From Somniosus microcephalus (Eukaryota): a stretch of DNA of 64,000 nucleotides. Below the pieces are notes generated by a model. It searched no databases and had not been told where the DNA came from. It saw nothing but the letters and a program-made list of their open reading frames with translations. The stretch covers positions 180,048,001-180,112,000 of the forward strand of contig CM126207.1 in the NCBI GenBank assembly GCA_052327205.1, read 5' to 3'. The position numbers were made by a program, and so were the translations under genes. Of this stretch, positions 1 through 64,000 are shown piece by piece (positions within the stretch are counted from its first letter, which is position 1; each line of letters begins with the position of its first letter).

Positions 1-1607
1 ATTGTCCCAGGACAAGTCTCTCAGAGCCACAGTTTTTCATCCCTGGCTTTGGTAAATACAGGTTGTTGTTGTTGTTGGTATCTAATCAGAAAAAAACAAA
101 TCATAGTTGTCCTCTGTTACAGCAAAATTGCTGTCATCAGGATGTGATGCCTGTTCCTGGATTGCTACCAGTGATGATTCGGTGTTAATGTCAGTGACAA
201 GAACAGGTCCATCAGCCATCTGACGTGTGACCTGAACTCAGGCAGGCAGCAGTAGACCCAGTGTGTTGGTTGCCTTGCATTGCTGCGTGGAGTGGGAGTG
301 GGCCATCTACTGGTTGACCTCTTTCAATGATAGCTTTCTGAGTCTACCATGGTTGGGGTTCATCACATCAGGCCACAGTGACTAAGGCCCGCTGACCATG
401 AGTTGTGTGAGGGAACACTCAGGATAGTACTGGTTGTCCTCAAAATGCTATTTTTTGCTGGCGTACTTCTGAGCACTTCTACACTCATTGGTCAACCTAA
501 TTGTTTACGCAAGGTTGCTATTCGATTCCTCTCAGTGTCATGTCACTTGTACAGCTGATACAACCACAATTCTTCAAATAAAAAGTATCAAAAACAAAAC
601 TCAATTTTGTGTTTCCATTGACCTGACACTTCACTGACACGCTATGTTGTCACCAATGTGACTTTCCCATGTTCTAGTTAAATGCTCCAATTCCATTTAC
701 TGCTCATCAAATTAGCACTTCATTTGCTTTGATTCATAGTAGTAACACACTGTAGCATGCAGCTTTAACATTCCAAGGTCACTGAACTTGCCACTCTTTT
801 TTAAAGGTACCATGTAGTTTTAACGTCTTTATTGCCATAACCCGACATGCTTGGGGAAAATGAGCTATGTACAGCTATAAAGGTCAAGATATTTTCAGTT
901 TCATCACGAAAAAGGAGTAGCTTAGCAAAAAAAAAAATGTCTTGTGTTTTTACAAAAAGGTCACAAGTTGGGAAGTAAATTGACTTGGCTCTTAATGGGA
1001 CACTCACAGTCATTGAGTGGTACATCAATGGATCTGAATCAAAGTTGGATGACACAAAATGCTGTGTCAAAAGACTTGACTCTTAAAATGGACAAAGCAA
1101 ATCGAAATGTTTGCTCATCCCTAGATTTTACTGAATGCCAAGATAGGTTTGGCTTTATCCTGTTCTGTCTAGTGATGTTGGAAACTATGACTTTCGTAGC
1201 ACAGTGCTACTGCTGCGACTGCAGTGTCATTGAAAGGTGGTTCCCACTTCATTGTGACCTGACTATATAGGGGAGCAGCATGAGACCCCTAGAGGAGGTG
1301 GTCTCACACCTCTCGAGTTTGGCACCACCTGCAGTATAACTCGAGTGTGATGACAAACCAGGTGTGCAAAGTGTTCAGGGGGTCTCTGTGATCTCTTAAA
1401 TACTTGACAGACTTAATTGAATGCACTGAGAATGCACATCCTCCCACCTGTGCTCTCCATATGTTTAAACTTTAATTGGCCTGCAGTGGAGCTCCCCACA
1501 GGTGTGTAAACATTGAGCTTCTGCATCTGTCTCAATGTCAATTAGTATCAGTAAGCGTCCCAGTACCAAGTTCCAAGACATCCCACTCAGCACTTTCCTC
1601 CCACCCT

Positions 1608-3858
1608 CTCAGGTGGACATAAAAGATTCCACGGCACTATTCGAACATAAGAACATAAGAAGTAGGAGCAGGAGTAGGCCATACGGCCCCTCGGGCCTGC
1701 TCCGCCATTCAATAGGATCATGGCTGATCCGAATCTAGGCTCACGTCCACTTCCCTGCCCTCTCCCCGTAACCCCTAATTCCCTTATCTGCTAGGAAACT
1801 GTCTATCTCCATTTTAAATTTATTTAATGTTGCAGCTTCCACAGCTCTCTGGGGTAGCAAATTCCATAGGTTTACTACCCTCTGAGTGAAGAAGTTTCTC
1901 CTCATCTCAGTTTTGAAAGCGCAGCCCCTTATTCTTAGATTATGCCCCCTAGTTCTAGTCTCACCCATCAGTGGAAACATCCTCCCCGCATCCACCCGAT
2001 CAAGCCCCCTCACAATCTTATATGTTTCGATAAGATCGCCTCTCATTCTTCTGAACTCCAATGAGTAGAGTCCCAACCTACTCAACCTTTCCTCATACGT
2101 CAACCCCCTCATCTCCGGAATCAACCGAGTGAACCTTCTCTGAACCGCCTCGAGAGCAAGTATATCTTTTCTTAAATATGGAAACCAAAACTGCACGCAG
2201 TATTCCAGGTGTGGCCTCACCAATACCCTGTATAACTGCAGCAAGACTTCCCTGTTTTTATACTCCATCCCCCAATAAAAGCCAAGATTCCACTGGCCTT
2301 CCTGATCACCTGCTGCACCTGCATACTAACTTTTTGTGTTTCATGCACCAGGACCCCCAGATCCCTTTGTACTGTAGCACTTTGCAGTTTCTCTCCATTT
2401 AGATAATAACTTGCTCTTTGATTTTTTCTGCCAAAGGGCATAACCTCACACATTCCAACATTATATTGCATCTGCCAAATCTCTGCCCACTCACTTAGCC
2501 TGTCTATGTCCTTTTGCAGGTTTTTTATGTCCTCCTCACTCATTGCTTTCCCTCCCATCTTTGTATCGTCGGCAAACTTGGATATGTTGCACTCGGTCCC
2601 TTCCTCCAAATCGTTAATATAGATTGTAAAGAGTTGGGGTCCCAGCACTGACCCCTGCGGAACACCACTAGTTACTGATTGCCAGCCTGAGAATGAACCA
2701 TTTATCCCAACTCTTTGTTTTCTGTTAGATAGCCAATCTTCCACCCATGCCAGTATATTACCCCCAATCCCGTGATTTCTTATCTTGATCAGTAATCTTT
2801 TGTGTGGAACCTTGTCAAATGCCTTTTGGAAGTCCAAATACACTACATCCACTGGTTCCCCTTTATCCACCCTGTATGTTACATCCTCAAAGAATTCGAG
2901 CAAATTTGTCAAACATGACTTCCCCTTCATAAAACCATGCTGACTCTGTCCTATTAAATTATGTTTATCCTAATGCTCTGTTACTGTTTCCTTAATAATG
3001 GACTCCAACATTTTGCCAACCACAGATGTTAGGCTAACTGGTCTATAGTTTCCAGCTTTTTGTCTACTTCCCTTCTTAAATAAGGGTGTTACATTAGCAG
3101 TTTTCCAATCTGCCGGGACCTTTCCTGAGTCCAGGGAGTTCTGGAAAATAATCACCAATGCATCCACAATCCCGACCGCCACTTCTCTCAAGACCCTAGG
3201 ATGTAGGCCATCAGGTCCGGGGGATTTATCCGCCTTAAGTCCCATTATTTTACTGAGTACCATCTCCTTAGTGATTTTAATCGTCTTTAGCTCCTTCCCC
3301 CCCCCCCCCCCCCATTGCCCCCTGTTTGTCCAGTGTTGGGATATTTTTAGTGTCTTCTACTGTAAAGACTGATACAAAATATTTGTTCAGCGTCTTTGCC
3401 ATCTCCATGTTCCCCACCACTAGTTTCCCGGTCCCATCCTCTAAGGGACCAACGTTCACTTTAGCCACTCTTTTTCTTTTTATATAGCTGTAGAAACTCT
3501 TGCTATCTGTTTTTATATTTTTTGCTAGTTTACTTTCATAATCTATCTTCCCTTTCTTAATTAATCTTTTAGTTATTGTTTGCTGGGAAGTTCTCCCTGG
3601 TGACCTGGTCAATATTAATCCCTCAACCAACACCTAAAAAACAGATGATGCTCACGCTTTTGGTAATGTCGTGAAGCTCAAAATAATGTTCATTTATTTT
3701 ATTGCTGTTGTGGGAGCTTGCTGTGCACAAATTAGCGGCTGCGTTTCCTACATTACAACAGCGACTACACTTCAAAAAGTACTTCATTGGCTGTGAAGCG
3801 CTTTGGGAAGTCCTAAGGTCATAACAGGTGCTATATAAATCCAAGCCTTTCTTTCTTT
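1608..3858 (+). mobile_element. Deu-type (SacSINE1-like) SINE body and tail, split by a CR1 insertion (pieces about 1608-1645 and 3586-3858)
   Basis: CAGGTGGACATAAAAGATTCCACGGCACTATTCGAA before the CR1 continues as GGGAAGTTCTCCCTGGTG...GTGCTATATAAATCCAAGCCTTTCTTTC after it. It matches the SINE copies at 16163 and 37432. Confidence 0.7.
1643..3585 (-). mobile_element. CR1 LINE, 5'-truncated, frameshifted ORF2 (RT half)
   Basis: ORFs 3277-3633, 2970-3263, 2217-2930 and 1741-2268 carry KSPGPDGLHP, YLDFQKAFDKVPH, SGVPQGSVLGP, KFADDTK and RPHLEYCVQFW. The 3' tail is (TTCTTATG)n. Confidence 0.95.
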
Positions 3859-3910
3859 TACACAGCAACATCACTCCCCTAACAAGTTCTATTCCCTCCC
3901 ACATTGGTTC

Positions 3911-6900
3911 TGTAGTGTATGTACTTTGAAGAAGGAACTATATTCTGCAGCCCCTGTATACTGCAGTACCAGTAGTGACCACTCCTGTATATAAGCCTGT
4001 GTAGTAACTTTGTATAGTAGTTCCAGTTTTGTCGCCATTCAGTAAAAACCTGTTATCACCAACTCCTGCAGTCCGTGTCTCAATTACACACGGACGTTAC
4101 TCTGGCGACGAACAGATCCGAACTTACCTACAGTTCTGCACCACCTCACGGGGATCCATCCCTGAAGCGAAGTTGTTAGAGGTCGAGGCCAGAAGGAAGA
4201 AGTCCAAAAGGAAAACAAAAACAAACAGAAGAAACGGGCGTCGACCGTGGGCAGCCGCCCTCTGATTCATCGAATTCGAAGATTTGCAGGAGAGGCTGTC
4301 GAGAGCTGGGCTTGGTTATCCAGTCTATGGTGTTCCAGCTAATCGGGCTGGTGGCAGGTAGTACACTGATCCTTCCTGGGCTGCGGCGGGCTAGAGCTCG
4401 ATCGGGTGGCTTTTCAATGGGGCCGGGCAGCATTGTCGGGAAGAGGGGAGAGAGAGAGAGGGTGGAGCACACAGGGCGCGGCCGGTGCTACGAAGCTGGG
4501 CAGCGTACAGACCCGAGAAGAGGGAGGAAAGTGTCCCATAGGGTCTGCTCTGACGACGGGAACAGTAATTAAAATAAAAGAAATTAGAAGCGCAGAAAGC
4601 CGCGAGGAGCTGCAGTTTGCCACGGGGACCGCGAAGAACGGCGTTGGCAGCAGCGCGGGGGGGGGAAGTGCGCGAAGACCATAGGGCGTCGCCATCAAGG
4701 CATAAAAACGCCAGCAACAGCGCTAGCAGCAGCGGAAAAGACAGAAAGCGCGGGAGGCGCCATCTTAATCCAGTGGGGAAGAAGGCAAAGCGCGGGAGGC
4801 GCCATTTTGATCAATCGGGGAAGAAGGCAAAGCGCGGGAGGCGCCATCTTAGATCTCCAAGATGCCGAAGACTGGCAATATCACTGCCTTCGATAATGCA
4901 ATAGAAGACTGGACCACGTATGTGGAAAGAGTCGAAGTATATTGCAAGGCAAATGAAGTAGCCGATGAGAAAAAGGTATCGGTACTACTAAACTTAATGG
5001 GCGCAAGAACGTACGGCCTATTGCGGAACCTCATCACTCCAGTCAAACCGATGGTGAAGAGTTTTAACGAAATTGTTGATATCCTACAGGAACACCTAAA
5101 TCCTACACCGCTGCTGATAGCAGAAAGATTTAAATTCCACAAGAGAAATCAGCATAAAGATGAGAGCAATGCTGATTACCTTACGGAACTACGCAAGCTA
5201 TCAAAGCACTGCCAGTTCGGAGCAGGACTGGCAGATACCCTACGGGACAAATTTGTCTGTGGACTCCTGAGTGAAGGATCCCAGAAGAGGTTACTCTCAG
5301 AGAAAGAGCTGACGCTAGATAAGGCTTTCAGCGTGGCAGTATCGTACGAAGCAGCAGCAAGGGGAGCTGCGGAAATACAGCAAAAGCCACAGGAATACGG
5401 CACCCATGAAATGACACGGGGATTTGAAAAATGTTATCGCTGCGGCAGAACAACCCATGACCAGAAGGACTGCTGGTCCAAGGACAAAACATGCAGGCAA
5501 TGCGGAAAGATGGGACACATTGCACGAGTTTGCAGGTCCGGGAAGAAGACTAACGACAACAAAAAAACTACTAAGGAACAGTACAGGAAAGTACAAAAGA
5601 TGACGGACAGTAGTTCCAAATACCAGAAGAGCGACAGTGAATCCGGGAACAAGAGACTAAGCTGTCTCAAACTACACAACGTAATCGCAAAAGAGGATCA
5701 CCGAACCATTTGGGTCACCCTCACGATAGCAGGGTCCCAAGTCAAAATGGAATTGGATACAGGATCAGCCCTGACCGTCATGAATCGACGAGACTACGAG
5801 CGGCTATTCTCACACATACCCTTGAAAGACACATCCATTGTCTTGAAGACGTATACGGGGCAAAAAGTATACCCCAGAGGGAAAATAAGGGTGCCTGTTG
5901 AATACAACGGCAAGGAAATATAGAAATTGTATCTGTACATACTGCAAGATGGTGGACCACCGTTATTGGGACGTGAATGGATCAGAAAGATAAGTTTAGA
6001 CTGGCACTCCATTCAGGCACTGACTGTGGCTGGTAAAAAGGATGACGACGTCACACCTGGACGATTGTCAAAAATCTTAGCTAACGCTAAAGAGGTACTT
6101 CAACAAGGACTGGGAACTCTTAAAGGCGTAACCGCGGCGATAAAAATAGAAGAGAATGCAATTCCCAAGTTTTTCAAAGCAAGACCGGTACCATATGCAA
6201 TTCGCCCAGCCGTCGAGGCAGAGCTGGTGAATCTGGAGAATGCAGGCGTGTTATCTAAGGTAGACTGGAGCGAGTGGGTGACACCCATCGTTCCTGTCAT
6301 GAAGAAAACGTTAAACAATAAGTCTGAGGAGCCAAGGAAGGTTCGCATCTGTGGGGACTTCAAGGTGACCGTGAACCCAGTCCTTCACACAGTACAGTAT
6401 CCTCTCCCGAGGATAGAAGATATTTTCGCCTCACTATCTGGAGGGAAGCGTTTTACAAAAATTGACCTGGCACAAGCATATTTGCAGATGGAGGTTGAAG
6501 AATCCTCTCGGAAATATCTCACGATAAACACTCACTAAGGTCTTTACCAGCATAATCGACTGGTATTCGGAGTAGCATCAGCTCTGGCGATATGGCAAAG
6601 ACCGATGGAACAAGTCCTGCATGGGATTCCGGGGACTCAGTGTTACTTGGACGACATCCTAGTGACAGGTGAAAATGACAGTGAACACCTTGCCAACCTA
6701 GAGCAGGTGCTCACTAGACTAAGAGAACATGGGCTACGAGCCAATCGCCCCAAGTGCGAGTTTTTTAAGAAACAGATATCGTATTGTGGCCACGTGATTG
6801 ATAAAGAGGGGTTACTTAAGTCCCCTGACAAAATTGAAGAGGTAGTTAAGGCTCCAGCGCCTGAAAATGTGTCGCAACTGAGGTCATTCCTAGGATTGGT

Positions 6901-9107
6901 GAATTACTACCATAAGTTTTTGCCGAATTTGTCCACAATTCTGCACCCACTGAACGCCCTACTACAAACTGGAGTAGCATGGAAATGGAGCGATGAATGT
7001 AAGCAGGCCTTTCAGAAGTGTAAAGACCTGATCACTTCAAGAGAAGTATTGGCTCACTACAACCCATCACTACCGATAAGACTGGCGTGCGACGCATCTC
7101 CCAACGACACTGGAGCGGTACTGTCACGTAAATTCCTTGATGGTTCAGAGGCCGATAGCTTTTGCGTCACGCTCGTTAACTTCAGCCGAGCGTAACTACG
7201 CCCAGATTGACAGAGAGGCCCTCAGCCTGGTGTGGGGGGTGAAGAAGTTCAATCACTACCTGCACGGACAGAAATTTACTCTAATAACTGATCATCAACC
7301 TCTTGTCTCCATTTTCAACCCTCAGAAGGGCGTCCCGATAATGACAGCACAACGGCTACAGAGGTGGTCCCTTTTCCTAGGGGCACACCAATATGACATC
7401 GAGTACAAAGGAACTAAACAGCATGGGAATGCTGATGGATTGTTGCGCCTACCGTTGCAGACGGTGGAAGAAGCACCTGCAGTGGATCCTGTGGAGATAT
7501 TCCACTCGACCGTAGTCGAATGTCTACCTGTGACGAATGCAAACATAGAAAAGGAAACATGAAATGACCCGACACTCTCCAGGGTCTATGATTTAACGGT
7601 GAAGGGATGGCCAGCACATGGCGAACCACTGTTGCCAGCATTCTCGCCGAGAAGAGAACAGCTGTCAGTGTGCCGAGGAACCTTGATGTGTGGATCCAGA
7701 GTAGTAATTCCACCCAAATTGAAGGATAGAGTGCTCAATGAGCTTCATGAGGGTCATCTGGGAGGGGTAAAAATGAAGAACTTAGCCAGAGCGTTTGTGT
7801 GGTGGCCGGGAATCGATAGAGAAATCGAAGAGATGACCAAGAGCTGTGCAGGATGCCAGAAGGTCCAAAACACCCCACCACAAGCCCCTCTACATCCATG
7901 GGAGTGGCCCTCATCCCCATGGCAAAGGGTACACATTGATTTTGCTGGTCCATTTATGGACTTGATGTTTTTAATTGCGGTGGATGCACATTCAAAGTGG
8001 CCAGAGGTAATAAAAATGTCCTCAACCACCACAGAAAAAACTATCACAGTCTTACGAACCATATTCGCCAGAAATGGGCTGCCTGAACAGATTTGCTCCG
8101 ACAATGGACCACAGTTTGTGTCTGAAGAGTTCCGGAGGTTCTTAAAGAACAATGGTGTTAAGCATTACACATCCACCCCATATCATCCAGCCACCAATGG
8201 ATTGGCTGAGAGGTTCGTTCAAACATTCAAGAAGGCTATCAAGGCAATGTGTAATGAAGGCATACCCCTACAACACAAGGTGGATAACTTCTTGTTTGCC
8301 TACCGGAATGCGACACATGCGGTTACCAACCAAACTCCAGCCATGATGTTCTTCAATCGAAGACTAAGATGCCGCTTGGATTTGGTTAAGCCAAACATCA
8401 GAAGAGATGTGGAGAACAGGCAGTTTCAGAATATGAATGAAAGGCCAACCAGGAGTTTTAAGATAGGTCAACCAATTTTGGCCCGGGACTACCGCACAGA
8501 GAAATGACAGCCAGGAACGATCTGCACACGGCAAGGACCTCTAATGTATACCGTGGACGTTGGAGAGAGCATTGTAAGACGCCATGCTGACCAGATTCTA
8601 GAGTCACTGGAAAACGTCAAATCCACACCACGATCCGATACACCTGGTGATGAAACCGAAGTACCAATTGCATCTACCTCAGAATCGGTGATATTGGAAG
8701 CAGACGAACCAAACAACGACGTTGATCCCGACTCAACTTTGCCAGAAGAACCTGATACCCCAAAGAGGCGTTATCCGGACAGAATCAGGAAGCCTCCTCA
8801 AAGACTGAATTTATAATTGCTTAAATTCAGCTAATGTATATAGCAACTGTAATTGTAAATATGTTATTTAATTATTAATCGAATGTTATGTACTGTTTAG
8901 CTAAAAGGGGAGGAATTGTAGTATATGTACTTTGAAGAAGGAACTATATTCTGCAGCCCCTGTATACTGCAGTACCAGTAGTGACCACCCCTGCATATAA
9001 GCCTGTGCAGTAACTTTGTATAGTAGTTCCAGTTTTGTCTCCATTCAGTAAACACCTGTTATAACCAACTCCTGCAGTCCGTGTCTCAATTACACACGGA
9101 CGTTACA
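3911..9107 (+). mobile_element. Ty3/Gypsy (Mag-like) LTR retrotransposon A, full-length, decayed
   Basis: 191-bp LTRs at 3911-4101 and 8917-9107 (about 8 differences by eye), TSD GGTTC on both sides, PBS TGGCGACGAA at 4103, PPT AAAAGGGGAGGAA at 8903. Confidence 0.97.
4862..8816 (+). pseudogene. gag-pol polyprotein of element A (Gag with two CCHC knuckles, PR, RT, RNaseH, IN), disrupted
   Basis: CYRCG..H....C and CRQCGKMGHIARVC knuckles, LDTGS, YLDD, LACDAS, HHCC and SDNGPQF. Stops at 5921, 6536, 7560 and 8505, plus a frameshift near 7140-7150. Confidence 0.93.
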
Positions 9108-9112
9108 GGTTC

Positions 9113-9480
9113 CTATCCTTAAGCTAATTCCTCGACCATCTACCTTGGATCCACACCACTTTAGGCTTAAGTAAAAGATTTTCATGTGGATCTTATGTCA
9201 AATGCCTCTTCGACATTGGGATACACCGTGTTGGAGGGCTTTTCTCACAAAAGGCCTTGGAAATTTTTAGACAGGATCTTCCCTTTCTGAACCCATGTTG
9301 GCTGTTATCTAACCGGTAATCCTGACAGCTGGTTTCATTATTTAATCTTCCAGACAATCTTTCTCCATGTAGGGCATCCCAGCTTGAGCTTAATCCCATC
9401 TTCACCCAATGTTGATGTACATGTACCTTTCAGCAGGACTCTCTGCATCCAGAGTGCAAACCCCGTTTGGTTTTCCCTCT
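9113..9480 (-). mobile_element. Degraded CR1 RT fragment
   Basis: Minus-strand translation NSQHGFRKGRSCL (ORF 9193-9405). Confidence 0.6.
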
Positions 9481-9503
9481 CCCTAATGCAGGGGCACAGA
9501 TGC

Positions 9504-12500
9504 TGTGGTGTATGTAACCTGTTCCACCTTAAGAGAACTACCTTAAGAGATGTACTACTTTCTCTTGGCTGCTGTATACTGTAATACTGTAATACCGGTG
9601 GTGACCACACCGGTATATAAGTGTTGTGCAAGGATTTGCTGGGCAGTTCCGCCCTGACCTTCGAATAGTAAAGACCTGTTAAAAGTTATTCTTGTTGTCT
9701 GTGTCCAGTGATTGATCCTAAACATAACTGGAACATACAGACTCAACAGTGGCGACGAGTCCAATCTTACCCTGCGGCAAATTTACATCCAAGGCAGCTT
9801 CGTCCTCAAAATGGGCGTCGAGAAGAGGCATCCGCCCTCATCATCCTGCTGAGCACCATCGCATGGGAGGCATCGAGAACCCGGGTTAAAAAGAAAAAGA
9901 ATTCTGACCACGAAGCCCTCCATCAGCGACAGGCAGTGATCATCCCTTCTACCACGGTGGTGGGTAAGCCGATCAGCGACACGAGCAGAAAGTCGGCCGC
10001 GTTGACTGTGGAGTAGGGGAGGGAAAACGGAGGAATAAGGGCGGAGAGCTCGACCACGGCCGGTAGAAAGGGCCGGGCTGCAATTGAGGCTGAGAGGCGC
10101 AGCGACTGGGGCAGCTTAAGGCTCGAGAGCCGCGGAGAACTCAAACACAGCCGGTGTACAGGACCGGGCTGCGAGCGGGGCTGTGAGGCAAAGCAGCGTC
10201 GGGGAGTTGAGAAGCTTAAGGCACGAGAGCCGCGGAGAATTCAAACGCAGCCGGTGTAAAGGACCGGGCTGCAAGCGGGGCTGCAAGGCAAAGCAGCGTC
10301 GGGGAGTGAGAACCGCTGGGGAGGCGAGAACGGCAGCAGCAAGACAATCACCATTGCAGCCAGTGGGGGAAGAAGGCAAACGCGGGAATCCGCCATTGTA
10401 GTCGGCGGGGAAGAAGACGAGCGCGGGAAAGACCGCCAAGCGCGGGAAGCCGCCATTTTAGTAGGCGGGGGAAGAAGACAAGCGCGGGAAGCCGCCATTT
10501 TAAAAAACTTAAAAAAATTTAAAAACTTGCAAGGATGCCTAAACATGGGAGCATTAATACCTTTGATAGTGATGTCGAAGATTGGACCACGTATGTAGAA
10601 CGCATGGAAGTTTATTGTAAAGCAAATAAGGTACCAGATGATGAGAAAGCATTAACCTTATTAAGCTCAATGGGGGCGAAGACATACGGGCTATTGAAGC
10701 ACCTTCTATCACCAAATAAACCGGCGGATCAGACCTTCACGAATATTGTTACTGTCCTGAAAAATCATTTAAACCCCACGCCGCTGATGATAGCGGAACG
10801 ATTTAAATTTTACAGAAGAACGCAGTTGAAAGACGAAAGCAACGCTGAATTTTTAATTGAACTACGTAAGCTATCGAAGTACTGTCAGTTTGGGACAGGG
10901 CTAGCAGATGCGCTGAGAGATAAATTTGTGTGTGGATTGTTAAAAGAAGGAACACAAAAGCGACTGCTTGAAGAGAATGATCTTACGCTTGATAAAGCTG
11001 TCACTATTGCAGCATCGCAAGAAGCCGCAGCAAGAGGCACTGCGGAAATGCAGCTATGGTCACCGGAACTCTGCACCAATCAAATGGTCTTGAGTACAGT
11101 AAAATGTTATCGTTGTGGAAAGACAACGCACGATCAGAACCAGTGCTGGTTCAAAAATCAGGAATGCAGAAAATGTGGCAGGCTTGGTCACATAGCTAAA
11201 GTATGCCGGTCAGGAAAGAAGACCAGCAACAAAAAGTCACCGCAGGAAAAGTACAAAAAGGTACACAAGGTGACAGAGAACAGTTCGAACGAACAGAAGT
11301 CAGATTCAGACGCCAGCAGTAATGAACTGGGTAGTCTAAGAGTACACAATGTTGGTAAGGAAGCAGACCTCCAAACAATTTGGGTCACACTTCAGATAGC
11401 AGGAGTCCAAGTGAAGATGGAATTGGACACTGGGTCGGCATTGACGGTCATGAATAAGAAAGATTACAAAAGGTTATTCCCACATATTCCCCTACGGGAT
11501 ACGGAGATTGTATTGAAAACATACAAGGGGCAAAGAGTATGCCCCATCGGGAAGATAGAGGTAAAGGTGGTCCACAAGGGCAAAGAAAGCCGAGGAATGG
11601 ACTTATATGTGCTACCTGAGGGAGGTCCACCACTACTGGGACGGGAGTGGATTAGGAAAATAAATATGGACTGGCATTCCTTTAAAGCACTAACGGTAGA
11701 TTCCGGTACAAAAGATGTCAAACCTAAATGATTGTCCAGAATATTGGACGATGCTAAAGAGGTGTTCCAACAAGGACTGGGAGCACTGAGAGGAATTACG
11801 GCAAACATCAAGGTTGAAGAACATGCAAACCCGAAATTTTTCAAAGCCAGACCGGTACCTTATGCAATACGACCTGCTGTGGAAGCTGAGCTGGAAGGGC
11901 TAGAACATTCAGGAGTACTGTCTAAGGTAGACTGGAGTGAGTGGGCCACGCCCATTGTCCCAGTCATGAAGCGTTCATCGAGCAACAAGCCGGGGGAACC
12001 GGGGAAGGTTCGCATCTGTGTTGATTTCAAGATCACTGTTAATCCGGTGCTTCACACGGTGCAGTATCCGCTGCCACGGATTGAGGATATCTTCGCTTCG
12101 TTGTCTGGCGGGAAACACTTCACCAAGATAGACCTGGCGCAGGCGTACTTACAGATGGAAGTTGAGGAAGAGTCACGCCAGTATCTCACAATCAACACGC
12201 ATAGAGGCTTGTACCGGTATAATAGACTGGTTTTTGGAGTGGCATCGGCTCCAGCAATTTGGCAGAGGGCCATGGAGCAGGTATTACAGGGAATTCCAGG
12301 TACACAATGTTACCTGGACGATATTCTGATTACAGGAGATGATGACGAGGAACACCTTGCAAACTTGGAACTGGTGCTCACCAGATTGAAAGAATATGGT
12401 CTTCGAGTTAATCGCCAGAAATGTGAATTCTTTCAGAAGCGGATCTCGTACTGTGGTCATGTCATTGACCAGGAGGGGCTTCATAAGTCTCCTGACAAGA

Positions 12501-14825
12501 TCAAAGCTGTTGTGAAGGCTCCCGCTCCGGATAATGTATCCCAATTGAGGTCGTTTCTAGGGTTGATTAACTATTACCATAAGTTTCTGCCAAATTTATC
12601 CACGGTGCTGCACCCGCTGAACGCTCTTTTGCAGAAGGGAGTACCATGGAAGTGGAGCGAGGACTGTAAGAGGGCCTTTCGCGAAAGCAAGGCATTGATC
12701 ACCTCAGAGAAAGTGTTGGCTCACTTCAACCCAACGCTGCCTATTCGTTTGGCTTGTGATGCTTCTCCATATGGTCTTGGGGCAGTACTCTCACACAAGT
12801 TGCCAAATGGCCAGGAGAGGCCAGTTGCGTTCGCATCCAGATCATTGACCTCCGCTGAGCGCAACTATGCTCAGATAGATAGGGAGGCTCTCAGCCTTGT
12901 GTGGGGAGTAAAGAAGTTTAATCATTACCTGCAGGGCCAAAAGTTTACGCTTCTGACAGACCACCAGCCGTTGTATCCATTTTTAACCCTAAGAAGGGTG
13001 TTTCGGTGATGACAGCACAGAGACTCCAGAGATGGTCCCTTTTCCTAGGGGCACATCAATATCAGATAGAATTCAAAGCTACAAAGCAGCATGGTAATGC
13101 TGATGGGCTGTCGCGCCTGCCACTACCTACAGAGGAGGAGGCACCGACGGTTGACCCTGTTGAGTTATTTCACTCGACCATCATCGAATGTTTACCAGTC
13201 ACCAATGCAAGTATTGAAAGAGAAACCAGGAACGACCCGACACTGTCCAGGGTCTACGAAGTGACAGTGAAGGGATGGCCAGCACATGGTGATCCACTGC
13301 TACCGGCATTCTCAGCAAGACGAGAACAGCTGTCTGTCTGTCAAGGAACATTGATGTATGGAACAAGGGTGATTATTCCTCCTAAGTTAAGAGAGAGAGT
13401 TCTAAAGGAACTGCATGAAGGTCATCTGGGGGGAGTCAAGATGAAAAGCCTTGCTAGGGCTTATGTGTGGTGGCCGGGTATCGACCAACAGATAGAGGAG
13501 CTGACGAAAAGCTGCTCAGGGTGCCAAAAAGTGCAAAATGCACCTCCGATTGCACCGCTGCATCCATGGGAATGGCCTTCAACCCCATGGCAACGTGTAC
13601 ATATTGACTTTGCTGGTCCTTTCATGGACTCCATGTTTTTAATTGCGGTGGACGCACATTCTAAATGGCCAGAAGTGATTAAGATGACTACCACTACCTC
13701 GGAAAAGACGATCGCGGTGTTAAGAACGATATTTGCGAGAAATGGATTGCCAGAACAAATATGTTCAGACAATGGACCGCAGTTCGTGTCAGAAGAATTC
13801 CAGAGATTCATGAAGAAGAATGGGGTGAAACATTATACCTCTGCCCCATATCATCCGGCTACAAACGGGTTGGCCGAGAGATTTGTACAAACGTTTAAAA
13901 AAGCAATAAAGGCCATGAGCGAAGATCAGATTCCACTACAACACAAGGTGGACAAATTCCTACTGGCATATCGAAACGCCACTCATGCAGTGACAAACCA
14001 AAGTCCTGCCATGATGTTCTACAACAGGAGGTTGCGGTCCAGGTTGGACTTGTTAAAACCAAATGTGCAGAGGGAAGTTGAAAACAAACAGTTCCAGCAT
14101 ATAAATAACAAGACCACTTGGAGTTTCGAAATAGGACAACCAGTGTTAGCCCGGGACTATAAAAATGAGAAATGGCAATCTGGAACAATTCGGGCCAGAC
14201 AAGGACCCCTGATGTACACGGTAGATATTGGTGAAAATGTAATACGGCGTCATGCTGACCAACTGGTAGAATCGAGAACAAGGGTCGAACCCATGGTTAC
14301 GGCAGAGACAACCGTGAAAGAAGTTAGTGAACCTGAAGCATCTACCTCAGAAGTGAATGTACCTGATGATGATGTCCAATCCATAAGAGACCAACTAGAT
14401 GAGTCACCCCAGCAACGAGAATCAGAGACCCCTGAAAGGTGTTATCCAACTCGAATCAGGAGGCCTCCTCAGAGACTGAATCTTTGAACTGTTTTGCATG
14501 AAGTTGTATATATATATATATCTATATGTTATTATGTTATGTTAAATGGGGATATAACTGTTAAGCTAAAAAGGGAGGATTGTGGTGTATGTAACCTGTT
14601 CCACCTTAAGAGAACTACCTTAAGAGATATACTACTTTCTCTTGGCTGCTGTATACTGTAATACTGTAATACCGGTGGTGACCACACCGGTATATAAGTG
14701 TTGTGCAAGGATTTGCTGGGCAGTTCCGCCCTGACCTTCGAATAGTAAAGACCTGTTAAAAGTTATTCTTGTTGTCTGTGTCCAGTGATTGATCCTAAAC
14801 ATAACTGGAACATACAGACTCAACA
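9504..14825 (+). mobile_element. Ty3/Gypsy (Mag-like) LTR retrotransposon B, full-length, young
   Basis: 245-bp LTRs at 9504-9748 and 14581-14825 (1 difference seen), TSD GATGC, PBS TGGCGACGAG at 9750, PPT AAAAAGGGAGGA before 14581. Confidence 0.97.
10535..14487 (+). pseudogene. gag-pol of element B with one nonsense codon (11729) and one frameshift (about 12973)
   Basis: ORFs 10535-11731 (Gag-PR, LDTGS), 11732-13009 (RT YLDD, RNaseH) and 13006-14487 (IN, ending PPQRLNL). Collinear with element A. Confidence 0.93.
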
Positions 14826-14989
14826 GATGCCAAATGTGATGCCTTCCCAGGGTCGGACAGCCTGTCAGCAGCCATTCGGGCACAGTTGACTGTCACCTGT
14901 GGAATGGTATCCCAACAAGTCAATGCTTTCAGAAGAGGAGGAAGGGAGTGAAGGAAAGAAAAAACTACAAGGAAAAAGAACCAGGGGAA

Positions 14990-15230
14990 GATGAGAAGAT
15001 TTTTTTTACGTAGCGAGTTGTTATAATCTGGAATTCCCTGCCTGAAAGGATGGTGGAAGCAGATTCAGTCATAACTTTCAAAAGGAGGATAAATACTTGA
15101 AAAGGAAAAATCTGCAAAGTTATGGGGAAAGAACACGAGAGTGGGACTAATTGGATAACTCTTTCAAAGAACCGGCACAGGTACAAAGGGATGAATAGCC
15201 CCCTTCTGTGCTGTATGATTCTATGATTCT
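14990..15230 (+). mobile_element. CR1 3' end fragment
   Basis: FFT.RVV..WNSLP-type coding end and a TATGATTCTATGATTCT tail. Confidence 0.7.
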
Positions 15231-15789
15231 AACTTACCTCAGAAAAGGAGCAGAAAAATATGCTAACAAAAGAAACTTGAATTAATTAACAATCATCTGG
15301 TTCGGATCAGCAACCTCAATTAGCAGTGAAGTCTGAATTGCTGGTCATGAGCTGTCAGCCAGTAATGCATATTAAGTGTTAAGTCTGAATTTCTTTGTCG
15401 GGCTTGTCTCCAGGGAGATCTCAATGTGCAAATCACACCATAAAATTTGCTTGTCTTAGCAGTTTGTGCTGCCATGATATGAAAGGTTCTCTAAAGTACT
15501 TTGGGCATTGCATCACAGGGCATCTGGACTGCTCTCCTGCAGAGTAGCACCATCAATATTTGTAACACCTCTGCTGAGAGATACGACTGCAAATACTGTG
15601 ACGGTACAAGTGGCAATTCAGCCGAGCGCTTTTGGTGATGTCAGCAGCGTGAGAACTTTGGCGGTTTCATGCTCCAGGTTCTCAGGACATGCCTAGAACC
15701 TCTGACCGGAGAGTGCCTGGTGAGCACTACGAGCAAAGATCCAGCGTTACTGATCCACACCCATTCTTCTGGCCAGTAACACCAATTTA

Positions 15790-16808
15790 TAGGTCTGTCT
15801 CCGCCCCTGCCTCAGCTCATCTGCTGCTGAAACCCTCCTCCATGCCTTTGTTACCTCTAAACTCAACTATTCCAATGCACTCCTGGCTGGCCTCCCACCT
15901 TGCACCAGACATAAACTTGAGCTCATTCAAAACTCTGCTGCCCATATCCTAACTTGCACCAAGTCCCGTTCACACATCACCCCGTGCTTGCTGACCTACG
16001 TTGGCTCCCGGTCCGCCAATGCCTCAATTTTAAAATTTTCATCCTTATTTTCAATTCCCTCCATGGTCTCACCCCTCCTTATCTTTGTAACCTTCTCCAG
16101 CTCTAAAACCCTCTGAGATCTCTGCACTCCTCCACTTCTGATCTCTTGCGCATCCCCGATGTCCCACTCCAGACACCTGAGCACAGAAATCTAGGCTGAC
16201 ACTCCAATGCAGTACTGAGAGCGTGCTGCACTGTCGGAGGTGCCATCTTTCAGATGAGATGTTAAACCGAGGCCCCGTTTGCTCTTTCACATGGACGTAA
16301 AAGATCCCATGGCACTATTTTGAAGAGTTATCCCCGGTGTCCTGGCCAATATTTATCCCTCAATCAACATCACTAAAAAAAAGATTATCTGGTCATTAGC
16401 ACATTGCTGTTTGTGGGAGCTTGCTGTGCGCAAATTGGCTGCCGCGTTTCCCACATTACAACAGTGACTACACTTCAAATAGTACTTCATTGGCTGTAAA
16501 GTGCTTTGGGATGTCCTTGGTCGTGAAAGGCGCTATATAAATGCAAGTCTTTCTTTTTTCTTAGCTCCGCCATTGGCGGCTGTGCCTTCAGCTGCCTCGG
16601 CCCTTAGCTCTGCAATTCCCTCCCTAAACCTTTCCATCCCTCTCTCTAAGATACTCCTTAAAACTGACCTCTTTGACCAAGCTTTTGGTCACCTGCCCTA
16701 ATATCTCTGTATGTGGCTCAGTGTCAAATTTTATTTGATAACGCTCCTGTAAAGCACCTTGGGAAGTTTTACTACATTAAAGGTGCTATATAAATGAAAG
16801 TTATTGTA
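15790..16808 (+). mobile_element. L2-type LINE 3' fragment, interrupted by a SINE
   Basis: Degenerate AAETLLHAFVTS.L.YSNALLAGL, HITP.L and GG.AFS...NSLP motifs typical of the L2 ORF2 C-terminus. Confidence 0.7.
16163..16562 (+). mobile_element. Deu-type SINE
   Basis: CCCACTCCAGA...AAATCTAGGCTGACACTCCA body and GCGCTATATAAATGCAAGTCTTTC tail. Confidence 0.8.
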
Positions 16809-17151
16809 ACCGATTGGGAGTAGCATTAATAAATAGGAAGGCAACACTGAAGCTAAAGTTAATGCAATGTTAATTGTAATCTTCTCAGGCAATTCCACGT
16901 TGATTTTTTTTATTAATATCATTTGAGGATATAAATAATGAACAAGTAAGCGCTTTGCCTCTTTTACTGGAAATTAACCTTGATGGCAATAATTCTCTCA
17001 TAATTTTATTCCATGGTGAGGGGAAAAAAAAAAGTAATTATTGGTGTATTACTTTCAACATTTTTCTCTGCAATATGCAAGGCAAGGTTGCTGCTGTTTT
17101 ATTTCAGGACAGAGAGGTAAGGACTGCAGCAGTTTTGAGGTCCTAGAGGAA

Positions 17152-17557
17152 GAAAGACAAGAACTTGCATTTATATAGTGCCTTTCACGACCTCAGGATG
17201 CCCCAAAGCGCTTTACAGCCAATGAAGTACTTTCGAAGTGTAGTCACTGTTGTAATGTAGGAAACGCGGCAGCCAAATTGCTCACAGCAAGATCTCACAA
17301 ACAGCAATGTGCTAATGACCTGATCATCTGTTTTTAGTGCTGTTGGTTGAGAGATAAATATTGGCCAGGACACCAGGAGAACTCTCCTGCTCTTTTTCGA
17401 ATAGTGCCATGGGATCTTTTACATCCATCCGAAAGACCCCACCTCCAACAGTGCAGCACTCCCTCAGTACTGCACTGAAATGTCAGCCTAGATTATGTTC
17501 TCAAGTTTCTGGAGTGGGGCTTGAACCAACGGATTTACAGGTGAGAGCGCTGGCCCT
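17152..17557 (-). mobile_element. Deu-type SINE
   Basis: Reverse complement of the same SINE, with B-box-like GGTTCAAGCCCC at about 17515-17527. Confidence 0.8.
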
Positions 17558-17662
17558 CAGTTACATAGATACATAGATACATAGAAGATAGGAGCAGGAG
17601 TAGGCCATTCGGCCCTTCGTGCCTGCTCCGCCATTCGATGAGATCATGGCTGATCCTTTAAT

Positions 17663-20530
17663 TCAGTATCCCGTCCCCGCCTTCTCTCCGTAACCCTTAA
17701 CCCCTTTTGCCCGTAGAAATATATCTAATTCCCTCTTAAATATATTTAATGAGCTGGCGTACACTGCCCTCTGTGGCAATGAGTTCCACAGGTTCACCAC
17801 TCTCTGAGTGAAGAAATTCCCCCTCATCTCTGTCCTAAATGGTTTAGCCCTTATCCTTAAATTATGTCCTCTAGTTCTGTTCTCACCCGCCAAGGGAAAC
17901 ATTCCTTCTGCATCCAGTCTGTCTAGACCTGTCAGAATTTTATACACTTCTATGAGGTCCCCTCTCAATCTTCTAAACTCCAGTGTGTACATCCCTAAAC
18001 TACATAGTCTCTCCTCATAGGTCATTCCCGCCATTCCTGGTATCAGCCTGGTGAATCGCCGCTGCACCCCCTCCATGGCAAGAACATCCTTCCTCAGATG
18101 AGGCGACCAAAACTGTACACAGTACTCGAGGTGTGGTCTCACCAGTGCCCTGTACAGCTGCAGCAAGGTATCCCTGTTCCTGTATTCTAACCCTTTTGCT
18201 ATGAAGGCCAGCATACCGTTTGCCTTCTTGACCGCCTGTTGCACCTGCATGCTCGCCTTCAGTGACTGGTGTACAAGAACACCCAGGTCTCTCTGTACTT
18301 CCCCCTCTCCCAATCTATTGCCATTTAAATAATAATTTGCCCTCCCGTTCCTGCACCCAAGGTGGATAACTTCGCACTTGTCCACATTATAGTGCATCTG
18401 CCATTTATCCGCCCAATCGCCCAGTCTGTCCAAATCGCTCTGGAGCTTCCTGGTCTCTTCCTCTGAGCCCACCCCCCCTCCTAGTTTAGTGTCGTCTGCA
18501 AATTTGGAAATGCTGCATCCGACTCCCTGATCCAGGTCATTAATGTAAATTGTGAACAGCTGGGGGCCCAGGACAGATCCCTGTGGTACCCCACTTGTTA
18601 CTGCCTGCCATTCAGAAAATGAGCCGTTTATTCCAACTCTCTGTTTTCTATCTGACAGCCAGTTCCCTATCCACGCCAAAACTTTCCCCTTTATCCCATG
18701 AGCCTCAATTTTCCATGCTAATCTTTTATGTGGGACCTTATCGAAGGCCTTTTGGAAGTCCAGGTACACCACATCTACTGGCTCTCCCCCATCTATTCTA
18801 CCAGTTACTCCCTCAAAAAATTCCAATAGATTAGTCAAGCACGATTTACCCTTTGTAAATCCATGTTGACTCTGTCCTATCCTGTCCCCATTTGCTAAGT
18901 GCTCCGCTATTTCATCCTTAATGATGGACTCCAGCATTTTGCCCACAACTGATGTAAGGCTTACAGGTCTGTAATTACCTGCTTTTTCCCTACCCCCCTT
19001 TTTGAATAGTGGGGTAACGTTAGCTACCCTCCAATCCATCGGCACTGTTCCCGAGTCTAATGAATTCTGAAAAATCATCCTTAGTGCATCCGCTATCTCT
19101 AGGGCCACCTCCTTCAGTACCCTAGGATGCATGTTATCAGGCCCTGGGGATTTGTCCACCTTCACTCCCTTTAGCTTCCTTAACACCATATCCTTAGAGA
19201 TATTGATTTGCGTCAGTTCCTCCTTTGCCAATGTCCCTATTTTTCCCAATATCCCAGGGAGGTTTTTTGTGTCTTCCTTCGTAAAGACTGACCCAAAGTA
19301 TGCATTTAGTTGATCTGCCATTTCCTTATTTCCCATTATATATTCCCCCGTATCTGACTGCAATGGACCAACTTTGGTTTTCACCAGTCTTTTCCTTTTG
19401 ATATATTTATAAAAGCTTTTGGAGTTAGTTTTTATATTTTCCGCCAGCTTGTTTTCGTAAGCTATTTTGCCCCTCTTGATCATGCCCTTTGCCCTCCTTT
19501 GCTCTATCTTAAACTGTTCCCAATCTTCCGCTCTGGCGCTTTTTTTGGCTATTTTATACGCCCTATCTTTGGATTTTATGCTGTCTCTAATTTCCCCTGT
19601 TATCCACGGTTGAGTCACCTTTTTAGATTTCCTTTTATGCCAGATTGGTATAAACAATTTTTGCAATTTTGTCATTCTATCTTTAAATGTTTGCCATTGT
19701 TTATCTACCTCCAGTCCTCCCAGGAACGTTGTCCAATCAGACCTACTCAGTTCCCGTCTCATGGCATCATAATTCCCCTTGTTTAAATTCAGGACCTTAG
19801 TCTCTGAGTCAATTTCTTCGCTCTCCATTTCGAGTGAGAAATCGATCATGTTATGATCGCTCTGACCCAAGGGTCCCCGTACAACAAGATTACTGATTAG
19901 TCCCTTCTCATTGCACAGTACCCAGTCCAATATAGCCTGTTCCCGAGTTGGTTCCTCGACATATTGATCCAGATAACCATCCCTTAAACACTCAAGGAAT
20001 TCCTCCTCCTCATTATTTTTACTGATTAGGCTAGTCCAATCTATATGTAAGTTAAAGTCACCTATGATGACAGCTGTGCTCTTATTGCACGCTTCTCTAA
20101 TTTCCCTCGTGATGCCCTCCCTAACCTCTATTTTACTATTTGGAGGCCTATATACCACTCCTATTAATGTTTTTCGCCCCTCGCTATTTCTTAGCTCCAC
20201 CCATATAGATTCTGTATTAACTGAGTTAATATCCTTCTTTTCAATTGCATTTATCCCCTCTTTTACTAGCAATGCTACCCCTCCTCCCTTTCTTTTTTGT
20301 CGATCCTTCCTAAATACTGAATACCCCTGTATGTTAAGCTCCCAGCCCTGCTCACCCTGCAACCATGTTTCCGTAATCCCAATTAGATCATAATTATTAA
20401 CCTCTATTTCCACAGCTAATTCATCTACCTTGTTCCTGATGCTTCTCGCATTAAGGTATAAAACCCTCAGGCTTTTTTTATGCTCACATTTTTTATGAAT
20501 TAGTTTGGCCCTTTGTTTTTTGTTCCTCAC
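17663..20530 (-). CDS. CR1 ORF2, APE endonuclease plus reverse transcriptase, 955 aa, uninterrupted
   Basis: LYLNARS, GITETW, VYRPP, IGDFN and SDHN (EN); YRPVSLTS, PQGSVLGP and FADD (RT). Confidence 0.95.
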   Translation of the reverse strand: MRNKKQRAKLIHKKCEHKKSLRVLYLNARSIRNKVDELAVEIEVNNYDLIGITETWLQGEQGWELNIQGYSVFRKDRQKRKGGGVALLVKEGINAIEKKDINSVNTESIWVELRNSEGRKTLIGVVYRPPNSKIEVREGITREIREACNKSTAVIIGDFNLHIDWTSLISKNNEEEEFLECLRDGYLDQYVEEPTREQAILDWVLCNEKGLISNLVVRGPLGQSDHNMIDFSLEMESEEIDSETKVLNLNKGNYDAMRRELSRSDWTTFLGGLEVDKQWQTFKDRMTKLQKLFIPIWHKRKSKKVTQPWITGEIRDSIKSKDRAYKIAKKSARAEDWEQFKIEQRRAKGMIKRGKIAYENKLAENIKTNSKSFYKYIKRKRLVKTKVGPLQSDTGEYIMGNKEMADQLNAYFGSVFTKEDTKNLPGILGKIGTLAKEELTQINISKDMVLRKLKGVKVDKSPGPDNMHPRVLKEVALEIADALRMIFQNSLDSGTVPMDWRVANVTPLFKKGGREKAGNYRPVSLTSVVGKMLESIIKDEIAEHLANGDRIGQSQHGFTKGKSCLTNLLEFFEGVTGRIDGGEPVDVVYLDFQKAFDKVPHKRLAWKIEAHGIKGKVLAWIGNWLSDRKQRVGINGSFSEWQAVTSGVPQGSVLGPQLFTIYINDLDQGVGCSISKFADDTKLGGGVGSEEETRKLQSDLDRLGDWADKWQMHYNVDKCEVIHLGCRNGRANYYLNGNRLGEGEVQRDLGVLVHQSLKASMQVQQAVKKANGMLAFIAKGLEYRNRDTLLQLYRALVRPHLEYCVQFWSPHLRKDVLAMEGVQRRFTRLIPGMAGMTYEERLCSLGMYTLEFRRLRGDLIEVYKILTGLDRLDAEGMFPLAGENRTRGHNLRIRAKPFRTEMRGNFFTQRVVNLWNSLPQRAVYASSLNIFKRELDIFLRAKGVKGYGEKAGTGY

Positions 20531-20604
20531 CCTTTTACCATTTATTTCTGTCTGCCTTTCACTTTCCTCTATTTCACTACATAGGTTTCTAGCCCCCTGC
20601 CATA

Positions 20605-20791
20605 CTAGTTTAAATGCTCCCGAACTGCTTTATCAAAAATTACCCCGAGAACATCAGTTCCATCTCTGCACAGGTGTAGACCGTCCCTTTTGTATAGGTC
20701 ACACCTACCACAAAACTGGTTCCAATGCCTCAAAAATTTAAAACCCTCCCTCTTACACCACTGCTCAAGCCACGTATTTAGCCTAACTATC
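20605..20791 (-). pseudogene. CR1 ORF1 C-terminal SGNH/GDSL esterase fragment
   Basis: LNTWLEQWCKREGFKFLRHW...LYKRDGLHL lies immediately upstream of ORF2. Confidence 0.8.
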
Positions 20792-22901
20792 CAGTTGTGA
20801 GATAATTCTTGATTTCCACAGTGAGAAGGTACAGAGGAGGAAGGATTTGCCAGACAGAGCATTGGAACTCAGAAGGAATAAGATAGTTCAGAGAATCTGA
20901 ATCAGCGAATCATATGGCACTTTCCTAGTATAAGTAGTATTAATAAAGTAACTATATCAGTGTATTGGTCAGGAGATACTCGAGAGGTCATTTTCTGAGT
21001 TTGCACTTCCGACACTGAGCATCACACGTTGGCAGGACCTATCGGAACACTGAGAGTAGCACGGAAGACAGAGAGTAGCACTCCCTCCCAATTTTCCATT
21101 CACCAGAACTAATCGGCGCCACATCAAATGGGCTGCACCATGGACACACAGTCCCTAACGCCCATATTCCAATACGCATACGCTCTGCACTGGGAGAACA
21201 AACCCCAAAAATGACCCCTTTGACATCTGCTTTGGGATTTCTGGTCTCTCTATCGCCCAAGCTCAGTTCTGCACCTTAGGGTGGCTGGGGTGCTACATCT
21301 CGGAAGACCACCAAGCATGGGTAGGATGCTCAGAGCCCCCCGGCAAATAGCCGAAAACACACTGGTGATCATCACATACTTTACTTAATCTTTTCTTGTT
21401 GGTGACCAGCGAAGCAGTATTTTCATGTTTCTATTTTGTATTTACCATTATTTATTTTGTTGTGATTTGTTGTTTAAAAAATAAATTGGGAAAAGGTTGT
21501 TCAATGCTGGATAAATGCACGGTGAGGTGGCTCAGTTAGACACAGGCCTGCCCACTAACTTATTTATAGTGGGATGGGAAACACGTGGCGAAAGAAAGGT
21601 TTATGGTTTTCACAGAAATAGTGAGCAGCAAAGAACCTCGCCTGCCTCTTTGGTTGCAAACAGTCCCATTGCTGTGTGATTATAAATCTCACTCCTGGCA
21701 GTTCCCAGATGTTGCAGGCGTGCCCAAGCATCAGACCTTTAGTGTAAGTGTAAGTACCAGGAACGAGATGTACTTACACTTACACTGAAGGACTGACACT
21801 GGAGTAAGTACCAGGAATGAGGTATACTTACCCCAGTGTCAATCCTTCAGTGTGAGGGTAAGTCAAGGAATGAGGTGTACTTACCCCAATGTCAGTCCTT
21901 CAGTGTGAGGGTAAGTCAAGGAATGAGGTGTACTTACCCCAGTGTCAGTCCTTCAATGTGAGGGTAAGTCAAGGAATGAGGTGTACTTACCCCAATGTCA
22001 GTCCTTCAGTGTGAGGGTAAGTCAAGGAATGAGGTGTACTTACCCCAATGTCAGTCCTTCAGTGTGAGGGTAAGTCAAGGAATGAGGTGTATGTTGTGTA
22101 TGTAATATGTGTGCTACTTTGAACCTATGGACAGGACTGCACAACTTGTTGGGCGTAGTGATACGCAGTACCACTCCTGGCCATAGGGGTATAAATAGTA
22201 CTGTGGGTACTGATCTCCCCTCAGTTCCCGCCTGTGGGCATGAAGTAAAGACCTACGTATAGTCCCTACCTCCAACCAGTAAAGACCTGTTTTATTGTTA
22301 CTGATTAAGTCTGAGTATTAATTACTTGAACAACTCACAGATTTAACACTGGCGACGAGTCTGATTCGGACCCTGCGGCAGTCACTCCACGGCAGCTTCG
22401 TCCACAGCCAGGACGTTGCAGAGAGGTTTCCACCCTCTCCACCCCACTGGAAGACATCCTGACCTCGGAGCCTCCATCGGCGACCGTCAGCTTCTTCTCC
22501 AGCTTGGTGGTGGGTAAGCCGTTGTCTGAGCCGGGCAGCGACGCGACAGGCAGTCGACCGCGTTGGCCGCACGAACGGGGCTGGGGGAGCTGGAGGAATA
22601 GGGCGCGAGAGCCGCTTCGAGCGGGAGGCGTTTCAACAGAGCGATCGCATCTCCTGATAAGAGCCGAGAGCCGCTTCGCGATCCAGCGATCGCATCCGCT
22701 GATAAGGGCCGCACTCGGGCGATCGCGGCGAAGATAAGGGCCGCACTCGGGGGCTGAAGGGAGACGGCGTTGGGGGACGGGTGAAGACCGCCAAGCGCGG
22801 GAAAACCGCCATTTTGTGGGCAGAGGACGACGGCAAGAGCGGGAAGCCGCCATCTTGGATAGCAGTAAAAAAAAAAAAATCTGAGAAATTGCAAATCTAC
22901 A

Positions 22902-24149
22902 ATGCCTAAACACGGGAATATTAGCACCTTTGATAGTGACCTCGAAGATTGGGCCATATATGTTGAAAGAGTAAAAAATTATTGTAAGGCCAATAAAATT
23001 CGTGACCAAGATAAAGCTCTAACATTATTAAATTTAATGGGTGCGAAGACATACGGGCAATTGAAACACCTGTTATCACCAGATGAACCGGCGGATAAGA
23101 CGTTCGATGAGATTGTTACTGTCCTGAAAGATCATCTGAACCCCACGCCGCTGATGCTAGCGGAACGATTTAAATTTTACGACAGAAGGCAGCTACAGCA
23201 TGAAAGCAATGCTGATTATTTGCTGGAATTGCGTAAATTAGCGAAATATTGCCAGTTTGGAACGGGACTGACAGATGCACTACGAGACAAATTTGTGTGT
23301 GGTTTATTTAAACAGGATACACAAAAGCGACTGCTCGAGGAGAATGAGCTGACGCTTGAGAAGGCGGTCACTATGGCAGCAGCACACGAAGCCGCAGCGA
23401 GAGGCACGGCAGTAATGCAGCTACGGTCACCGGAGCTCAGTGCACACAAATTGGGTGTGAGTTCTGGCAAATGTTATCGTTGTGGAAAGACAACGCATGA
23501 TCAGAACCAGTGTTGGTTTAAAAACCAAGAATGTAGAACTTGTGGTAGGCTTGGACATATAGCTAGAGTATGCAGGTCAGGGAAGAAGACCAGCAACAAG
23601 AAGTCACCGCAAGGAAAATACGCAAAGGTACACAAGGTGACCGAACAGGAGTCCGATTCAGACGCTAGCAGTAATGAACTGGCTAGCTTAAGCTGTAATG
23701 AACTGGCTAGCTTAAGAGTACTCAACGCTGGTAAGGGTGCAGACCTCCAGACAATTTGGGTCACTCTTCAGATAGAAGGAGTCCAAGTAAAACTGGAATT
23801 GGACACTGGATCGGCATTGACGGTCATAAATAAGAAAGATTACGGAAAGTTATTCCAACATATTCCCCTACAGGATACGGGGATTATATTGGAAACATAC
23901 ACGGGGCAAAGAGTGTACCCCATCGGGAAAATAGAGGTTGCAGTGGTCCACAAGGGCGAAGACAGTCAAATAATGGACTTATATGTGATATCTGAAGGAG
24001 GTCCTCCACTACTAGGACGGGAGTGGATTAGGAAAATGAATATGGACTGGCATTTCCTACAAACAATAACGAGTGAGAACTCGGTGAAGATAGTCGGCCC
24101 AGACTCTGGAACGGATGATGGTAAGCCCAACTCAGGTGCAAAAGACTAA
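22902..24149 (+). CDS. gag: Gag-protease of element C (415 aa, open)
   Basis: Close homolog of element B Gag-PR, with two CCHC knuckles, LDTGS and LLGREW. Confidence 0.9.
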   Translation: MPKHGNISTFDSDLEDWAIYVERVKNYCKANKIRDQDKALTLLNLMGAKTYGQLKHLLSPDEPADKTFDEIVTVLKDHLNPTPLMLAERFKFYDRRQLQHESNADYLLELRKLAKYCQFGTGLTDALRDKFVCGLFKQDTQKRLLEENELTLEKAVTMAAAHEAAARGTAVMQLRSPELSAHKLGVSSGKCYRCGKTTHDQNQCWFKNQECRTCGRLGHIARVCRSGKKTSNKKSPQGKYAKVHKVTEQESDSDASSNELASLSCNELASLRVLNAGKGADLQTIWVTLQIEGVQVKLELDTGSALTVINKKDYGKLFQHIPLQDTGIILETYTGQRVYPIGKIEVAVVHKGEDSQIMDLYVISEGGPPLLGREWIRKMNMDWHFLQTITSENSVKIVGPDSGTDDGKPNSGAKD

Positions 24150-25118
24150 GTTTCAGCACAGAATTCCACTGAGCAACAACAACATAGTTTAACTGTGGAT
24201 TCTGAGTCTGGCAAGTCTACTGATGTGCCCATTTCTGAGGGACACCGGGCTCGAACTCAACTCCATTTCAAACTACAACAGCAATTAGAACAAATGCTTC
24301 GCCGTTTTGAGCAAGAGTTGAATGCAACGAAAGAGTTCTTTGATATAGAGTTGGAGAATCTGGAAAGACAACAGAAGCAGCTGATGGAGAAAATGGAGCA
24401 GGAGCACACAAAACGTCTGATGTCAGAGGAGTTAACGGTCAGCCAACTCCTGCATATGCTGAAGGACAGGACTCTGAAATGGGAAAAACTTGAACACGAA
24501 CTTCAATATTCAAACGAAAGGGGTTCGGAGCTCTCAAAGGTTATTGGAAGAGCTGAGGTGGCAACACAGACTGAGATGACTGCAACAGAGCAGCCCTTGG
24601 ATGCCAAAAGTACGCTGACTCACGTCAACGTAGAACAACAGACCGCTGAAACAGCTGCTCCGGTAGAGGGATTGAATAGTCCGATCAATCAATCTCCAAA
24701 AGAAGTTGAAGTAGTAAAATCTCAAATGAGGTCATTAGTAAACGACTTGCTGAAAGCCCAGAAAAAGCTGGATGAAGAGGTACGCATGAAGAAGTCTCTT
24801 CAGGAAAGATGTCTGGACTTGGAACAAAAGCTGGCTAACGCCCAGCTGGGTATGGAGGAAATAGAAGACCCTCTCGCTGGCCTAGATCAGGACGACACCG
24901 AATATTACTATGTCCTGTCCTGCCCAACTTGTAACTTCGACTCCCACCATACAGAAATCATGGAGGAGCACCGAAAGTCTACGGAACATCGGGAGAAGGT
25001 GGCTCTACTACGGAAAAAGGAGGGAGAGAAGGAGGAACTGCGCATGCAGCTGGCAGCTGACAGTGGAGCCCAGAGAGTCTCCAAGAAGCAGAAAAGGAAA
25101 AGTCGAAACAGAAGATGA
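24150..25118 (+). CDS. In-frame continuation after a single TAA: chimeric coiled-coil / Zn-finger cargo protein
   Basis: Same frame as gag. The TAA at 24147 aligns with AAA in element E. Heptad-rich, ending in CPTC...H..S.EH and a basic tail. Confidence 0.8.
24237..24419 (+). other. STK10: Captured STK10/SLK coiled-coil fragment
   Basis: [42 protein letters not shown] versus recalled human STK10 [42 protein letters not shown]. Confidence 0.85.
24423..24830 (+). other. OPTN: Captured optineurin coiled-coil fragment
   Basis: EELTVSQLL...EVATQTE...[37 protein letters not shown] versus recalled human [13 protein letters not shown]...EIETQTE...[37 protein letters not shown]. Confidence 0.82.
24891..25118 (+). 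other. DNAJC21: Captured DNAJC21-like C2H2 zinc finger and basic patch
   Basis: LSCPTC...[18 protein letters not shown]...[10 protein letters not shown] versus recalled human LYCPAC...MKNHEKSKKHREMVALLK...QKLSKKQKKK. Confidence 0.72.
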
Positions 25119-26599
25119 CCCATCTGAACCATTATTACCTCTACCAGATCACACACGTGGTCCCTCCGAACGGAGCCAATTCAGTTCGGAAGTTCAAACT
25201 GTTAAATCCATGGAAGGACTATTGAATGAGTCACTCCAGCAACGTGAACCGACTCCACCACAGAGATTGAATCTGTGAACTGTTTTCCGCAGAGACTGAA
25301 TCTGTGATCTGTTTTGACATGAAGTTATCTATGTATCTATGTTATTCTGTTATGTAAACCTGAAGTTATATATGTATATATGTTATTACGTTATGTTAAA
25401 TGGGGAGATGACTGTAAAGCTAGGAAGGGAGGAATGTTGTGTATGTAATATGTGTGCTACTTTGAACCTATGGACAGGACTGCACTACTTGTTGGGCGTA
25501 GTGATACGCAGTACCACTCCTGGCCATAGGGGTATAAATAGTACTGTGGGTACTGATCTCCCCTCAGTTCCCGCCTGTGGGCATGAAGTAAAGACCTACG
25601 TATAGTCCCTACCTCCAACCAGTAAAGACCTGTTTTATTGTTACTGATTAAGTCTGAGTATTAATTACTTGAACAACTCACAGATTTAACAGTGTACTTA
25701 CCCCAATGTCAGTCCTTCAGTGTGAGGGTAAGTCAAGGAATGAGGTGTACTTACCCCAGTGTCAGTCCTTCAATGTGAGGGTAAGTCAAGGAATGAGGTG
25801 TACTTACCCCAATGTCAGTCCTTCAGTGTGAGGGTAAGTCAAGGAATGAGGTGTACTTACCCCAGTGTCAGTCCTTCAGTGTGAGGGTAAGTCAAGGAAT
25901 GAGGTGTACTTACCCCAATGTCAGTCCTTCAGTGTGAGGGTAAGTCAAGGAATGAGGTATACTTACCCCAATGTCAGTCCTTCAGTGTGAGGGTAAGTCA
26001 AGGAATGAGGTGTACTTACCCCAATGTCAGTCCTTCAGTGTGAGGGTAAGTCAAGGAATGAGGTGTACTTACCCCAATGTCAGTCCTTCAGTGTGAGGGT
26101 AAGTCAAGGAATGAGGTGTACTTACCCCAGTGTCAGTCCTTCAGTGTGAGGGTAAGTCAAGGAATGAGGTGTACTTACCCCAGTGTCAGTCCTTCAGTGT
26201 GAGGGTAAGTCAAGGAATGAGGTGTACTTACCCCAGTGTCAGTCCTTCAGTGTGAGGGTAAGTCAAGGAATGAGGTGTACTTACCCCAATGTCAGTCCTT
26301 CAGTGTGAGGGTAAGTAAACAGAATACATATTAACATACCATCTGACAAATAGAATGTCTACACAATGCCTCACTTCCATCTGCAGTTAGAAAGGCAGAT
26401 CAATATTATCAATTTTCAATTGAATGTAATTAAAATAAATATTCCAATTTTTTTGTTAATTTCAATATATCTCCTGTTTTCCTAACACCAATAAATTACA
26501 ATATAAACAGGAGGAATTCAGTAACACGAGGACAGAACAGATCAATAATGGATCATTAAATATAGCTGGAAATGAATGGCTGACTTACTGGGCCAACCC

Positions 26600-26900
26600 T
26601 GCTTCTTTCTCCATCTCTCTCTCACTTTCTGTGTCTTGCTCTCACAAACATGCAGCTCTCTCTCTACACATAGCACTCATTCACTGTCTCACTAACACAA
26701 ACCTCTCAATCTATCACGCAGCATTCTCTCTCTGACTCTCACACACAAACACACACTCGCTCTCCATCATTCTAACACAAACTTCTCATTCTCTGTCAAT
26801 GTCCCTCTCTCTAATGCACAGCATCCACTCTCTCTAACATGTAGCACTCACTCCCTCCCTCTCTCACAAACATACAATACTCACTCTGTCCTTCTGACAT
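26600..26900. repeat. Degenerate CT/CA-rich simple repeat
   Basis: Recurrent CTCTCTC and ACAC runs. Confidence 0.6.
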
Positions 26901-28584
26901 ACATTACACAGAAACAGAAAAGTCCACTAAAAGATTCCAGGTATGTAGAGCTCTGCTCTATCCTTTAACCCTTTCCTGGGTAATATTTTACCTGATAGAG
27001 GAGTAAAAAATCACAAACATTCCCAAAGAATTGCAAGTGACTTTTCAAATCAATTTCAAAATTCTAACCCTGGCCCAAACTCCACATACTAAAATCCACA
27101 TTCATATTTGCTCCATGCCTCCAAGATCGCTCCTTCTCCCTGGTCTACATCCCTGAGATGCACCCTCCTTCCCACTCCTGTATCTCCAAAATTCCCCCTT
27201 CCTCATCCCATCTAGCCACTTCTAGTTCTCTCCTTGTCTCTGGAATTCTCTCTTCCTCCTGCTAACCAATCTGCTTCCTGCTCTGTGTCTTCTCTGTTCT
27301 CTTCCTGCGACCAGGATGCATGCTTACATGACACTGTTTTTTCGGACCAAGCAGCTTCAGCAATGCTGTGACTCTAATGGTGGACACACTTACACACAGT
27401 GCTGTTGAAATGATCACCTGAGCTGCCTTTGTTAAATCAGCCCCAGTGGGCCAGTGGAATATGTAGCAGTGAGCTTGCAATTTGAAGTGATAAGGTGGGG
27501 CTGTGAACTGGAGCACATTGAGTATCAACCCACAGTACCGGGGAGACACAGCACTAATTCCCCACATCGCAGTTGGCTGCACTCTAATAACCATCATTTA
27601 AAAAACTGATGACTTAGATTTTTTGTTGTCACAGCTTTATTCAGCAAGTGTACCATGGAAATATTCAGAGTATTATATACCCAGTTATGTTGTAATGGAA
27701 AGCAGTTTTGCCATAATGTAGTGCAGTTGAATGGTTCCCATGCTGATGGTGCCACTCTTGCACATGAGTCTAAAGCGGCAGCAGTGGACACCCACTCTTA
27801 GTGCCACTCTCTGGGACATGAGCTGTAACGTAAAAGAGCCTTAACGCTTGTGGTCCTGAAGCTCTGAAGGGTTGGTTGCCCCAGCCCTGGAGTGACCTTC
27901 CAGCGATCAGTTTGGAGAGCACTGATAGAGCGCTGTAGGCTGTTCAGTCTGTAACAATATGGTTTGAAGTGTTTGGAGAGTTCCTTTACTCCAGTAAGTG
28001 CCAATGGTTCGTGACTGCTTTAAGTATGTAAGTTGGAAACATTCCCTTAGCAATCAGAGTCTGACATTGTTTCAAAGACCCAGCGGGTTTGAAGTCGTCT
28101 GCTTCAGAGACTGGAAGATGGAGTCTGTAGGCAGGGGCCGAGAACTGCTGTGAGCTTCAGTAGATAATGGCATTTAAAACTAGAAATTAGCCCTTTCTAT
28201 TCAACCTTGGATTATAAAGAACCCTGAACCAGGTTCAAAGGGACATTACATGGTCCTACTGTACTCTTGATTACAAGTAGAAGAGCAGGGGTTGATTAAA
28301 AAAAGGGATTTGACATTCTCACAATAATTTCAAATTGAATAAAAACACACTAAGTTTGACATTTTGCAAATTTTTGACTGCATGAGTATAACATACCTTG
28401 TGCCTGGTGTATCTATTGTTATAACTTTGTGCCTATAATCCCTCCAACATTTTTGTACCATTCAATTGGCAATTAGTTGAAAAGCAATAAACGATAAAGA
28501 GCATGGCCCAGATTTTGCGGTCAGCGGCGAACGAACGTCGCTAACTGTTCATTACACTTACTTGCCCACAGACTTTCTAGCCAC

Positions 28585-29486
28585 CAGTCTAGCCAACTCC
28601 CCTTGACATTCAACGGCATTACCATCGCCGAATCCCCCACCATCAACATCCTGGGAGTCACCATTGACCAGAAACTTAACTGGACCAGCCACATAAATAC
28701 TGTGACTACAAGAGCAGGTCAGAGGCTGGATATTCTGTGACTACTGTCTCACCTCCTGACTCCCCAAAGCCTTTCCACCATCTACAATGCACAAGTCAGG
28801 AGTGTGATGGAATACTCTCCACTTGCCTGGATGAGTGCAGCTCCAACAACACTCAAGAAGCTCGACACCATTCAGAACAAAGCAGCCCGCTTGATTGGCA
28901 CCCCATCCACTACCTTAAACATTCACTGACTCCACCACCGGCACACTGTGGCTGCAGTGTGTACCATCTACAAGATGCAATGCAGCAACTTGCCAAGGCT
29001 TCTTCGGCAGCACTTCCCAATCCATGACCTCTACCACTAGAATGACAAGGGCAGCAGGCGCATGGCAACACCACCACCATTCCAGCGGCCATTCTTAACC
29101 TGTGAGCTTAGAGAGTGAGTGTTGGCAGTGTGTGAGTGTTGAAGGGGTAATCACAGCAAGCAAGCTTCTTCAACAGCAGCTCCCAAACCCGCGACCTCTT
29201 CCACCTAGAAGGATAAGGGCAGCAGGCGCATGGGAATACCATCACCTCCAAATTCCCCTCCAAGTCACACAGCATCCTGACTTGGAAATATATTGCCATT
29301 CCTTCATCATCGCTGGGTCAAAATCCTGGAACTCCCTCCCTAACAGCAGTGTGGGAGTACCTTCACCACATGGACTGCAGCGGTTCAAGAAGGCGGCTCA
29401 CCACCACCTTCTCAAGGGCAATTAGGGATGGGCAATAAATGCTGGCCTTGCCAGCGACACCCACATCCCATGAATGAATTAAAAAA
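28585..29486 (+). mobile_element. Non-LTR retrotransposon 3' fragment (CR1-supergroup, distinct from the other CR1s)
   Basis: INILGVTIDQKLNWTSHI and QVRSVMEYS motifs, WNSLP, 3' end ATGAATGAATTAAAAAA. A second copy lies at 37960-38457. Confidence 0.75.
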
Positions 29487-29859
29487 TGTGCTTTTCCGCT
29501 AAGTACTCAAAACCTACTCTAGGCCGATCAAATATAGATCTTGTACTGTTTTTATTGACTGCATCCTGCTCCGTTTGACTGTATAGTTGAAAAGTTATTT
29601 AAAATGGAAGAGTAAAATATTAAGCAATGGGGCTGCAACCAACAAAACGTTCTGCAAATCTATTATTCAAAAATGTACCATTTCCTGCAAAGCCAGAGAT
29701 GACAAAAGCAAGCAATTGAGAACAATTATGAGATTGCATCGCAGTTCATTAAGCAACCAAACAATGTCAGAACTGTTACACTAATTATTAATATGTGCAG
29801 AGAGGCACTGAAAATACTTGATGGTCTTCAGTTTGAGACAGATGAATACAAGACTGATT

Positions 29860-31340
29860 TCATAGTCATAGAAATTTACGGCACAGAAGGCGGTCAATTG
29901 TGTCTGTGCCGGCCGAAAAAGAGCTATCCAGCCTAATCCCATTTTCTAGCTATTGGTCCGTAGCCTTGTAAGTTACGGCACTTCAAGTGCATATCCAAAT
30001 ACTTTTTAAATGTGTTGAGGGTTTCTGCCTCAACCACCCTTTCAGGCAGTGATTTCCAGACCCCCACCACCCTCTGGGTGAAAACATTTCTCCTCAACTC
30101 CCCTCTAATCCTTCTATCAGTTACTTTAAATCTATGCCCCCTGGTTATTGACCTCTCTGCTAAAGGAAATAGGTCCTTCCTATCCACTCTATCTAGGCCC
30201 CTCCTAATTTTATACACCTCAATCAAGTCTCCCCTCAGCCTCCTCTGTTCCAAAGGAAACAACCCCAGCCTATCCAATCTTTCCTCACTGCTAACATTCT
30301 CCAGTCTTGGGAACACCCTTGTAAATCTCCTCTGTACCCTCTCTAGTGCAATCACAGCCTTACTGTAATGTGTGTACTCAGTATTCTAGCTGTGACCTTA
30401 GTGTTTTATACAGTTCAAGCATAAACTCCCTGCTCTTATATTCTATACCTCGGCTAATAAAGCAAAGTATCCCGTATGCCTTCATAACCATCTTATCTAC
30501 CTGTCCTGCTTCCTTCAGGGATCTGTGGACATGCACTCCAAGGTCCCTCTGTTCCTCTACACTTCTCAGTATCCTTCCATTTAATGTGTATTCCCTTGCC
30601 TTGTTAGTCCTCCCCAAATGCATTACCTCACACTTCTCTGGATTGAATTCCATTTGCTACTTTTCTGCCCACCTGACCAGTCCATTGATATCTTCCTACA
30701 GTCTACAGCTTTCATCCTCACAATCAACCACATGGCCAATTTTTGTATCATCTGCAAACTTCTTAATCATGTCTCCTACCTTGAAGTCTAAATCATTAAT
30801 ATGTACCACAAAAAGCAAAGAACCTAGTACTGAGCCCTGCGGAACCCCACTGGAAACAGCCTTCCAGTCACAAAAACATCCTGCCACTGAGCCAATTTTG
30901 GATCCAACTTGCCACTTTCCCTTGGATCCCATGGGCCTTTACTTTTCTGACCAGTCTGCCATGTGGGACCTTGTCAAAAGCATTGCTAAAATCCATGGAG
31001 ACTACATCAAATGCGCTACTCCTTGTTACCACCTCAAAAAATTCAATCAAGTTCGTCAGACATGACCTTCCTTTAACAAATCCATGCTGACTGTCCTTGA
31101 TTAATCCATGCCTTTCTAAATGACGATTAATACTGTCCCTCAGAATTTTTTCCAATAATTTGCCCACCACCGAGGTTAGGCTGACTGGCTTGTAATTACT
31201 CAGTCGATCCCTTTCTCCCTTTTTAAACAACGGTACAACGTTAGCAGTCCTCCAGTCCTTTGGTACCACACCTGTAGCCAGAGAGGATTTGAAAATAATG
31301 GTCAGAGTCTCCACTATTTCCTCCCTTGCTTCTTTTAACA
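29860..31340 (-). mobile_element. CR1 LINE fragment, degraded
   Basis: ORFs 30868-31341, 30696-30932, 30378-30653 and 29933-30355 carry CR1 RT motifs. Confidence 0.9.
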
Positions 31341-32670
31341 ATTTAACAAACAGATTTATATGCTGTTTTTAGTAAGATGGAACAATTCTGTCGGCATGAC
31401 AAATGAAACTGATGAGTCTTATATTTTCAAAAATTGGGACCAAGATCCTGGTGAGACAACAGAGTAGTATGTAGCAAGTCTATGCATTCTCGCTAGAACA
31501 TGCAACCTTGGGGCTGAGGAGAAAGTCTAATCACAGATAGAACAATGGTCCCAGAGAGAATTTTACAAGAACCAAAACTGACACTGAAAGTTTGCACCCA
31601 CACGTAAAACTAGTGAATCGACGGAAAAGTAGTTGAATGAACTAAGTACCCTGGAAGAAGTGCAATACTTAGCATGGGAAATGGAAAAATGACTCCATAT
31701 GTGAAGCCCAAGAAAGTTTGGAAAGCATCTGACACAAACCGTAAATACTGTGTAAAATACCATGTCATAAAGAAAACAATCTTTCCTGCATGGGATTGTA
31801 AGTGTAATGGGATTATAGAGAACTGAACCATTCCTGAGCCAAGTGTCTAAAGTTCTCAAATAAGAACAAAAGCAAACAGCAGCGGTATACTATAGATGAA
31901 GCTGCTTGTGACTCAGATGAAGGTAAAATTCTCTCTCTCAAAGCTACTGGATCTGTAGAAGACAAGCATGCTAACAAAGTATTTGCCAATATGCTCATAA
32001 ACAACAAGCAAGTCAGATTTCAGCTCGAGTTTGGTACTTTTGTCAATGCTCTCCCTGAGAATCGGTATCTGAAATTCTTTGATGATCAAAGTGGCAGAGA
32101 GCTTCAGGATTCTACTGCTTCACTGCTCATGCTCAACAAGACAGATATGAAGCCACGAAGGAGAAGAAGCCTCAGTGTTAAGCCAAAGAACAGGATGCAC
32201 AGCATGGACTTCCTAATGGTTCCAAGTGGAGGTAGACCTGTTCGAGATGCTCGAGACATTCAACATATGCAACTTATGACAGTGAATCATGAGAACATAT
32301 GGATGATGAAGGATTCATCAAAACTCAAAACCTGAAGTAGTGACCAAGTATCAGGATGTGTCAAAGGAGAGGGGAAGTTAGAAGACAATCTCCACCTTTA
32401 AATTGGTCCCTGGGTCCTAACTACACAGTTGCCAGCCAGGAAACTACCGCTAGATGTAAAATAACTTGACAAGAACAACTTTTATGAGCTTGTTGATCAG
32501 AAAGGCCTTGCACTGCTCAGTGTTCCAACTGACTGGGTTTCTTCAATGGCAGTGATGATGAAAATAAATGATAAAGTACACCTGTGCATCAATCCAAAGC
32601 CAATTAACAAAGCCCTTCAACGTAATCACTATCTAGTTGTAACTATGAATGATATTCTGCGTGAAAGTTT

Positions 32671-35600
32671 CAGGCAATACAATGGTAAGGGGGAACCTGA
32701 AACCAACCACAGTCACAGGCAGTGATGAATGGAATATTTCATCACATTCACCCCTTCTATAGATTTAGTCTGTTCGGGGGTTTGGTAGTCCTCTGCGACC
32801 GACGTGGCTGTTGTGGTGTCGCGGGTGTCGGCTGGGTGTCCCCGGTGGCCTCCTGGGTCTCTGCCGGGGGTGCCGCCAGGGTTGTTGAAGGGGTAGTTGG
32901 TGGGGGTGCCGTTGGTCGATTTTCTTCCGGGGGTGATGAAAGAGTAGTGGGTGGGTAAGAGTTGCTGTGGTCGTTGTTGCTGCTATTGCCGTGGTTGTTG
33001 TCGTTACCGGCTGGGGCGACGTCTTTTATTGACACGGTGTCCTCCCTTCCGTCGGCGTGCCGGACATACGCGTATTGGGGGTTGGCGTGGAGTAGGTGCA
33101 CTGGCTCCACGAGAGGGTCCGTCTTATGGCCCCTCACATGCCTTCGCACGAATACCGGACCCGGGGTGGAGAGCCATGACGGCATGGATACGCCTGAGGT
33201 GGATTTCCGGGGGAAGCTAAACATTCGTTCATGAGGCGTGGCATTAGTGGCAGTACACAATAGCGACCGTATCGAATGGAGCACATCTGAGAGGACTTCC
33301 TACCAGCGGGAGATAGGGAGGCCCTTGGTCCTTAGAGCTAGAGTGACTGCTTTCCATACTGTCCCGTTCTCTCGCTCCACTTGACCGTTACCCCGGGGGT
33401 TGTAGCTGGTGGTACGGCTCGTGGCGATACCCCTGGACAGCATGTACTGGCGTAGCTCTTCACTCATGAAGGACGCCCCCCTATCCGTGTGGATGTAGCT
33501 CGGCATACCGAACAGGCAGAACAGGCTGTTGAGGCATTTATTGACCGTGGCGCTGGTCATGTCTGGGCAGGGGAAGGCGAATGGGAACCGGGAGTATTCG
33601 TCCACAATGTTCAGGAAGTAAACATTGCGGTCGACGGACGGGAGGGGGCCCTTGAAATCTAAGCTGAGCCGCTCAAAGGGCCGTGTAGCTTTGATTAAGT
33701 GGGCTCTATCAGGGTGGTAGAACCGAGGCTTACACTCAGCGCAAGTGCGGCAGTTCCTGGTCAGAGACCGAACTTCCTCAATCGAGTAGGGTAAGTTGCG
33801 GGACTTTATGAAGTGGAACAGCTGCGTGACCCCTGGGTGGCAGAGGTCGTTGTGGAGGGTCTGTAGCCGATCCCCGGTGGCGCTGGCACACATCCCTCGT
33901 GAGAGGGCATCTGGGGATTCGTTAAGGGCCCCTGGCCAGTAAATGATGTCATACTCGAAGGTGGAGAGCTCGATCCGCCACCTAAGAATCTTATCATTTT
34001 TAATCTTCCCCCTCTGTTTATTATTGAACATAAATGCTACCGACCGCTGGTCGGTAAGTAGGGTGAAGCGTTTGCCGGCTAGGTAGTGGCGCCAGTGGCG
34101 CACTGCCTCCATGATGGCTTGGGCCTCCTTTTCCACGGAGGAGTGTCTGATCTCGGGCCCTTGGAGGGCCCTCGAGAAGAAAGCTACGGGCCGCCCCGCC
34201 TGGTTGAGGGTGGCCGCCAAGGCGAAGTCAGACGCATCACTTTCCACTTGAAATGGAGTGTTCTCGTCCACTGCCTGTAGCGTGGCCCGCTCAACATCCT
34301 GCTTAATGCTTTTGAAGGCGGTGTGGGCCTCAGCAGAGAGCGGAAAAGAGGATGCTTTCAAGAGGGGGCGGGCTTTGTCGGAGTAGTTGGGGACCCATTG
34401 GGAATAATAAGAAAATAACCCCAGGCACCTTTTCAGGGCTTTGGGAGTGTTGGGCAGGGGCAGCTCCCGTAGGGGGCGCAATCGGTCGGGGTCTGGTCCG
34501 ATTTCCCCATTCTCCACCACGCTGCCTAGTATGCAGAGGCGCGTGGTGTTGAAAACGCACTTGTCCTCGTTGTAGGTGAGGTTGAGTTTTTGTGCGGTTT
34601 TCAGGAACCTCTCGAGGTTCGAGTCGTGATCCTGCTGGTTGTGACCGCAGATGGTGACGTTGTCGAGGTAGGGGAAGGTTGCCTGCAAGTGGTGGTCATC
34701 GACCATGCGATCCATCTCCCTCTGGAAGACCGAGACCCCATTCGTCACCCCAAAGGGGACTCTGAGGAATTGGTAGAGGCGTCCGTTCGCCTCGAAGGCG
34801 GTGTACGGGCGGTCCTCTGGTCTGATAGGGAGCTGGTGGTACGCTGACTTGAGGTCGATGGTGGAGAACACCCGGTATTGGGCGATTTGGTTCACCATTT
34901 CTGATATGCGGGGTAGCGGGTAGGCGTCTAGTTGGGTGTACCTGTTGATCGTTTGGCTATAGTCGATCACCATCCGTTTCTTCTCGCTACCCCTTACCAC
35001 CACCACTTGGGCGCGCCACGGGCTATTGCTGCATTCAATAATGCGCTCTTTCAGGAGCCTGTCTACCTCGGTTGCGATAAACCGCCTGTCCTCCCAGCTG
35101 TACCTCCTGCTTTTGGTCGCTATTGGCCGGCAGTTAGGGGTAAGGTTCGCGAATAGCGAAGGCGGCTTTACCTTCAGGGTAGCCAGGCCGCACACTGTGA
35201 GGGGCGGCTGGGACCCACCGTACTTGAGCGTGATGCTTTGGTGGTTGCACTGGAAATCCAGGCCCAAGATCACGCTCGCGCATAGATTCTTCATGATTAA
35301 TACTTTAAAATTATCGTATACAGTCCCGTTAACGGACAATTGTACCGTGCAGTAACCCAGAATGGTCGATGTCTGGGTTTTATCAGCCATAGAGATGGTA
35401 CCCCGAGTAGGGACCACCTTTAGGGAGAGTTGTCGTGCCAGTTCCGGGTGGATAAAACTCTCCGTGCTTCCACTGTCAATTAAACATTTAACCCCGCACC
35501 CGTTTACCTCGATGTCCACCATTGATTTGGATAGCGGGTGGGGCCTGGTCTGGTCCACTGTGACCGATGCCACTGTAGGGCCCTGATCGAGACAAGATGG

Positions 35601-36870
35601 TGTCCGCGCTGTCTGCTCACAAGATGGCAGACCCCACGAGGTCGGGCAAGATGGCGTCCAAGATGGCCACTCCCACGGCGCACACGCGGCGGTGGCGGGT
35701 TTTGGTTTTCCAGCGGGGTTCCCTCTGCACACCTTCCCAAAGTGCCCCTTCTTACCGCACTTAAAGCAGGTGGTGCCTTTCGCCGGGCACAGGTTTCTGG
35801 TGTGCTTTGGCTGCCCGCAGAAGTAGCAGTTGGGTCCCCGACGCGTCGCGGCTGTCGTAGGGCTTCTGGGGGGAGAGCGGGGCCCCAACGGTGTCGGGCT
35901 GCCGGGCGGGGAAGATGCCTTCCAAGATGGCGGCGCCCTTGGTGCACACGTGGCAGCGTGGACGGCGCGGGCTGAAGAGTAGGCGTCCGAGTTTCTCTGG
36001 GCCACATCCAGGGATCGCGCGGTGTCCGCAGCCTGTTTCAGGTCCAATCCCGTTTTTTCCAGCAGTCTTTGCCGGATGTAAGTGGAGCTGAGGCCTGTGA
36101 TAAAGGCATCGCGAACAAGCTCGTCGGTGTACACTGCGGCTTTTACATCTCGGCACTTGCAGTCTTTGCCAAGCATTTTCAGGGTGCCTAGGAACTCCTC
36201 CACCGATTCCCCAGGTCGCTGTGCGCGAGTGGCGAGCAGATGCCTAGCATACACCTCATTCGTAGGCTGCTGGTAATGCGCCTTTAAGATGTCACAGGCG
36301 GCCAGGTACGTGTCGGCGTCTTGGATGAGGGGGTAAACCCGGTGGCTTACCCAATTCCGCAGAATTCCGAGTTTCATACTCGCAGCGTCCGTAGCGTCTT
36401 TGACGGCTGCGGAATTGTCCAGGAAGAATTCCATACACATAAACCAGTGTCCGAAGCATGCTGATGCGTCCGGAGCATGCTGATCCAAATCCAAACGTTC
36501 GGGTTTCAGGAGTTGATCCATTGTGTTGAAAAATAAGTTAATACAATTGATGTGCCTCAATAATCCCGAGACTCGATGTCAGCGAAACAAAACAAGGCTT
36601 TTATTAACTTAGAAGATAACACGCAGTGGAGAGAGGTATCTTCCCTGGAGGTCTGCAGTACTGGCTGTGAGGCCAGACTGAGCTGGCTTACATAGAGGCC
36701 AGGTATGGGCGGAGCCCTACACAGAACACATTCCATACATTCCAATACACAATACAATGGTGAGGAGAAACCTGAAACAAACCAACCACAGTCACAGGCA
36801 ATACAATGGTAAGGGGGAACCTGAAACCAACCACAGTCACAGGCAGTGATGAATGGAATATTTCATCACA
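32671..36870 (-). mobile_element. Ty3/Gypsy element D (different lineage, YLDN RT), 3' LTR truncated
   Basis: 5' LTR at about 36870-36548 (TGTGATG...CACATCA). Only 76 bp of the 3' LTR remain (32746-32671). PPT GAAGGGGTGAA. Confidence 0.9.
32757..36521 (-). pseudogene. Single gag-pol ORF of element D with one nonsense codon at 33300
   Basis: Start MDQLLKPERL, two CCHC knuckles, IDSGS, YLDN, ESDAS, HTDRG. ORFs 33300-36560 and 32757-33284 share a frame. Confidence 0.92.
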
Positions 36871-37431
36871 CTAATGAAAGGGAATGCTGTGGATGCAAAG
36901 AGTAAGTTTTGGCACCTGGTCTTTGATGAAGAATTGAGTGTCCTGATTACTTTTTCAGTCCATTTGCACAAGCTTGTTGGAATCTCTGCAGCTTCCGAGG
37001 AAGTTCAGAGAAGACTTCATAAGGTACTTGACAATCTAGAAGGACTTGTTGTCGTAGTGGAAGACATTTTGGTCTATGCTACAGGAGGACAGGACCATGC
37101 TCAGAAACTGGAGGGCCTGATGAAGCGATGTGAACAAAAAGGTGTCAAAATGAAGAAGAAAATTAAATTCAAGGAATGGGGAGTGAAATATTTGGGCCAC
37201 AGACTTTTTGAAGATGGACTAAAACCAGACTCTGATAAAGTTGCAGCAGCCCTTCACCCACCACAAGCAATGTGACAGAGAATTCTTGGCATGATTAACT
37301 ATCTGCATAATTTTTCTCTGAAGTTCTGAGATCTAACCACTCCTCTTTATGACCGACTGAAGAAAGAAGTGAACTTTGTATGGGAATGTCACCATGAGAA
37401 ATGTGTTGAAGGTCAAGATGATTATCTGGTG

Positions 37432-37850
37432 TCAGCCTTGGCTCAGCGGTAGCCCTCTCGCCTCTGAGTCAGCCAGTCGGGAGTTCAAGTCCCATACCAG
37501 AAACTTCAGCACATAATCTAGGCTGACACTTCAGTGCCTGAGGGAATGCTGCACTGTTGGAGATGCCGTCTTACGGATGAACTGTTAAACTGTCTGCTCT
37601 TGTCAGGTGGATGTAAAAGATCTCATGTCACTATTTGAAGATGAGCAGGGGAGATCTCCACAGCATCCTGACCAATTATTATCCCTCAAACAATATCACT
37701 GAAACAGATTATCTGGTCATTTATCTCATTGCTATTTGTGGGACCTTGCTGTGCGCAAACCAATACTACGCTTTCCTACAATGGTTGGTTTTAAAGTGCT
37801 TTGGGATGTCTTGAGGTCATGAAAGGCGCTATATAAATGCAAGTTCATCT
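37432..37850 (+). mobile_element. Near full-length tRNA-headed Deu-type SINE
   Basis: A box TGGCTCAGCGG, B box AGTTCAAGTCC, and the standard body and tail. Confidence 0.85.
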
Positions 37851-37959
37851 CTATCTCACAACCACCAGTACTAAAACAATTTAACATCAATGAGGATGTA
37901 TTTCTACAGTGATCTTATGAATGAAGGTCAATCTGTAGCTGATGCATAATGATCTCTAA

Positions 37960-38457
37960 TTTTTTTAAATTCGTTTATGGGATGTGGGCGTCGCTGGCAA
38001 GGCCAGCATTTATTGCCCATCCCTAATTGCCCTTGAGAAAGTGGTGGTGAGCTCCCTTCTTGAACCGCTGCAGTCCGTGTGGTGAAGGTACTCCCACAGT
38101 GCTGTTAGGGAGGGAGTTCCAGGATTTTGACCCAGCGGCGATGAAGTAACAGTGATATACTTCTAAGTCAGGAATGGTGTGCGACTTGGAGGGGAACTTG
38201 GAGGTGGTGGTGTTCCCATGCGCCTGCTGCCCTTGTCCTTCTAGGTGGAAGAGGTCGCGGGTTCGGGAGGTGCTGCCAAAGAAGCCTTGGCAAGTTGCTG
38301 CAGTGCTTCTTGTAGATGGTGCACACTGTAGCCATGGTACGCTGGTGGTGGAGGGAGTGAATGTTTAAGGTGGTGGATGGGGTGCCAATCAAGCAGGCTG
38401 CTTTGTCCTGGATGGTGTTCAGCTTCTTGAGTGTTGTTGGAGCTGCACTCTTCCAGG
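37960..38457 (-). mobile_element. 3' fragment of the same LINE family as 28585-29486
   Basis: Reverse-complement match, including GGGCAATAAATGCTGGCCTTGCCAGCGACGCCCACATCCC. Confidence 0.8.
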
Positions 38458-38597
38458 CACAGAGATAAACTATATTCAAGATCAACAAAGAATTCTTAAC
38501 CATTGTTTTGGTTTCGAGTAGTTTGAACATTGTGCCTCGGAAAGAAAATGTTTCTTGATGACCTGCTGAGCAGAGCTTATATACCTCATATACATAA

Positions 38598-39150
38598 AAA
38601 TACATAGAACTTACAACACAGAAAGAGGCCAGTCGGTTCAACCAGTTTGTGTTGGCATTCACCCTCCATGCGAGCAAATAATCCTAATGACGTTTACCCA
38701 CCCATTTCATATATCCCTTCATCCACCTATCCAATCTAATCCTTAATATTCACAGTTTCTGCCTCAATCACTAACCCTAGGAATGAAGCCTCACAACGCT
38801 CTGTGTAAAGAAGTTTCTTCTGTCCTCTGTTCTAAATCGCTTACATATAATCTTCTATCTATGGCCCTTTGTTCTTGGCCCTTCAACTACTGGAACCAGT
38901 TTGCTTCTATCGATCCTGTTCCATTATTTCAGAATTTTAAACACTTCTATCAAATCGCCCAATAATCCGCATTGTTCTGACCAAAAAAGACTCCAATTCT
39001 TCAAGTTGTTCTTTGTATTTGTATTTCCTCATACCAGGCAGGACCCGAGTGAATCTGTGTGTACTCTCTCTACAACCTCAATATCCTTCCTATAGGGTGG
39101 AGCCCAATACTGCACACAGTACTCTAACTGAGGTCTTATTAAGGTTTTAT
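38598..39150 (-). mobile_element. Old CR1 3' fragment
   Basis: Degenerate CR1 3' region (CATAGAACTTACAACACAGAA..., AATACTGCACACAGTACTCTAACTGAGGTC). Confidence 0.6.
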
Positions 39151-40479
39151 ATAAATCATATCAATTCACATGTACTCAGAAACAGAAAAAAATCAAAAAC
39201 CATCAATTATACTGCAATATTTACTCCATCTAAAGATTTAACAAGTTACTGGAGTGGCTAAAGATCTGTAATTATTGAGAATGGCAATTAGCAAATGACG
39301 GGCTGACATAAATGAAGTACTGCCCAAGATTGCTGGGCACTGCAAGATTAGAGCTGAACTGTGCATACAGGATGGACTAGTAACAAGGGAGATGGAGTAG
39401 TTATAACACTCAGTGTGACAGAAGAGATGAAGTGCAGAGATCACTCAAGCCACACCAGAATCCAAGGTTGTCTTTGGCGAGCTAGAGAAGTGATTTACTG
39501 GCTTCTGGTGAACAAGGGGCATCAAGACATATGTATGAAGGAGTGATGTGCGTCAGCGGTTTCAAGTCAAACAGCAAAAAAGAACCATTTAGTAGCTGCT
39601 GAATTCCAGAGAGGTCCTGGGATAATAAAGGATGGGATCTGTCTGAAATTAATGGAAGAAACTCTCTCACATATTCTGACTATTAATCTCATTTTTTTTT
39701 AAATAGTTTAATGAAAAAAGGGAAAGAAATTATAGCGAGGACAAATGCTCTTTTTGCATGCCATGGTAATTCAAATGAGTTTCTATCAGACAATGGGGGG
39801 GCCGTTTAACTCAAGGGCCCTCCAACAGCTTGAACAGTGTGAGTTCAGATACATCACCAGCTCGCCAAGGTATCCACACTCAAACGGCAAGGCACAGAAT
39901 GCTGTTAAAAATGCTAAAACACACCTAGAAAAAGCATACGCATTTGGCACTGACCCTTAACTCACTGGTCTTGTCTGGTACAACACACCAAGTTAAATAC
40001 TGGACGGCTCACCAGCTCTATGTTACAATAGTGACAATGCCTCAAAAAGTACTTCATTGGCTGTGAAGTGCTTTGGGAGGTCCGGTGGTCGTGAAAGGTG
40101 CTATGTAAATGCAAGTCTTTCTTTCTTTTTCAAAGGACTATTTGGCAAATGAACCAAGACATTTCCCTCCCTACAGCAAGCCACCTCCTAAAACTAAGGC
40201 CAATCAGTGACGTGAAAGAGAAGTTATACCTCAGTAAAGCCAAACAGACATGATTATACAATACAGGATTACACAAGCACAGAGAAGTCAGAATTCAGCC
40301 AGTGGAACAAGGGAGTGGCTATCGAATTCTAGAACATGAGAACTGAAAGTAGAAAACACCTGGGAAAACATAACCAACCTTTGTGAAAAGACACGATAGG
40401 GCAGTCACGCACACCGTAACACAAGTGGAACTACCCAGGCAATCCACTATAAACAAATGACAGCCATAACAGAAAAAGT

Positions 40480-40790
40480 AAGAAAGATTTGCATTTATAT
40501 AGCGCCTTTCACAACCTCAAAACGTTCCAAAGCGCTTTACAGAAAATGAAGTACTTTTGAAGTCGAGTCTTTGTAGGAAATGTAGGACGTACGACAGTCA
40601 AAATGCGCATAGCAAGGTCCTACAATCAGCAATGAGATAATGACTGCTTAATCTGTTTTAGTGATGTTGGTTGAAGAATAAATGTTGGCCACGTCGCTCC
40701 TCTACTTTGAAAAGTGCTTTGGAATCGTTTACGTCCACCTGAGAAGGCAGATGTCTCATCTGAAAAATGGCACACTGAGTGCAAGAAAAA
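40480..40790 (-). mobile_element. Deu-type SINE fragment
   Basis: Reverse-complemented tail GAAAGATTTGCATTTATATAGCGCCTTTCAC. Confidence 0.7.
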
Positions 40791-41269
40791 TTAAACTACC
40801 AGATTCCAGATAAATCTGCCGTGGAAAGAATGTCCGTTAACGACCAAAAATTAAAGACTCCATCCCACCCAGGGATTATTGAAGACGTGTCTCTGAATCT
40901 CACTGGTATTTTCTCAACCTTTTCCTTTTCAATGAGCAGGCTATTAAGCAGGTTTAAGGCTCTCGAGATGCAACTGGGGATCAATTAAAGGTTGACTAAT
41001 GGAGCAGACTACAATCTAAAGGTGCTCAAGGTCATGTTCTGTCACTAGGATTCTGCTGCCAGCAGAGAGAGGAGGAAACAGCACCAGATTATCTCACATT
41101 TTATGGTGTCATCATATCCTGCTGCAATCTAAATGAATTACCATTACATTTTGTTATTGGAGGAGGAGAGGGGGAGGGAGGAATGAGGAGTCATGAGTAG
41201 TGATGAAACGGTGCCCAAGCATTGATAAGTGCCAACACCACCGTTGCCTGTTGCTCCCCTGCTTCACGC

Positions 41270-41670
41270 AGTACATGGAAACAGGCCATTCGACCAACTA
41301 CTCCATGTTATCGTTTACCCTCCATGTGAGCAAATGGACCCAATCACATTCCTGATCCCACATCCCTTCAACCCCTTTTCTTTCATCCATCTATCCAATC
41401 TATTACAGAACATTGACATATTTTCTGCCTCACCACCAACCCTGGGAGTGAATTCCACAGCCTCACAACTCTCTGTGTGAAGATGTTTCTCCTGTCCTCT
41501 GTTTCAAATCTCTTACATTTTGCATTTATGGTCCCTCATTCTTGACTCCTCAACTACCAGTCTACGTTTATCTACTATGTCCCATGCTTTCAGAATTTTA
41601 AATACTTCTATTACATTGCCCCATAAATTATTCGAACAAAAAAGACCCAATTTTTCAAGTCTTCTTTTGC
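41270..41670 (-). mobile_element. Old CR1 3' fragment
   Basis: LEKLGLF...GNVIEVFKILK (ORF 41513-41695). Confidence 0.6.
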
Positions 41671-42371
41671 ATTTGTTTGGGGTCCAATTTCCCATTGGGT
41701 TTTAGCGCAGAAGATGTGATTTATTTTCTATAGTCGGAGGAGAAATAGTTATATATGGCTGTAAATCTGGTAGTACTTGTAGTATGTACCTAACAATAAA
41801 GGGAAGTCTCCTTTTATAATGCAAAAACTGCTTTTCTTTATAGTGCCGGAAGACTGGCTTCTACATTCGTACCACACTGTGTGAGGAGACCATTTCCTCT
41901 TCTAGTCCTGCCTGGAATGCCAGTCTAGGCATGGAAAGCACAGCAGAAATTGTGACAAATTGCCTGAGCTACATCCATTCAGGTGTGGAATGAAGAAAAC
42001 GGCCATTTGATCCATCAAATCCATTCCTTCCATGGACCATGAACAATCCACTCAATCAATGACTCTACCCAACCTATTTAATCTTCTGGGAAATGGTTGT
42101 GTAACTTTCCATCCAGCCCTTCCCCATGCAAAAGCAAGTTAAGCAAAACTCTACAATAATTCCTAACCTTACAACAACATCTTGCATTTACACAGCACTT
42201 TTAACATATTAAAATGTCCCAAACGCTTCACAGGAGTGTTAGCTAACCTAATTTGACACCAAGCCACATAAGGAGATATTAGGCCAAAGCTTGGTCAAAG
42301 AAGTACGTTTTAAGGGCCGTCTTAAAGGAGGAGAGAGGCGGAGAGGCTTCGGGAGGAAATTCCAGAGCTTA

Positions 42372-43142
42372 GGGGGTGATTTTGCCAATGGGGAGCTTTT
42401 GGAGGCGGGACTCCCACTTGTCGGGTTTCAGTCCCGCCTCCATCAACTTCTGGCCAACCCACGCTATTTTCCCTTGATTGACCTTGTTAAGCCCCAGGCC
42501 AATTAAGGGAAAGCCGGTTGCAGAGAATGTCAACGTATGACGTTTCATCTGTCAAATTTTTTTTTGTGAAGCTGTCAAACAGTGACATTCTCTGTAGTTT
42601 GATGAGGTCTTGAATTTAAGACCTCATCAAACACCTTTCTTTTGCAGAAATGAGATGGTTGTTGCATTGGAGAATGCAACAGCCATCTGTCATCTCTACC
42701 GCGGAGATGCAAGACTCTCCGCATACACACTGGCTGAAGCCTGCAGGAAGAAACAAAGGTAAGTACACTTTTTCTAACACTTTGCACTTATCTCAGCTAC
42801 TCACCTCTCCATACTTGCACCCATCACTCACCTCCACAGTACACTTTTGGACCCCTCCAATCCCCGCAGACCCACTGTTCGCCTCGCTGACCTGGCGGGT
42901 TTCGGAGCCTTCGGGAAGCCTGCACTTGTGAGGCCAAAAAGGGGATAATCCTCTTATCTGCCTGTTAACTACCTGTTAACAGGCAGCTAATTGGCTTTAA
43001 TCCCTTCCCGCCTCCAAGGAGATGGGACCCGGCACGGGATGGCTACCCACCTCCTGGCAAGATGGCATGGGGGCGGGTTGGGCATTTATCCCGGCAGTCC
43101 CGCCTCCATACCCGTTTCCCCAGGGCTGGCAAAATCGCCCCC
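42372..43142. mobile_element. PIF/Harbinger-type MITE
   Basis: TIRs GGGGGTGATTTTGCCA and TGGCAAAATCGCCCCC with TTA duplicated on both sides. Inserted in an L2-like remnant. Confidence 0.85.
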
Positions 43143-43459
43143 TTAGGGTCGAGGCAGCTGAATGCATGGCCGGCAAATGCATCCTACAAACGAGATCAGC
43201 TGGTTCTTTGACATGTATTTTCCACAGACCCAACAACTCCAGAGTCATTATGCTCCACCTCAGCATTCGATCATCTCTATCTGGACCTTTCCTTATAAAC
43301 CACAACCTCATTCCTAACCAGATTCACCCAGCTCTTTGTCAAAATGGCTAACTAATACAGCACTATTTATTTTGCTGAGCATCTATTCCATATATTGAAT
43401 GCTATGTGGGGGGGGGGGGGGGGGAAATATTCCCTCAAATTATTCCTTCAAATAAGCAG

Positions 43460-44472
43460 AATATTTTTTGAATGGCGAGAGACTGGGAAATGTTTGCATT
43501 CAGAGGGACCTGGGTATCCTTGCACAGGAATCGCAGAAAGCTAACATGCAGGTACAGCAAGCAATAGGGAAAGCAAATGAAAGAAAGAAAGAAAGACTTG
43601 CAATTATACAGTGCCTTTCACGACCACCGGACGTCCCAAAGCATTTTACAGCCAATTAAGTACTTTTTGACGTGTAGTCACTGTTGTAATGTAGGAAACG
43701 CAGCAGCCAATTTGCGCACAGCAAGTTCCCAAGAACAGCAATGTGATAATGACCAGAAAATCTGTTTTAGTGATGTTGATTGAGGGTTAAATATTGGCCA
43801 GGACACCGGGGAGAACTCCCCTGCTGGTATGTTAGCTTTTGTTACAAAGGGATTGGAGCATAAGAGTAAAGAAGTCTTACTGCAATTATACAGGGCATTG
43901 GTGAGGCCACACCTGGAGTACTGTGTACAGTTCTGGTCTCCTTACCAAAGGAAAGACATAATTGTCTTAGAGGGAGTGCAGCGAAAGTTCACCAGACTGG
44001 TTCCTGGGATGAGGGCATTGCCCTATGAGGAGAGATTGAGTAGACTAGGCCTATATTCCCTTGAGTTTAGAGGAATGAGAGGTGATCTAATTGAAACATA
44101 TAAAATTCTTAAGGGGCTTGATAGGTTTAATACTGAGAAAATGTTTCCCCTGGCTGGGGAATCTAGAGCATGGGGTCACAGTCTCAGAATAAGTGGTCGG
44201 CCACTTAGGACTGAGATGAGAACTGTCTTCGCTAAAAGGGTTGTGATTCTTTGGAATTCTCTACCCCAGAGAGCTGTGGATGCTCAGTCGTTGAATATAT
44301 TCAAGACAGAGGTCGATACATTTTTGTGAACTAAGGGAATTAAGGGATATGGGGATAGTGTGGGAAGGTGGAGTTGAGGTAGAAGATCAGCCATGATCTG
44401 ATTGAATGGCGGAGCAGGCTCGAAGTGCGAAATGGCCTACTCCAGCTCCTATTTCTTATGTTATGTTCTTAT
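43460..44472 (+). mobile_element. CR1 3' fragment containing an antisense SINE (about 43578-43825)
   Basis: QRDLG...MQVQQAI.KAN, then the SINE, then MLAF...RPHLEYCVQFW. Tail TTCTTATGTTATGTTCTTATG. Confidence 0.9.
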
Positions 44473-44501
44473 GTAATTTTGGAGCCTCAGTCCAGGTTAA
44501 A

Positions 44502-45395
44502 ATAAGAACATAAGAAATAGTAATAAAGGCCAACATACCATTTGCTTTCCTAATTGCTTGCTGTCCCTGCATGTTAACTTTCTGTGATTTGTGTACAAGG
44601 ACACCCAGGTCCCTCTGAACACCAACATTTCCCAATCTCGCACCATTTAAAAACACTCTGCTTTTCTATTCTTCCAACCAAAGTGGATAACTTCACATTT
44701 CTCCACATTATATTCCATTTGCCATGTTCTTGCCCACTTACTTAGCCTGTCTATATCCCCTAGAAGCCTCTTTGCATCCTCCTCACAACTTACATTCCCA
44801 CCTAGCTTGGTATCATCAGCAAACTTGGATATATTACATTTGGTCTCCTCATCCAAATCATTGATATAGATTGTGAATAGCTGAGGCCCAAGCACTGATC
44901 CTTGCGGTACCCCACTAGTTGCAGCCTGCCAACCCGAAAATGACCCATTTATTCCTACTCTGTTTTCTGTCCGTTAACCAATCTTCAATCCATGCTAGTA
45001 TATTACCCCCAATCCCATGAGCCCTAATTTTGTTTAATAACCTCTTGTGTGGCACTTTATCGAATGCCTTCTGAAAATCCAAATACACCACATCCACTGG
45101 TTCCCCCTTACCTATTCTGCTAGTTACAACCTCAAAAAACTCTAATAGATTCATCAAACACGATTTCCCTTTCATAAATCCGTGTTGACTCTGCCTAATC
45201 ATATTATTATTTTCTAAGTGCGCTGTTACCACGTCCTTAATAATAGATTCTAGCATTTTCCCTACTACTGATGTCAGGCTAACTGGTCTGTAGTTCCCCG
45301 TTTTCTCTCTCCCTCCTTTCTTAAATAGTGGGGTTACATTTGCTACCTTCCAATCCGTGGGAAGCGTTCTAAAATCTATGGAATTTTGGAAATAA
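44502..45395 (-). mobile_element. CR1 RT fragment with internal 3' deletion
   Basis: ORFs 44915-45460, 44647-44895 and 44456-44656. The tail is joined directly to MLAFIT. Confidence 0.88.
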
Positions 45396-48300
45396 GAAAA
45401 TTGCAGACCTGGATTATGTCCCCTCTCGACCTTTTTTTCTCCAATCAAAACAAGTTCCATTCAGTGAGTCTTTTCCATAACATAAGAGCCCCAAGTCCCA
45501 AAATTATCCTGGTCCCTCCTTTTGAAAGTGCCCAAATTGCACATAAAATTATTTTTCAACATGGGTAGAGATGATTTGGCCCCACAAACCTTATAAAATT
45601 GAGGAATGAAATTAGTGAAACTGTAAATGACATTTTTTCATGAGTTTATTAAATTCAGGAGAGATTCCAGGGAAAAGGAAAGTGGCTAACATAAATCCAT
45701 TATTGGACCTGTCAAGTCTTATTCACGTGCAGTAAGATGCACTTATTCAGGTTTAACCTATTTTGCTGTATTTCACGCCAAATAGTAAACAGAGCTCCAG
45801 CTGTTTAAATAGGCTTGTGATCTCCCTTACTAATTTTGATGATAAATTATATATCCATGAAACTGACAACTGCGCATTTTTCATGGGCCAAGAGGCAGAC
45901 TTGGAAAATCTAGACTCTAGTAAATATAACAGCAGTTGTGGCGAACTTTCAATCAAATTTTGAGAGGTTTGGTGGGTGAACACTTGGAAAAGCGGAATTT
46001 ATTGAAGGACAGGATTTGGAAAGGGTGACCATGTTTAACTAACATGCTGGATTTTTTTTTTAAAAAGATGTTACTAATATGGGGGCATGGAGAAATGCAC
46101 CTGATGTTATATCTGATACCAGCTGATCTTCTGCGGCATCGGCTCCTGTGGCACAGGTAGCCTGTAATCTAGAGCATGGCTGTGATGGTTAGCCACGGAT
46201 GTGGCCTGCCCCCTTAAGGTCACTGTTTATGTATTGGGATGTGGTCTAAATAGGTCAATTATGGGTGAATTGTTGTTCAAATTTTCTCCAGACTGCACAG
46301 ATCCTTTTCTTGAGCAGAAGCCAGGTTATCTGATACTCAGACAAAACAGCAGGAAATAACTTGCTTTCTTTCACTTTCTTTGTAATTGTTTTTTTAAGAT
46401 TGCTGAGATGCGATTTTTATGATGTTTCATAGAAATATTACACCTGAAACGTGACGTAGGAACAGGAGTAGGCCCTCGAGCCTGTTCCGCCATTCAATTG
46501 GATCATGGCTGCTCTGTACCTCAACTCCATTTACCCACCTTCGCTCCATATCCCTTGACACCCTTACCTAACAAAAATCTATCAATCTGTTTTGAGAGTT
46601 CCAATTGACCCAGCTTCGACAGCATTTCGGAGCAGAGAATTCCAGATTTCTATTAGCCTTTGTGTGAAAAAGTGTTTCCTGATTTCCCTCCTAAATGGCC
46701 GAGCTCTAAATTGAAGATTATGTCCCCTTGTTCTTGATTCCCCCAACAGAGGAAATAGTTTCTCCGTATCTGTAGTGTATGTACCCGTCTACCTTTAAGA
46801 GAACTATTGTATGTAACCGTTCATCTTTAAGAGAACTACTTTAGGTGTGGCACTACTTGTTTGGCTTCTGTATACTGTAATACCGACGGTGACCACACCG
46901 GTATATAAGTGTTGTGGCATGATTCCTTGGGCAGATTCGCCCTGACCTTCGAATAGTAAAGACCTGTTTGTTTGTTATTCCTGAAGCCTGTGTCGTTATT
47001 AACTGTACAACCCACAGACTTTACAGTGGCGACGAGTCCGATCGTACCCTGCGGCAAGACTACCAAAGCAACTAAAGAGCGTCGAAGAGAGGCAACCGCC
47101 CTCGTCGTTCTGCTGGAAGAAAACATGAAGCTGCAGCAATAGAAAGGAGGAAGACTTTAGCAACAAAAGCTTCCATCAGCAACAGGCACTGACTACCCTT
47201 CTACCACGGTGCGGAGTGAGCCGATCAGCAGGAAACAAGGCGGCCGCGGAGACTGTGAGTAGGGGAAAGTGTAAAGAATATCCGGAGGATAAGGGCTGTG
47301 CACTCGACCACGGTCGAGGGGGAGCGGAGCCGGTCAGAAAGTCGGGTCCAACGGCGTCGTGAGACAGCCGGACTGCGATCGGCGGGAAAAAGCCGGGCAG
47401 CGACCGAAGCCACGAAGCGCTGAGACCGGGAGCAGGCGCGGGAAGAGAGAAACTCAGCCGCAGCCGGGGAGGGAAGCACCGGACTGCGTGAGGGCTGGGA
47501 GGCGAACGGGAACAGAGCGTGTGGGAGAGGCAGAGCCGACCAAAGGAGGCTGCGCGAGAGCCAGTCCAGCGGCTGAACTGTCCTCCACCAACGGGGTACC
47601 CAGCGCCGGTAGAGCCGAGTGTGCGGGAGAGAGACAGAGCCGAGCAAGGGGAGAGAGACTGCGCGAGAGCCAGTCCAGCGGCTGAACTGTCCTCCACCAA
47701 CGGGGTACCCAGCGCCGGTAGAACCGAACGTGCGGGAGAGAGAAAGACAGAGCCAAGTAAGGGGAGCTGTGCGAGAGCCAGCCCAGCGGCTGAACCTGTC
47801 CGTTGTGGGGAAAGCGTACCCCTTCCACCAGGGAAGAAACGCGGGAAGCCGCCATTAGGCGGCGAAGACAACAGAAGCGGGAAACCGCCATTGAAGTGGG
47901 TGGGGAGAGAAGGAAAGAGCGGGAAACCGCCATTTTCGCGGGAAAAGCCGCCATCTTAGGGAAAAAAAAAGAAAAAAATTGTGTTGTACCCAAGGAAAGG
48001 AAGATGCCTAAGCGGGGGGACATCAACGATTTTAATTCTGAGATAGAAGACTGGGCCACGTACATGGAACGTATTGAGATACATTGTAAGGCTAACAAAA
48101 TAGCTAAGGATGAAAAAGCTTTAACCTTACTTAACATGATGGGTGCGAAAACATTCGGGTTGTTGAAGCATCTTCTCTCACCAGCTAAACCGGCGGATCA
48201 GACTTTCGATGATATTGTAGCAGTGCTGAAGGATCACTTGAACCCCACACCGTTGATACTGGCTGAACGATCCAAATTCTATGCAAGAACGCAGAAGACG

Positions 48301-49385
48301 AAAGCAACACGGAATACTTGGTCGAACTGCGTAGGCTAGCGGAACACTGCCAGTTCGGAGGGAATCTGACAGAGGCACTGCGAGACAAGTTCGTATGTGG
48401 ATTGTCCAAAGAAGGGACGCAAAAGCGACTACTGGAAGAGAACGACCTCACACTAGACAGGGCTGTCCTTATAGCTGCATCGCACGAAGCCGCAGCGAAA
48501 GGAACGGCGGAAATGCAGCTAAAGGCGGCGGCACTCGGGGTGGACCAAATTACCTCAAGTACAACAAAATGCTATCGTTGTGGGAAGACAACACACGACC
48601 AGAATCAATGCTGGGTTAAGAACCAAGAATGTAGGAAATGTGGCAAACTGGGTCACATCGCTAAGGTATGCCGGTCAGGGAAGAAGACCAACAACCAAAG
48701 GAAGCCACCACAAGAAAAGTACAACAAGGTACACAAGGTGGCTGAGAAGAGTTCAGACGAACAGAATACAGACTCAGACCCAAACAGCCAGGAGCTGGGT
48801 AGTCTGAGAATTCACAATGTGAGTAAGGAAGCTGACCTACAAACTATCTGGGTCATACTAAAAATAGCTGGAGTCCAAGTAAGAATGGAGTTGGACACTG
48901 GATCAGCTCTATCAGTCATAAATCGAAGGGACTACCACCGGCTATTCTCTCACATACCCTTAAGAAATACCAAGTTCGTATTGCAGACATACACGGGGCA
49001 TAAGGTATACCCCATGGGGAAGATAAGAGTCAAGGTGAGAGATAGGGGTAAAGAACACCCAAGAATGAACTTGTACGTATTATCTGAGGGAGGACCACCA
49101 CTTCTAGGACGAGAGTGGATCAAGAAAATAGACATGGAATGGCACTATCTAAAAGCCATAATGAGTGAGGACTCGGTGCAAGCTATCAGCTCAGATTCTG
49201 AAACGGATGACGATAAGACCAACTCAAATATGGAAGACAAGGCTAAAATGAACTTGCCGACTATGGTGGAGAAAACGAAGACATGCATAAAGGCTTATGC
49301 CACCGAGAAGAATAAAGCTTCAGAGCAGAACTCCAGTTTGACAGAGAATTCTGAGCCTGTTCAAGTTAAGGACTTATCCACGACG

Positions 49386-49532
49386 GAAGAACACCGAACT
49401 CGGACTCAAACTTATTTCAAAGTACGACAACAATTAGAACAGTTGAGTTACCGTCTCGTACAAGAGATGAAAACAATGGAAAAGTTCTGGGACACCGAAT
49501 GGGAGAACCTGGAAAGACAGCAGAGGCAGCTA
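49386..49532 (+). other. STK10: Captured STK10/SLK fragment (diverged homolog of 24237-24385)
   Basis: EEHRTRTQ...QQLEQ...KFWDTEWENLERQQRQ. Confidence 0.78.
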
Positions 49533-49601
49533 GCTCAAGCAAAGAGCGACCATAGAGCCATCGTGACCAATTACCGATCACATCTCCCTTATGATGTTCA
49601 G
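49527..49601 (+). other. ANKRD24: Captured C-terminal motif of the ANKRD24/RAI14/UACA family
   Basis: QLAQAKSDHRAIVTNYRSHLPYDVQ versus recalled human ANKRD24 [25 protein letters not shown]. Confidence 0.62.
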
Positions 49602-49634
49602 GAGTTAGAATATTTGCATGATCTAGAGATACAG

Positions 49635-50105
49635 CATAAAGGCAAACCACGCTACACTGAGGATTTTGTTCTGCAATTGGAGACGGAGCTAGTGCAAGCA
49701 AGGTTAAGAGAAGCTGAATCGCAGTGTGCACTTAAAGATATGCAGAAAAAAATCTTGGACATGGAAAAGAGAAACGCTTCTTTACCTGATGTGAATAATG
49801 TGGCCATGTTGCAAGAGGAGCTTATAGGGGCGAAACTGAAAGAAGCTAAGCAAAGGATGTTGGAACTTGAAACACAGAACCAAATCAGCAGTAACCAGCT
49901 ATGTCGAGCAGAGAAGGAGTGCTATGGTCTACATGAGAAGGTGCAATATCTCTCAGCCCAGAATAAGGGACTACTCACTCAGTTAAATGAAAGTAATCGG
50001 AAAATGGCTGAGATAGACTGCAAGAATAAAGAAGATTTGATGGCAGTGAGACTTCGAGAGGCAGATAGCATAGCAGCCTTGGCTGAACACCAACAGGAAA
50101 TTGCG
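49635..50105 (+). other. EVI5: Captured EVI5 coiled-coil fragment with an in-frame internal deletion
   Basis: EDFVLQLETELVQARLREAESQCALKDMQ, EKVQYLSAQNKGLLTQL and MAVRLREADSIAA are near-identical to recalled human EVI5. Confidence 0.9.
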
Positions 50106-50729
50106 AAAGAAGCAAATGAAGAGGAATCTTCAGGAAGCCAGGATGTTATTCCAGTTCTTCTCTACGACTCCTTACAAGCAGAGTGTGAGAAGTTGAAAGA
50201 ACAGTATGAACAGGCCCAGGCTACAATTCTGGAGGGGGTTAACTCGGCAACCTCCGAAAAGCTAGTTTCAGTAGAAGCATATGAACAACTAAAGGTTGAA
50301 CATGAGCAAGAAGTCCAAAGGCTGCAGGAAATTCTTGATGAGCTCAAGGCCAAGACAGACTCATCGGTAGAAGTTCCATCCATAGATGAGAAATTAGAGG
50401 GGAAAGACATGGCAGAACATGAAAGACAAGATGTCCAAGAACTCATAAAAATATTGAAGGAAACCCAAGACAAATATGAGGCGGCAATGTCCAAGGTTCA
50501 ACAACTTGAAGAACAGATTCAACTGGGAATCCTTTCAGTGGAAGAAAAGGAAACTGTAAGAAACACAGAGACTGTAAGAATGGTCCCTGAACATGAGCTA
50601 GAGAGCATCAGGGCGCAACTTTTCCGAGCGCTGAAAGCCAAAGTACAAGAGGAACAGAAGGTGGAAGCATTGGAGGAAAAGGTGGATGAAATGGAGAAGA
50701 CTCTGATCCACAGTGTTCCCGTGGAAGAG
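50106..50729 (+). other. ANKRD24: Captured central coiled-coil of the ANKRD24/RAI14/UACA family
   Basis: DVIPVLLYDSLQAE versus recalled ANKRD24 EVIPLALYDSLRAE. ETQDKYEAAM...QIQLGILS resembles the RAI14-family motif ETQ.KYEEAM...QMKLGLVS. Confidence 0.68.
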
Positions 50730-51100
50730 TTAACGGTCAGCCAACTCCTTCATATGCTGAGGGAAGAGACTCTGCAATGGGAACAATCTGAACACGAGCT
50801 TCAATCTTCAACGGGAAGGAGTTCGGAGCTCTCAAAAGTTTGGGAAATAGCTGAGGTTGCAAAACAGACTTTACTGGGATGCCAAAAGTATGCTGAATCG
50901 CGTCTATGTGAACAACAGAATGTTGAAACAGCTGCTCCAGTAGAAGGATTGAATAGCCCGATCAATCAATCCCTGAGGGAAGGGGAAGTGTTGAAATCAC
51001 AAATGAGGTAATTAGTGAAGGATTTGCAGGAAACCCAGGAAGAGCGGGATGAAGATGAATGCATGAAGAAGTCTTTTCAAGAAAGATGTCTAGGGAAGGA
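50724..51100 (+). other. OPTN: Captured optineurin fragment
   Basis: [15 protein letters not shown]...MKKSFQERC, homologous to 24423-24830. Confidence 0.78.
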
Positions 51101-51200
51101 ACCACAGTCAGCTAACGTCCAGATGGGTAAGGAGGAAGTAGAAGGCCCTCTCGCTGGCCTAACTCAGGACGAACCCGAATATTACCATGACCTGTTGAGT

Positions 51201-51386
51201 GACACTGAATATTACGAGGATGTGGTCTGCCCAGTTTGTGATGAAAACTCCCAAAGTGCCGAAATCAGGATGAAGCACTTAAAGTCGAAGGAACATAGAG
51301 AGTTGGTGGCGCTACAGCTGGCAGCTGATAAGGGAGCCCCGAGAGTCTCCAAAAAGCAGAAAAGAAAAAGAAGAAGCAGAAGATGA
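51201..51386 (+). other. DNAJC21: Captured DNAJC21-like zinc finger and basic tail
   Basis: YEDVVCPVCD...HLKSKEHRELVAL...[11 protein letters not shown]. Confidence 0.7.
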
Positions 51387-53898
51387 TAACTATCGCAAAT
51401 ATTATCACTTCTACCAGATCATGCGTGGACCCTACGAAAGGAGTTAAATCAGTTGGGAAGTAGGAAAATATCAAGGCAACCCAGTTGTTGTAAAAGTCAG
51501 CACTGCTGGTTCAGCAGGACGAAAATTCAAGCTGTTACGTCAAGAAAAGGATATGGAGGAGTCACGCTAGCAATGTGAACCATCTACACCAAAGAGATGT
51601 TGTTCGGACCGAGTCAAGATCAGAGACTGAATCTGTGAACTGTTCCCGCAGAGACTGAACCTGTGAACTGTTTCCCACCGAGACTATGTCTGTAAATTGT
51701 TTTATATGAAGTTGAAGATATGTTATGTTTAATGGGGACTCTGTATGTAATAAGCTAAAAAGGGAGGATTGTAGTGTATGTACCCGTCTACCTTTAAGAG
51801 AACTATTGTATGTAACCGTTCATCTTTAAGAGAACTACTTTAGGTGTGGCACTACTTGTTTGGCTTCTGTATACTGTAATACCGACGGTGACCACACCGG
51901 TATATAAGTGTTGTGGCATGATTCCTTGGGCAGATTCGCCCTGACCTTCGAATAGTAAAGACCTGTTTGTTTGTTATTCCTGAAGTCTGTGTCGTTATTA
52001 ACTGTACAACCCACAGACTTTACAGTATCTCCTCTATCGAATCCTTTTAACATTAGCACCTCAATCAGATCGTCCCTCAATCTTCTAAAGTGATGAAATA
52101 ACGTGTGATCTCTCAAGTATGACAGATGAGCTGAGCACAAGATTCTTTATAAACGGGTACCTCTGGCCAGTCTGAAACGGACGTGAATTTCTGCAATTCA
52201 AGTGGTTAGTACAGCCTACAGTTACATGTAACCCAATGTCCAGTCTCTAAAAAAAATCCCAGATCGAAAAAAATTAGAGTGAGGTATGAATTATCAGTTT
52301 CTCTGTAGCATGGATATGGCACAGAAAATAGGGGAAATCTAAAGACTTCAGATTAGCTGTATAAGAACATAAGAAATAGGAGCAGGAGTAGGCCATTTGG
52401 CCCTTCGAGGCTGCTCCGCCATTCACTAAGATCATGGCTGATCTTCTACCTCATTTCCACTTTCCTGCACTATCCCCATATCCCTTGATTCCCTTAATAT
52501 AGGATCATAGAAAGTTACAGCACGGAAGGAGGCCATTTCGGCCCATCATGTCTGCGCCAGTCAACAAAGAGCTATCCAGCCTAATCCCACTTCCCAGCTT
52601 TTGGTCCGTAGCCCTGCAGGTTAGAGCATCCCAAGTACTTTTTAAATGTGGTTAGGGTTCCTGCCTCTACCACCCTGTCAAGCAGTGAGTTCCAGACCCC
52701 CGCAACCCTCTGGGTGAAGACATTTCCCCTCAAATCCCCTCTAAACCTTCCCCCAATTACTTTAAATCTGTGCCCCCTGGTTTTTGACCCCTCTGCTAAG
52801 GGAAATAGGTCCTTTCTATCCACTTTATCTATGCCCCTCATAATTTTATACACCTCAATAAGGTCTCCCCTCAGCCTCCTCTGTTCCAAGGAAAACAGAC
52901 CCAGCCTATCCAGTCTTCCTCATAGCTAAGATTCTCTACTCCCGGCAACATCCTTGTAAATCTCCTCTGTACCCTCTCTAGTGCAATCACATCCTTCCTG
53001 TAATGTGGTGACCAGAACTGCACGCAGTACTCTAGCTGAGGCCTAACTAGTGTTTTGTACATTTGAAGCATAACCCCCCCTGCTCTTGTATTCTATGCCA
53101 CGGCTAATAAAGGCAAGCATTCCGTATGCCTTTTTAACCACCTTATCTACTTGGCCTGGACATGCACTCCAAAACCCTTTGTTCCTCTACACTACTCAGT
53201 GTCCTACTATTTAATGTGCATTCCCTTTCCTTGTTAGCCCTCCCCAAATGCATTACCTCACACTTCTCCGGATTGAATTCTATTTGCCACTGTTCTGCCC
53301 ACCTGACCAATTTATTGACATCTTCCCGCAGTCTACAGCTTCCTTCTTCAGTATCAAACACACAGCCGATTTTAGTATCTGCAAACTTCTTAATCATACC
53401 CCTATATTCAAGTCAAGATCGTTGATATATACCACAAAAAGCAAGAGACCTAGAACTGAGCCCTGCAGAACCCCACTGGAAACAGCCTTTCAGTCACAAA
53501 AACACCTATCAACCATTACCCTCTGCTTCCTGTCTCCGAGCCAGTTTTGAATCCAACTTGACATTTTGCCCTGGATCCCATGGGCTTTTAACTTCGTAAC
53601 CAGTCTGCCATGTGGAACCTTATTAAAAGCCTTGATAAAGTCCATATACACTACATCAAATTCACTACCCTCATCTACCCTCCTTGTTACCTCCTCAAAA
53701 AATTCAATCAAGTTTGTCAGACACGACCTTCCCTTAACAAATCCGTGCTGACTATCCTTGATTAATCAGTGTTTTTCTAAATGAAGATTTATCCTGTCCT
53801 TCTTTCCAATAATTTTCCCACCACCGAGGTTAGGCTGACTGGCCTGTAATTACTCAGTTTATCCTTTTCTCCCTTTTTAAACAAGGGTACCACATTAG

Positions 53899-56122
53899 TG
53901 TTGTGTATGTACCTTTAAGAGAATAACTGGTCTCAGACTGCAGTACCGGCAGTGACCACCCCTGTATAAAAGGCGCTAGAGAGCCTCGGTTGTTTAGATT
54001 CGTTATGGACTTCCACCAGTAAACATCTCTTTGTTTTCACTCCTGCTAGTCCGTGTCTAAATCATTCACGGACTTAACACTGGTGACGAGTAAAGAAACG
54101 AACTTACCTGCAACTCAGCAGCAGCTCCGACGACGTTGTTGAAGGTCGGAGCCAGAAGAAAGAAAAAAAAAAGAGGCCATTGAAACTCGAGAAACGGGCA
54201 TTGACCGTCAATCATCGGGTTCAAGGCTCTGCAGGAGCGACTTTCCAGAGCCAGGCTGGGTTCCTCGGTCCGTGGTTTCCCAGCTAATCGGGCTGGTGGC
54301 AGGTAGTGCTCTGATCCTTCCTGGGTTGCGGCGGGCTGAGGCTCGATCGGGTGGCCTTTCAACGGGGCCGGGCAGCGAGTCGGGAAGCAAGGAGAGAGAG
54401 AGGGTGGAGCACACAGGGCGCGGCCGGTGTTTCGAAGCTGGGCAGCGTTCGGACCTCAGAAGAGGGCGGGAAGTGTCCCAGAGGGTCCGCTCCACAACGG
54501 GAAAATAATAAAAGAAAAAGAATACGCGCAAGAAACCGTGGAAAGCAGCGCTAACAACAGCGGGGAAGAAGACAAAGCGCGGGAGGCGCCATTTTGTTAA
54601 ATCGGAGAAGAAGGCAAAGCGCGGGAGGTGCCATTTTAGATTTGCAAGATGCCGAAGACTGGCTGTATCACTGCTTTTGATAATACATTAGAGGACTGGA
54701 CCACGTATGTGGAAAGAGAAGTAATTCCACCTAAGTTGATGGATAGAGTGCTCAATGAGCTCCATGAGGGTCATCTGGGTGGGGTAAAAATGAAGAGCTT
54801 AGCCAGAGCGTTTGTGTGTTGGCCGGGAATCGATAGAGAAATCGAAGAGATGACCAAGAGCTGTGCAGGATGCCAGAAGGTCCAAAACGCCCCACCACAA
54901 GCTCTTCTGCATCCATGGGAGTGGCCCTCATCTCCATGGCAAAGGGTGCACATTGATTTTGCTGGTCCCTTCATGGACTCGATGTTTTTAATTGCGGTGG
55001 ATGCACATTCAAAGTGGCCAGAGGTAATAAAAATGTCCTCAACCACCACGGAAAAAACTATCACAGTTTTACGAACCATATTCGCCAGGAATGGGCTGCC
55101 TGAACAGATTTGCTCTGACAATGGACCACAGTTTGTGTCTGAAGAGTTCCGGAGGTTCTTAAAGAACAATGGTGTTAAGCATTACACATCTGCCCCATAT
55201 CATCCAGCCACTAATGGATTGGCCGAGAGGTTTGTCCAAACATTCAAGAAGGCTATCAAGGCAATGTGTAATGAAGATATACCCCTACAACATAAGGTGG
55301 ACAACTTCTTGTTTGCCTACCGGAATGCGACACATGCGGTTACCAACCAAACTCCAGCCATGATGTTCTTCAATCGAAGACTACGATGCCGCTTGGATTT
55401 GGTTAAGCCAAACGTCCGAAGAGATGTGGAGAACAGGCAGTTTCAGAATATGAATGAAAGGCCGACCAGGAGTTTTAAGATAGGTCAACCAGTTTTGGCC
55501 CAGGACTACCGCACTGAGAAATGGCAGCCAGGAACGATTTGTACACGACAAGGACCTCTCATGTATACCGTGGACGTTGGGGCGAGCATTGTAAGATGCC
55601 ATGTTGACCAGATTCTAGAGTCACTGGAAAACGTCAACTCCACACCACGATCTGATACACCTGGTAATGAAATCGACGTTCCAATTGCAGCTACCGCAGA
55701 ACCGGTAATATTGGAAGCAGATGAACCAAACAACGACATTGATTCCGACTCAACATTGCCAGAAGAACCTGTTACCCCAAAGAGGCGTTATCCAGACAGA
55801 ATCAGGAAGCCTCCTCAAAGACTGAACTTATAATTGCTTAAACTTAACCACTGTATCTAGTAACAGTAATTGTGATTGTAATTCATTATCAGTTAGTTGT
55901 TAAATGAATGTTATGTACTGTTTATCTAAAAGGGGAGGAATTGTTGTGTATGTACCTTTAAGAGAATAACTGGTCTCAGACTGCAGTACCGGCAGTGACC
56001 ACCCCTGTATAAAAGGCGCTAGAGAGCCTCGGTTGTTTAGATTCGTTATGGACTTCCACCAGTAAACATCTCTTTGTTTTCACTCCTGCTAGTCCGTGTC
56101 TAAATCATTCACGGACTTAACA
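53899..56122 (+). mobile_element. Internally deleted Gypsy element F (integrase only)
   Basis: 181-bp LTRs at 53899-54079 and 55942-56122, identical by eye. TSD ATTAG, PBS TGGTGACGAG, PPT AAAAGGGGAGGAA. Confidence 0.96.
54649..55833 (+). CDS. Intact integrase fused in frame to the first 23 aa of Gag (394 aa)
   Basis: MPKTGCITAFDNTLEDWTTYVER joins EVIPPKL...HEGH...CAGC, HIDFAGP, SDNGPQF, NGLAER. No stops. Confidence 0.9.
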   Translation: MPKTGCITAFDNTLEDWTTYVEREVIPPKLMDRVLNELHEGHLGGVKMKSLARAFVCWPGIDREIEEMTKSCAGCQKVQNAPPQALLHPWEWPSSPWQRVHIDFAGPFMDSMFLIAVDAHSKWPEVIKMSSTTTEKTITVLRTIFARNGLPEQICSDNGPQFVSEEFRRFLKNNGVKHYTSAPYHPATNGLAERFVQTFKKAIKAMCNEDIPLQHKVDNFLFAYRNATHAVTNQTPAMMFFNRRLRCRLDLVKPNVRRDVENRQFQNMNERPTRSFKIGQPVLAQDYRTEKWQPGTICTRQGPLMYTVDVGASIVRCHVDQILESLENVNSTPRSDTPGNEIDVPIAATAEPVILEADEPNNDIDSDSTLPEEPVTPKRRYPDRIRKPPQRLNL

Positions 56123-59100
56123 ATTAGCAATCCTCCAGCACCACACATGAAGCCAGAGTGGATTGAAAAATGACGGTCAGGGCCTCTGCTATTTCCTCTT
56201 TTGCTTCGCTTAACAGCCTGGGATACATTTCATCCGGGCCTGGGGATTTATCCACTTTTAAAGCTACTAAACCCCTTAATACTTCCTCTCTCACCATGTT
56301 TATTTCATCTAATATTTCACACTCCTCCCCCCGATAGCAATATTTGCTTCACCCCTCTCCTTTGTGAAAACAGACGCAAAGTATTCATTAAGAACCCTAC
56401 CGACATCTCCCGCCTCCACACACAGATTACCCTCATGATCTCTAATAGGCCCTACCCTTTCTTTAGTTATCCTCTTACACTTAATATATTTATAAAACAT
56501 CTTTGGGTTTTCCTTGACTTTACTTGCCAAGAATTTTTCATACTCTCTCTTTGCTTTCCTAATCATTTTTAATTGCACCCATGCACTTTCTGTACTCCTC
56601 TAAAGATTCTGGAGTATTTAGCCCTCGGTATCTGTCATACGCCTCCCTTTTTTTCTTTATCCTACCCTGTATGTCTCTAGACATCCAGGGGGCTCTAGAT
56701 TTGTTAGTCCCACCTTTTTTCTTTAAGGGCACATGTTTTGTCTGAACCATCTGGATCTCGTCCTTGAATACCTCCCACTGCTCTGACACTGATTTACCTT
56801 CACGTAGCCGTTTCCAGTCCACTATGACTAAATCCCCTCTGAGCTTAGCAAAATTTGCTTTTCCCCAATTTAGAATTTTTATTCCTGGTCTATCCTTGTC
56901 CTTTTCCATACCTACCTTAAATCTAACAGAATTATGGTCACTAGCACCAAAATGCTCCCCCACTGATATGCCTTCTACCTGCCCAGCTTTATTCTCCAAA
57001 ACTAAGTCCAGAACCGCCCTCTTACTTGTTGGGCTTGCTACATACTGGCTAAAAAAGTTCTCCTGGATGCATTTTAGGAATTCCGCACCCTCTATATTCT
57101 TCACACTAATTTTATCCCAGTTAATATTGGGATAGTTGAAATCCCCTACTTTTACTGCCCTATAGTTTTTATACTTCACAGAAATTTGTCTACATATTTG
57201 TTCTTCTATCTCCCTCTCACTGTTTGGGGGTCTGTAGTACACTCCCAGCAATGTGATCGCCCCTTTTTTGTTTTTCAATTCGACCCATATGGCCTCGTTT
57301 GATGATCCCTCCAACATATCATTCCTCCTCACAGCTGTAATAGTTTCTTTAATCAATACCCCCCTCCCTTTTTACCTCCCTCTCTATCCGTCTGAAAATC
57401 CTGTAACCAGGAATGTTGAGCTGCCATACCTGCCCCTCTTTCAGCCATGTCTCTGTAATAGCTATAATATCATAGTCCCAATTATCTACCTGTGCCCTCA
57501 TATTCAAAAATCGATCGCTCTCTGTCTTGAATATACTCAACGACTGAGCTTCCACAGCCCTCTGGGGTAGAGAATTCCAAAGATTCCCCACCGTCTGAGT
57601 GAAGAAATGTCTCCTCTTCTCAGTCCTAAATGGCTGACCCCTTATTCTGAGACTGTGACCCCTGGTTCTAGACTCCCCAGCCAGGGGAAACATCCTCCCT
57701 GCATCTACCCTGTCAAGTCCTGTAAGAATTTTGTTTGTTTCAATGAGATCACCTCTCATTCTTCTAAACTATAGAGGACATAGGCCCAATCTACTCAATC
57801 TCTCCTCATAGGACAATTCCCCCATCCCAGGAACCAGTCTGCTGAACCTTCGTTGCACTCCCTCTACGGCAAGTATATCCTTCCTTAGGTAAAGAGACCA
57901 AAACTGTACACTATACTCCAGGTGTGGTCTCACCAGGGCCCTATATAATTGCAGAAAGACGTCTTTACTCTTATACTCAAATCCTCTTGTAATAAAGCCC
58001 AACATACCATTTGCTTTCCTAATTGCTTGCTATACCTGCATGTTAACTTTCAGTGATTCTTGTACAAGGACACGCAGGTCCCTCTGAACACCAATGGGCC
58101 AGAAATTCGTGACCAAATGCGTGAGTACGGTCTGGGTACTCACGCATCTGGCCGTTGGAAATGCCGGCGTTCAGCATGCACAGCGCATGCGGGGAACGCC
58201 GGCATTTCCATTCCTCGGAACGAAGGGGTTCATAGGCACAGCGCGTGCGACTGCACAGGCAGCGCTTGCGCAGTGAACTTCGTCGATTTCATTCATGGAT
58301 TCAGTGAGGGTAAGTCCTTACAAGTTACACTTGAAAAAAGCACGTGTAAAGTTGTTCCAAGGCTGCAGAGGAAGATATATTTTATCGTGGAGCTTCTGAA
58401 AGGCAATATTTTTGTTTGGGAAAGGGAGGGAAGTTATTTTAAGAAATTTTAAGTAAGTTTTAAAGTTTAAATTTTTTTTTTTTTTTTTTAAACGGGTTTT
58501 CAGAACGGTAGGTAGAAGGAGCAATTGTGGCTGTGTGAATTGAATGTGAAAATGAGTGTTCTAAAATGAGTAATGTAACATTTCCAGCACTTTTAAGAAA
58601 GAAACTTTTCATCAGTAATAAGTAATTATGTATGTATGTCCGCATATATTCCTTTATGTATATGTATGTATGTTTTATATTCCTTTACTTATGTGTATGA
58701 ATGTATGTTTTTAATTATGATTTTCTAATAAGTTACTTTCTCTGAAAGTCATAATTAAATAATACATTCATACACATAAGTAAAGAAATATATACATAAC
58801 ACGCAAAGGAATATATACAGACATACATACTTTCAGGAGCTCCACAATAGGAAATATCTTCCTCCGCAGCCTCTGGAGCAACTGTACCCATGCTTTTTTC
58901 ATGTGTAAGTTGTAAGGACTTGACCTCACTGAAAGCATGAATGAAAGCGGCGAATTTTACTGCGCACGCGTTCTGCCTCTGAACCCCTTCGTTCAGAGGA
59001 CAGGAAATGCCGGTTTTCCCCGCATGCGCTGTGCATGCTGAAAACCGGCATTTCCTCCGGCCAGACGCATAAGTACCCCGACCGTACTCGCGCATTTGGA

Positions 59101-59214
59101 AGGGAATTACTGGGCCAACATTTTACATGTCAATAAAATGAAAAATTTAACAATTGCACGATTTGCCCCCTCGCATCTGCGACTGAGGGTCCAAGGAGGT
59201 GCATTGCGCAAGAG

Positions 59215-59555
59215 GTCATCGTCGTACGTATCCTCACACTGTTCCCTTTCGGGAACTGTATGAAGTGGTGGAAGGATTTATGGCCGTGATTAACGCTCAT
59301 TCCGTGACCGTAACCATCTTTGAACCAGCCATTAGGGTGGTTAGTCCTATGGCGTGAGGGTTTTACGGGCTCCCACAACCCATCTGAGCGGGGGGGGGCC
59401 ACCCACACCCACGGACACAAGTATCCCGCTGGATGTCCACCCAGAATTTATAGTTGGAGCTCCGACTCCACTTGCCGGGACTGTCTGGAGTGGGGTTCAA
59501 AACCCTACTCCTTCTGGCCCAGCGGCGGGGATGCTTACTGCTACGCAAAAGGCCC
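59215..59555 (-). mobile_element. tRNA-derived SINE-like element, copy 1
   Basis: Inverted copy of 59815-60154. Confidence 0.65.
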
Positions 59556-59814
59556 ACTCCGCACAAAAGGTGACACCCATACGTTTCCTGCGCCTTTTCC
59601 CTCCCCGTGACTGGAGCCCTATGCTGCCACTTGAAAGACCAAGCTATCATCTGCCCTTTTTGCGGCGCCTTTGACTTCTCATTACCAATGATGAGCAGGC
59701 GCTGCGCCTCCACCTCCTTGAGGAGATTGCTGAGGTCATCATCAGTTCAATTGTGAGTTCTTTTAATGCCGTGAATTCTGCTCATTCCAGCCATTTCACG
59801 TTGCTAATCGGATT

Positions 59815-60154
59815 GGGCCTTTGGCATAGCGGTAGGATCCCCGCCGCTGGGCCAGATCAGGGTAGGGTTTCGAACCCCGCTCCAGACAGTCCCGGCAAGT
59901 GGAGTCGGAGCTCCGGCTCTAAATTCTGGGTTGACATCCAGTGGGATATTTGCATCCGTGGGTGTGGGTGGCCCCCCCTCCTTGTATAGCTTGTGGGAGC
60001 CCGTAAAACCCTCCCGCCATAGGACTAACCGCCCTAATGGCTGGTTCAAAGATGGTTACGGTCACGGAATGAGCATTAATCATAGCCATAAATCCTTCCA
60101 CCACTTCATACAGTTCCCCAAAGGGAACAGTGTGAAGACACGTATGACGACGAC
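59815..60154 (+). mobile_element. tRNA-derived SINE-like element, copy 2
   Basis: A box TGGCATAGCGG, B-box-like GGTTTCGAACCC and an (ACG)n tail. Confidence 0.65.
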
Positions 60155-60691
60155 ATTGCTAAATAAATAAATGGAATTTTAAAAATTCTTTTAGGGCTTT
60201 TAAAAGTCTTTAAATTGCTTTAATTCTGTTTAAAACTACTTCAGATTCTTCAAAATAATGTAAACGTTTTTAAAAGTTTATAAAAGTTACCAAAAGCTTC
60301 AAAAAACTTCCAAAAACCTATTTAAACTGCTGCTTTGCATGTAAAAATGCTTAGCAGCTTGGCAGAAACATTGGGGGCGTGTCCTGTTAAACTGAGGCCT
60401 CAAGGGGCGTGTTTCAGTTGCACAGCGCGCTACAGGCTTCGCGCTGGCTGCACTCCTGGGCGGCGTGACGTCAGACGCTGCCCGGGAGTCAACATTTTAA
60501 AACAGCAATTCCAGGTGTCCCTGAAGCTCAACGGCCGGCGCGCCGGGTAAGTGCAGATCAGGGGCTTACACACGCGGCAAGCCCCCGACCCGAATTTCTG
60601 GGCCAATATTTCCCAATCTCTCACCATTTAAAAAATACTCTGCTTTTCTATTTTTCCTACCAAAGTGGATAACTTCACATTTCTCCACATT

Positions 60692-61453
60692 GGCCCAGAA
60701 ATTCGGGTCGGGTGCTTCCCGCGGGTGCAAGCCCCCGACCTGCACTTACCTTGCTCGCCGGCCATTGTGCTGAGGGCCCCCGTGGAATTGCAATCCTGGG
60801 CCTCCTCCAACTGCCGGCGCGCAGTGCTTGCGTATCCCAGGGGCGCAGTTAGTTCGATGCGTCCCCTGGGATCACGTGGGCCATGGGGAGCCAATCGGAG
60901 CAGGGAATGCTTCATTCATAAGTTTGACAGGAAGGGCTGTCAAACTTATGAATACTATAAACCCCAAAAATCATTAAATCTTCAAATAAATTAAAAGAAA
61001 AATCACATTTTTAAAATAAACTATAAATTACACGAAATAACTATTTTAAACAATAATTTAAATTTTTGAAAAAAATAATTTTATTTTCTAACGGGGCTAA
61101 AAATAAACTTACCTTTCTTTAAAGTATTTAAAAATAATAAACCTGTGGAAAAAATGTTTTAATTTTAATTAATTCACCACTTACCTTGTAAAAAGCAGGC
61201 CTTGCGACTGCTTTTTAAATGTGTAACTTCTGGCGACTTACCTTCCTGGGAAAACCTGCAAAAAAAACGTAAGTTCGATGCGCACGCGCAGCCTCTCCTG
61301 CGCACGCATTCGAACTCTGAACCCCTCTTTCAGGGGAACGGAAGTGCCGGTTTCCCGCGCATGCGCAGTGCATGCAGGAAACCAGCACTTCCATTGGGCT
61401 TATGGGTGAGTACCCCGTGCGTACTCACCCGTGGAGACCCGAATTTCTGGGCC
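60692..61453. mobile_element. Harbinger-like MITE related to 58096-60604, in opposite orientation
   Basis: TIRs GGCCCAGAAATTCGGGTC and GACCCGAATTTCTGGGCC, TSD ATT. Confidence 0.82.
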
Positions 61454-62649
61454 ATTATATTCCATTTGCCATGTTCTCGCCCACTCACTTAGCCTGTCTA
61501 TATTCCCTTGAAGCCTCCTTGCATCCTTCTCACAACTTACATTCCCACCCAGCTTTGTATCATCAGGAAATTTGGATATATTACATTTGGTCCCCTCATC
61601 TAGTACATTTAAATAGAGCAGAGATTGTCCTTAAAATTCCATGGGGGATTCATCCAGTCTGCCGTAACTCTGAGTACTTGAAATACCTGTGAATTTTGGC
61701 CTCTTTCCAGTTTCTTCAGGGTGTTCCATTGAAGACCCTCCTCCAGGTTTATTGGCGCACCCCTCTGTTTGCGTGCCCCACAGCCGTAGCAAGATGATAA
61801 TGAGGTGAGAGGGCCAGGAAGCCCCTCCTGCCCCACTAACATTCTGACCTTTGACTTGCACCTACTGTAGTCGCAGGTCCTGTTACAGCAATCTTGGGAA
61901 ACACCATAAATCCAGGCAGGGTCTACTTTCTGTTGTTGGGGTGGCGGGGGCGGAGGGGAAGGGGAAGGAGACCTGGTGCAATTAGGCTCCACCTCATTTC
62001 CTCCTTGCTGAGTTTTTTCCAGGCACAACAAAGAGGAAAATCTACAAAGTTTTTGTCATTCTTAAGTTAAGGATAGATTGTGCTGCCAATGTAAAATGGC
62101 AAATCTTCAATGACGTGTATATACAAGCGTTTGCACTTCACATGCATTCAAAGGGTATGTGAAACATGTGATCTGGTATATGTACCAGATGTGCAAGATT
62201 TGAATGAAAGTCCAGCCTTTTCATTAGAATATATGCATTTTAATTAAGAGCCAAAAAAGTGATCGAACAGCACTAGGCATACAGGTAAGTTCAGTGCTCC
62301 CAGCGTTGAGCTGTGCTTGAATGGAGCATGAGTCAGAGATAGGGTTACACCACTTCCTCCCTAACCTGTGCTCCCTGAGACTTAAACAATTTGCTTGTGA
62401 GCAAGGACCCAAAGATGAGAGTATGTGTTGAATGGAACAGTGAAGGTATTTACAATCTAAGAGACAATACAGCGTTGAGAATATACAAGATACGGAGAAG
62501 AAAATCGGGGTGGTGTAAAACGGGCTGCCGATTGGCTATGGGCACGTTTTACGCTCCTGGTGTTGACCAATTTCACCCCCAAAATCTTCAACATGAGGGT
62601 AGATTTTCAAGTTGCCACACGGGCGTAAAACTGGCATTACAGATTGACC

Positions 62650-63313
62650 GCACGTCATAGAAACTGCCCGCACATCACAGAGACACCACCACTGCACGTC
62701 ATAGAAACTGCCGCACGTCACAGAGACCCCCGAACATCACAGAGACACCACCAGCCGAACATCACAGAGACCTCCGCACGTCATAGAAACTGCCCGCATG
62801 TCAGAGACCCCGCACATCACAGAGACCCTCTGAACATCACAGAGACCCCCACACATCATCGAGACAGCCCACACGCCACCGAGACACCCCTGAACATCAC
62901 AGAGACCCCCCCACGAACGTCACTGAGACCCCGCACCCCCCGCACGTCACATAGACCGCACCCCCCGCAAATGTCACACAGACCCCCCCACCCCCCCACG
63001 AACGTCACACAGAACCCCCAACCCCCACGAATGTCACACAGCAGCCCCACCCCCACGAACATCACACAAACCCCCCCCACCCCCTGCACGTCACACAGAC
63101 CCCCCACCCCCTGCACGTCACACAGACCCCCCACCCCCTGCACGTCACACAGACCCCCCCACCCCCTGCACGTCACACAGACCCCCCCACCCCCTGCACG
63201 TCACACAGACCCCCCCACCCCCTGCACGTCACACAGACCGCATCCTCCCCGAACGTCACACAGACCGCACCCTCCCCGAACGTCACACAGACCGCACCCT
63301 CCCCGAACGTCAC
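62650..63313. repeat. C-rich minisatellite, unit about 22-26 bp
   Basis: Repeats of CACGTCACACAGACCCCCCACCCCCTG and variants. Confidence 0.92.
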
Positions 63314-64000
63314 TGTTGTGTATTTTGAATGTTGTATTTGAATTGTCCCACATAGCTTACCATAGTTGTGATGTGCAATGCACTATGGGAAATAGAGTGC
63401 ATGAAGTAGAGAAGATTCTGGAAAGTCATGGCTGTTAACTGAACTCTGTCTCCTGCGTACTCTTTTAATTGTTATACAAGTGAGGTTATTAAACTCTTGA
63501 GATTTAACAAAAGTGGCGACAAGGACGTCTGAACTTACATGGCTCTGCTGTGTGGAAGATAGTTGGGTTTTACATGTTTAAAACTGTTATTTTTGCCGTG
63601 GACAGTTAATTAAAGTGAGGCTGGCTCGAGGATAAAGGAGCTTGAAATGGCGGGGAGACGAGACAATGTATAAGGTACTAACAACTTGAGGAAGGGGAGG
63701 AAAAACAGTGAGTAAATCGGGAAGGACATTTATTCAACTGTGAAACAATCTGTGAATTGAAGCACTTAACTGATCGTGATTTTAGTTGAGTTCAACATTG
63801 GAAGGATCCTTAGTGAATGATAATTAGGAGCCTGAGAGAAGGAAAATGGCTGGAATTATCGGTAACATTGGACCGTTTGATGAGAATGTCGAACAATGGA
63901 GCTCATACACAGAACGATTTGAATACTTCACACAAGCAAATGACATTGGAGGGAACAAAGTAGTACCTACATTGTTAAGTGTGATGGGACCAAAGACTTT
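63314..64000 (+). mobile_element. 5' end of a further Mag-like Gypsy element G (runs off the window)
   Basis: LTR TGTTGTG...TTTAACA at 63314-63509, PBS TGGCGACAAGGA at 63514, gag from 63846 (MAGIIGNIGPFDENVEQWSSYTERFEYF...LLSVMGPKT). Confidence 0.85.

Follow-up and report, generated by a model that had tools for sequence, protein, structure and literature searches.

A young non-autonomous Gypsy-type LTR element occupies positions 46771-52024 of a 64,000-nucleotide stretch of Somniosus microcephalus DNA (the whole of which is called here the window), and in place of pol it carries spliced fragments from five host genes, all of which map to exons of their parent loci in the same genome. Three of these parents were captured with their exons out of order, the ankycorbin-like/ANKRD24-type gene (hereafter the ankyrin gene) and EVI5 in the window copy, and the STK10-type kinase gene in sister copies; the remaining two are optineurin and a zinc-finger gene. 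These three captures carry back-splice-type junctions, from which we infer that they were probably templated by circular RNA and not by mRNA.

Structure of the element and origin of its cargo

Paired LTRs, a TSD, a PBS-like motif and a PPT are all present (Table 1), as the first-pass annotation of the stretch had described, and the two 255-base LTRs differ at a single position (46987). The PBS-like motif has its first 12 bases in common with two other elements of the window and 13 bases with the Pol-bearing one. The Pfam gag-asp_proteas score of the protease lies under the cut-off in the window copy and over it in relatives. In the roughly 740 codons after gag and protease, the RT, RNase H and integrase cores are all absent, which bears out the earlier proposal of a non-autonomous element with host cargo in place of pol. 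The accompanying claim that all pieces are sense and in frame proved right for their orientation; as for the frame, the window copy is broken twice, by the 4-base loss in gag and the stop in the optineurin piece (Table 1), and both the optineurin and STK10 pieces include short stretches in another frame between compensating indels.

Table 1. Features of the element, with positions in the window
Feature	Positions	Strand	Parent locus and remarks
TSD GTATC, left copy	46766-46770	.	
5′ LTR	46771-47025	+	255 bases, TG...CA
PBS-like motif TGGCGACGAG	47027-47039	+	putative primer site, by motif likeness
GC-rich leader	47040-48003	+	tandem repeats of ~109 bases
gag	48004-48850	+	two CX2CX4HX4C knuckles at 48567-48674; 4-base loss near 48298 in window copy
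Aspartic protease	48858-49124	+	Pfam gag-asp_proteas
STK10-type piece	49163-49531	+	central part of exon b, then, past a skip, the end of exon c joined by splicing to exon d; parent on the minus strand at G000:C8:167.19 Mb; 72-84% identical
Ankyrin gene, late exon, entire	49536-49601	+	C13:62873348-62873413, 93%
Ankyrin gene, start of earlier giant exon	49602-49618	+	acceptor C13:62861849
EVI5 piece, circularly permuted	49619-50104	+	C3, 88-98% identity
Ankyrin gene, giant exon continued	50105-50730	+	96%
Optineurin piece	50724-51085	+	three spliced exons in gene order; C17:85.88 Mb, 82-90%; stop 51009-51011 in window copy
C2H2 (jaz/met-type) zinc finger and basic tail	51140-51386	+	at least 2 spliced exons; C1:4.79 Mb; matched 51266-51315, 51342-51386
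STK10-derived decayed stretch, mostly untranslated	51369-51561	+	exon a end spliced to exon b start
Integrase C-terminal tail remnant	51559-51636	+	by eye against Pol-bearing relative
Polypurine tract	51751-51769	+	identical to that of Pol-bearing relative
3′ LTR	51770-52024	+	
TSD GTATC, right copy	52025-52029	.	

Aligned to the parental loci, the cargo crosses spliced joints, and none of the colinear exon joints examined retains an intron. Protein searches with the window cargo retrieved EVI5 (E 1e-70), an ankycorbin-like protein (68% and 78% identity) and optineurin (E 3e-22). Neither the STK10/SLK piece nor the zinc-finger tail of the window copy gave a match in protein searches, and no PKK domain was detected in that copy by Pfam. 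At the DNA level each of them aligns with exons of one parent locus (72-84% and 78-87%, respectively), and the corresponding pieces of less diverged sister copies do so at 91-99%; it was by way of sister copies and parent loci that the two identities were settled. The gene names advanced in the first-pass annotation (STK10/SLK, ANKRD24, EVI5, optineurin and DNAJC21) were thus matched to parent exons or proteins, with the choice of STK10 over SLK and the name ANKRD24 drawn partly from sequence features typical of these genes, and with the zinc-finger parent at C1:4.79 Mb being presumably DNAJC21, from its motifs. Within EVI5, the stretch 49770-49813 is assigned by protein alignment only. PDB sequence searches with the cargo returned no parent, the 'Pizza' matches being repeat artefacts, and a PF21884 lead to a locus that we take to be DNAJC2-like was rejected, as the cargo has no match there.

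Junctions, nesting and copy number

The order of exons is reversed within a gene at three places, and all three join a GT donor exactly to an upstream AG acceptor, at distances of 11.6 kb (ankyrin gene, at 49601|49602), 45.5 kb (EVI5) and 6.5 kb (STK10, C8:167191933>167198433) and always in codon phase 0. Forward skips, on the other hand, fall on a splice-site pair in none of three cases (STK10, EVI5 and optineurin). The EVI5 piece opens with the end of the last exon (donor C3:348013503), passes at 49634|49635 to the first exon (acceptor C3:347968011) and runs through the spliced exons onward, with one loss of 64 codons, back to its entry site, so that entry and exit lie at the same TTGC. Similarly, STK10 in the copies L043 and L080 is entered at C8:167197008-167197005 and left at 167196995, and in the window copy the STK10-derived 3′ stretch stops adjacent to the start point of the 5′ STK10 piece. 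The EVI5 and STK10 pieces thus leave their parents at the few bases where they entered them, which corresponds to one lap of a circle; the ankyrin piece covers less than a full lap, and the copy L038 exits the STK10 circle early. Microhomologies of 4-10 bases mark the switch points at the junctions read. The entry site is likewise where RT would stop after jumping backwards along a single linear mRNA. In the optineurin and zinc-finger pieces the exons keep the order of the parent genes, and a circle boundary guessed for the zinc-finger gene (acceptor) was rejected, with 2 matches against 4 in the control, at chance level. For three of the captures, circular RNA probably takes the place of the host mRNA that was first supposed to be the template.

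Serial capture of spliced host RNA, also proposed at the outset, is supported by the intron-less joints and by nested intermediates among the sister subfamilies: STK10 alone (L038), STK10 with the zinc finger (L073) or with optineurin (L080, L081), these three together (L074, window 22091-25694), and a form that has the ankyrin gene yet lacks EVI5 (L072). The EVI5-free joint 49618>50107 is present in 4/4 runs examined. The pieces do follow one another as initially listed, but their order is nested and not end to end, the two ankyrin-gene pieces being parts of a single capture that the EVI5 insert interrupts. The deeper a piece is nested, the closer it is to its parent, with identities going from 72-84% (STK10) through 78-87% (zinc finger), 82-90% (optineurin) and 93-96% (ankyrin gene) to mostly 95-98% (EVI5). 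Other cargo is also found, with Ig domains in a sister family, titin-like in one search.

Genome-wide, the ankyrin-gene junction occurs at 4,034 places and the STK10 junction at 1,140, and the EVI5 insert is carried by 1,956. These insertions are many, dispersed and independent, with an own 5-bp TSD and paired LTRs in 16/16 other copies tested. All 40 scored matches to the window element are full length at 99-100%, which excludes the misassembly that had been named as a possible source of error. Some copies are broken or incomplete (17/30), and the idea that shared stops define inherited clades was rejected, since 30 copies form a star in which no group shares more than one variant. Runs filed under two organism labels contain contigs with element sequence; run X23 is rich in sense transcripts, and none of the runs listed as holding the element is recorded as RNA, 10 rows of small share being given no weight as evidence.

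Selection and the open frame

In a model with transition bias, omega is 0.14 for gag and 0.19 for the protease (p<1e-7), whereas the cargo gives 0.80 over 507 pooled codons (p=0.21) and its single segments 0.49-1.00, none of them significantly off 1 (lowest p 0.06). The simpler NG86 count yields 0.3-0.5 for the cargo, with intervals below 1 (0.31 for STK10, 0.46 for optineurin). Purifying selection on cargo residues, as suggested by that count, was lost once transition bias was modelled; weak selection may still act on them, because the NG86 intervals lie below 1. Moreover, the 594 cargo codons gained no stop, whereas a neutral simulation produced 10 on average and 0/2000 stop-free runs, and the untranslated STK10-derived stretch holds 8 small indels in 192 bases. 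Gag and protease are conserved and the cargo residues drift near neutrality, yet their frame is kept open. A domesticated host gene was rejected in view of the multiple copies, the cargo omega of 0.80 and the broken window copy.

Mechanism, alternatives and precedents

A Pol-bearing relative that shares the PBS start and the PPT does exist, as a young family with single frames of at least 1300 aa in about 40 of 101 scored matches (counted by eye). Its PR-RT-RNase H-integrase order is that of Ty3/Gypsy, and the single gag-pol frame of such relatives, together with two CCHC knuckles, agrees with features of the Mag clade, in which we would provisionally place the family; the cargo element differs in having no pol. 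This relative is a candidate helper that could mobilise the cargo element, with identities of 74% in gag-protease and only 70% in the LTR.

The best explanation, which we consider probable, is that a non-autonomous Ty3/Gypsy lineage acquired its cargo by template switching onto co-packaged circRNAs and mRNAs and retains it as an open-frame spacer. The lineage would make its own Gag and protease and borrow RT and integrase from the Pol-bearing relative. Within the particle, RT would switch at 4-10-base microhomologies between element RNA and co-packaged host RNAs, of which at least three (from the STK10-type, ankyrin and EVI5 genes) would be circular, so that RT crosses the back-splice junction. 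For STK10 and EVI5, RT would go once round, run into template that it had copied before and that RNase H had since degraded, and rejoin element RNA at the microhomology where it had left. The STK10 circle would have been captured first, replacing pol between the start of RT and the tail of integrase, and optineurin, the zinc-finger gene, the ankyrin gene and EVI5 would then have been inserted inside earlier cargo, with recombination between subfamilies. Only products whose single frame remained open almost as far as the 3′ LTR would have spread. The cargo most likely serves as a translatable spacer, placing the stop near the RNA end and so avoiding long-3′UTR decay, and/or delivering a basic C-terminal tail, and most likely not through functions of the parent proteins.

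Linear templates could produce the same junctions if microhomology between exon ends let RT jump back along one mRNA, or if the RNAs copied were linear but trans-spliced or exon-repeated. The exon ends have CAG|G in common, which offers 4 bases at the ankyrin junction on a linear mRNA, and both EVI5 exon ends encode IQ, where more than 4 are possible; microhomology is used at every other junction, and non-colinear junctions can have other origins (Dong et al., PMC4897178). However, in sequence of this kind 3.1% of in-frame position pairs share at least 4 bases, so that each mRNA would offer thousands of possible landing pairs and only tens of pairs at exon boundaries, a rough estimate of <1 in 100 per event for three required events, and the forward skips miss splice-site pairs, so that we judge linear templates throughout to be unlikely. 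Capture at the DNA level, segmental duplication or misassembly found no support and is extremely improbable, given the cleanly absent introns, the distinct TSDs and paired LTRs of the 16 copies, the thousands of junction copies and the contigs under two organism labels.

A further alternative concerns the cargo protein, which might itself be selected as a long coiled-coil addition to Gag, either for shaping the particles or for disturbing host pathways such as autophagy (optineurin) and Rab traffic (EVI5). Four of the five pieces are rich in coiled coil, a single-sequence structure model is all helix (at low confidence, pLDDT 58 without alignment), and the NG86 values and the transcripts of run X23 point the same way. 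This proposal, too, is unlikely, since no segment departs significantly from an omega of 1 under transition bias, subfamilies swap coiled coils for Ig domains, the pieces lack the parents' catalytic domains and recognised functional domains, and an A-rich composition (36% A) alone could favour such pieces.

Several known systems resemble the shark element in part. Acutely transforming retroviruses are replication-defective and helper-dependent and carry host sequence in frame with gag, as the shark element does; these gag-onc fusions are somatic, involve one or two genes and are selected for protein function, whereas the shark element is germline, envelope-less and built from five genes with near-neutral residues. 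The first-pass annotation knew of no such multi-gene vertebrate Gypsy cargo family; capture of several genes by LTR elements has been described before. In maize, Bs1 (Elrouby and Bureau) likewise combines pieces of three cellular genes in a chimeric frame that is transcribed and translated (PMC13317346, PMC5131818); it is a plant element, described as a new chimeric gene, and the passages on it in these sources leave back-splice junctions, thousands of copies and a subfamily series unmentioned. Animal LTR-mediated retrocopies, including the four-gene mouse 'Super' retrocopy, also replace internal ORFs with intron-less host RNA at microhomologies, form multi-gene chimeras, are sense and often in frame, and are re-mobilised as non-autonomous elements (Tan et al. 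2016, PMC5131818). In that paper, where the word 'circular' does not occur, they are few per species (5/7 in zebrafish) and the older ones mostly broken, in contrast with a long-lived lineage of thousands of copies whose frame stays open through up to ~25% divergence. Closest in signature are the 33 mouse circRFWD2-derived pseudogenes, with a donor-to-upstream-acceptor, non-colinear exon junction in the genome flanked by MMERVK10C-int LTR-element sequence (Dong et al. 2016, PMC4897178); they concern one gene, as pseudogenes of stated unknown mechanism, whereas the shark lineage has three such genes, visible switch points with one-lap permutation, a gag-fused open frame and 30-100x the copies. 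LTR-mediated capture is thus already known, and the new part is the scale, the circRNA signature and the frame selection, a combination for which a literature search gave no match.

The thousands of transcribed, near-identical exon copies (up to 98-99% like STK10, OPTN, EVI5 and the ankyrin gene) will confound gene annotation, read mapping and circRNA calling in these genomes. Moreover, the mechanism of circRNA retrotransposition was left open by Dong et al. (PMC4897178), and the switch points visible here three times predict co-packaging, one lap and a return at the microhomology of entry, which would give circular RNAs a concrete way of becoming written into genomes. We lean slightly towards the broader view that particles in this fish lineage routinely package host circRNAs, which RT copies for exactly one lap before returning to the element, leaving a dated germline record of circRNAs and a high-copy form of exon shuffling in which survival needs a Gag frame open to a basic C-terminal tail. 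The family also indicates that a vertebrate LTR element can exchange pol for arbitrary host coding sequence and last through ~25% divergence under open-frame selection alone, a point of relevance to the evasion of RNA surveillance by non-autonomous elements and to the possible origin of new multi-domain genes.

The cargo element and its copies

The element and its cargo are real. Past gag (two knuckles) and protease, the frame of the window copy runs for ~740 more codons without reverse transcriptase (RT), RNase H or integrase, close to the ~750 amino acids of non-retroviral protein described in the first-pass annotation, but the in-frame reading given there needs correction, as this copy has lost 4 bases near 48298 and is interrupted again by the stop codon at 51009-51011; the hallmarks of a young element were all found (see table). 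A cargo query against the 6.4-Gb genome (G000), that of a cartilaginous fish judging by the best protein matches, gave 4,570 candidates, and the 40 matches scored were all full length at 99-100%. Among the 30 fetched loci, those nearest to the window copy, a single unbroken gag-to-tail frame (1,128 amino acids from the first Met) was present in 13 and a stop-free cargo in 24, and each of the 16 loci fetched with its 5' end has two LTRs (0-14 mismatches) and its own 5-base target duplication, which bears out the expected independent insertions, open copies included. These 30 copies show a star phylogeny, and stops common to several of them look recurrent.

The Pol-bearing relative at 9504-14826 is 74% identical to the cargo element in gag-protease and 70% in the LTR, and ~40 of the 101 best relatives keep single frames of at least 1300 amino acids; we infer that the cargo element would use such a relative in trans. 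The minus strand of the window also holds two long frames, one of 1092 codons (33303-36578) that belongs to a more distant element with gag, and one of 988 codons (17666-20629) that is LINE-like. The RNA run X23 carries organism label B, possibly a species other than that of this genome; out of its 16.65 million reads, 21,027 fell on the region, mostly 90-99% alike, and across gag and cargo the first mate was ~5-100 times deeper on the minus than on the plus strand, as given by sense RNA if the library was of the usual stranded type. In that run 89 molecules end at 47013, in the 5' LTR, a possible RNA start or alignment edge. A second run, X24, placed 17,007 of 14.4 million reads there with no clear strand, and contigs under organism labels A and C, one of which may be the source sample, also cover the element.

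Features of the window and parent loci of the cargo
Feature	Location	Details
Cargo LTR element	window 46771-52024	255-base LTRs, one difference; GTATC target duplication; PBS-like motif; polypurine tract
Ankyrin gene, whole late exon	window 49536-49601	acceptor to donor
EVI5 exon end	window 49619-49634	donor C3:348013503
Second cargo element, same lineage	window 22091-25694	LTR identity 99.2%; gag-protease, STK10, optineurin, zinc finger
Pol-bearing Gypsy relative	window 9504-14826	broken in this copy; PBS start and polypurine tract common to cargo element
Pol-bearing Gypsy relative	window 3911-9106	broken in this copy
STK10-type kinase parent	C8:167.2 Mb	has one close paralogue
Ankyrin gene parent	C13:62.9 Mb	
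EVI5 parent	C3:348.0 Mb	
Optineurin parent	C17:85.9 Mb	
Zinc-finger gene parent	C1:4.8 Mb	two zinc-finger motifs 21 kb apart, one strand

Parent genes and order of capture

Protein searches with the window cargo recovered EVI5 (E 1e-70), optineurin and an ankyrin/coiled-coil protein labelled 'ankycorbin', which from its N-terminus we take to be ANKRD24-type; the first (kinase) and last (zinc-finger) pieces, also named beforehand, gave no match from this copy and were placed later at parent loci. A Pfam PKK profile scored 150 places among 16,568 candidates in the genome, and 19 of the 20 fetched were sister elements, which have this gag-protease too (81% at the DNA level) and a better kept kinase piece. 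The kinase parent is presumably STK10, and the zinc-finger motifs are assumed to be those of DNAJC21, for which the Atlas gives a lead only. The cargo matches exons of all five parents with introns removed at splice sites, in agreement with the proposed origin from spliced host RNA.

Around these loci, host optineurin (G000:C17:85884780-85885370) carries two single extra bases absent from all aligned element copies, either an assembly error or a broken allele, and the 3' end of the STK10-type coding sequence is present as an intron-less copy at G000:C3:354658271-354658948, with no adjoining element sequence. The ankyrin parent itself harbours an EVI5-less cargo copy (L072, 1-3134 region), antisense within one of its introns, and a Pol-bearing relative is antisense in an EVI5 intron (L070).

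Serial capture, as originally suggested, is borne out by natural intermediates: STK10 alone (L038), STK10 with zinc finger (L073) or with long optineurin (L080, L081), the three together (L074 and the element at window 22091-25694), and an ankyrin piece in place of the STK10-optineurin joint (L072), inside which EVI5 is then found. They give the order STK10, zinc finger or optineurin, both, ankyrin and EVI5, and identity to the parents climbs along it. Cargo junctions show 4-10 shared bases and keep parental frames. In the tree, the gag-protease of the element at 22091-25694 branches outside those of the other cargo subfamilies, which suggests that cargo moved between gag lineages; a 53-base tandem repeat flanks this element (21723-22091 and 25692-26319). 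Another branch (L032-L050) combines the putative STK10 circle with tandem I-set Ig domains, titin-like in a PDB search, and ends in an arginine-rich altered integrase tail. L036, and L033 and L040 too judging by the same gap, has an extra in-frame insert of ~150 amino acids between protease and STK10 piece, which we presume to resemble KMT2A/KMT2B, a sixth or seventh captured gene.

Order-reversed exon junctions

Three order reversals in the cargo are probably back-splice junctions, pointing to circular RNA templates. Directly behind the late ankyrin exon, at window 49602, begins the giant exon that lies 11.6 kb upstream of it in the parent. The EVI5 exon end, whose donor pattern has its sole exact genomic match in the parent (38 one-mismatch matches elsewhere), is joined to an exon with its acceptor 45.5 kb upstream, again a single genomic match, and the piece continues through spliced exons until it returns to the four bases of its start. 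In sisters L036, L038, L043 and L073, the STK10 exon whose end is C8:167191933 runs directly into the one with its acceptor at 167198433, both junction-side patterns being single genomic matches (identity to parent 94-99%); in L043 and L080 the piece begins behind an RT-start stub and finishes at the host bases it started from, with the integrase tail directly after them. The window copy no longer has this junction but keeps the permuted order, with earlier exons in its 3' untranslated part. Genome-wide, the ankyrin, STK10 and ankyrin-EVI5 joint patterns occur at 4,034, 1,140 and 1,956 places, and reversed-pattern controls at none.

Linear templates, with RT jumping back within one mRNA, would also leave reversed junctions and would likewise stop at the entry site; the ankyrin junction has a 4-base microhomology on a linear mRNA, IQ is encoded at both EVI5 exon ends, and the optineurin and zinc-finger pieces are colinear with their parents. 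However, such a jump would hit a donor-acceptor pair in fewer than 1 in 100 events by a rough estimate that takes 3.1% of in-frame pairs to share 4 or more bases. Forward skips at splice-site pairs numbered 0 of 3 (STK10, EVI5, optineurin). Circular templates stay the probable source. The long optineurin piece of L081 starts 8 bases past an exon start and stops at an exon end (C17:85879049-85890333), as would a near-complete lap of a circle, and it contains no back-splice junction.

Multi-gene capture by LTR elements is known from Bs1 (PMC13317346) and from Tan et al. (PMC5131818). For this family no published report was found, subscription journals and repeat libraries lying outside the search. 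In mouse, genomic copies of an Rfwd2 circRNA have been described next to LTR-element sequence, with the mechanism open (PMC4897178, main text), and the accessible part of PMC12747553 adds nothing further on them. Within the same limits, the literature gave no case of a single LTR lineage capturing circRNAs repeatedly, and no one-lap captures.

Selection and role of the cargo

The codon model put omega at 0.14 in gag and 0.19 in protease (p<1e-7), and at 0.49-1.00 in the cargo segments (pooled 0.80 over 507 codons, p=0.21), for which a simpler NG86 count had given 0.3-0.5. No stops were gained in 594 cargo codons, where simulation expects 10 (stop-free runs, 0 of 2000). The net length change by indels is a multiple of three in the STK10 and optineurin parts, and 8 small indels were counted across the 192 bases of STK10-derived sequence that are not translated. 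Copies that look intact mostly end in a basic tail, supplied here by the zinc-finger gene and in sisters by an altered integrase tail (L038 retains the plain integrase tail), and a need for the basic tail may alternatively be what holds the frame open. In each subfamily, the stop of such copies is ~80-390 bases away from the 3' LTR. According to PMC2925335, a long 3' UTR makes retroviral RNA open to nonsense-mediated decay, and we therefore prefer the reading that the cargo would serve as a spacer.

Follow-up and report, generated by a model that had tools for sequence, protein, structure and literature searches.

Element E, a non-autonomous LTR element of Somniosus microcephalus, lacks pol and carries pieces of host genes, among them a cassette in which parts of ANKRD24 and EVI5 stand out of native order. 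In the reading preferred here, to which we give a probability of roughly 0.78, host RNA copied at reverse transcription replaced the pol of E, and at least two of the templates of the cassette were back-spliced circular RNAs (circRNAs). At both permuted joins a downstream exon runs to its very end, CAG, and is followed in phase 0 by an upstream exon from its very first base.

Elements of the window

The window, which is the whole stretch of 64,000 nucleotides that was analysed (assembly GCA_052327205.1, contig CM126207.1), is built of nested LTR elements and CR1-type LINEs. Five related Gypsy-type elements (A, B, C, E, and F) have TG..CA LTRs, a PBS, a PPT, and 5-bp TSDs (Table 1). In F, the start of gag continues in frame into integrase at an AGAG common to both (about 54715-54718), which gives an open ORF of 397 codons. 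Element C sits within a 53-bp tandem array (21804-22091 and 25692-26316; 96-98% matches), and the purine-rich 5′ leader of E holds a 109-bp tandem repeat at 47543-47801. On the minus strand, the window also contains an unrelated Gypsy element (32757-36578), rich in GC and with a gag-pol ORF of 1092 codons; elsewhere it has a long open CR1-type ORF (17663-20629) and, near its end, a C-rich minisatellite of 19-27 bp (62648-63313).

E is without an RT, RNase H, or integrase core and retains its LTRs, PBS, PPT, and TSD. Its zinc-knuckle gag and aspartic protease are akin to those of the full-length elements A and B, which, with the TG..CA LTRs and the TSD, places it among the non-autonomous Ty3/Gypsy elements. 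With one mismatch between the two LTRs of E and about one difference between those of C, both elements were inserted recently. Internally, C and E share only about 71% identity. Both elements are broken, E by a frameshift and a stop and C by a stop. Domesticated Gypsy genes of the PNMA/PEG10 kind are fixed, intact, and LTR-less, unlike these elements with their near-identical LTRs, TSDs, and broken copies. Pieces of host RNA take the place of parts of the element ORF between both LTRs, as in LTR-mediated chimeric retrocopies. A single copy of E is known here.

Table 1. Positions of the elements, the host-derived pieces, and their joins in the window.
Feature	Position	Strand	Remarks
Element A	3911-9107		Full-length Gypsy-type
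Element B	9504-14825		Full-length Gypsy-type
Element C	22092-25691	+	Cargo carrier without cassette; comparator; TSD GTGTA; stop at 24147-24149
Element E	46771-52024	+	Non-autonomous Gypsy/Ty3-type; LTRs 46771-47025 and 51770-52024; PBS, PPT; TSD GTATC
Element F	53899-56122		Deletion derivative, A-like, identical LTRs
gag (two zinc knuckles) and aspartic protease	48004..49151	+	Compared with C, E has a frameshift at 48294/48295
STK10 cargo in E, donor 400-483 followed directly by 621-669 (PKK coiled coil)	49164..49532	+	Ends in QL common with ANKRD24
Left outer join QL	49527..49532	+	Inside an STK10 exon; ANKRD24 border 1058/1059 lies 1-2 codons further downstream
ANKRD24 1058-1080	49533..49601	+	Last codon of one exon and the whole 22-codon penultimate coding exon
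Junction 1, ANKRD24 exon end 1080 to exon start 492	49599..49604 (49601/49602)	+	Isoform-derived exon ends
ANKRD24 492-496 and two bases of the next codon	49602..49618	+	EVI5 insert interrupts here
EVI5 638-642 (DLEIQ)	49619..49634	+	End of downstream exon
Junction 2, EVI5 exon end 642 to exon start 417	49632..49637 (49634/49635)	+	Isoform-derived exon ends
EVI5 417-484 and 549-637	49635..50105	+	Stops one residue short of the insert's starting residue
ANKRD24 498-705	50106..50729	+	Picks up at the point of interruption; ends in EE common with OPTN
Right outer join EE	50724-50729		Mid-exon; ANKRD24/OPTN
OPTN cargo, donor 231-384	50724..51140	+	Stop at 51009-51011
Zinc-finger-like/basic tail, then degraded match to the 3′ STK10 piece of C	51141..51461	+	

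Limits and composition of the cassette

C and E align on both sides of the cassette (C 24186-24382 with E 49335-49531, and C 24426-25193 with E 50724-51461). The stretch private to E (49533-50723) is 1191 nt or 397 codons long, in frame, and stop-free; its counterpart in C is only 42 nt (24384-24425). The cassette that an earlier note on this DNA had described is real: E departs after CAGCT (49527-49531, QL) and resumes at GAA GAG (50724-50729, EE), with 397 codons between. The span that it gave, 49521-50735, does hold the cassette, with limits that take in 12 nt of common flank on each side.

The donors had also been named correctly. The best matches are to shark proteins termed “ankycorbin/ANKRD24-like”, EVI5, OPTN, and STK10, and C contains the Pfam PKK domain. 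Among the matches listed, sharks and rays rank first for the cargo, and the ANKRD24-like shark proteins reach 78% identity (E 1e-82). The next relatives of the ankyrin donor, in chimaera, coelacanth, and tetrapods, bear the name ANKRD24. The cassette is intronless and, at 81-87% identity to its donors, has diverged from all of them.

As the note had observed, native order is broken, with the C-terminal motif of ANKRD24 (donor 1058-1080) ahead of its central part (492-705; donor residues follow the Heptranchias numbering). Beyond that first reading, EVI5 is also permuted and is nested inside ANKRD24. The full order is ANKRD24 1058-1080, ANKRD24 492-496, a hybrid codon, EVI5 638-642, 417-484, and 549-637, and ANKRD24 498-705. 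These joins were placed from exact motif contexts, since local blastp against coiled coils gave many spurious long alignments.

Sequence searches of the PDB with the cargo of E and of C gave no matches. Among the matches listed in a search of 50%-representative proteins, none had the score of the full chimera; the best was a named ANKRD24 at 228 bits, and the remaining rows, mostly unnamed, were left unused. No chimera occurs among the 120 best listed of 2536 (ANKRD24/EVI5) and 240 (OPTN/STK10) matches.

The out-of-order joins and exon ends

Exon ends were located from isoform breakpoints in named orthologues, 117 for ANKRD24 and 102 for EVI5. The counts are restricted to named records, with the same peaks as in earlier counts, and the borders rest on predicted proteins of other species, some of them surely mis-annotated. 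In ANKRD24, 10/117 records change or begin at 491/492 and 6/117 at 1080/1081 (read by eye). A breakpoint scan peaks at 492 (8), 1058 (15), 1080 (7), and 1081 (4) over a noisy background of mostly 1-7. Some isoforms have the Val read-through typical of GT donors, or skip the 22-codon exon 1059-1080 exactly, and the coding sequence of the cassette runs unbroken over the border 1058/1059.

In EVI5, the residues ahead of HKC (417) fall into four unrelated classes (40, 27, 26, and 7 of the 102 records; 2 are without the motif). After LE[IM]Q (642), 10 records diverge at once, 87 are canonical, and 5 are without the motif. A blind breakpoint scan peaks at 416/417 (111 pairs) and at 642/643 (47 and 32 pairs). 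An alternative origin of HDLEIQ, as a decayed copy of the colinear exon ADRLIQ, was rejected, with a likelihood ratio of 7e3-5e5 in favour of the downstream exon.

Two joins of exon end to exon start are thus non-colinear, as in the class of circRNA-derived retrocopies. All ANKRD24 residues of the cassette fall in 492-1080 and all EVI5 residues in 417-642, so that neither donor contributes sequence from beyond its proposed circle, and both sets of pieces are free of introns and poly(A). No native protein contains the permuted joins (0/102 EVI5 and 0/117 ANKRD24 records). Backward joins in EVI5 that stay in frame and share two residues number 283, of which one connects two known exon ends. Generous chance bounds, on the assumption of 10 and 12 exon ends that all fall at Gln, are 0.12 and 0.028, or 0.003 jointly. 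On the best reading of these borders, the permuted joins would be back-splice junctions of ANKRD24 and EVI5. At each join, moreover, the two exon ends share residues in register (IQ for the EVI5 isoforms that have an 11-residue exon, Q for ANKRD24), so that an RT jump there would leave the same letters. A human circEVI5 is 339 nt long in passages of PMC13414913, which do not equate it with the 417-642 circle; no literature on circANKRD24, circRAI14, or circUACA was found.

Geometry of the EVI5 insert

The EVI5 insert corresponds to a single complete turn of a circle of 226 codons, consisting of 638-642 followed by 417-637 with one internal deletion. Its insertion into ANKRD24 neither removed nor repeated a residue, and the probability that a random exit would fall within one codon of the entry is 0.013. 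The deletion removes 64 codons in frame at 49838/49839, between similar A.L[RK]E motifs and off the isoform breakpoints. Measured from the insertion point, the ANKRD24 junction lies 17 nt upstream and the EVI5 junction 16 nt downstream.

The ANKRD24/EVI5 joins have no in-register shared residue (computed as 0 on the left; A/K on the right, read from the alignment). The end codons CAT and GCG would fit a cut after the second base of Gln497 in ANKRD24 and of Ala637 in EVI5, given CAG and GCT in the host. A homologous crossover at a TTGC common to ANKRD24 and EVI5 is disfavoured, since its one-base offset would shift the frame.

Outer joins and the older cargo

The 14-residue spacer of C at 24384-24425 continues STK10 through “RL” and then OPTN from “RL”, and is the original STK10/OPTN join. 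At this join and at the outer joins QL and EE, two residues are common to both donors, with a chance of 0.019 per join; such sharing occurs at 3/6 of the non-splice joins (P 1.4e-4). The outer joins lie off the isoform breakpoints of STK10 and of OPTN, the OPTN scan comprising only 24 records. The OPTN piece of E has deletions of 4, 16, and 1 nt at 50870-50910 that shift and then restore the frame.

STK10 is permuted as well. Residues 400-483 and 621-684 follow the protease (C 24072-24428), 327-390 come last in C (25111-25236), and 391-399 are missing. The pieces fall inside the isoform-defined borders 291 and 709, and the last one is spliced over the 335/336 border and runs into the integrase tail of the element. 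STK10 may therefore represent a third circle within 291-709, its junction overwritten by OPTN and the tail, a candidate in which our confidence is low.

The join of the tail to STK10 in C, at the stop of the ORF, is out of frame, whereas the mechanism in the earlier note would favour in-frame joins. Nor is all of the cargo coiled coil: STK10 400-483 and 327-390 resemble a Ser/acidic linker, and the lysine-rich tail (C 24864-25115, E 51141-51386) has a weak zinc-finger match. The tail gave a single, non-significant match in a PDB sequence search and only zinc-finger leads below 0.9 in an Atlas search; it may have a DNAJC21-like origin.

Age, putative selection, and probable exchange of modules

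The cassette is younger than its flanks. Among columns invariant in 5-6 shark donors per gene, E has changed 21/235 (9%) in the cassette compared to 34/109 (31%) in the STK10 and OPTN flanks (Fisher p 5e-7). E is the derived state, since it has lost the original STK10/OPTN join that C retains. Growth of the cargo, which the earlier note had proposed, is thereby supported.

The cargo shared by C and E has a dN/dS of 0.40 (95% CI 0.23-0.66), compared to 0.15 for gag-protease. By segment it ranges over 0.10-0.88, with three segments at 0.68-0.88, and simulations of stop-free stretches are not significant for individual segments (P 0.07-0.13). The overall value and the compensated frameshift in OPTN speak for selection on the cargo; the broken state of both copies and the unremarkable stop-free stretches speak against it. 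The cargo is most likely a tolerated coiled-coil stuffer that keeps the gag-protease mRNA open and translatable, a view that we hold by a modest preference. Neutral baggage is a weaker candidate, and a specific host-modulating protein is slightly weaker again.

Between C and E, dS is about 1.4 in gag-protease and about 0.4-0.5 in the shared cargo, and synonymous sites differ at 125/195 and 48/152, respectively (p 1e-9). The threefold higher synonymous divergence, approximately, applies to gag-protease at 48300-49151 in E and 23202-24059 in C. Element B is the nearest relative both of the gag-protease of C (dS 0.53) and of the LTR of E (82%). The far greater divergence of gag-protease and these affinities of B suggest that the cargo has been carried by more than one backbone, through module swapping.

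Proposed mechanism and alternatives

In a C-like ancestor, RT working in particles would have switched from the element RNA, at EE in OPTN, to codon 705 of an ANKRD24 circle of the exons spanning 492-1080. It would then have read across the back-splice junction and switched back at QL in STK10, with 42 nt replaced. An EVI5 circle (417-642, 678 nt) would have been copied into the ANKRD24 piece, over exactly one turn. This would most simply involve forced jumps between RNA ends, with the element RNA broken and the circle nicked once; alternatively, the circle may have been cut by RNase H at its entry point. Switching would be homology-guided for ANKRD24 and end-forced for EVI5, and the nesting suggests that the ANKRD24 step came before the EVI5 step. 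The 64-codon deletion in EVI5 may have arisen at its short internal similarity, and selection on the gag-protease-cargo frame would have retained in-frame products.

The earlier note had explained the scrambled order by repeated RT template switching from one co-packaged mRNA to another, at coiled-coil codons rich in CAG/CTG/GAG, which would favour in-frame joins. Homology is indeed found at the outer joins, at the amino-acid level, but is absent in register from the ANKRD24/EVI5 joins, and CAG, CTG, and GAG together make up only 50 of the 397 cassette codons. The comparison of junctions with splice sites that the note had proposed gives a divided answer, in that the two out-of-order joins fall exactly on exon ends, which speaks against linear switching as their cause, and the outer joins QL and EE are mid-exon in STK10 and OPTN. 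An account in which every join is a switch between linear mRNAs, with backward jumps that happened to land on CAG-ending exon ends, is therefore unlikely. It draws on the two-residue sharing at QL, EE, and RL (3/6 joins), on the IQ/IQ and Q/Q identity at the permuted joins, and on the in-frame deletion of F at a common AGAG in the same window, and an RNase H cut at the entry point of a linear mRNA could also yield one turn. It would nevertheless have to strike four exon ends exactly (the joint bound of 0.003), lacks in-register homology at the ANKRD24/EVI5 joins, and meets a third permuted donor in STK10. Tandem exon-block duplication in host genes, as well as trans-splicing or exon repetition, yields the same exon-end joins in linear RNAs, which could then have been captured in the same way. 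This is less probable still, as the joins are absent from all 102 EVI5 and 117 ANKRD24 records, two or three independent rare events would be needed, and the exactly one turn would be left unexplained.

Somewhat better placed than either of these, at a probability that is still low, is a route with circles as templates in which the EVI5 turn entered outside the particle, as cDNA at a DNA double-strand break of the integrated element. It is a one-step variant of the circRNA capture proposed above and overlaps it. The insertion is blunt, loss-free, and homology-free, as suits this route; end joining often leaves small losses, however, and the other captures are switch-type replacements with homology. 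Capture of reverse-transcribed spliced mRNA at breaks, described in PMC4516963, gives it a precedent. Finally, that the direction is reversed, with C a deletion of E, or that E is mis-assembled, is highly improbable. Only a single copy each of C and E is seen, which counts in its favour, but the C spacer has STK10 and OPTN residues missing from E, the cassette is less diverged than its flanks and is intronless at 81-87% identity to its donors, and E has near-identical LTRs and a TSD.

Relation to known systems

Acutely transforming retroviruses, such as avian E26 with its gag-myb-ets fusion, are replication-defective and carry gag-fused, multi-gene cargo acquired via template switching, like E on the proposed mechanism. 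In contrast to E26, E is without env and of Gypsy type.

Maize Bs1 is likewise an LTR element, with pieces of three host genes in one chimeric ORF; it is a plant element, and back-spliced pieces go unmentioned in the relevant passages of PMC13317346 and PMC5131818. LTR-mediated retroposition in metazoans, as described in passages of Tan et al. 2016 (PMC5131818), involves switching at microsimilarities and several parental genes. It has in common with E the replacement of internal ORFs by partial host RNAs, several parents, non-autonomous re-mobilisation, and perhaps microsimilarity, the counterpart in E being the two shared residues at each outer join. It differs in that the words “circular” and “circRNA” are absent from the text of that paper, while the templates of E are permuted at splice sites; here, moreover, the cargo has a dN/dS below 1 between two diverged lineages.

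Mouse circRFWD2 pseudogenes carry MMERVK10C LTR sequence, by a mechanism that Dong et al. 2016 (PMC4897178) called mysterious, cautioning that RT can itself produce non-colinear joins. They share with E a non-colinear join of exon end to exon start, the association with an LTR, and the lack of poly(A). They contain one circle per locus, whereas E would contain two nested circles with their junctions, and has a third permuted donor. Unlike them, E is a recent Gypsy insertion with its cargo in frame with gag-protease and with readable switch points.

circRNA-derived copies and LTR chimeric retrocopies have thus been known separately, and nested circRNA capture in a Gypsy element appears to be new, as far as a literature search can indicate. 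No report of such capture, or of this shark family, was found in literature whose coverage stops short of most subscription papers and of bioRxiv supplements.

Biological significance

Reverse transcription of circRNAs into genomes is a route that PMC4897178 left open. In E, entry and exit points are readable within an LTR element, as homology-guided switches for one circle and as an exact single turn for the other, which offers a concrete mechanism with sharp predictions for circRNA capture. On this reading, E would preserve in DNA evidence of the circRNAs present in the germline of a cartilaginous fish, and back-splicing would feed exon shuffling into an open reading frame.

Three of the four identified donors are permuted, and this raises a broader possibility, which we hold only tentatively and consider rather doubtful: that the Gypsy lineage serially and preferentially samples germline circRNAs, copies them end to end, keeps them in frame under selection, and trades cargo between backbones. 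If true, coiled-coil cargo may aid particle assembly or trafficking, and the family would be a working machine for circRNA-driven exon shuffling and, at the same time, a fossil archive of circRNAs from ancient germlines.

Follow-up and report, generated by a model that had tools for sequence, protein, structure and literature searches.

A compensated frameshift pair in the host-gene cargo of a Gag-protease Gypsy family in Somniosus microcephalus

Elements C and E, two copies in a 64,000-nt stretch of the Somniosus microcephalus genome (assembly GCA_052327205.1, contig CM126207.1, positions 180,048,001 to 180,112,000; hereafter the window), are non-autonomous Ty3/Gypsy LTR retrotransposons that encode Gag and protease and lack RT. 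In their family, a single frame continues past the protease through a cargo of STK10, EVI5, ankycorbin, optineurin, and DNAJC21 fragments. Within the optineurin fragment of E, losses of 20 nt and 1 nt restore each other's frame, and this compensating pair is real, inherited, and derived, in a large element family. The reading we prefer, to which we give roughly an even chance, is that a near-neutral coiled-coil spacer may carry translation to a selected DNAJC21 finger and basic end in a semi-autonomous Gypsy family. The features on which the analysis draws are as follows:

9504–14826 (+): element B, a full gag-PR-RT-RNase H-integrase Gypsy element, decayed copy
22092–25691 (+): element C; LTRs with 1 difference in 256; target duplication GTGTA
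22902–24146 (+): gag-protease of C, followed by a stop at 24147–24149
24237–24428 (+): STK10 fragment of C
24411–24863 (+): optineurin fragment of C
24599–24632 (+): block in C matching the shifted block of E, read in the host optineurin frame
to 25118 (+): DNAJC21 finger and basic end of C
46771–52024 (+): element E; LTRs of ~255 nt with 1 difference in 257; target duplication GTATC
48004–49150 (+): gag (capsid, zinc knuckles) and protease of E; frameshift in this copy near 48270–48295
49386–49538 (+): STK10 coiled-coil fragment of E; 31 of 51 residues identical to a shark STK10
49620–50105 (+): EVI5 coiled-coil fragment of E; 64-residue gap against shark proteins
50106–50729 (+): ankycorbin (RAI14/ANKRD24-like) coiled-coil fragment of E
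50724–51140 (+): optineurin fragment of E (coil, linker, coil); stop at 51009–51011 in this copy
50871–50909 (+): compensated frameshift of E; net 20-nt loss junction, 11 shifted codons, 1-nt loss
51141–51386 (+): DNAJC21 C2H2 zinc finger and basic end of E
51556–51770 (+): integrase-end remnant and 3′ untranslated region of E, alignable to autonomous element B

Each of elements C and E is flanked by a 5-nt target duplication and contains a primer site and a polypurine tract, which in E lie after the 5′ LTR and before the 3′ LTR, respectively. In both, the coding sequence includes gag zinc knuckles and an aspartic protease, and a protein family search of the two copies returned no RT or integrase match. 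The domains of element B follow the Gypsy order of protease, RT, RNase H, and integrase (RVT_1, RT_RNaseH, then rve); its gag-PR is 81% identical to that of C and 75% to that of E, and it has the polypurine tract and the start of the primer site in common with E. B is the likely helper type for the family, and neither the element nor B showed an envelope gene within the window. A remnant of B's integrase end persists in the 3′ untranslated region of C and E, indicating that the cargo took the place of pol, from the protease end to near the integrase end. Both window copies are themselves broken, a point left out of the initial annotation: C by its stop at 24147–24149, and E by the gag frameshift as well as the stop at 51009–51011.

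Several features of the surroundings deserve mention. Element C is inserted in a 53-nt tandem array (21723–22091 and 25692–26319). The end of the E leader and the start of its gag (47900–48300) have no close match in 128 sampled copies (82–90%, with flanks at 96–99%), and this stretch is probably a mosaic with an unsampled lineage. An internally deleted relative of element A (3911–9106) lies at 53899–56122; it has identical LTRs, and its gag start runs in frame into integrase, forming a 397-residue frame. A second, unrelated Gypsy element occupies 33300–36578 (−) with a 1,092-residue gag-pol frame. A 988-residue frame at 17663–20629 (−) resembles a LINE endonuclease-RT, which we take to be CR1-like, and has many fragments elsewhere in the window.

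The cargo genes were named by protein searches, and all lie in the sense strand and in the host frame; the best protein matches all came from cartilaginous fish. The host optineurin gene is found on contig C17 of the 6.45-Gb genome, where six of its exons span about 11 kb. The same six exons are contiguous in a long-form copy, at 91–96% identity, and four are contiguous in copy C, which shows that the optineurin piece derives from spliced mRNA. At the protein level, short shared sequence is seen at two junctions, KRL between STK10 and optineurin and EE between ankycorbin and optineurin, the donor DNA covering optineurin only. We propose that the family kept gag and protease, lost RT, RNase H, and integrase, and would have gained pieces of spliced host mRNA in the place of pol by template switching, as the short shared junction sequence suggests. 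The product, judging from the single frame, would be one Gag-protease-cargo polyprotein.

The architectures differ by whole modules, and each was seen with one frame from gag to tail: ~735–780 residues with STK10 and a short optineurin, ~860–910 with the long optineurin, ~985 with ankycorbin added, and ~1,115–1,145 with EVI5 added as well. The EVI5 module is missing in its entirety (486 nt) from a sister lineage, and all sampled lineages retain some STK10 and the second optineurin coil. Among 42 copies whose sequence extends 3 kb or more upstream of the block, a set partly hand-picked for diversity, 20 have a frame that starts at the gag start and covers the block. About 117 of the 150 top-scoring C-type matches, which are selected young copies, have frames of at least 700 residues as counted by eye. 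In public contigs under three organism labels, each of the six module-skipping joints listed has a net length of 486, 405, or 150 nt, the 150-nt joint having unknown letters between its sides. Between C-type and E-type copies, dS is ~1.0–1.2 in gag-PR (22902–24146 and 48004–49150) and 0.1–0.5 in the cargo; the far larger gag-PR value implies that the cargo moved between different gag and LTR backbones.

The optineurin sequences yielded further observations. Five long-form copies (L094, L124, L125, L144, and L148) retain the optineurin stretch DSFVEI, which C and E lack and which we take to be the autophagy LIR motif; dN/dS of its region in the long-form lineages is 0.47 on 45 codons, which is not significant. 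Tandem repeats of the start of the first optineurin coil are present in L125, L147, and L148. A host optineurin exon (L117:344-539, G000:C17) has one extra base near its start relative to the element copies, which shifts the exon against other shark optineurins and reflects either an assembly error or a broken allele. A second NEMO family match (L115, G000:C41:31.58 Mb), 37–43% identical to optineurin, is probably the NEMO gene. Broader searches with the cargo returned little: a DNA search with C's cargo, by a method that skips common words, gave no matches, a solved-structure search gave none either, and a protein atlas search gave generic coiled-coil clusters only. No fusion protein of the C/E kind was among the matches of the protein searches, although its absence is not thereby shown.

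The frameshift pair was located by global alignment of C 24420–24760 with E 50718–51040. Relative to C, E is 21 nt shorter here: a net 20 nt is missing upstream of GGATGCC (50877; C 24599), and a further 1 nt is missing downstream of 50909. The 33 nt between the losses read GCQKYAESRLC in E and a different 11 residues in C. Four other gap settings, applied to a shorter stretch, returned the same losses, which bears out both the losses and the peptide given in the initial annotation. The host optineurin exon is read in C's frame; C therefore keeps the host frame and E's pair is derived, ruling out the reverse. Against the host, the eight aligned element copies have a 21-nt in-frame loss in common, and the E lineage carries the losses of 20 nt and 1 nt in addition. 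Exact-pattern searches place the short block (1 nt less) at 1,269 genomic places and the long block at 7,473, both counts being lower bounds. The 20-nt loss is also present in 30 of 30 sampled short-block copies (27 measured from an anchor and 3 from translation), and the long upstream part in 30 of 30 sampled long-block copies, one of which has a private 1-nt loss. A sequencing error, raised in the initial annotation as a possible source of the 1-nt indel, is ruled out by the 1,269 places and by the presence of both losses in every sampled short-block copy. These copies cover several sub-lineages and architectures, so the pair predates those splits.

Forms with a single shift are nearly absent. 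Genome pattern searches found none for either of two versions of the short upstream junction (0 and 0) and three places with the long upstream junction, each a different private deletion; no amplified single-shift form was found in these exact-pattern searches. In the shifted frame, C's sequence reaches a stop after 16 codons, and the 1-nt loss falls at about codon 11. Public contigs under three organism labels cover this stretch, and the extra base of the long form is listed by run X6 only, at the reporting threshold. In our model, the two losses would have had one origin, in a tolerant linker and within one or two rounds of replication, and spread as a pair only. The block is weak evidence by itself, because it falls in the optineurin linker, the least conserved part: in eight shark proteins, 6 of the 27 linker columns are invariant, compared with 29 of 49 and 31 of 52 for the coils on either side.

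Wider evidence for frame conservation comes from 128 distinct copies, each aligned to whichever of 11 natural reference copies fitted best, one duplicate locus having been dropped (129 to 128). Shared cargo indels, defined as those with both states in at least three of the 128 copies, comprise 15 rows that are multiples of three, some of which may be one event seen from two references, and six that are not. These six are the 20-nt loss and a 7-nt run-on shift, both counted twice, together with the 1-nt loss and a 2-nt change at the stop; none of them produces an early stop. By comparison, 12 of 67 shared indels in non-coding sequence are multiples of three (p = 1e-5 against the cargo); in gag-protease, all four shared indels are in frame. 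The initial annotation had proposed testing whether shared indels are in frame more often than private ones. The shared ones are mostly in frame; the contrast with single-copy cargo indels, of which 26 of 54 are multiples of three, is not significant on raw rows (15:6 against 26:28, p = 0.08). Also on the opposing side, two cargo frameshifts occur in two copies each; the copies of one pair are separated by 5 kb and differ at 2 positions over 1,200 nt.

Stop codons point in the same direction. Non-CpG stops present in at least two copies number 2 against ~9 expected; single-copy stops are low as well (16 against 34 expected), so the ascertainment of young copies contributes. The stop of E at 51009–51011, 374 nt before the normal end, is found at four exact places and in one more sampled copy. 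The four other stop copies match the window copy at only 1–2 of 12–13 rare sites, the stop included, and one belongs to another lineage. With no other rare states in common, the stop recurred and did not spread, and its inherited spread is ruled out. Shared frameshifts and stops, whose abundance in the cargo would have spoken against selection for an open frame, are thus not common: inherited stops are rare and inherited indels keep the frame. To that extent, the suggestion that translation through to the 3′ end is selected receives support.

Could this pattern arise with no selection on the cargo at all? Switching between purine-rich, codon-biased coiled-coil mRNAs would tend to be in frame, and a few active source copies might be open by chance. 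The cargo is 61–66% purine, its junctions carry short shared sequence, and the copies are young (85 mismatches in 9,653 LTR positions), so few founders dominate. This account is already disfavoured and we consider it improbable, since it accounts neither for a 20 + 1 pair compensated within 16 codons, nor for how few stops are inherited, nor for the conservation of the zinc ligands, and lineages that are 0.1–0.5 apart in cargo dS are still open.

The main rival to the preferred reading, appreciably less probable than it, holds that nothing but the open frame counts: with an early stop, the 3′ untranslated region would become long and the genomic RNA would be exposed to nonsense-mediated decay. 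Amino-acid change is near-neutral in most of the cargo, as this explanation would have it, and for 8 of 11 reference copies where it was found, the normal stop precedes the polypurine tract by 310–433 nt. A run-on lineage of 207 copies has a longer, not a shorter, frame. There is also a precedent in Rous sarcoma virus, whose unspliced RNA is described as destabilised by premature stops through Upf1 (PMC2925335). Deletion of the cargo would, however, be a simpler cure for decay, yet all sampled lineages keep cargo and some have gained modules. A stop only 374 nt before the end failed to spread, and invariant zinc ligands and a basic motif that undergo synonymous change are left unexplained by RNA decay.

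Selection on sequence differs strongly along the polyprotein. A codon model with up to 11 reference copies gave dN/dS values of 0.18 for the capsid, 0.02 for the nucleocapsid, and 0.28 for the protease (each p < 1e-11 against 1), and the protease catalytic motif is present in 40 of 41 copies. In the cargo, STK10 (0.85, p = 0.38), optineurin without the shifted block (0.81, p = 0.2), and ankycorbin (0.69, three sequences, p = 0.36) are not different from 1, whereas the value of 0.30 for EVI5 is unreliable (three sequences, odd kappa, flat profile). Recombination between lineages blurs the trees of the codon model. Against the host gene, 84–88 optineurin codons show 11–20 amino-acid-changing and 3–10 silent differences in 10 of 11 copies, the remaining copy having failed to align. 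Pairwise counts give dN/dS of 0.4–0.6 in several cargo pieces, so weak selection on the coils is possible. The comparison by module that had been proposed at the outset therefore separates gag and protease (0.02–0.28) from STK10, optineurin, and ankycorbin, and the cargo behaves as the spacer that the coiled coils had been suggested to form. In the preferred reading, too, the coiled-coil pieces would be a largely neutral spacer.

It is unlikely, in our estimation, that the coiled coils are themselves functional and need only stay helical, for example by oligomerising Gag-protease in the place of Pol or by acting as decoys for host partners. All four captured spacer pieces come from coiled-coil regions, some STK10 and the second optineurin coil are retained in every sampled lineage, 33 of 83 coil positions are invariant, and prolines are few (1 against 3.6 under neutrality, p = 0.09). 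However, dN/dS does not differ from 1, and changes are no more conservative than neutral ones (mean BLOSUM −0.24 against −0.14). Whole modules have also been gained or lost (486 nt; the N-terminal part of optineurin), and the most numerous lineage has the shortest cargo.

The other indels listed in the initial annotation fared variously. The 24-nt duplication is confirmed, with 11 of 30 C-type copies lacking it, and the EVI5 internal deletion appears as the 64-residue gap. Shared indels of 12 nt and 30 nt lie in the regions of the ETVR and EYY duplications, and the 15-nt gag difference in C was seen by comparing translations only.

Three lines of evidence set the end of the frame apart. First, all four zinc ligands of the DNAJC21 finger are present in one frame in 124 of 128 copies; the remaining four, as far as checked, have no ligand substitution, three carrying nearby frameshifts and one a frame that ends just before the finger. 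Second, the ligands are invariant at 4 of 4 positions against 2 of 19 other finger positions (17 of 19 vary; p = 0.002), and two ligands each use two codons in at least three copies, that is, with shared synonymous changes. Private ligand changes number 0 against ~5 expected from LTR divergence, which indicates that this calibration is loose. Third, the motif RVSKKQKRK matches host DNAJC21, and in-frame copies show only K to R variation. On the opposing side stand the dN/dS of finger and tail as a whole, 0.57 (p = 0.08), and the 207-place lineage, which has an inherited 7-nt shift after the finger: it keeps the finger, loses the DNAJC21 basic motif, and reads on into the integrase remnant to end in another basic stretch. 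The finger thus seems to be needed, while the exact basic tail can apparently be exchanged. A protein family search for host DNAJC21 matched another gene. One copy (L141 / L162) has a duplicated zinc finger before the basic end.

These findings qualify the original claim that an open frame is selected rather than a sequence. The frame part holds, but sequence matters at the frame end, in the zinc ligands and the basic motif. Between the two mechanisms put forward in the initial annotation, delivery of the terminal finger appears to fit better than RNA stability. In the preferred reading, the element needs the end of the protein, finger plus basic stretch, and this obliges the spacer to keep its frame open; the protein presumably favours its own RNA because otherwise broken copies would spread too. 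A link between translation of an RNA and particle assembly is described for yeast Ty1 (PMC3945221). The finger and basic end would most likely bind nucleic acid or provide a nuclear-targeting signal, and they would act inside particles shared with the autonomous helper. Yeast Jjj1, a DNAJC21 homologue, is described as binding the large ribosomal subunit near the exit tunnel (PMC5066618). A bolder possibility, which we hold only tentatively and think doubtful, is that host parts have made a new protein end: the finger and tail, on a coiled-coil arm, might tether Gag and its RNA to ribosomes or to helper RNA, or carry the DNA of shared particles into the nucleus, so that a Pol-less element out-competes its helper.

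The C/E family matters beyond this window. It numbers thousands of copies in a vertebrate germline, and 8,700 places of 3.6–5.3 kb correspond, as a rough estimate, to some tens of megabases. Its polyprotein provides a natural experiment in which selection on the frame can be told apart from selection on the sequence, and the family implies an LTR element whose protein favours its own RNA. Annotation may miscall its copies as paralogues of optineurin, STK10, EVI5, or ankycorbin. No published account of the family was found by title or abstract opening, a search of incomplete coverage, and repeat databases may hold an entry.

Acutely transforming retroviruses are helper-dependent, and in them captured cellular mRNA replaces pol in an in-frame gag-onc fusion. 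The C/E family is similar in that captured host mRNA replaces pol and is fused to gag in frame, and different in that env was seen neither in the element nor in the putative helper B, and in that the cargo drifts, comes from several genes, and exists in thousands of germline copies. With no env in the helper within the window and a near-neutral cargo, the family is not an acutely transforming retrovirus. The wheat elements RLG_Sabrina_SA and RLG_WHAM resemble it in that the gag-protease frame is intact, RT and integrase are absent, and copies are numerous; they have an autonomous partner, as the C/E family probably does; the parts of the source that deal with these plant elements describe no host mRNA cargo behind the protease, and the extra ORFs of other Sabrina variants replace gag-protease (PMC9744471). 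In the einkorn wheat pair RLG_Quinta and RLG_Cereba, as presented in PMC11302176, the non-autonomous partner likewise has Gag plus an extra domain, with gag swapped by recombination; Quinta's domain is of unknown origin and comes with no protease, whereas the C/E cargo is traced to named host genes and spliced exons. Extra ORFs in rotifer elements, some of them coiled-coil, are reported as separate ORF3s (PMC5408684). In the LTR-mediated retrocopies of animals, internal ORFs are likewise replaced by pieces of host mRNA, including multi-gene chimeras (Tan et al. 2016, PMC5131818). As that account has it, they too have a sense and often in-frame orientation and mobilisation as non-autonomous elements; their junctions carry short shared sequence, which is seen at the protein level at two C/E junctions; and they are young low-copy loci, with loss-of-function mutations in 14 of 21 older ones (PMC5131818). 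The C/E family, by contrast, joins up to five genes in one frame to a selected gag-protease at no fewer than 8,700 places. LTR gene capture is known mostly from rare, decaying copies, whereas here serial capture has produced a multi-gene fusion that is open across lineages.
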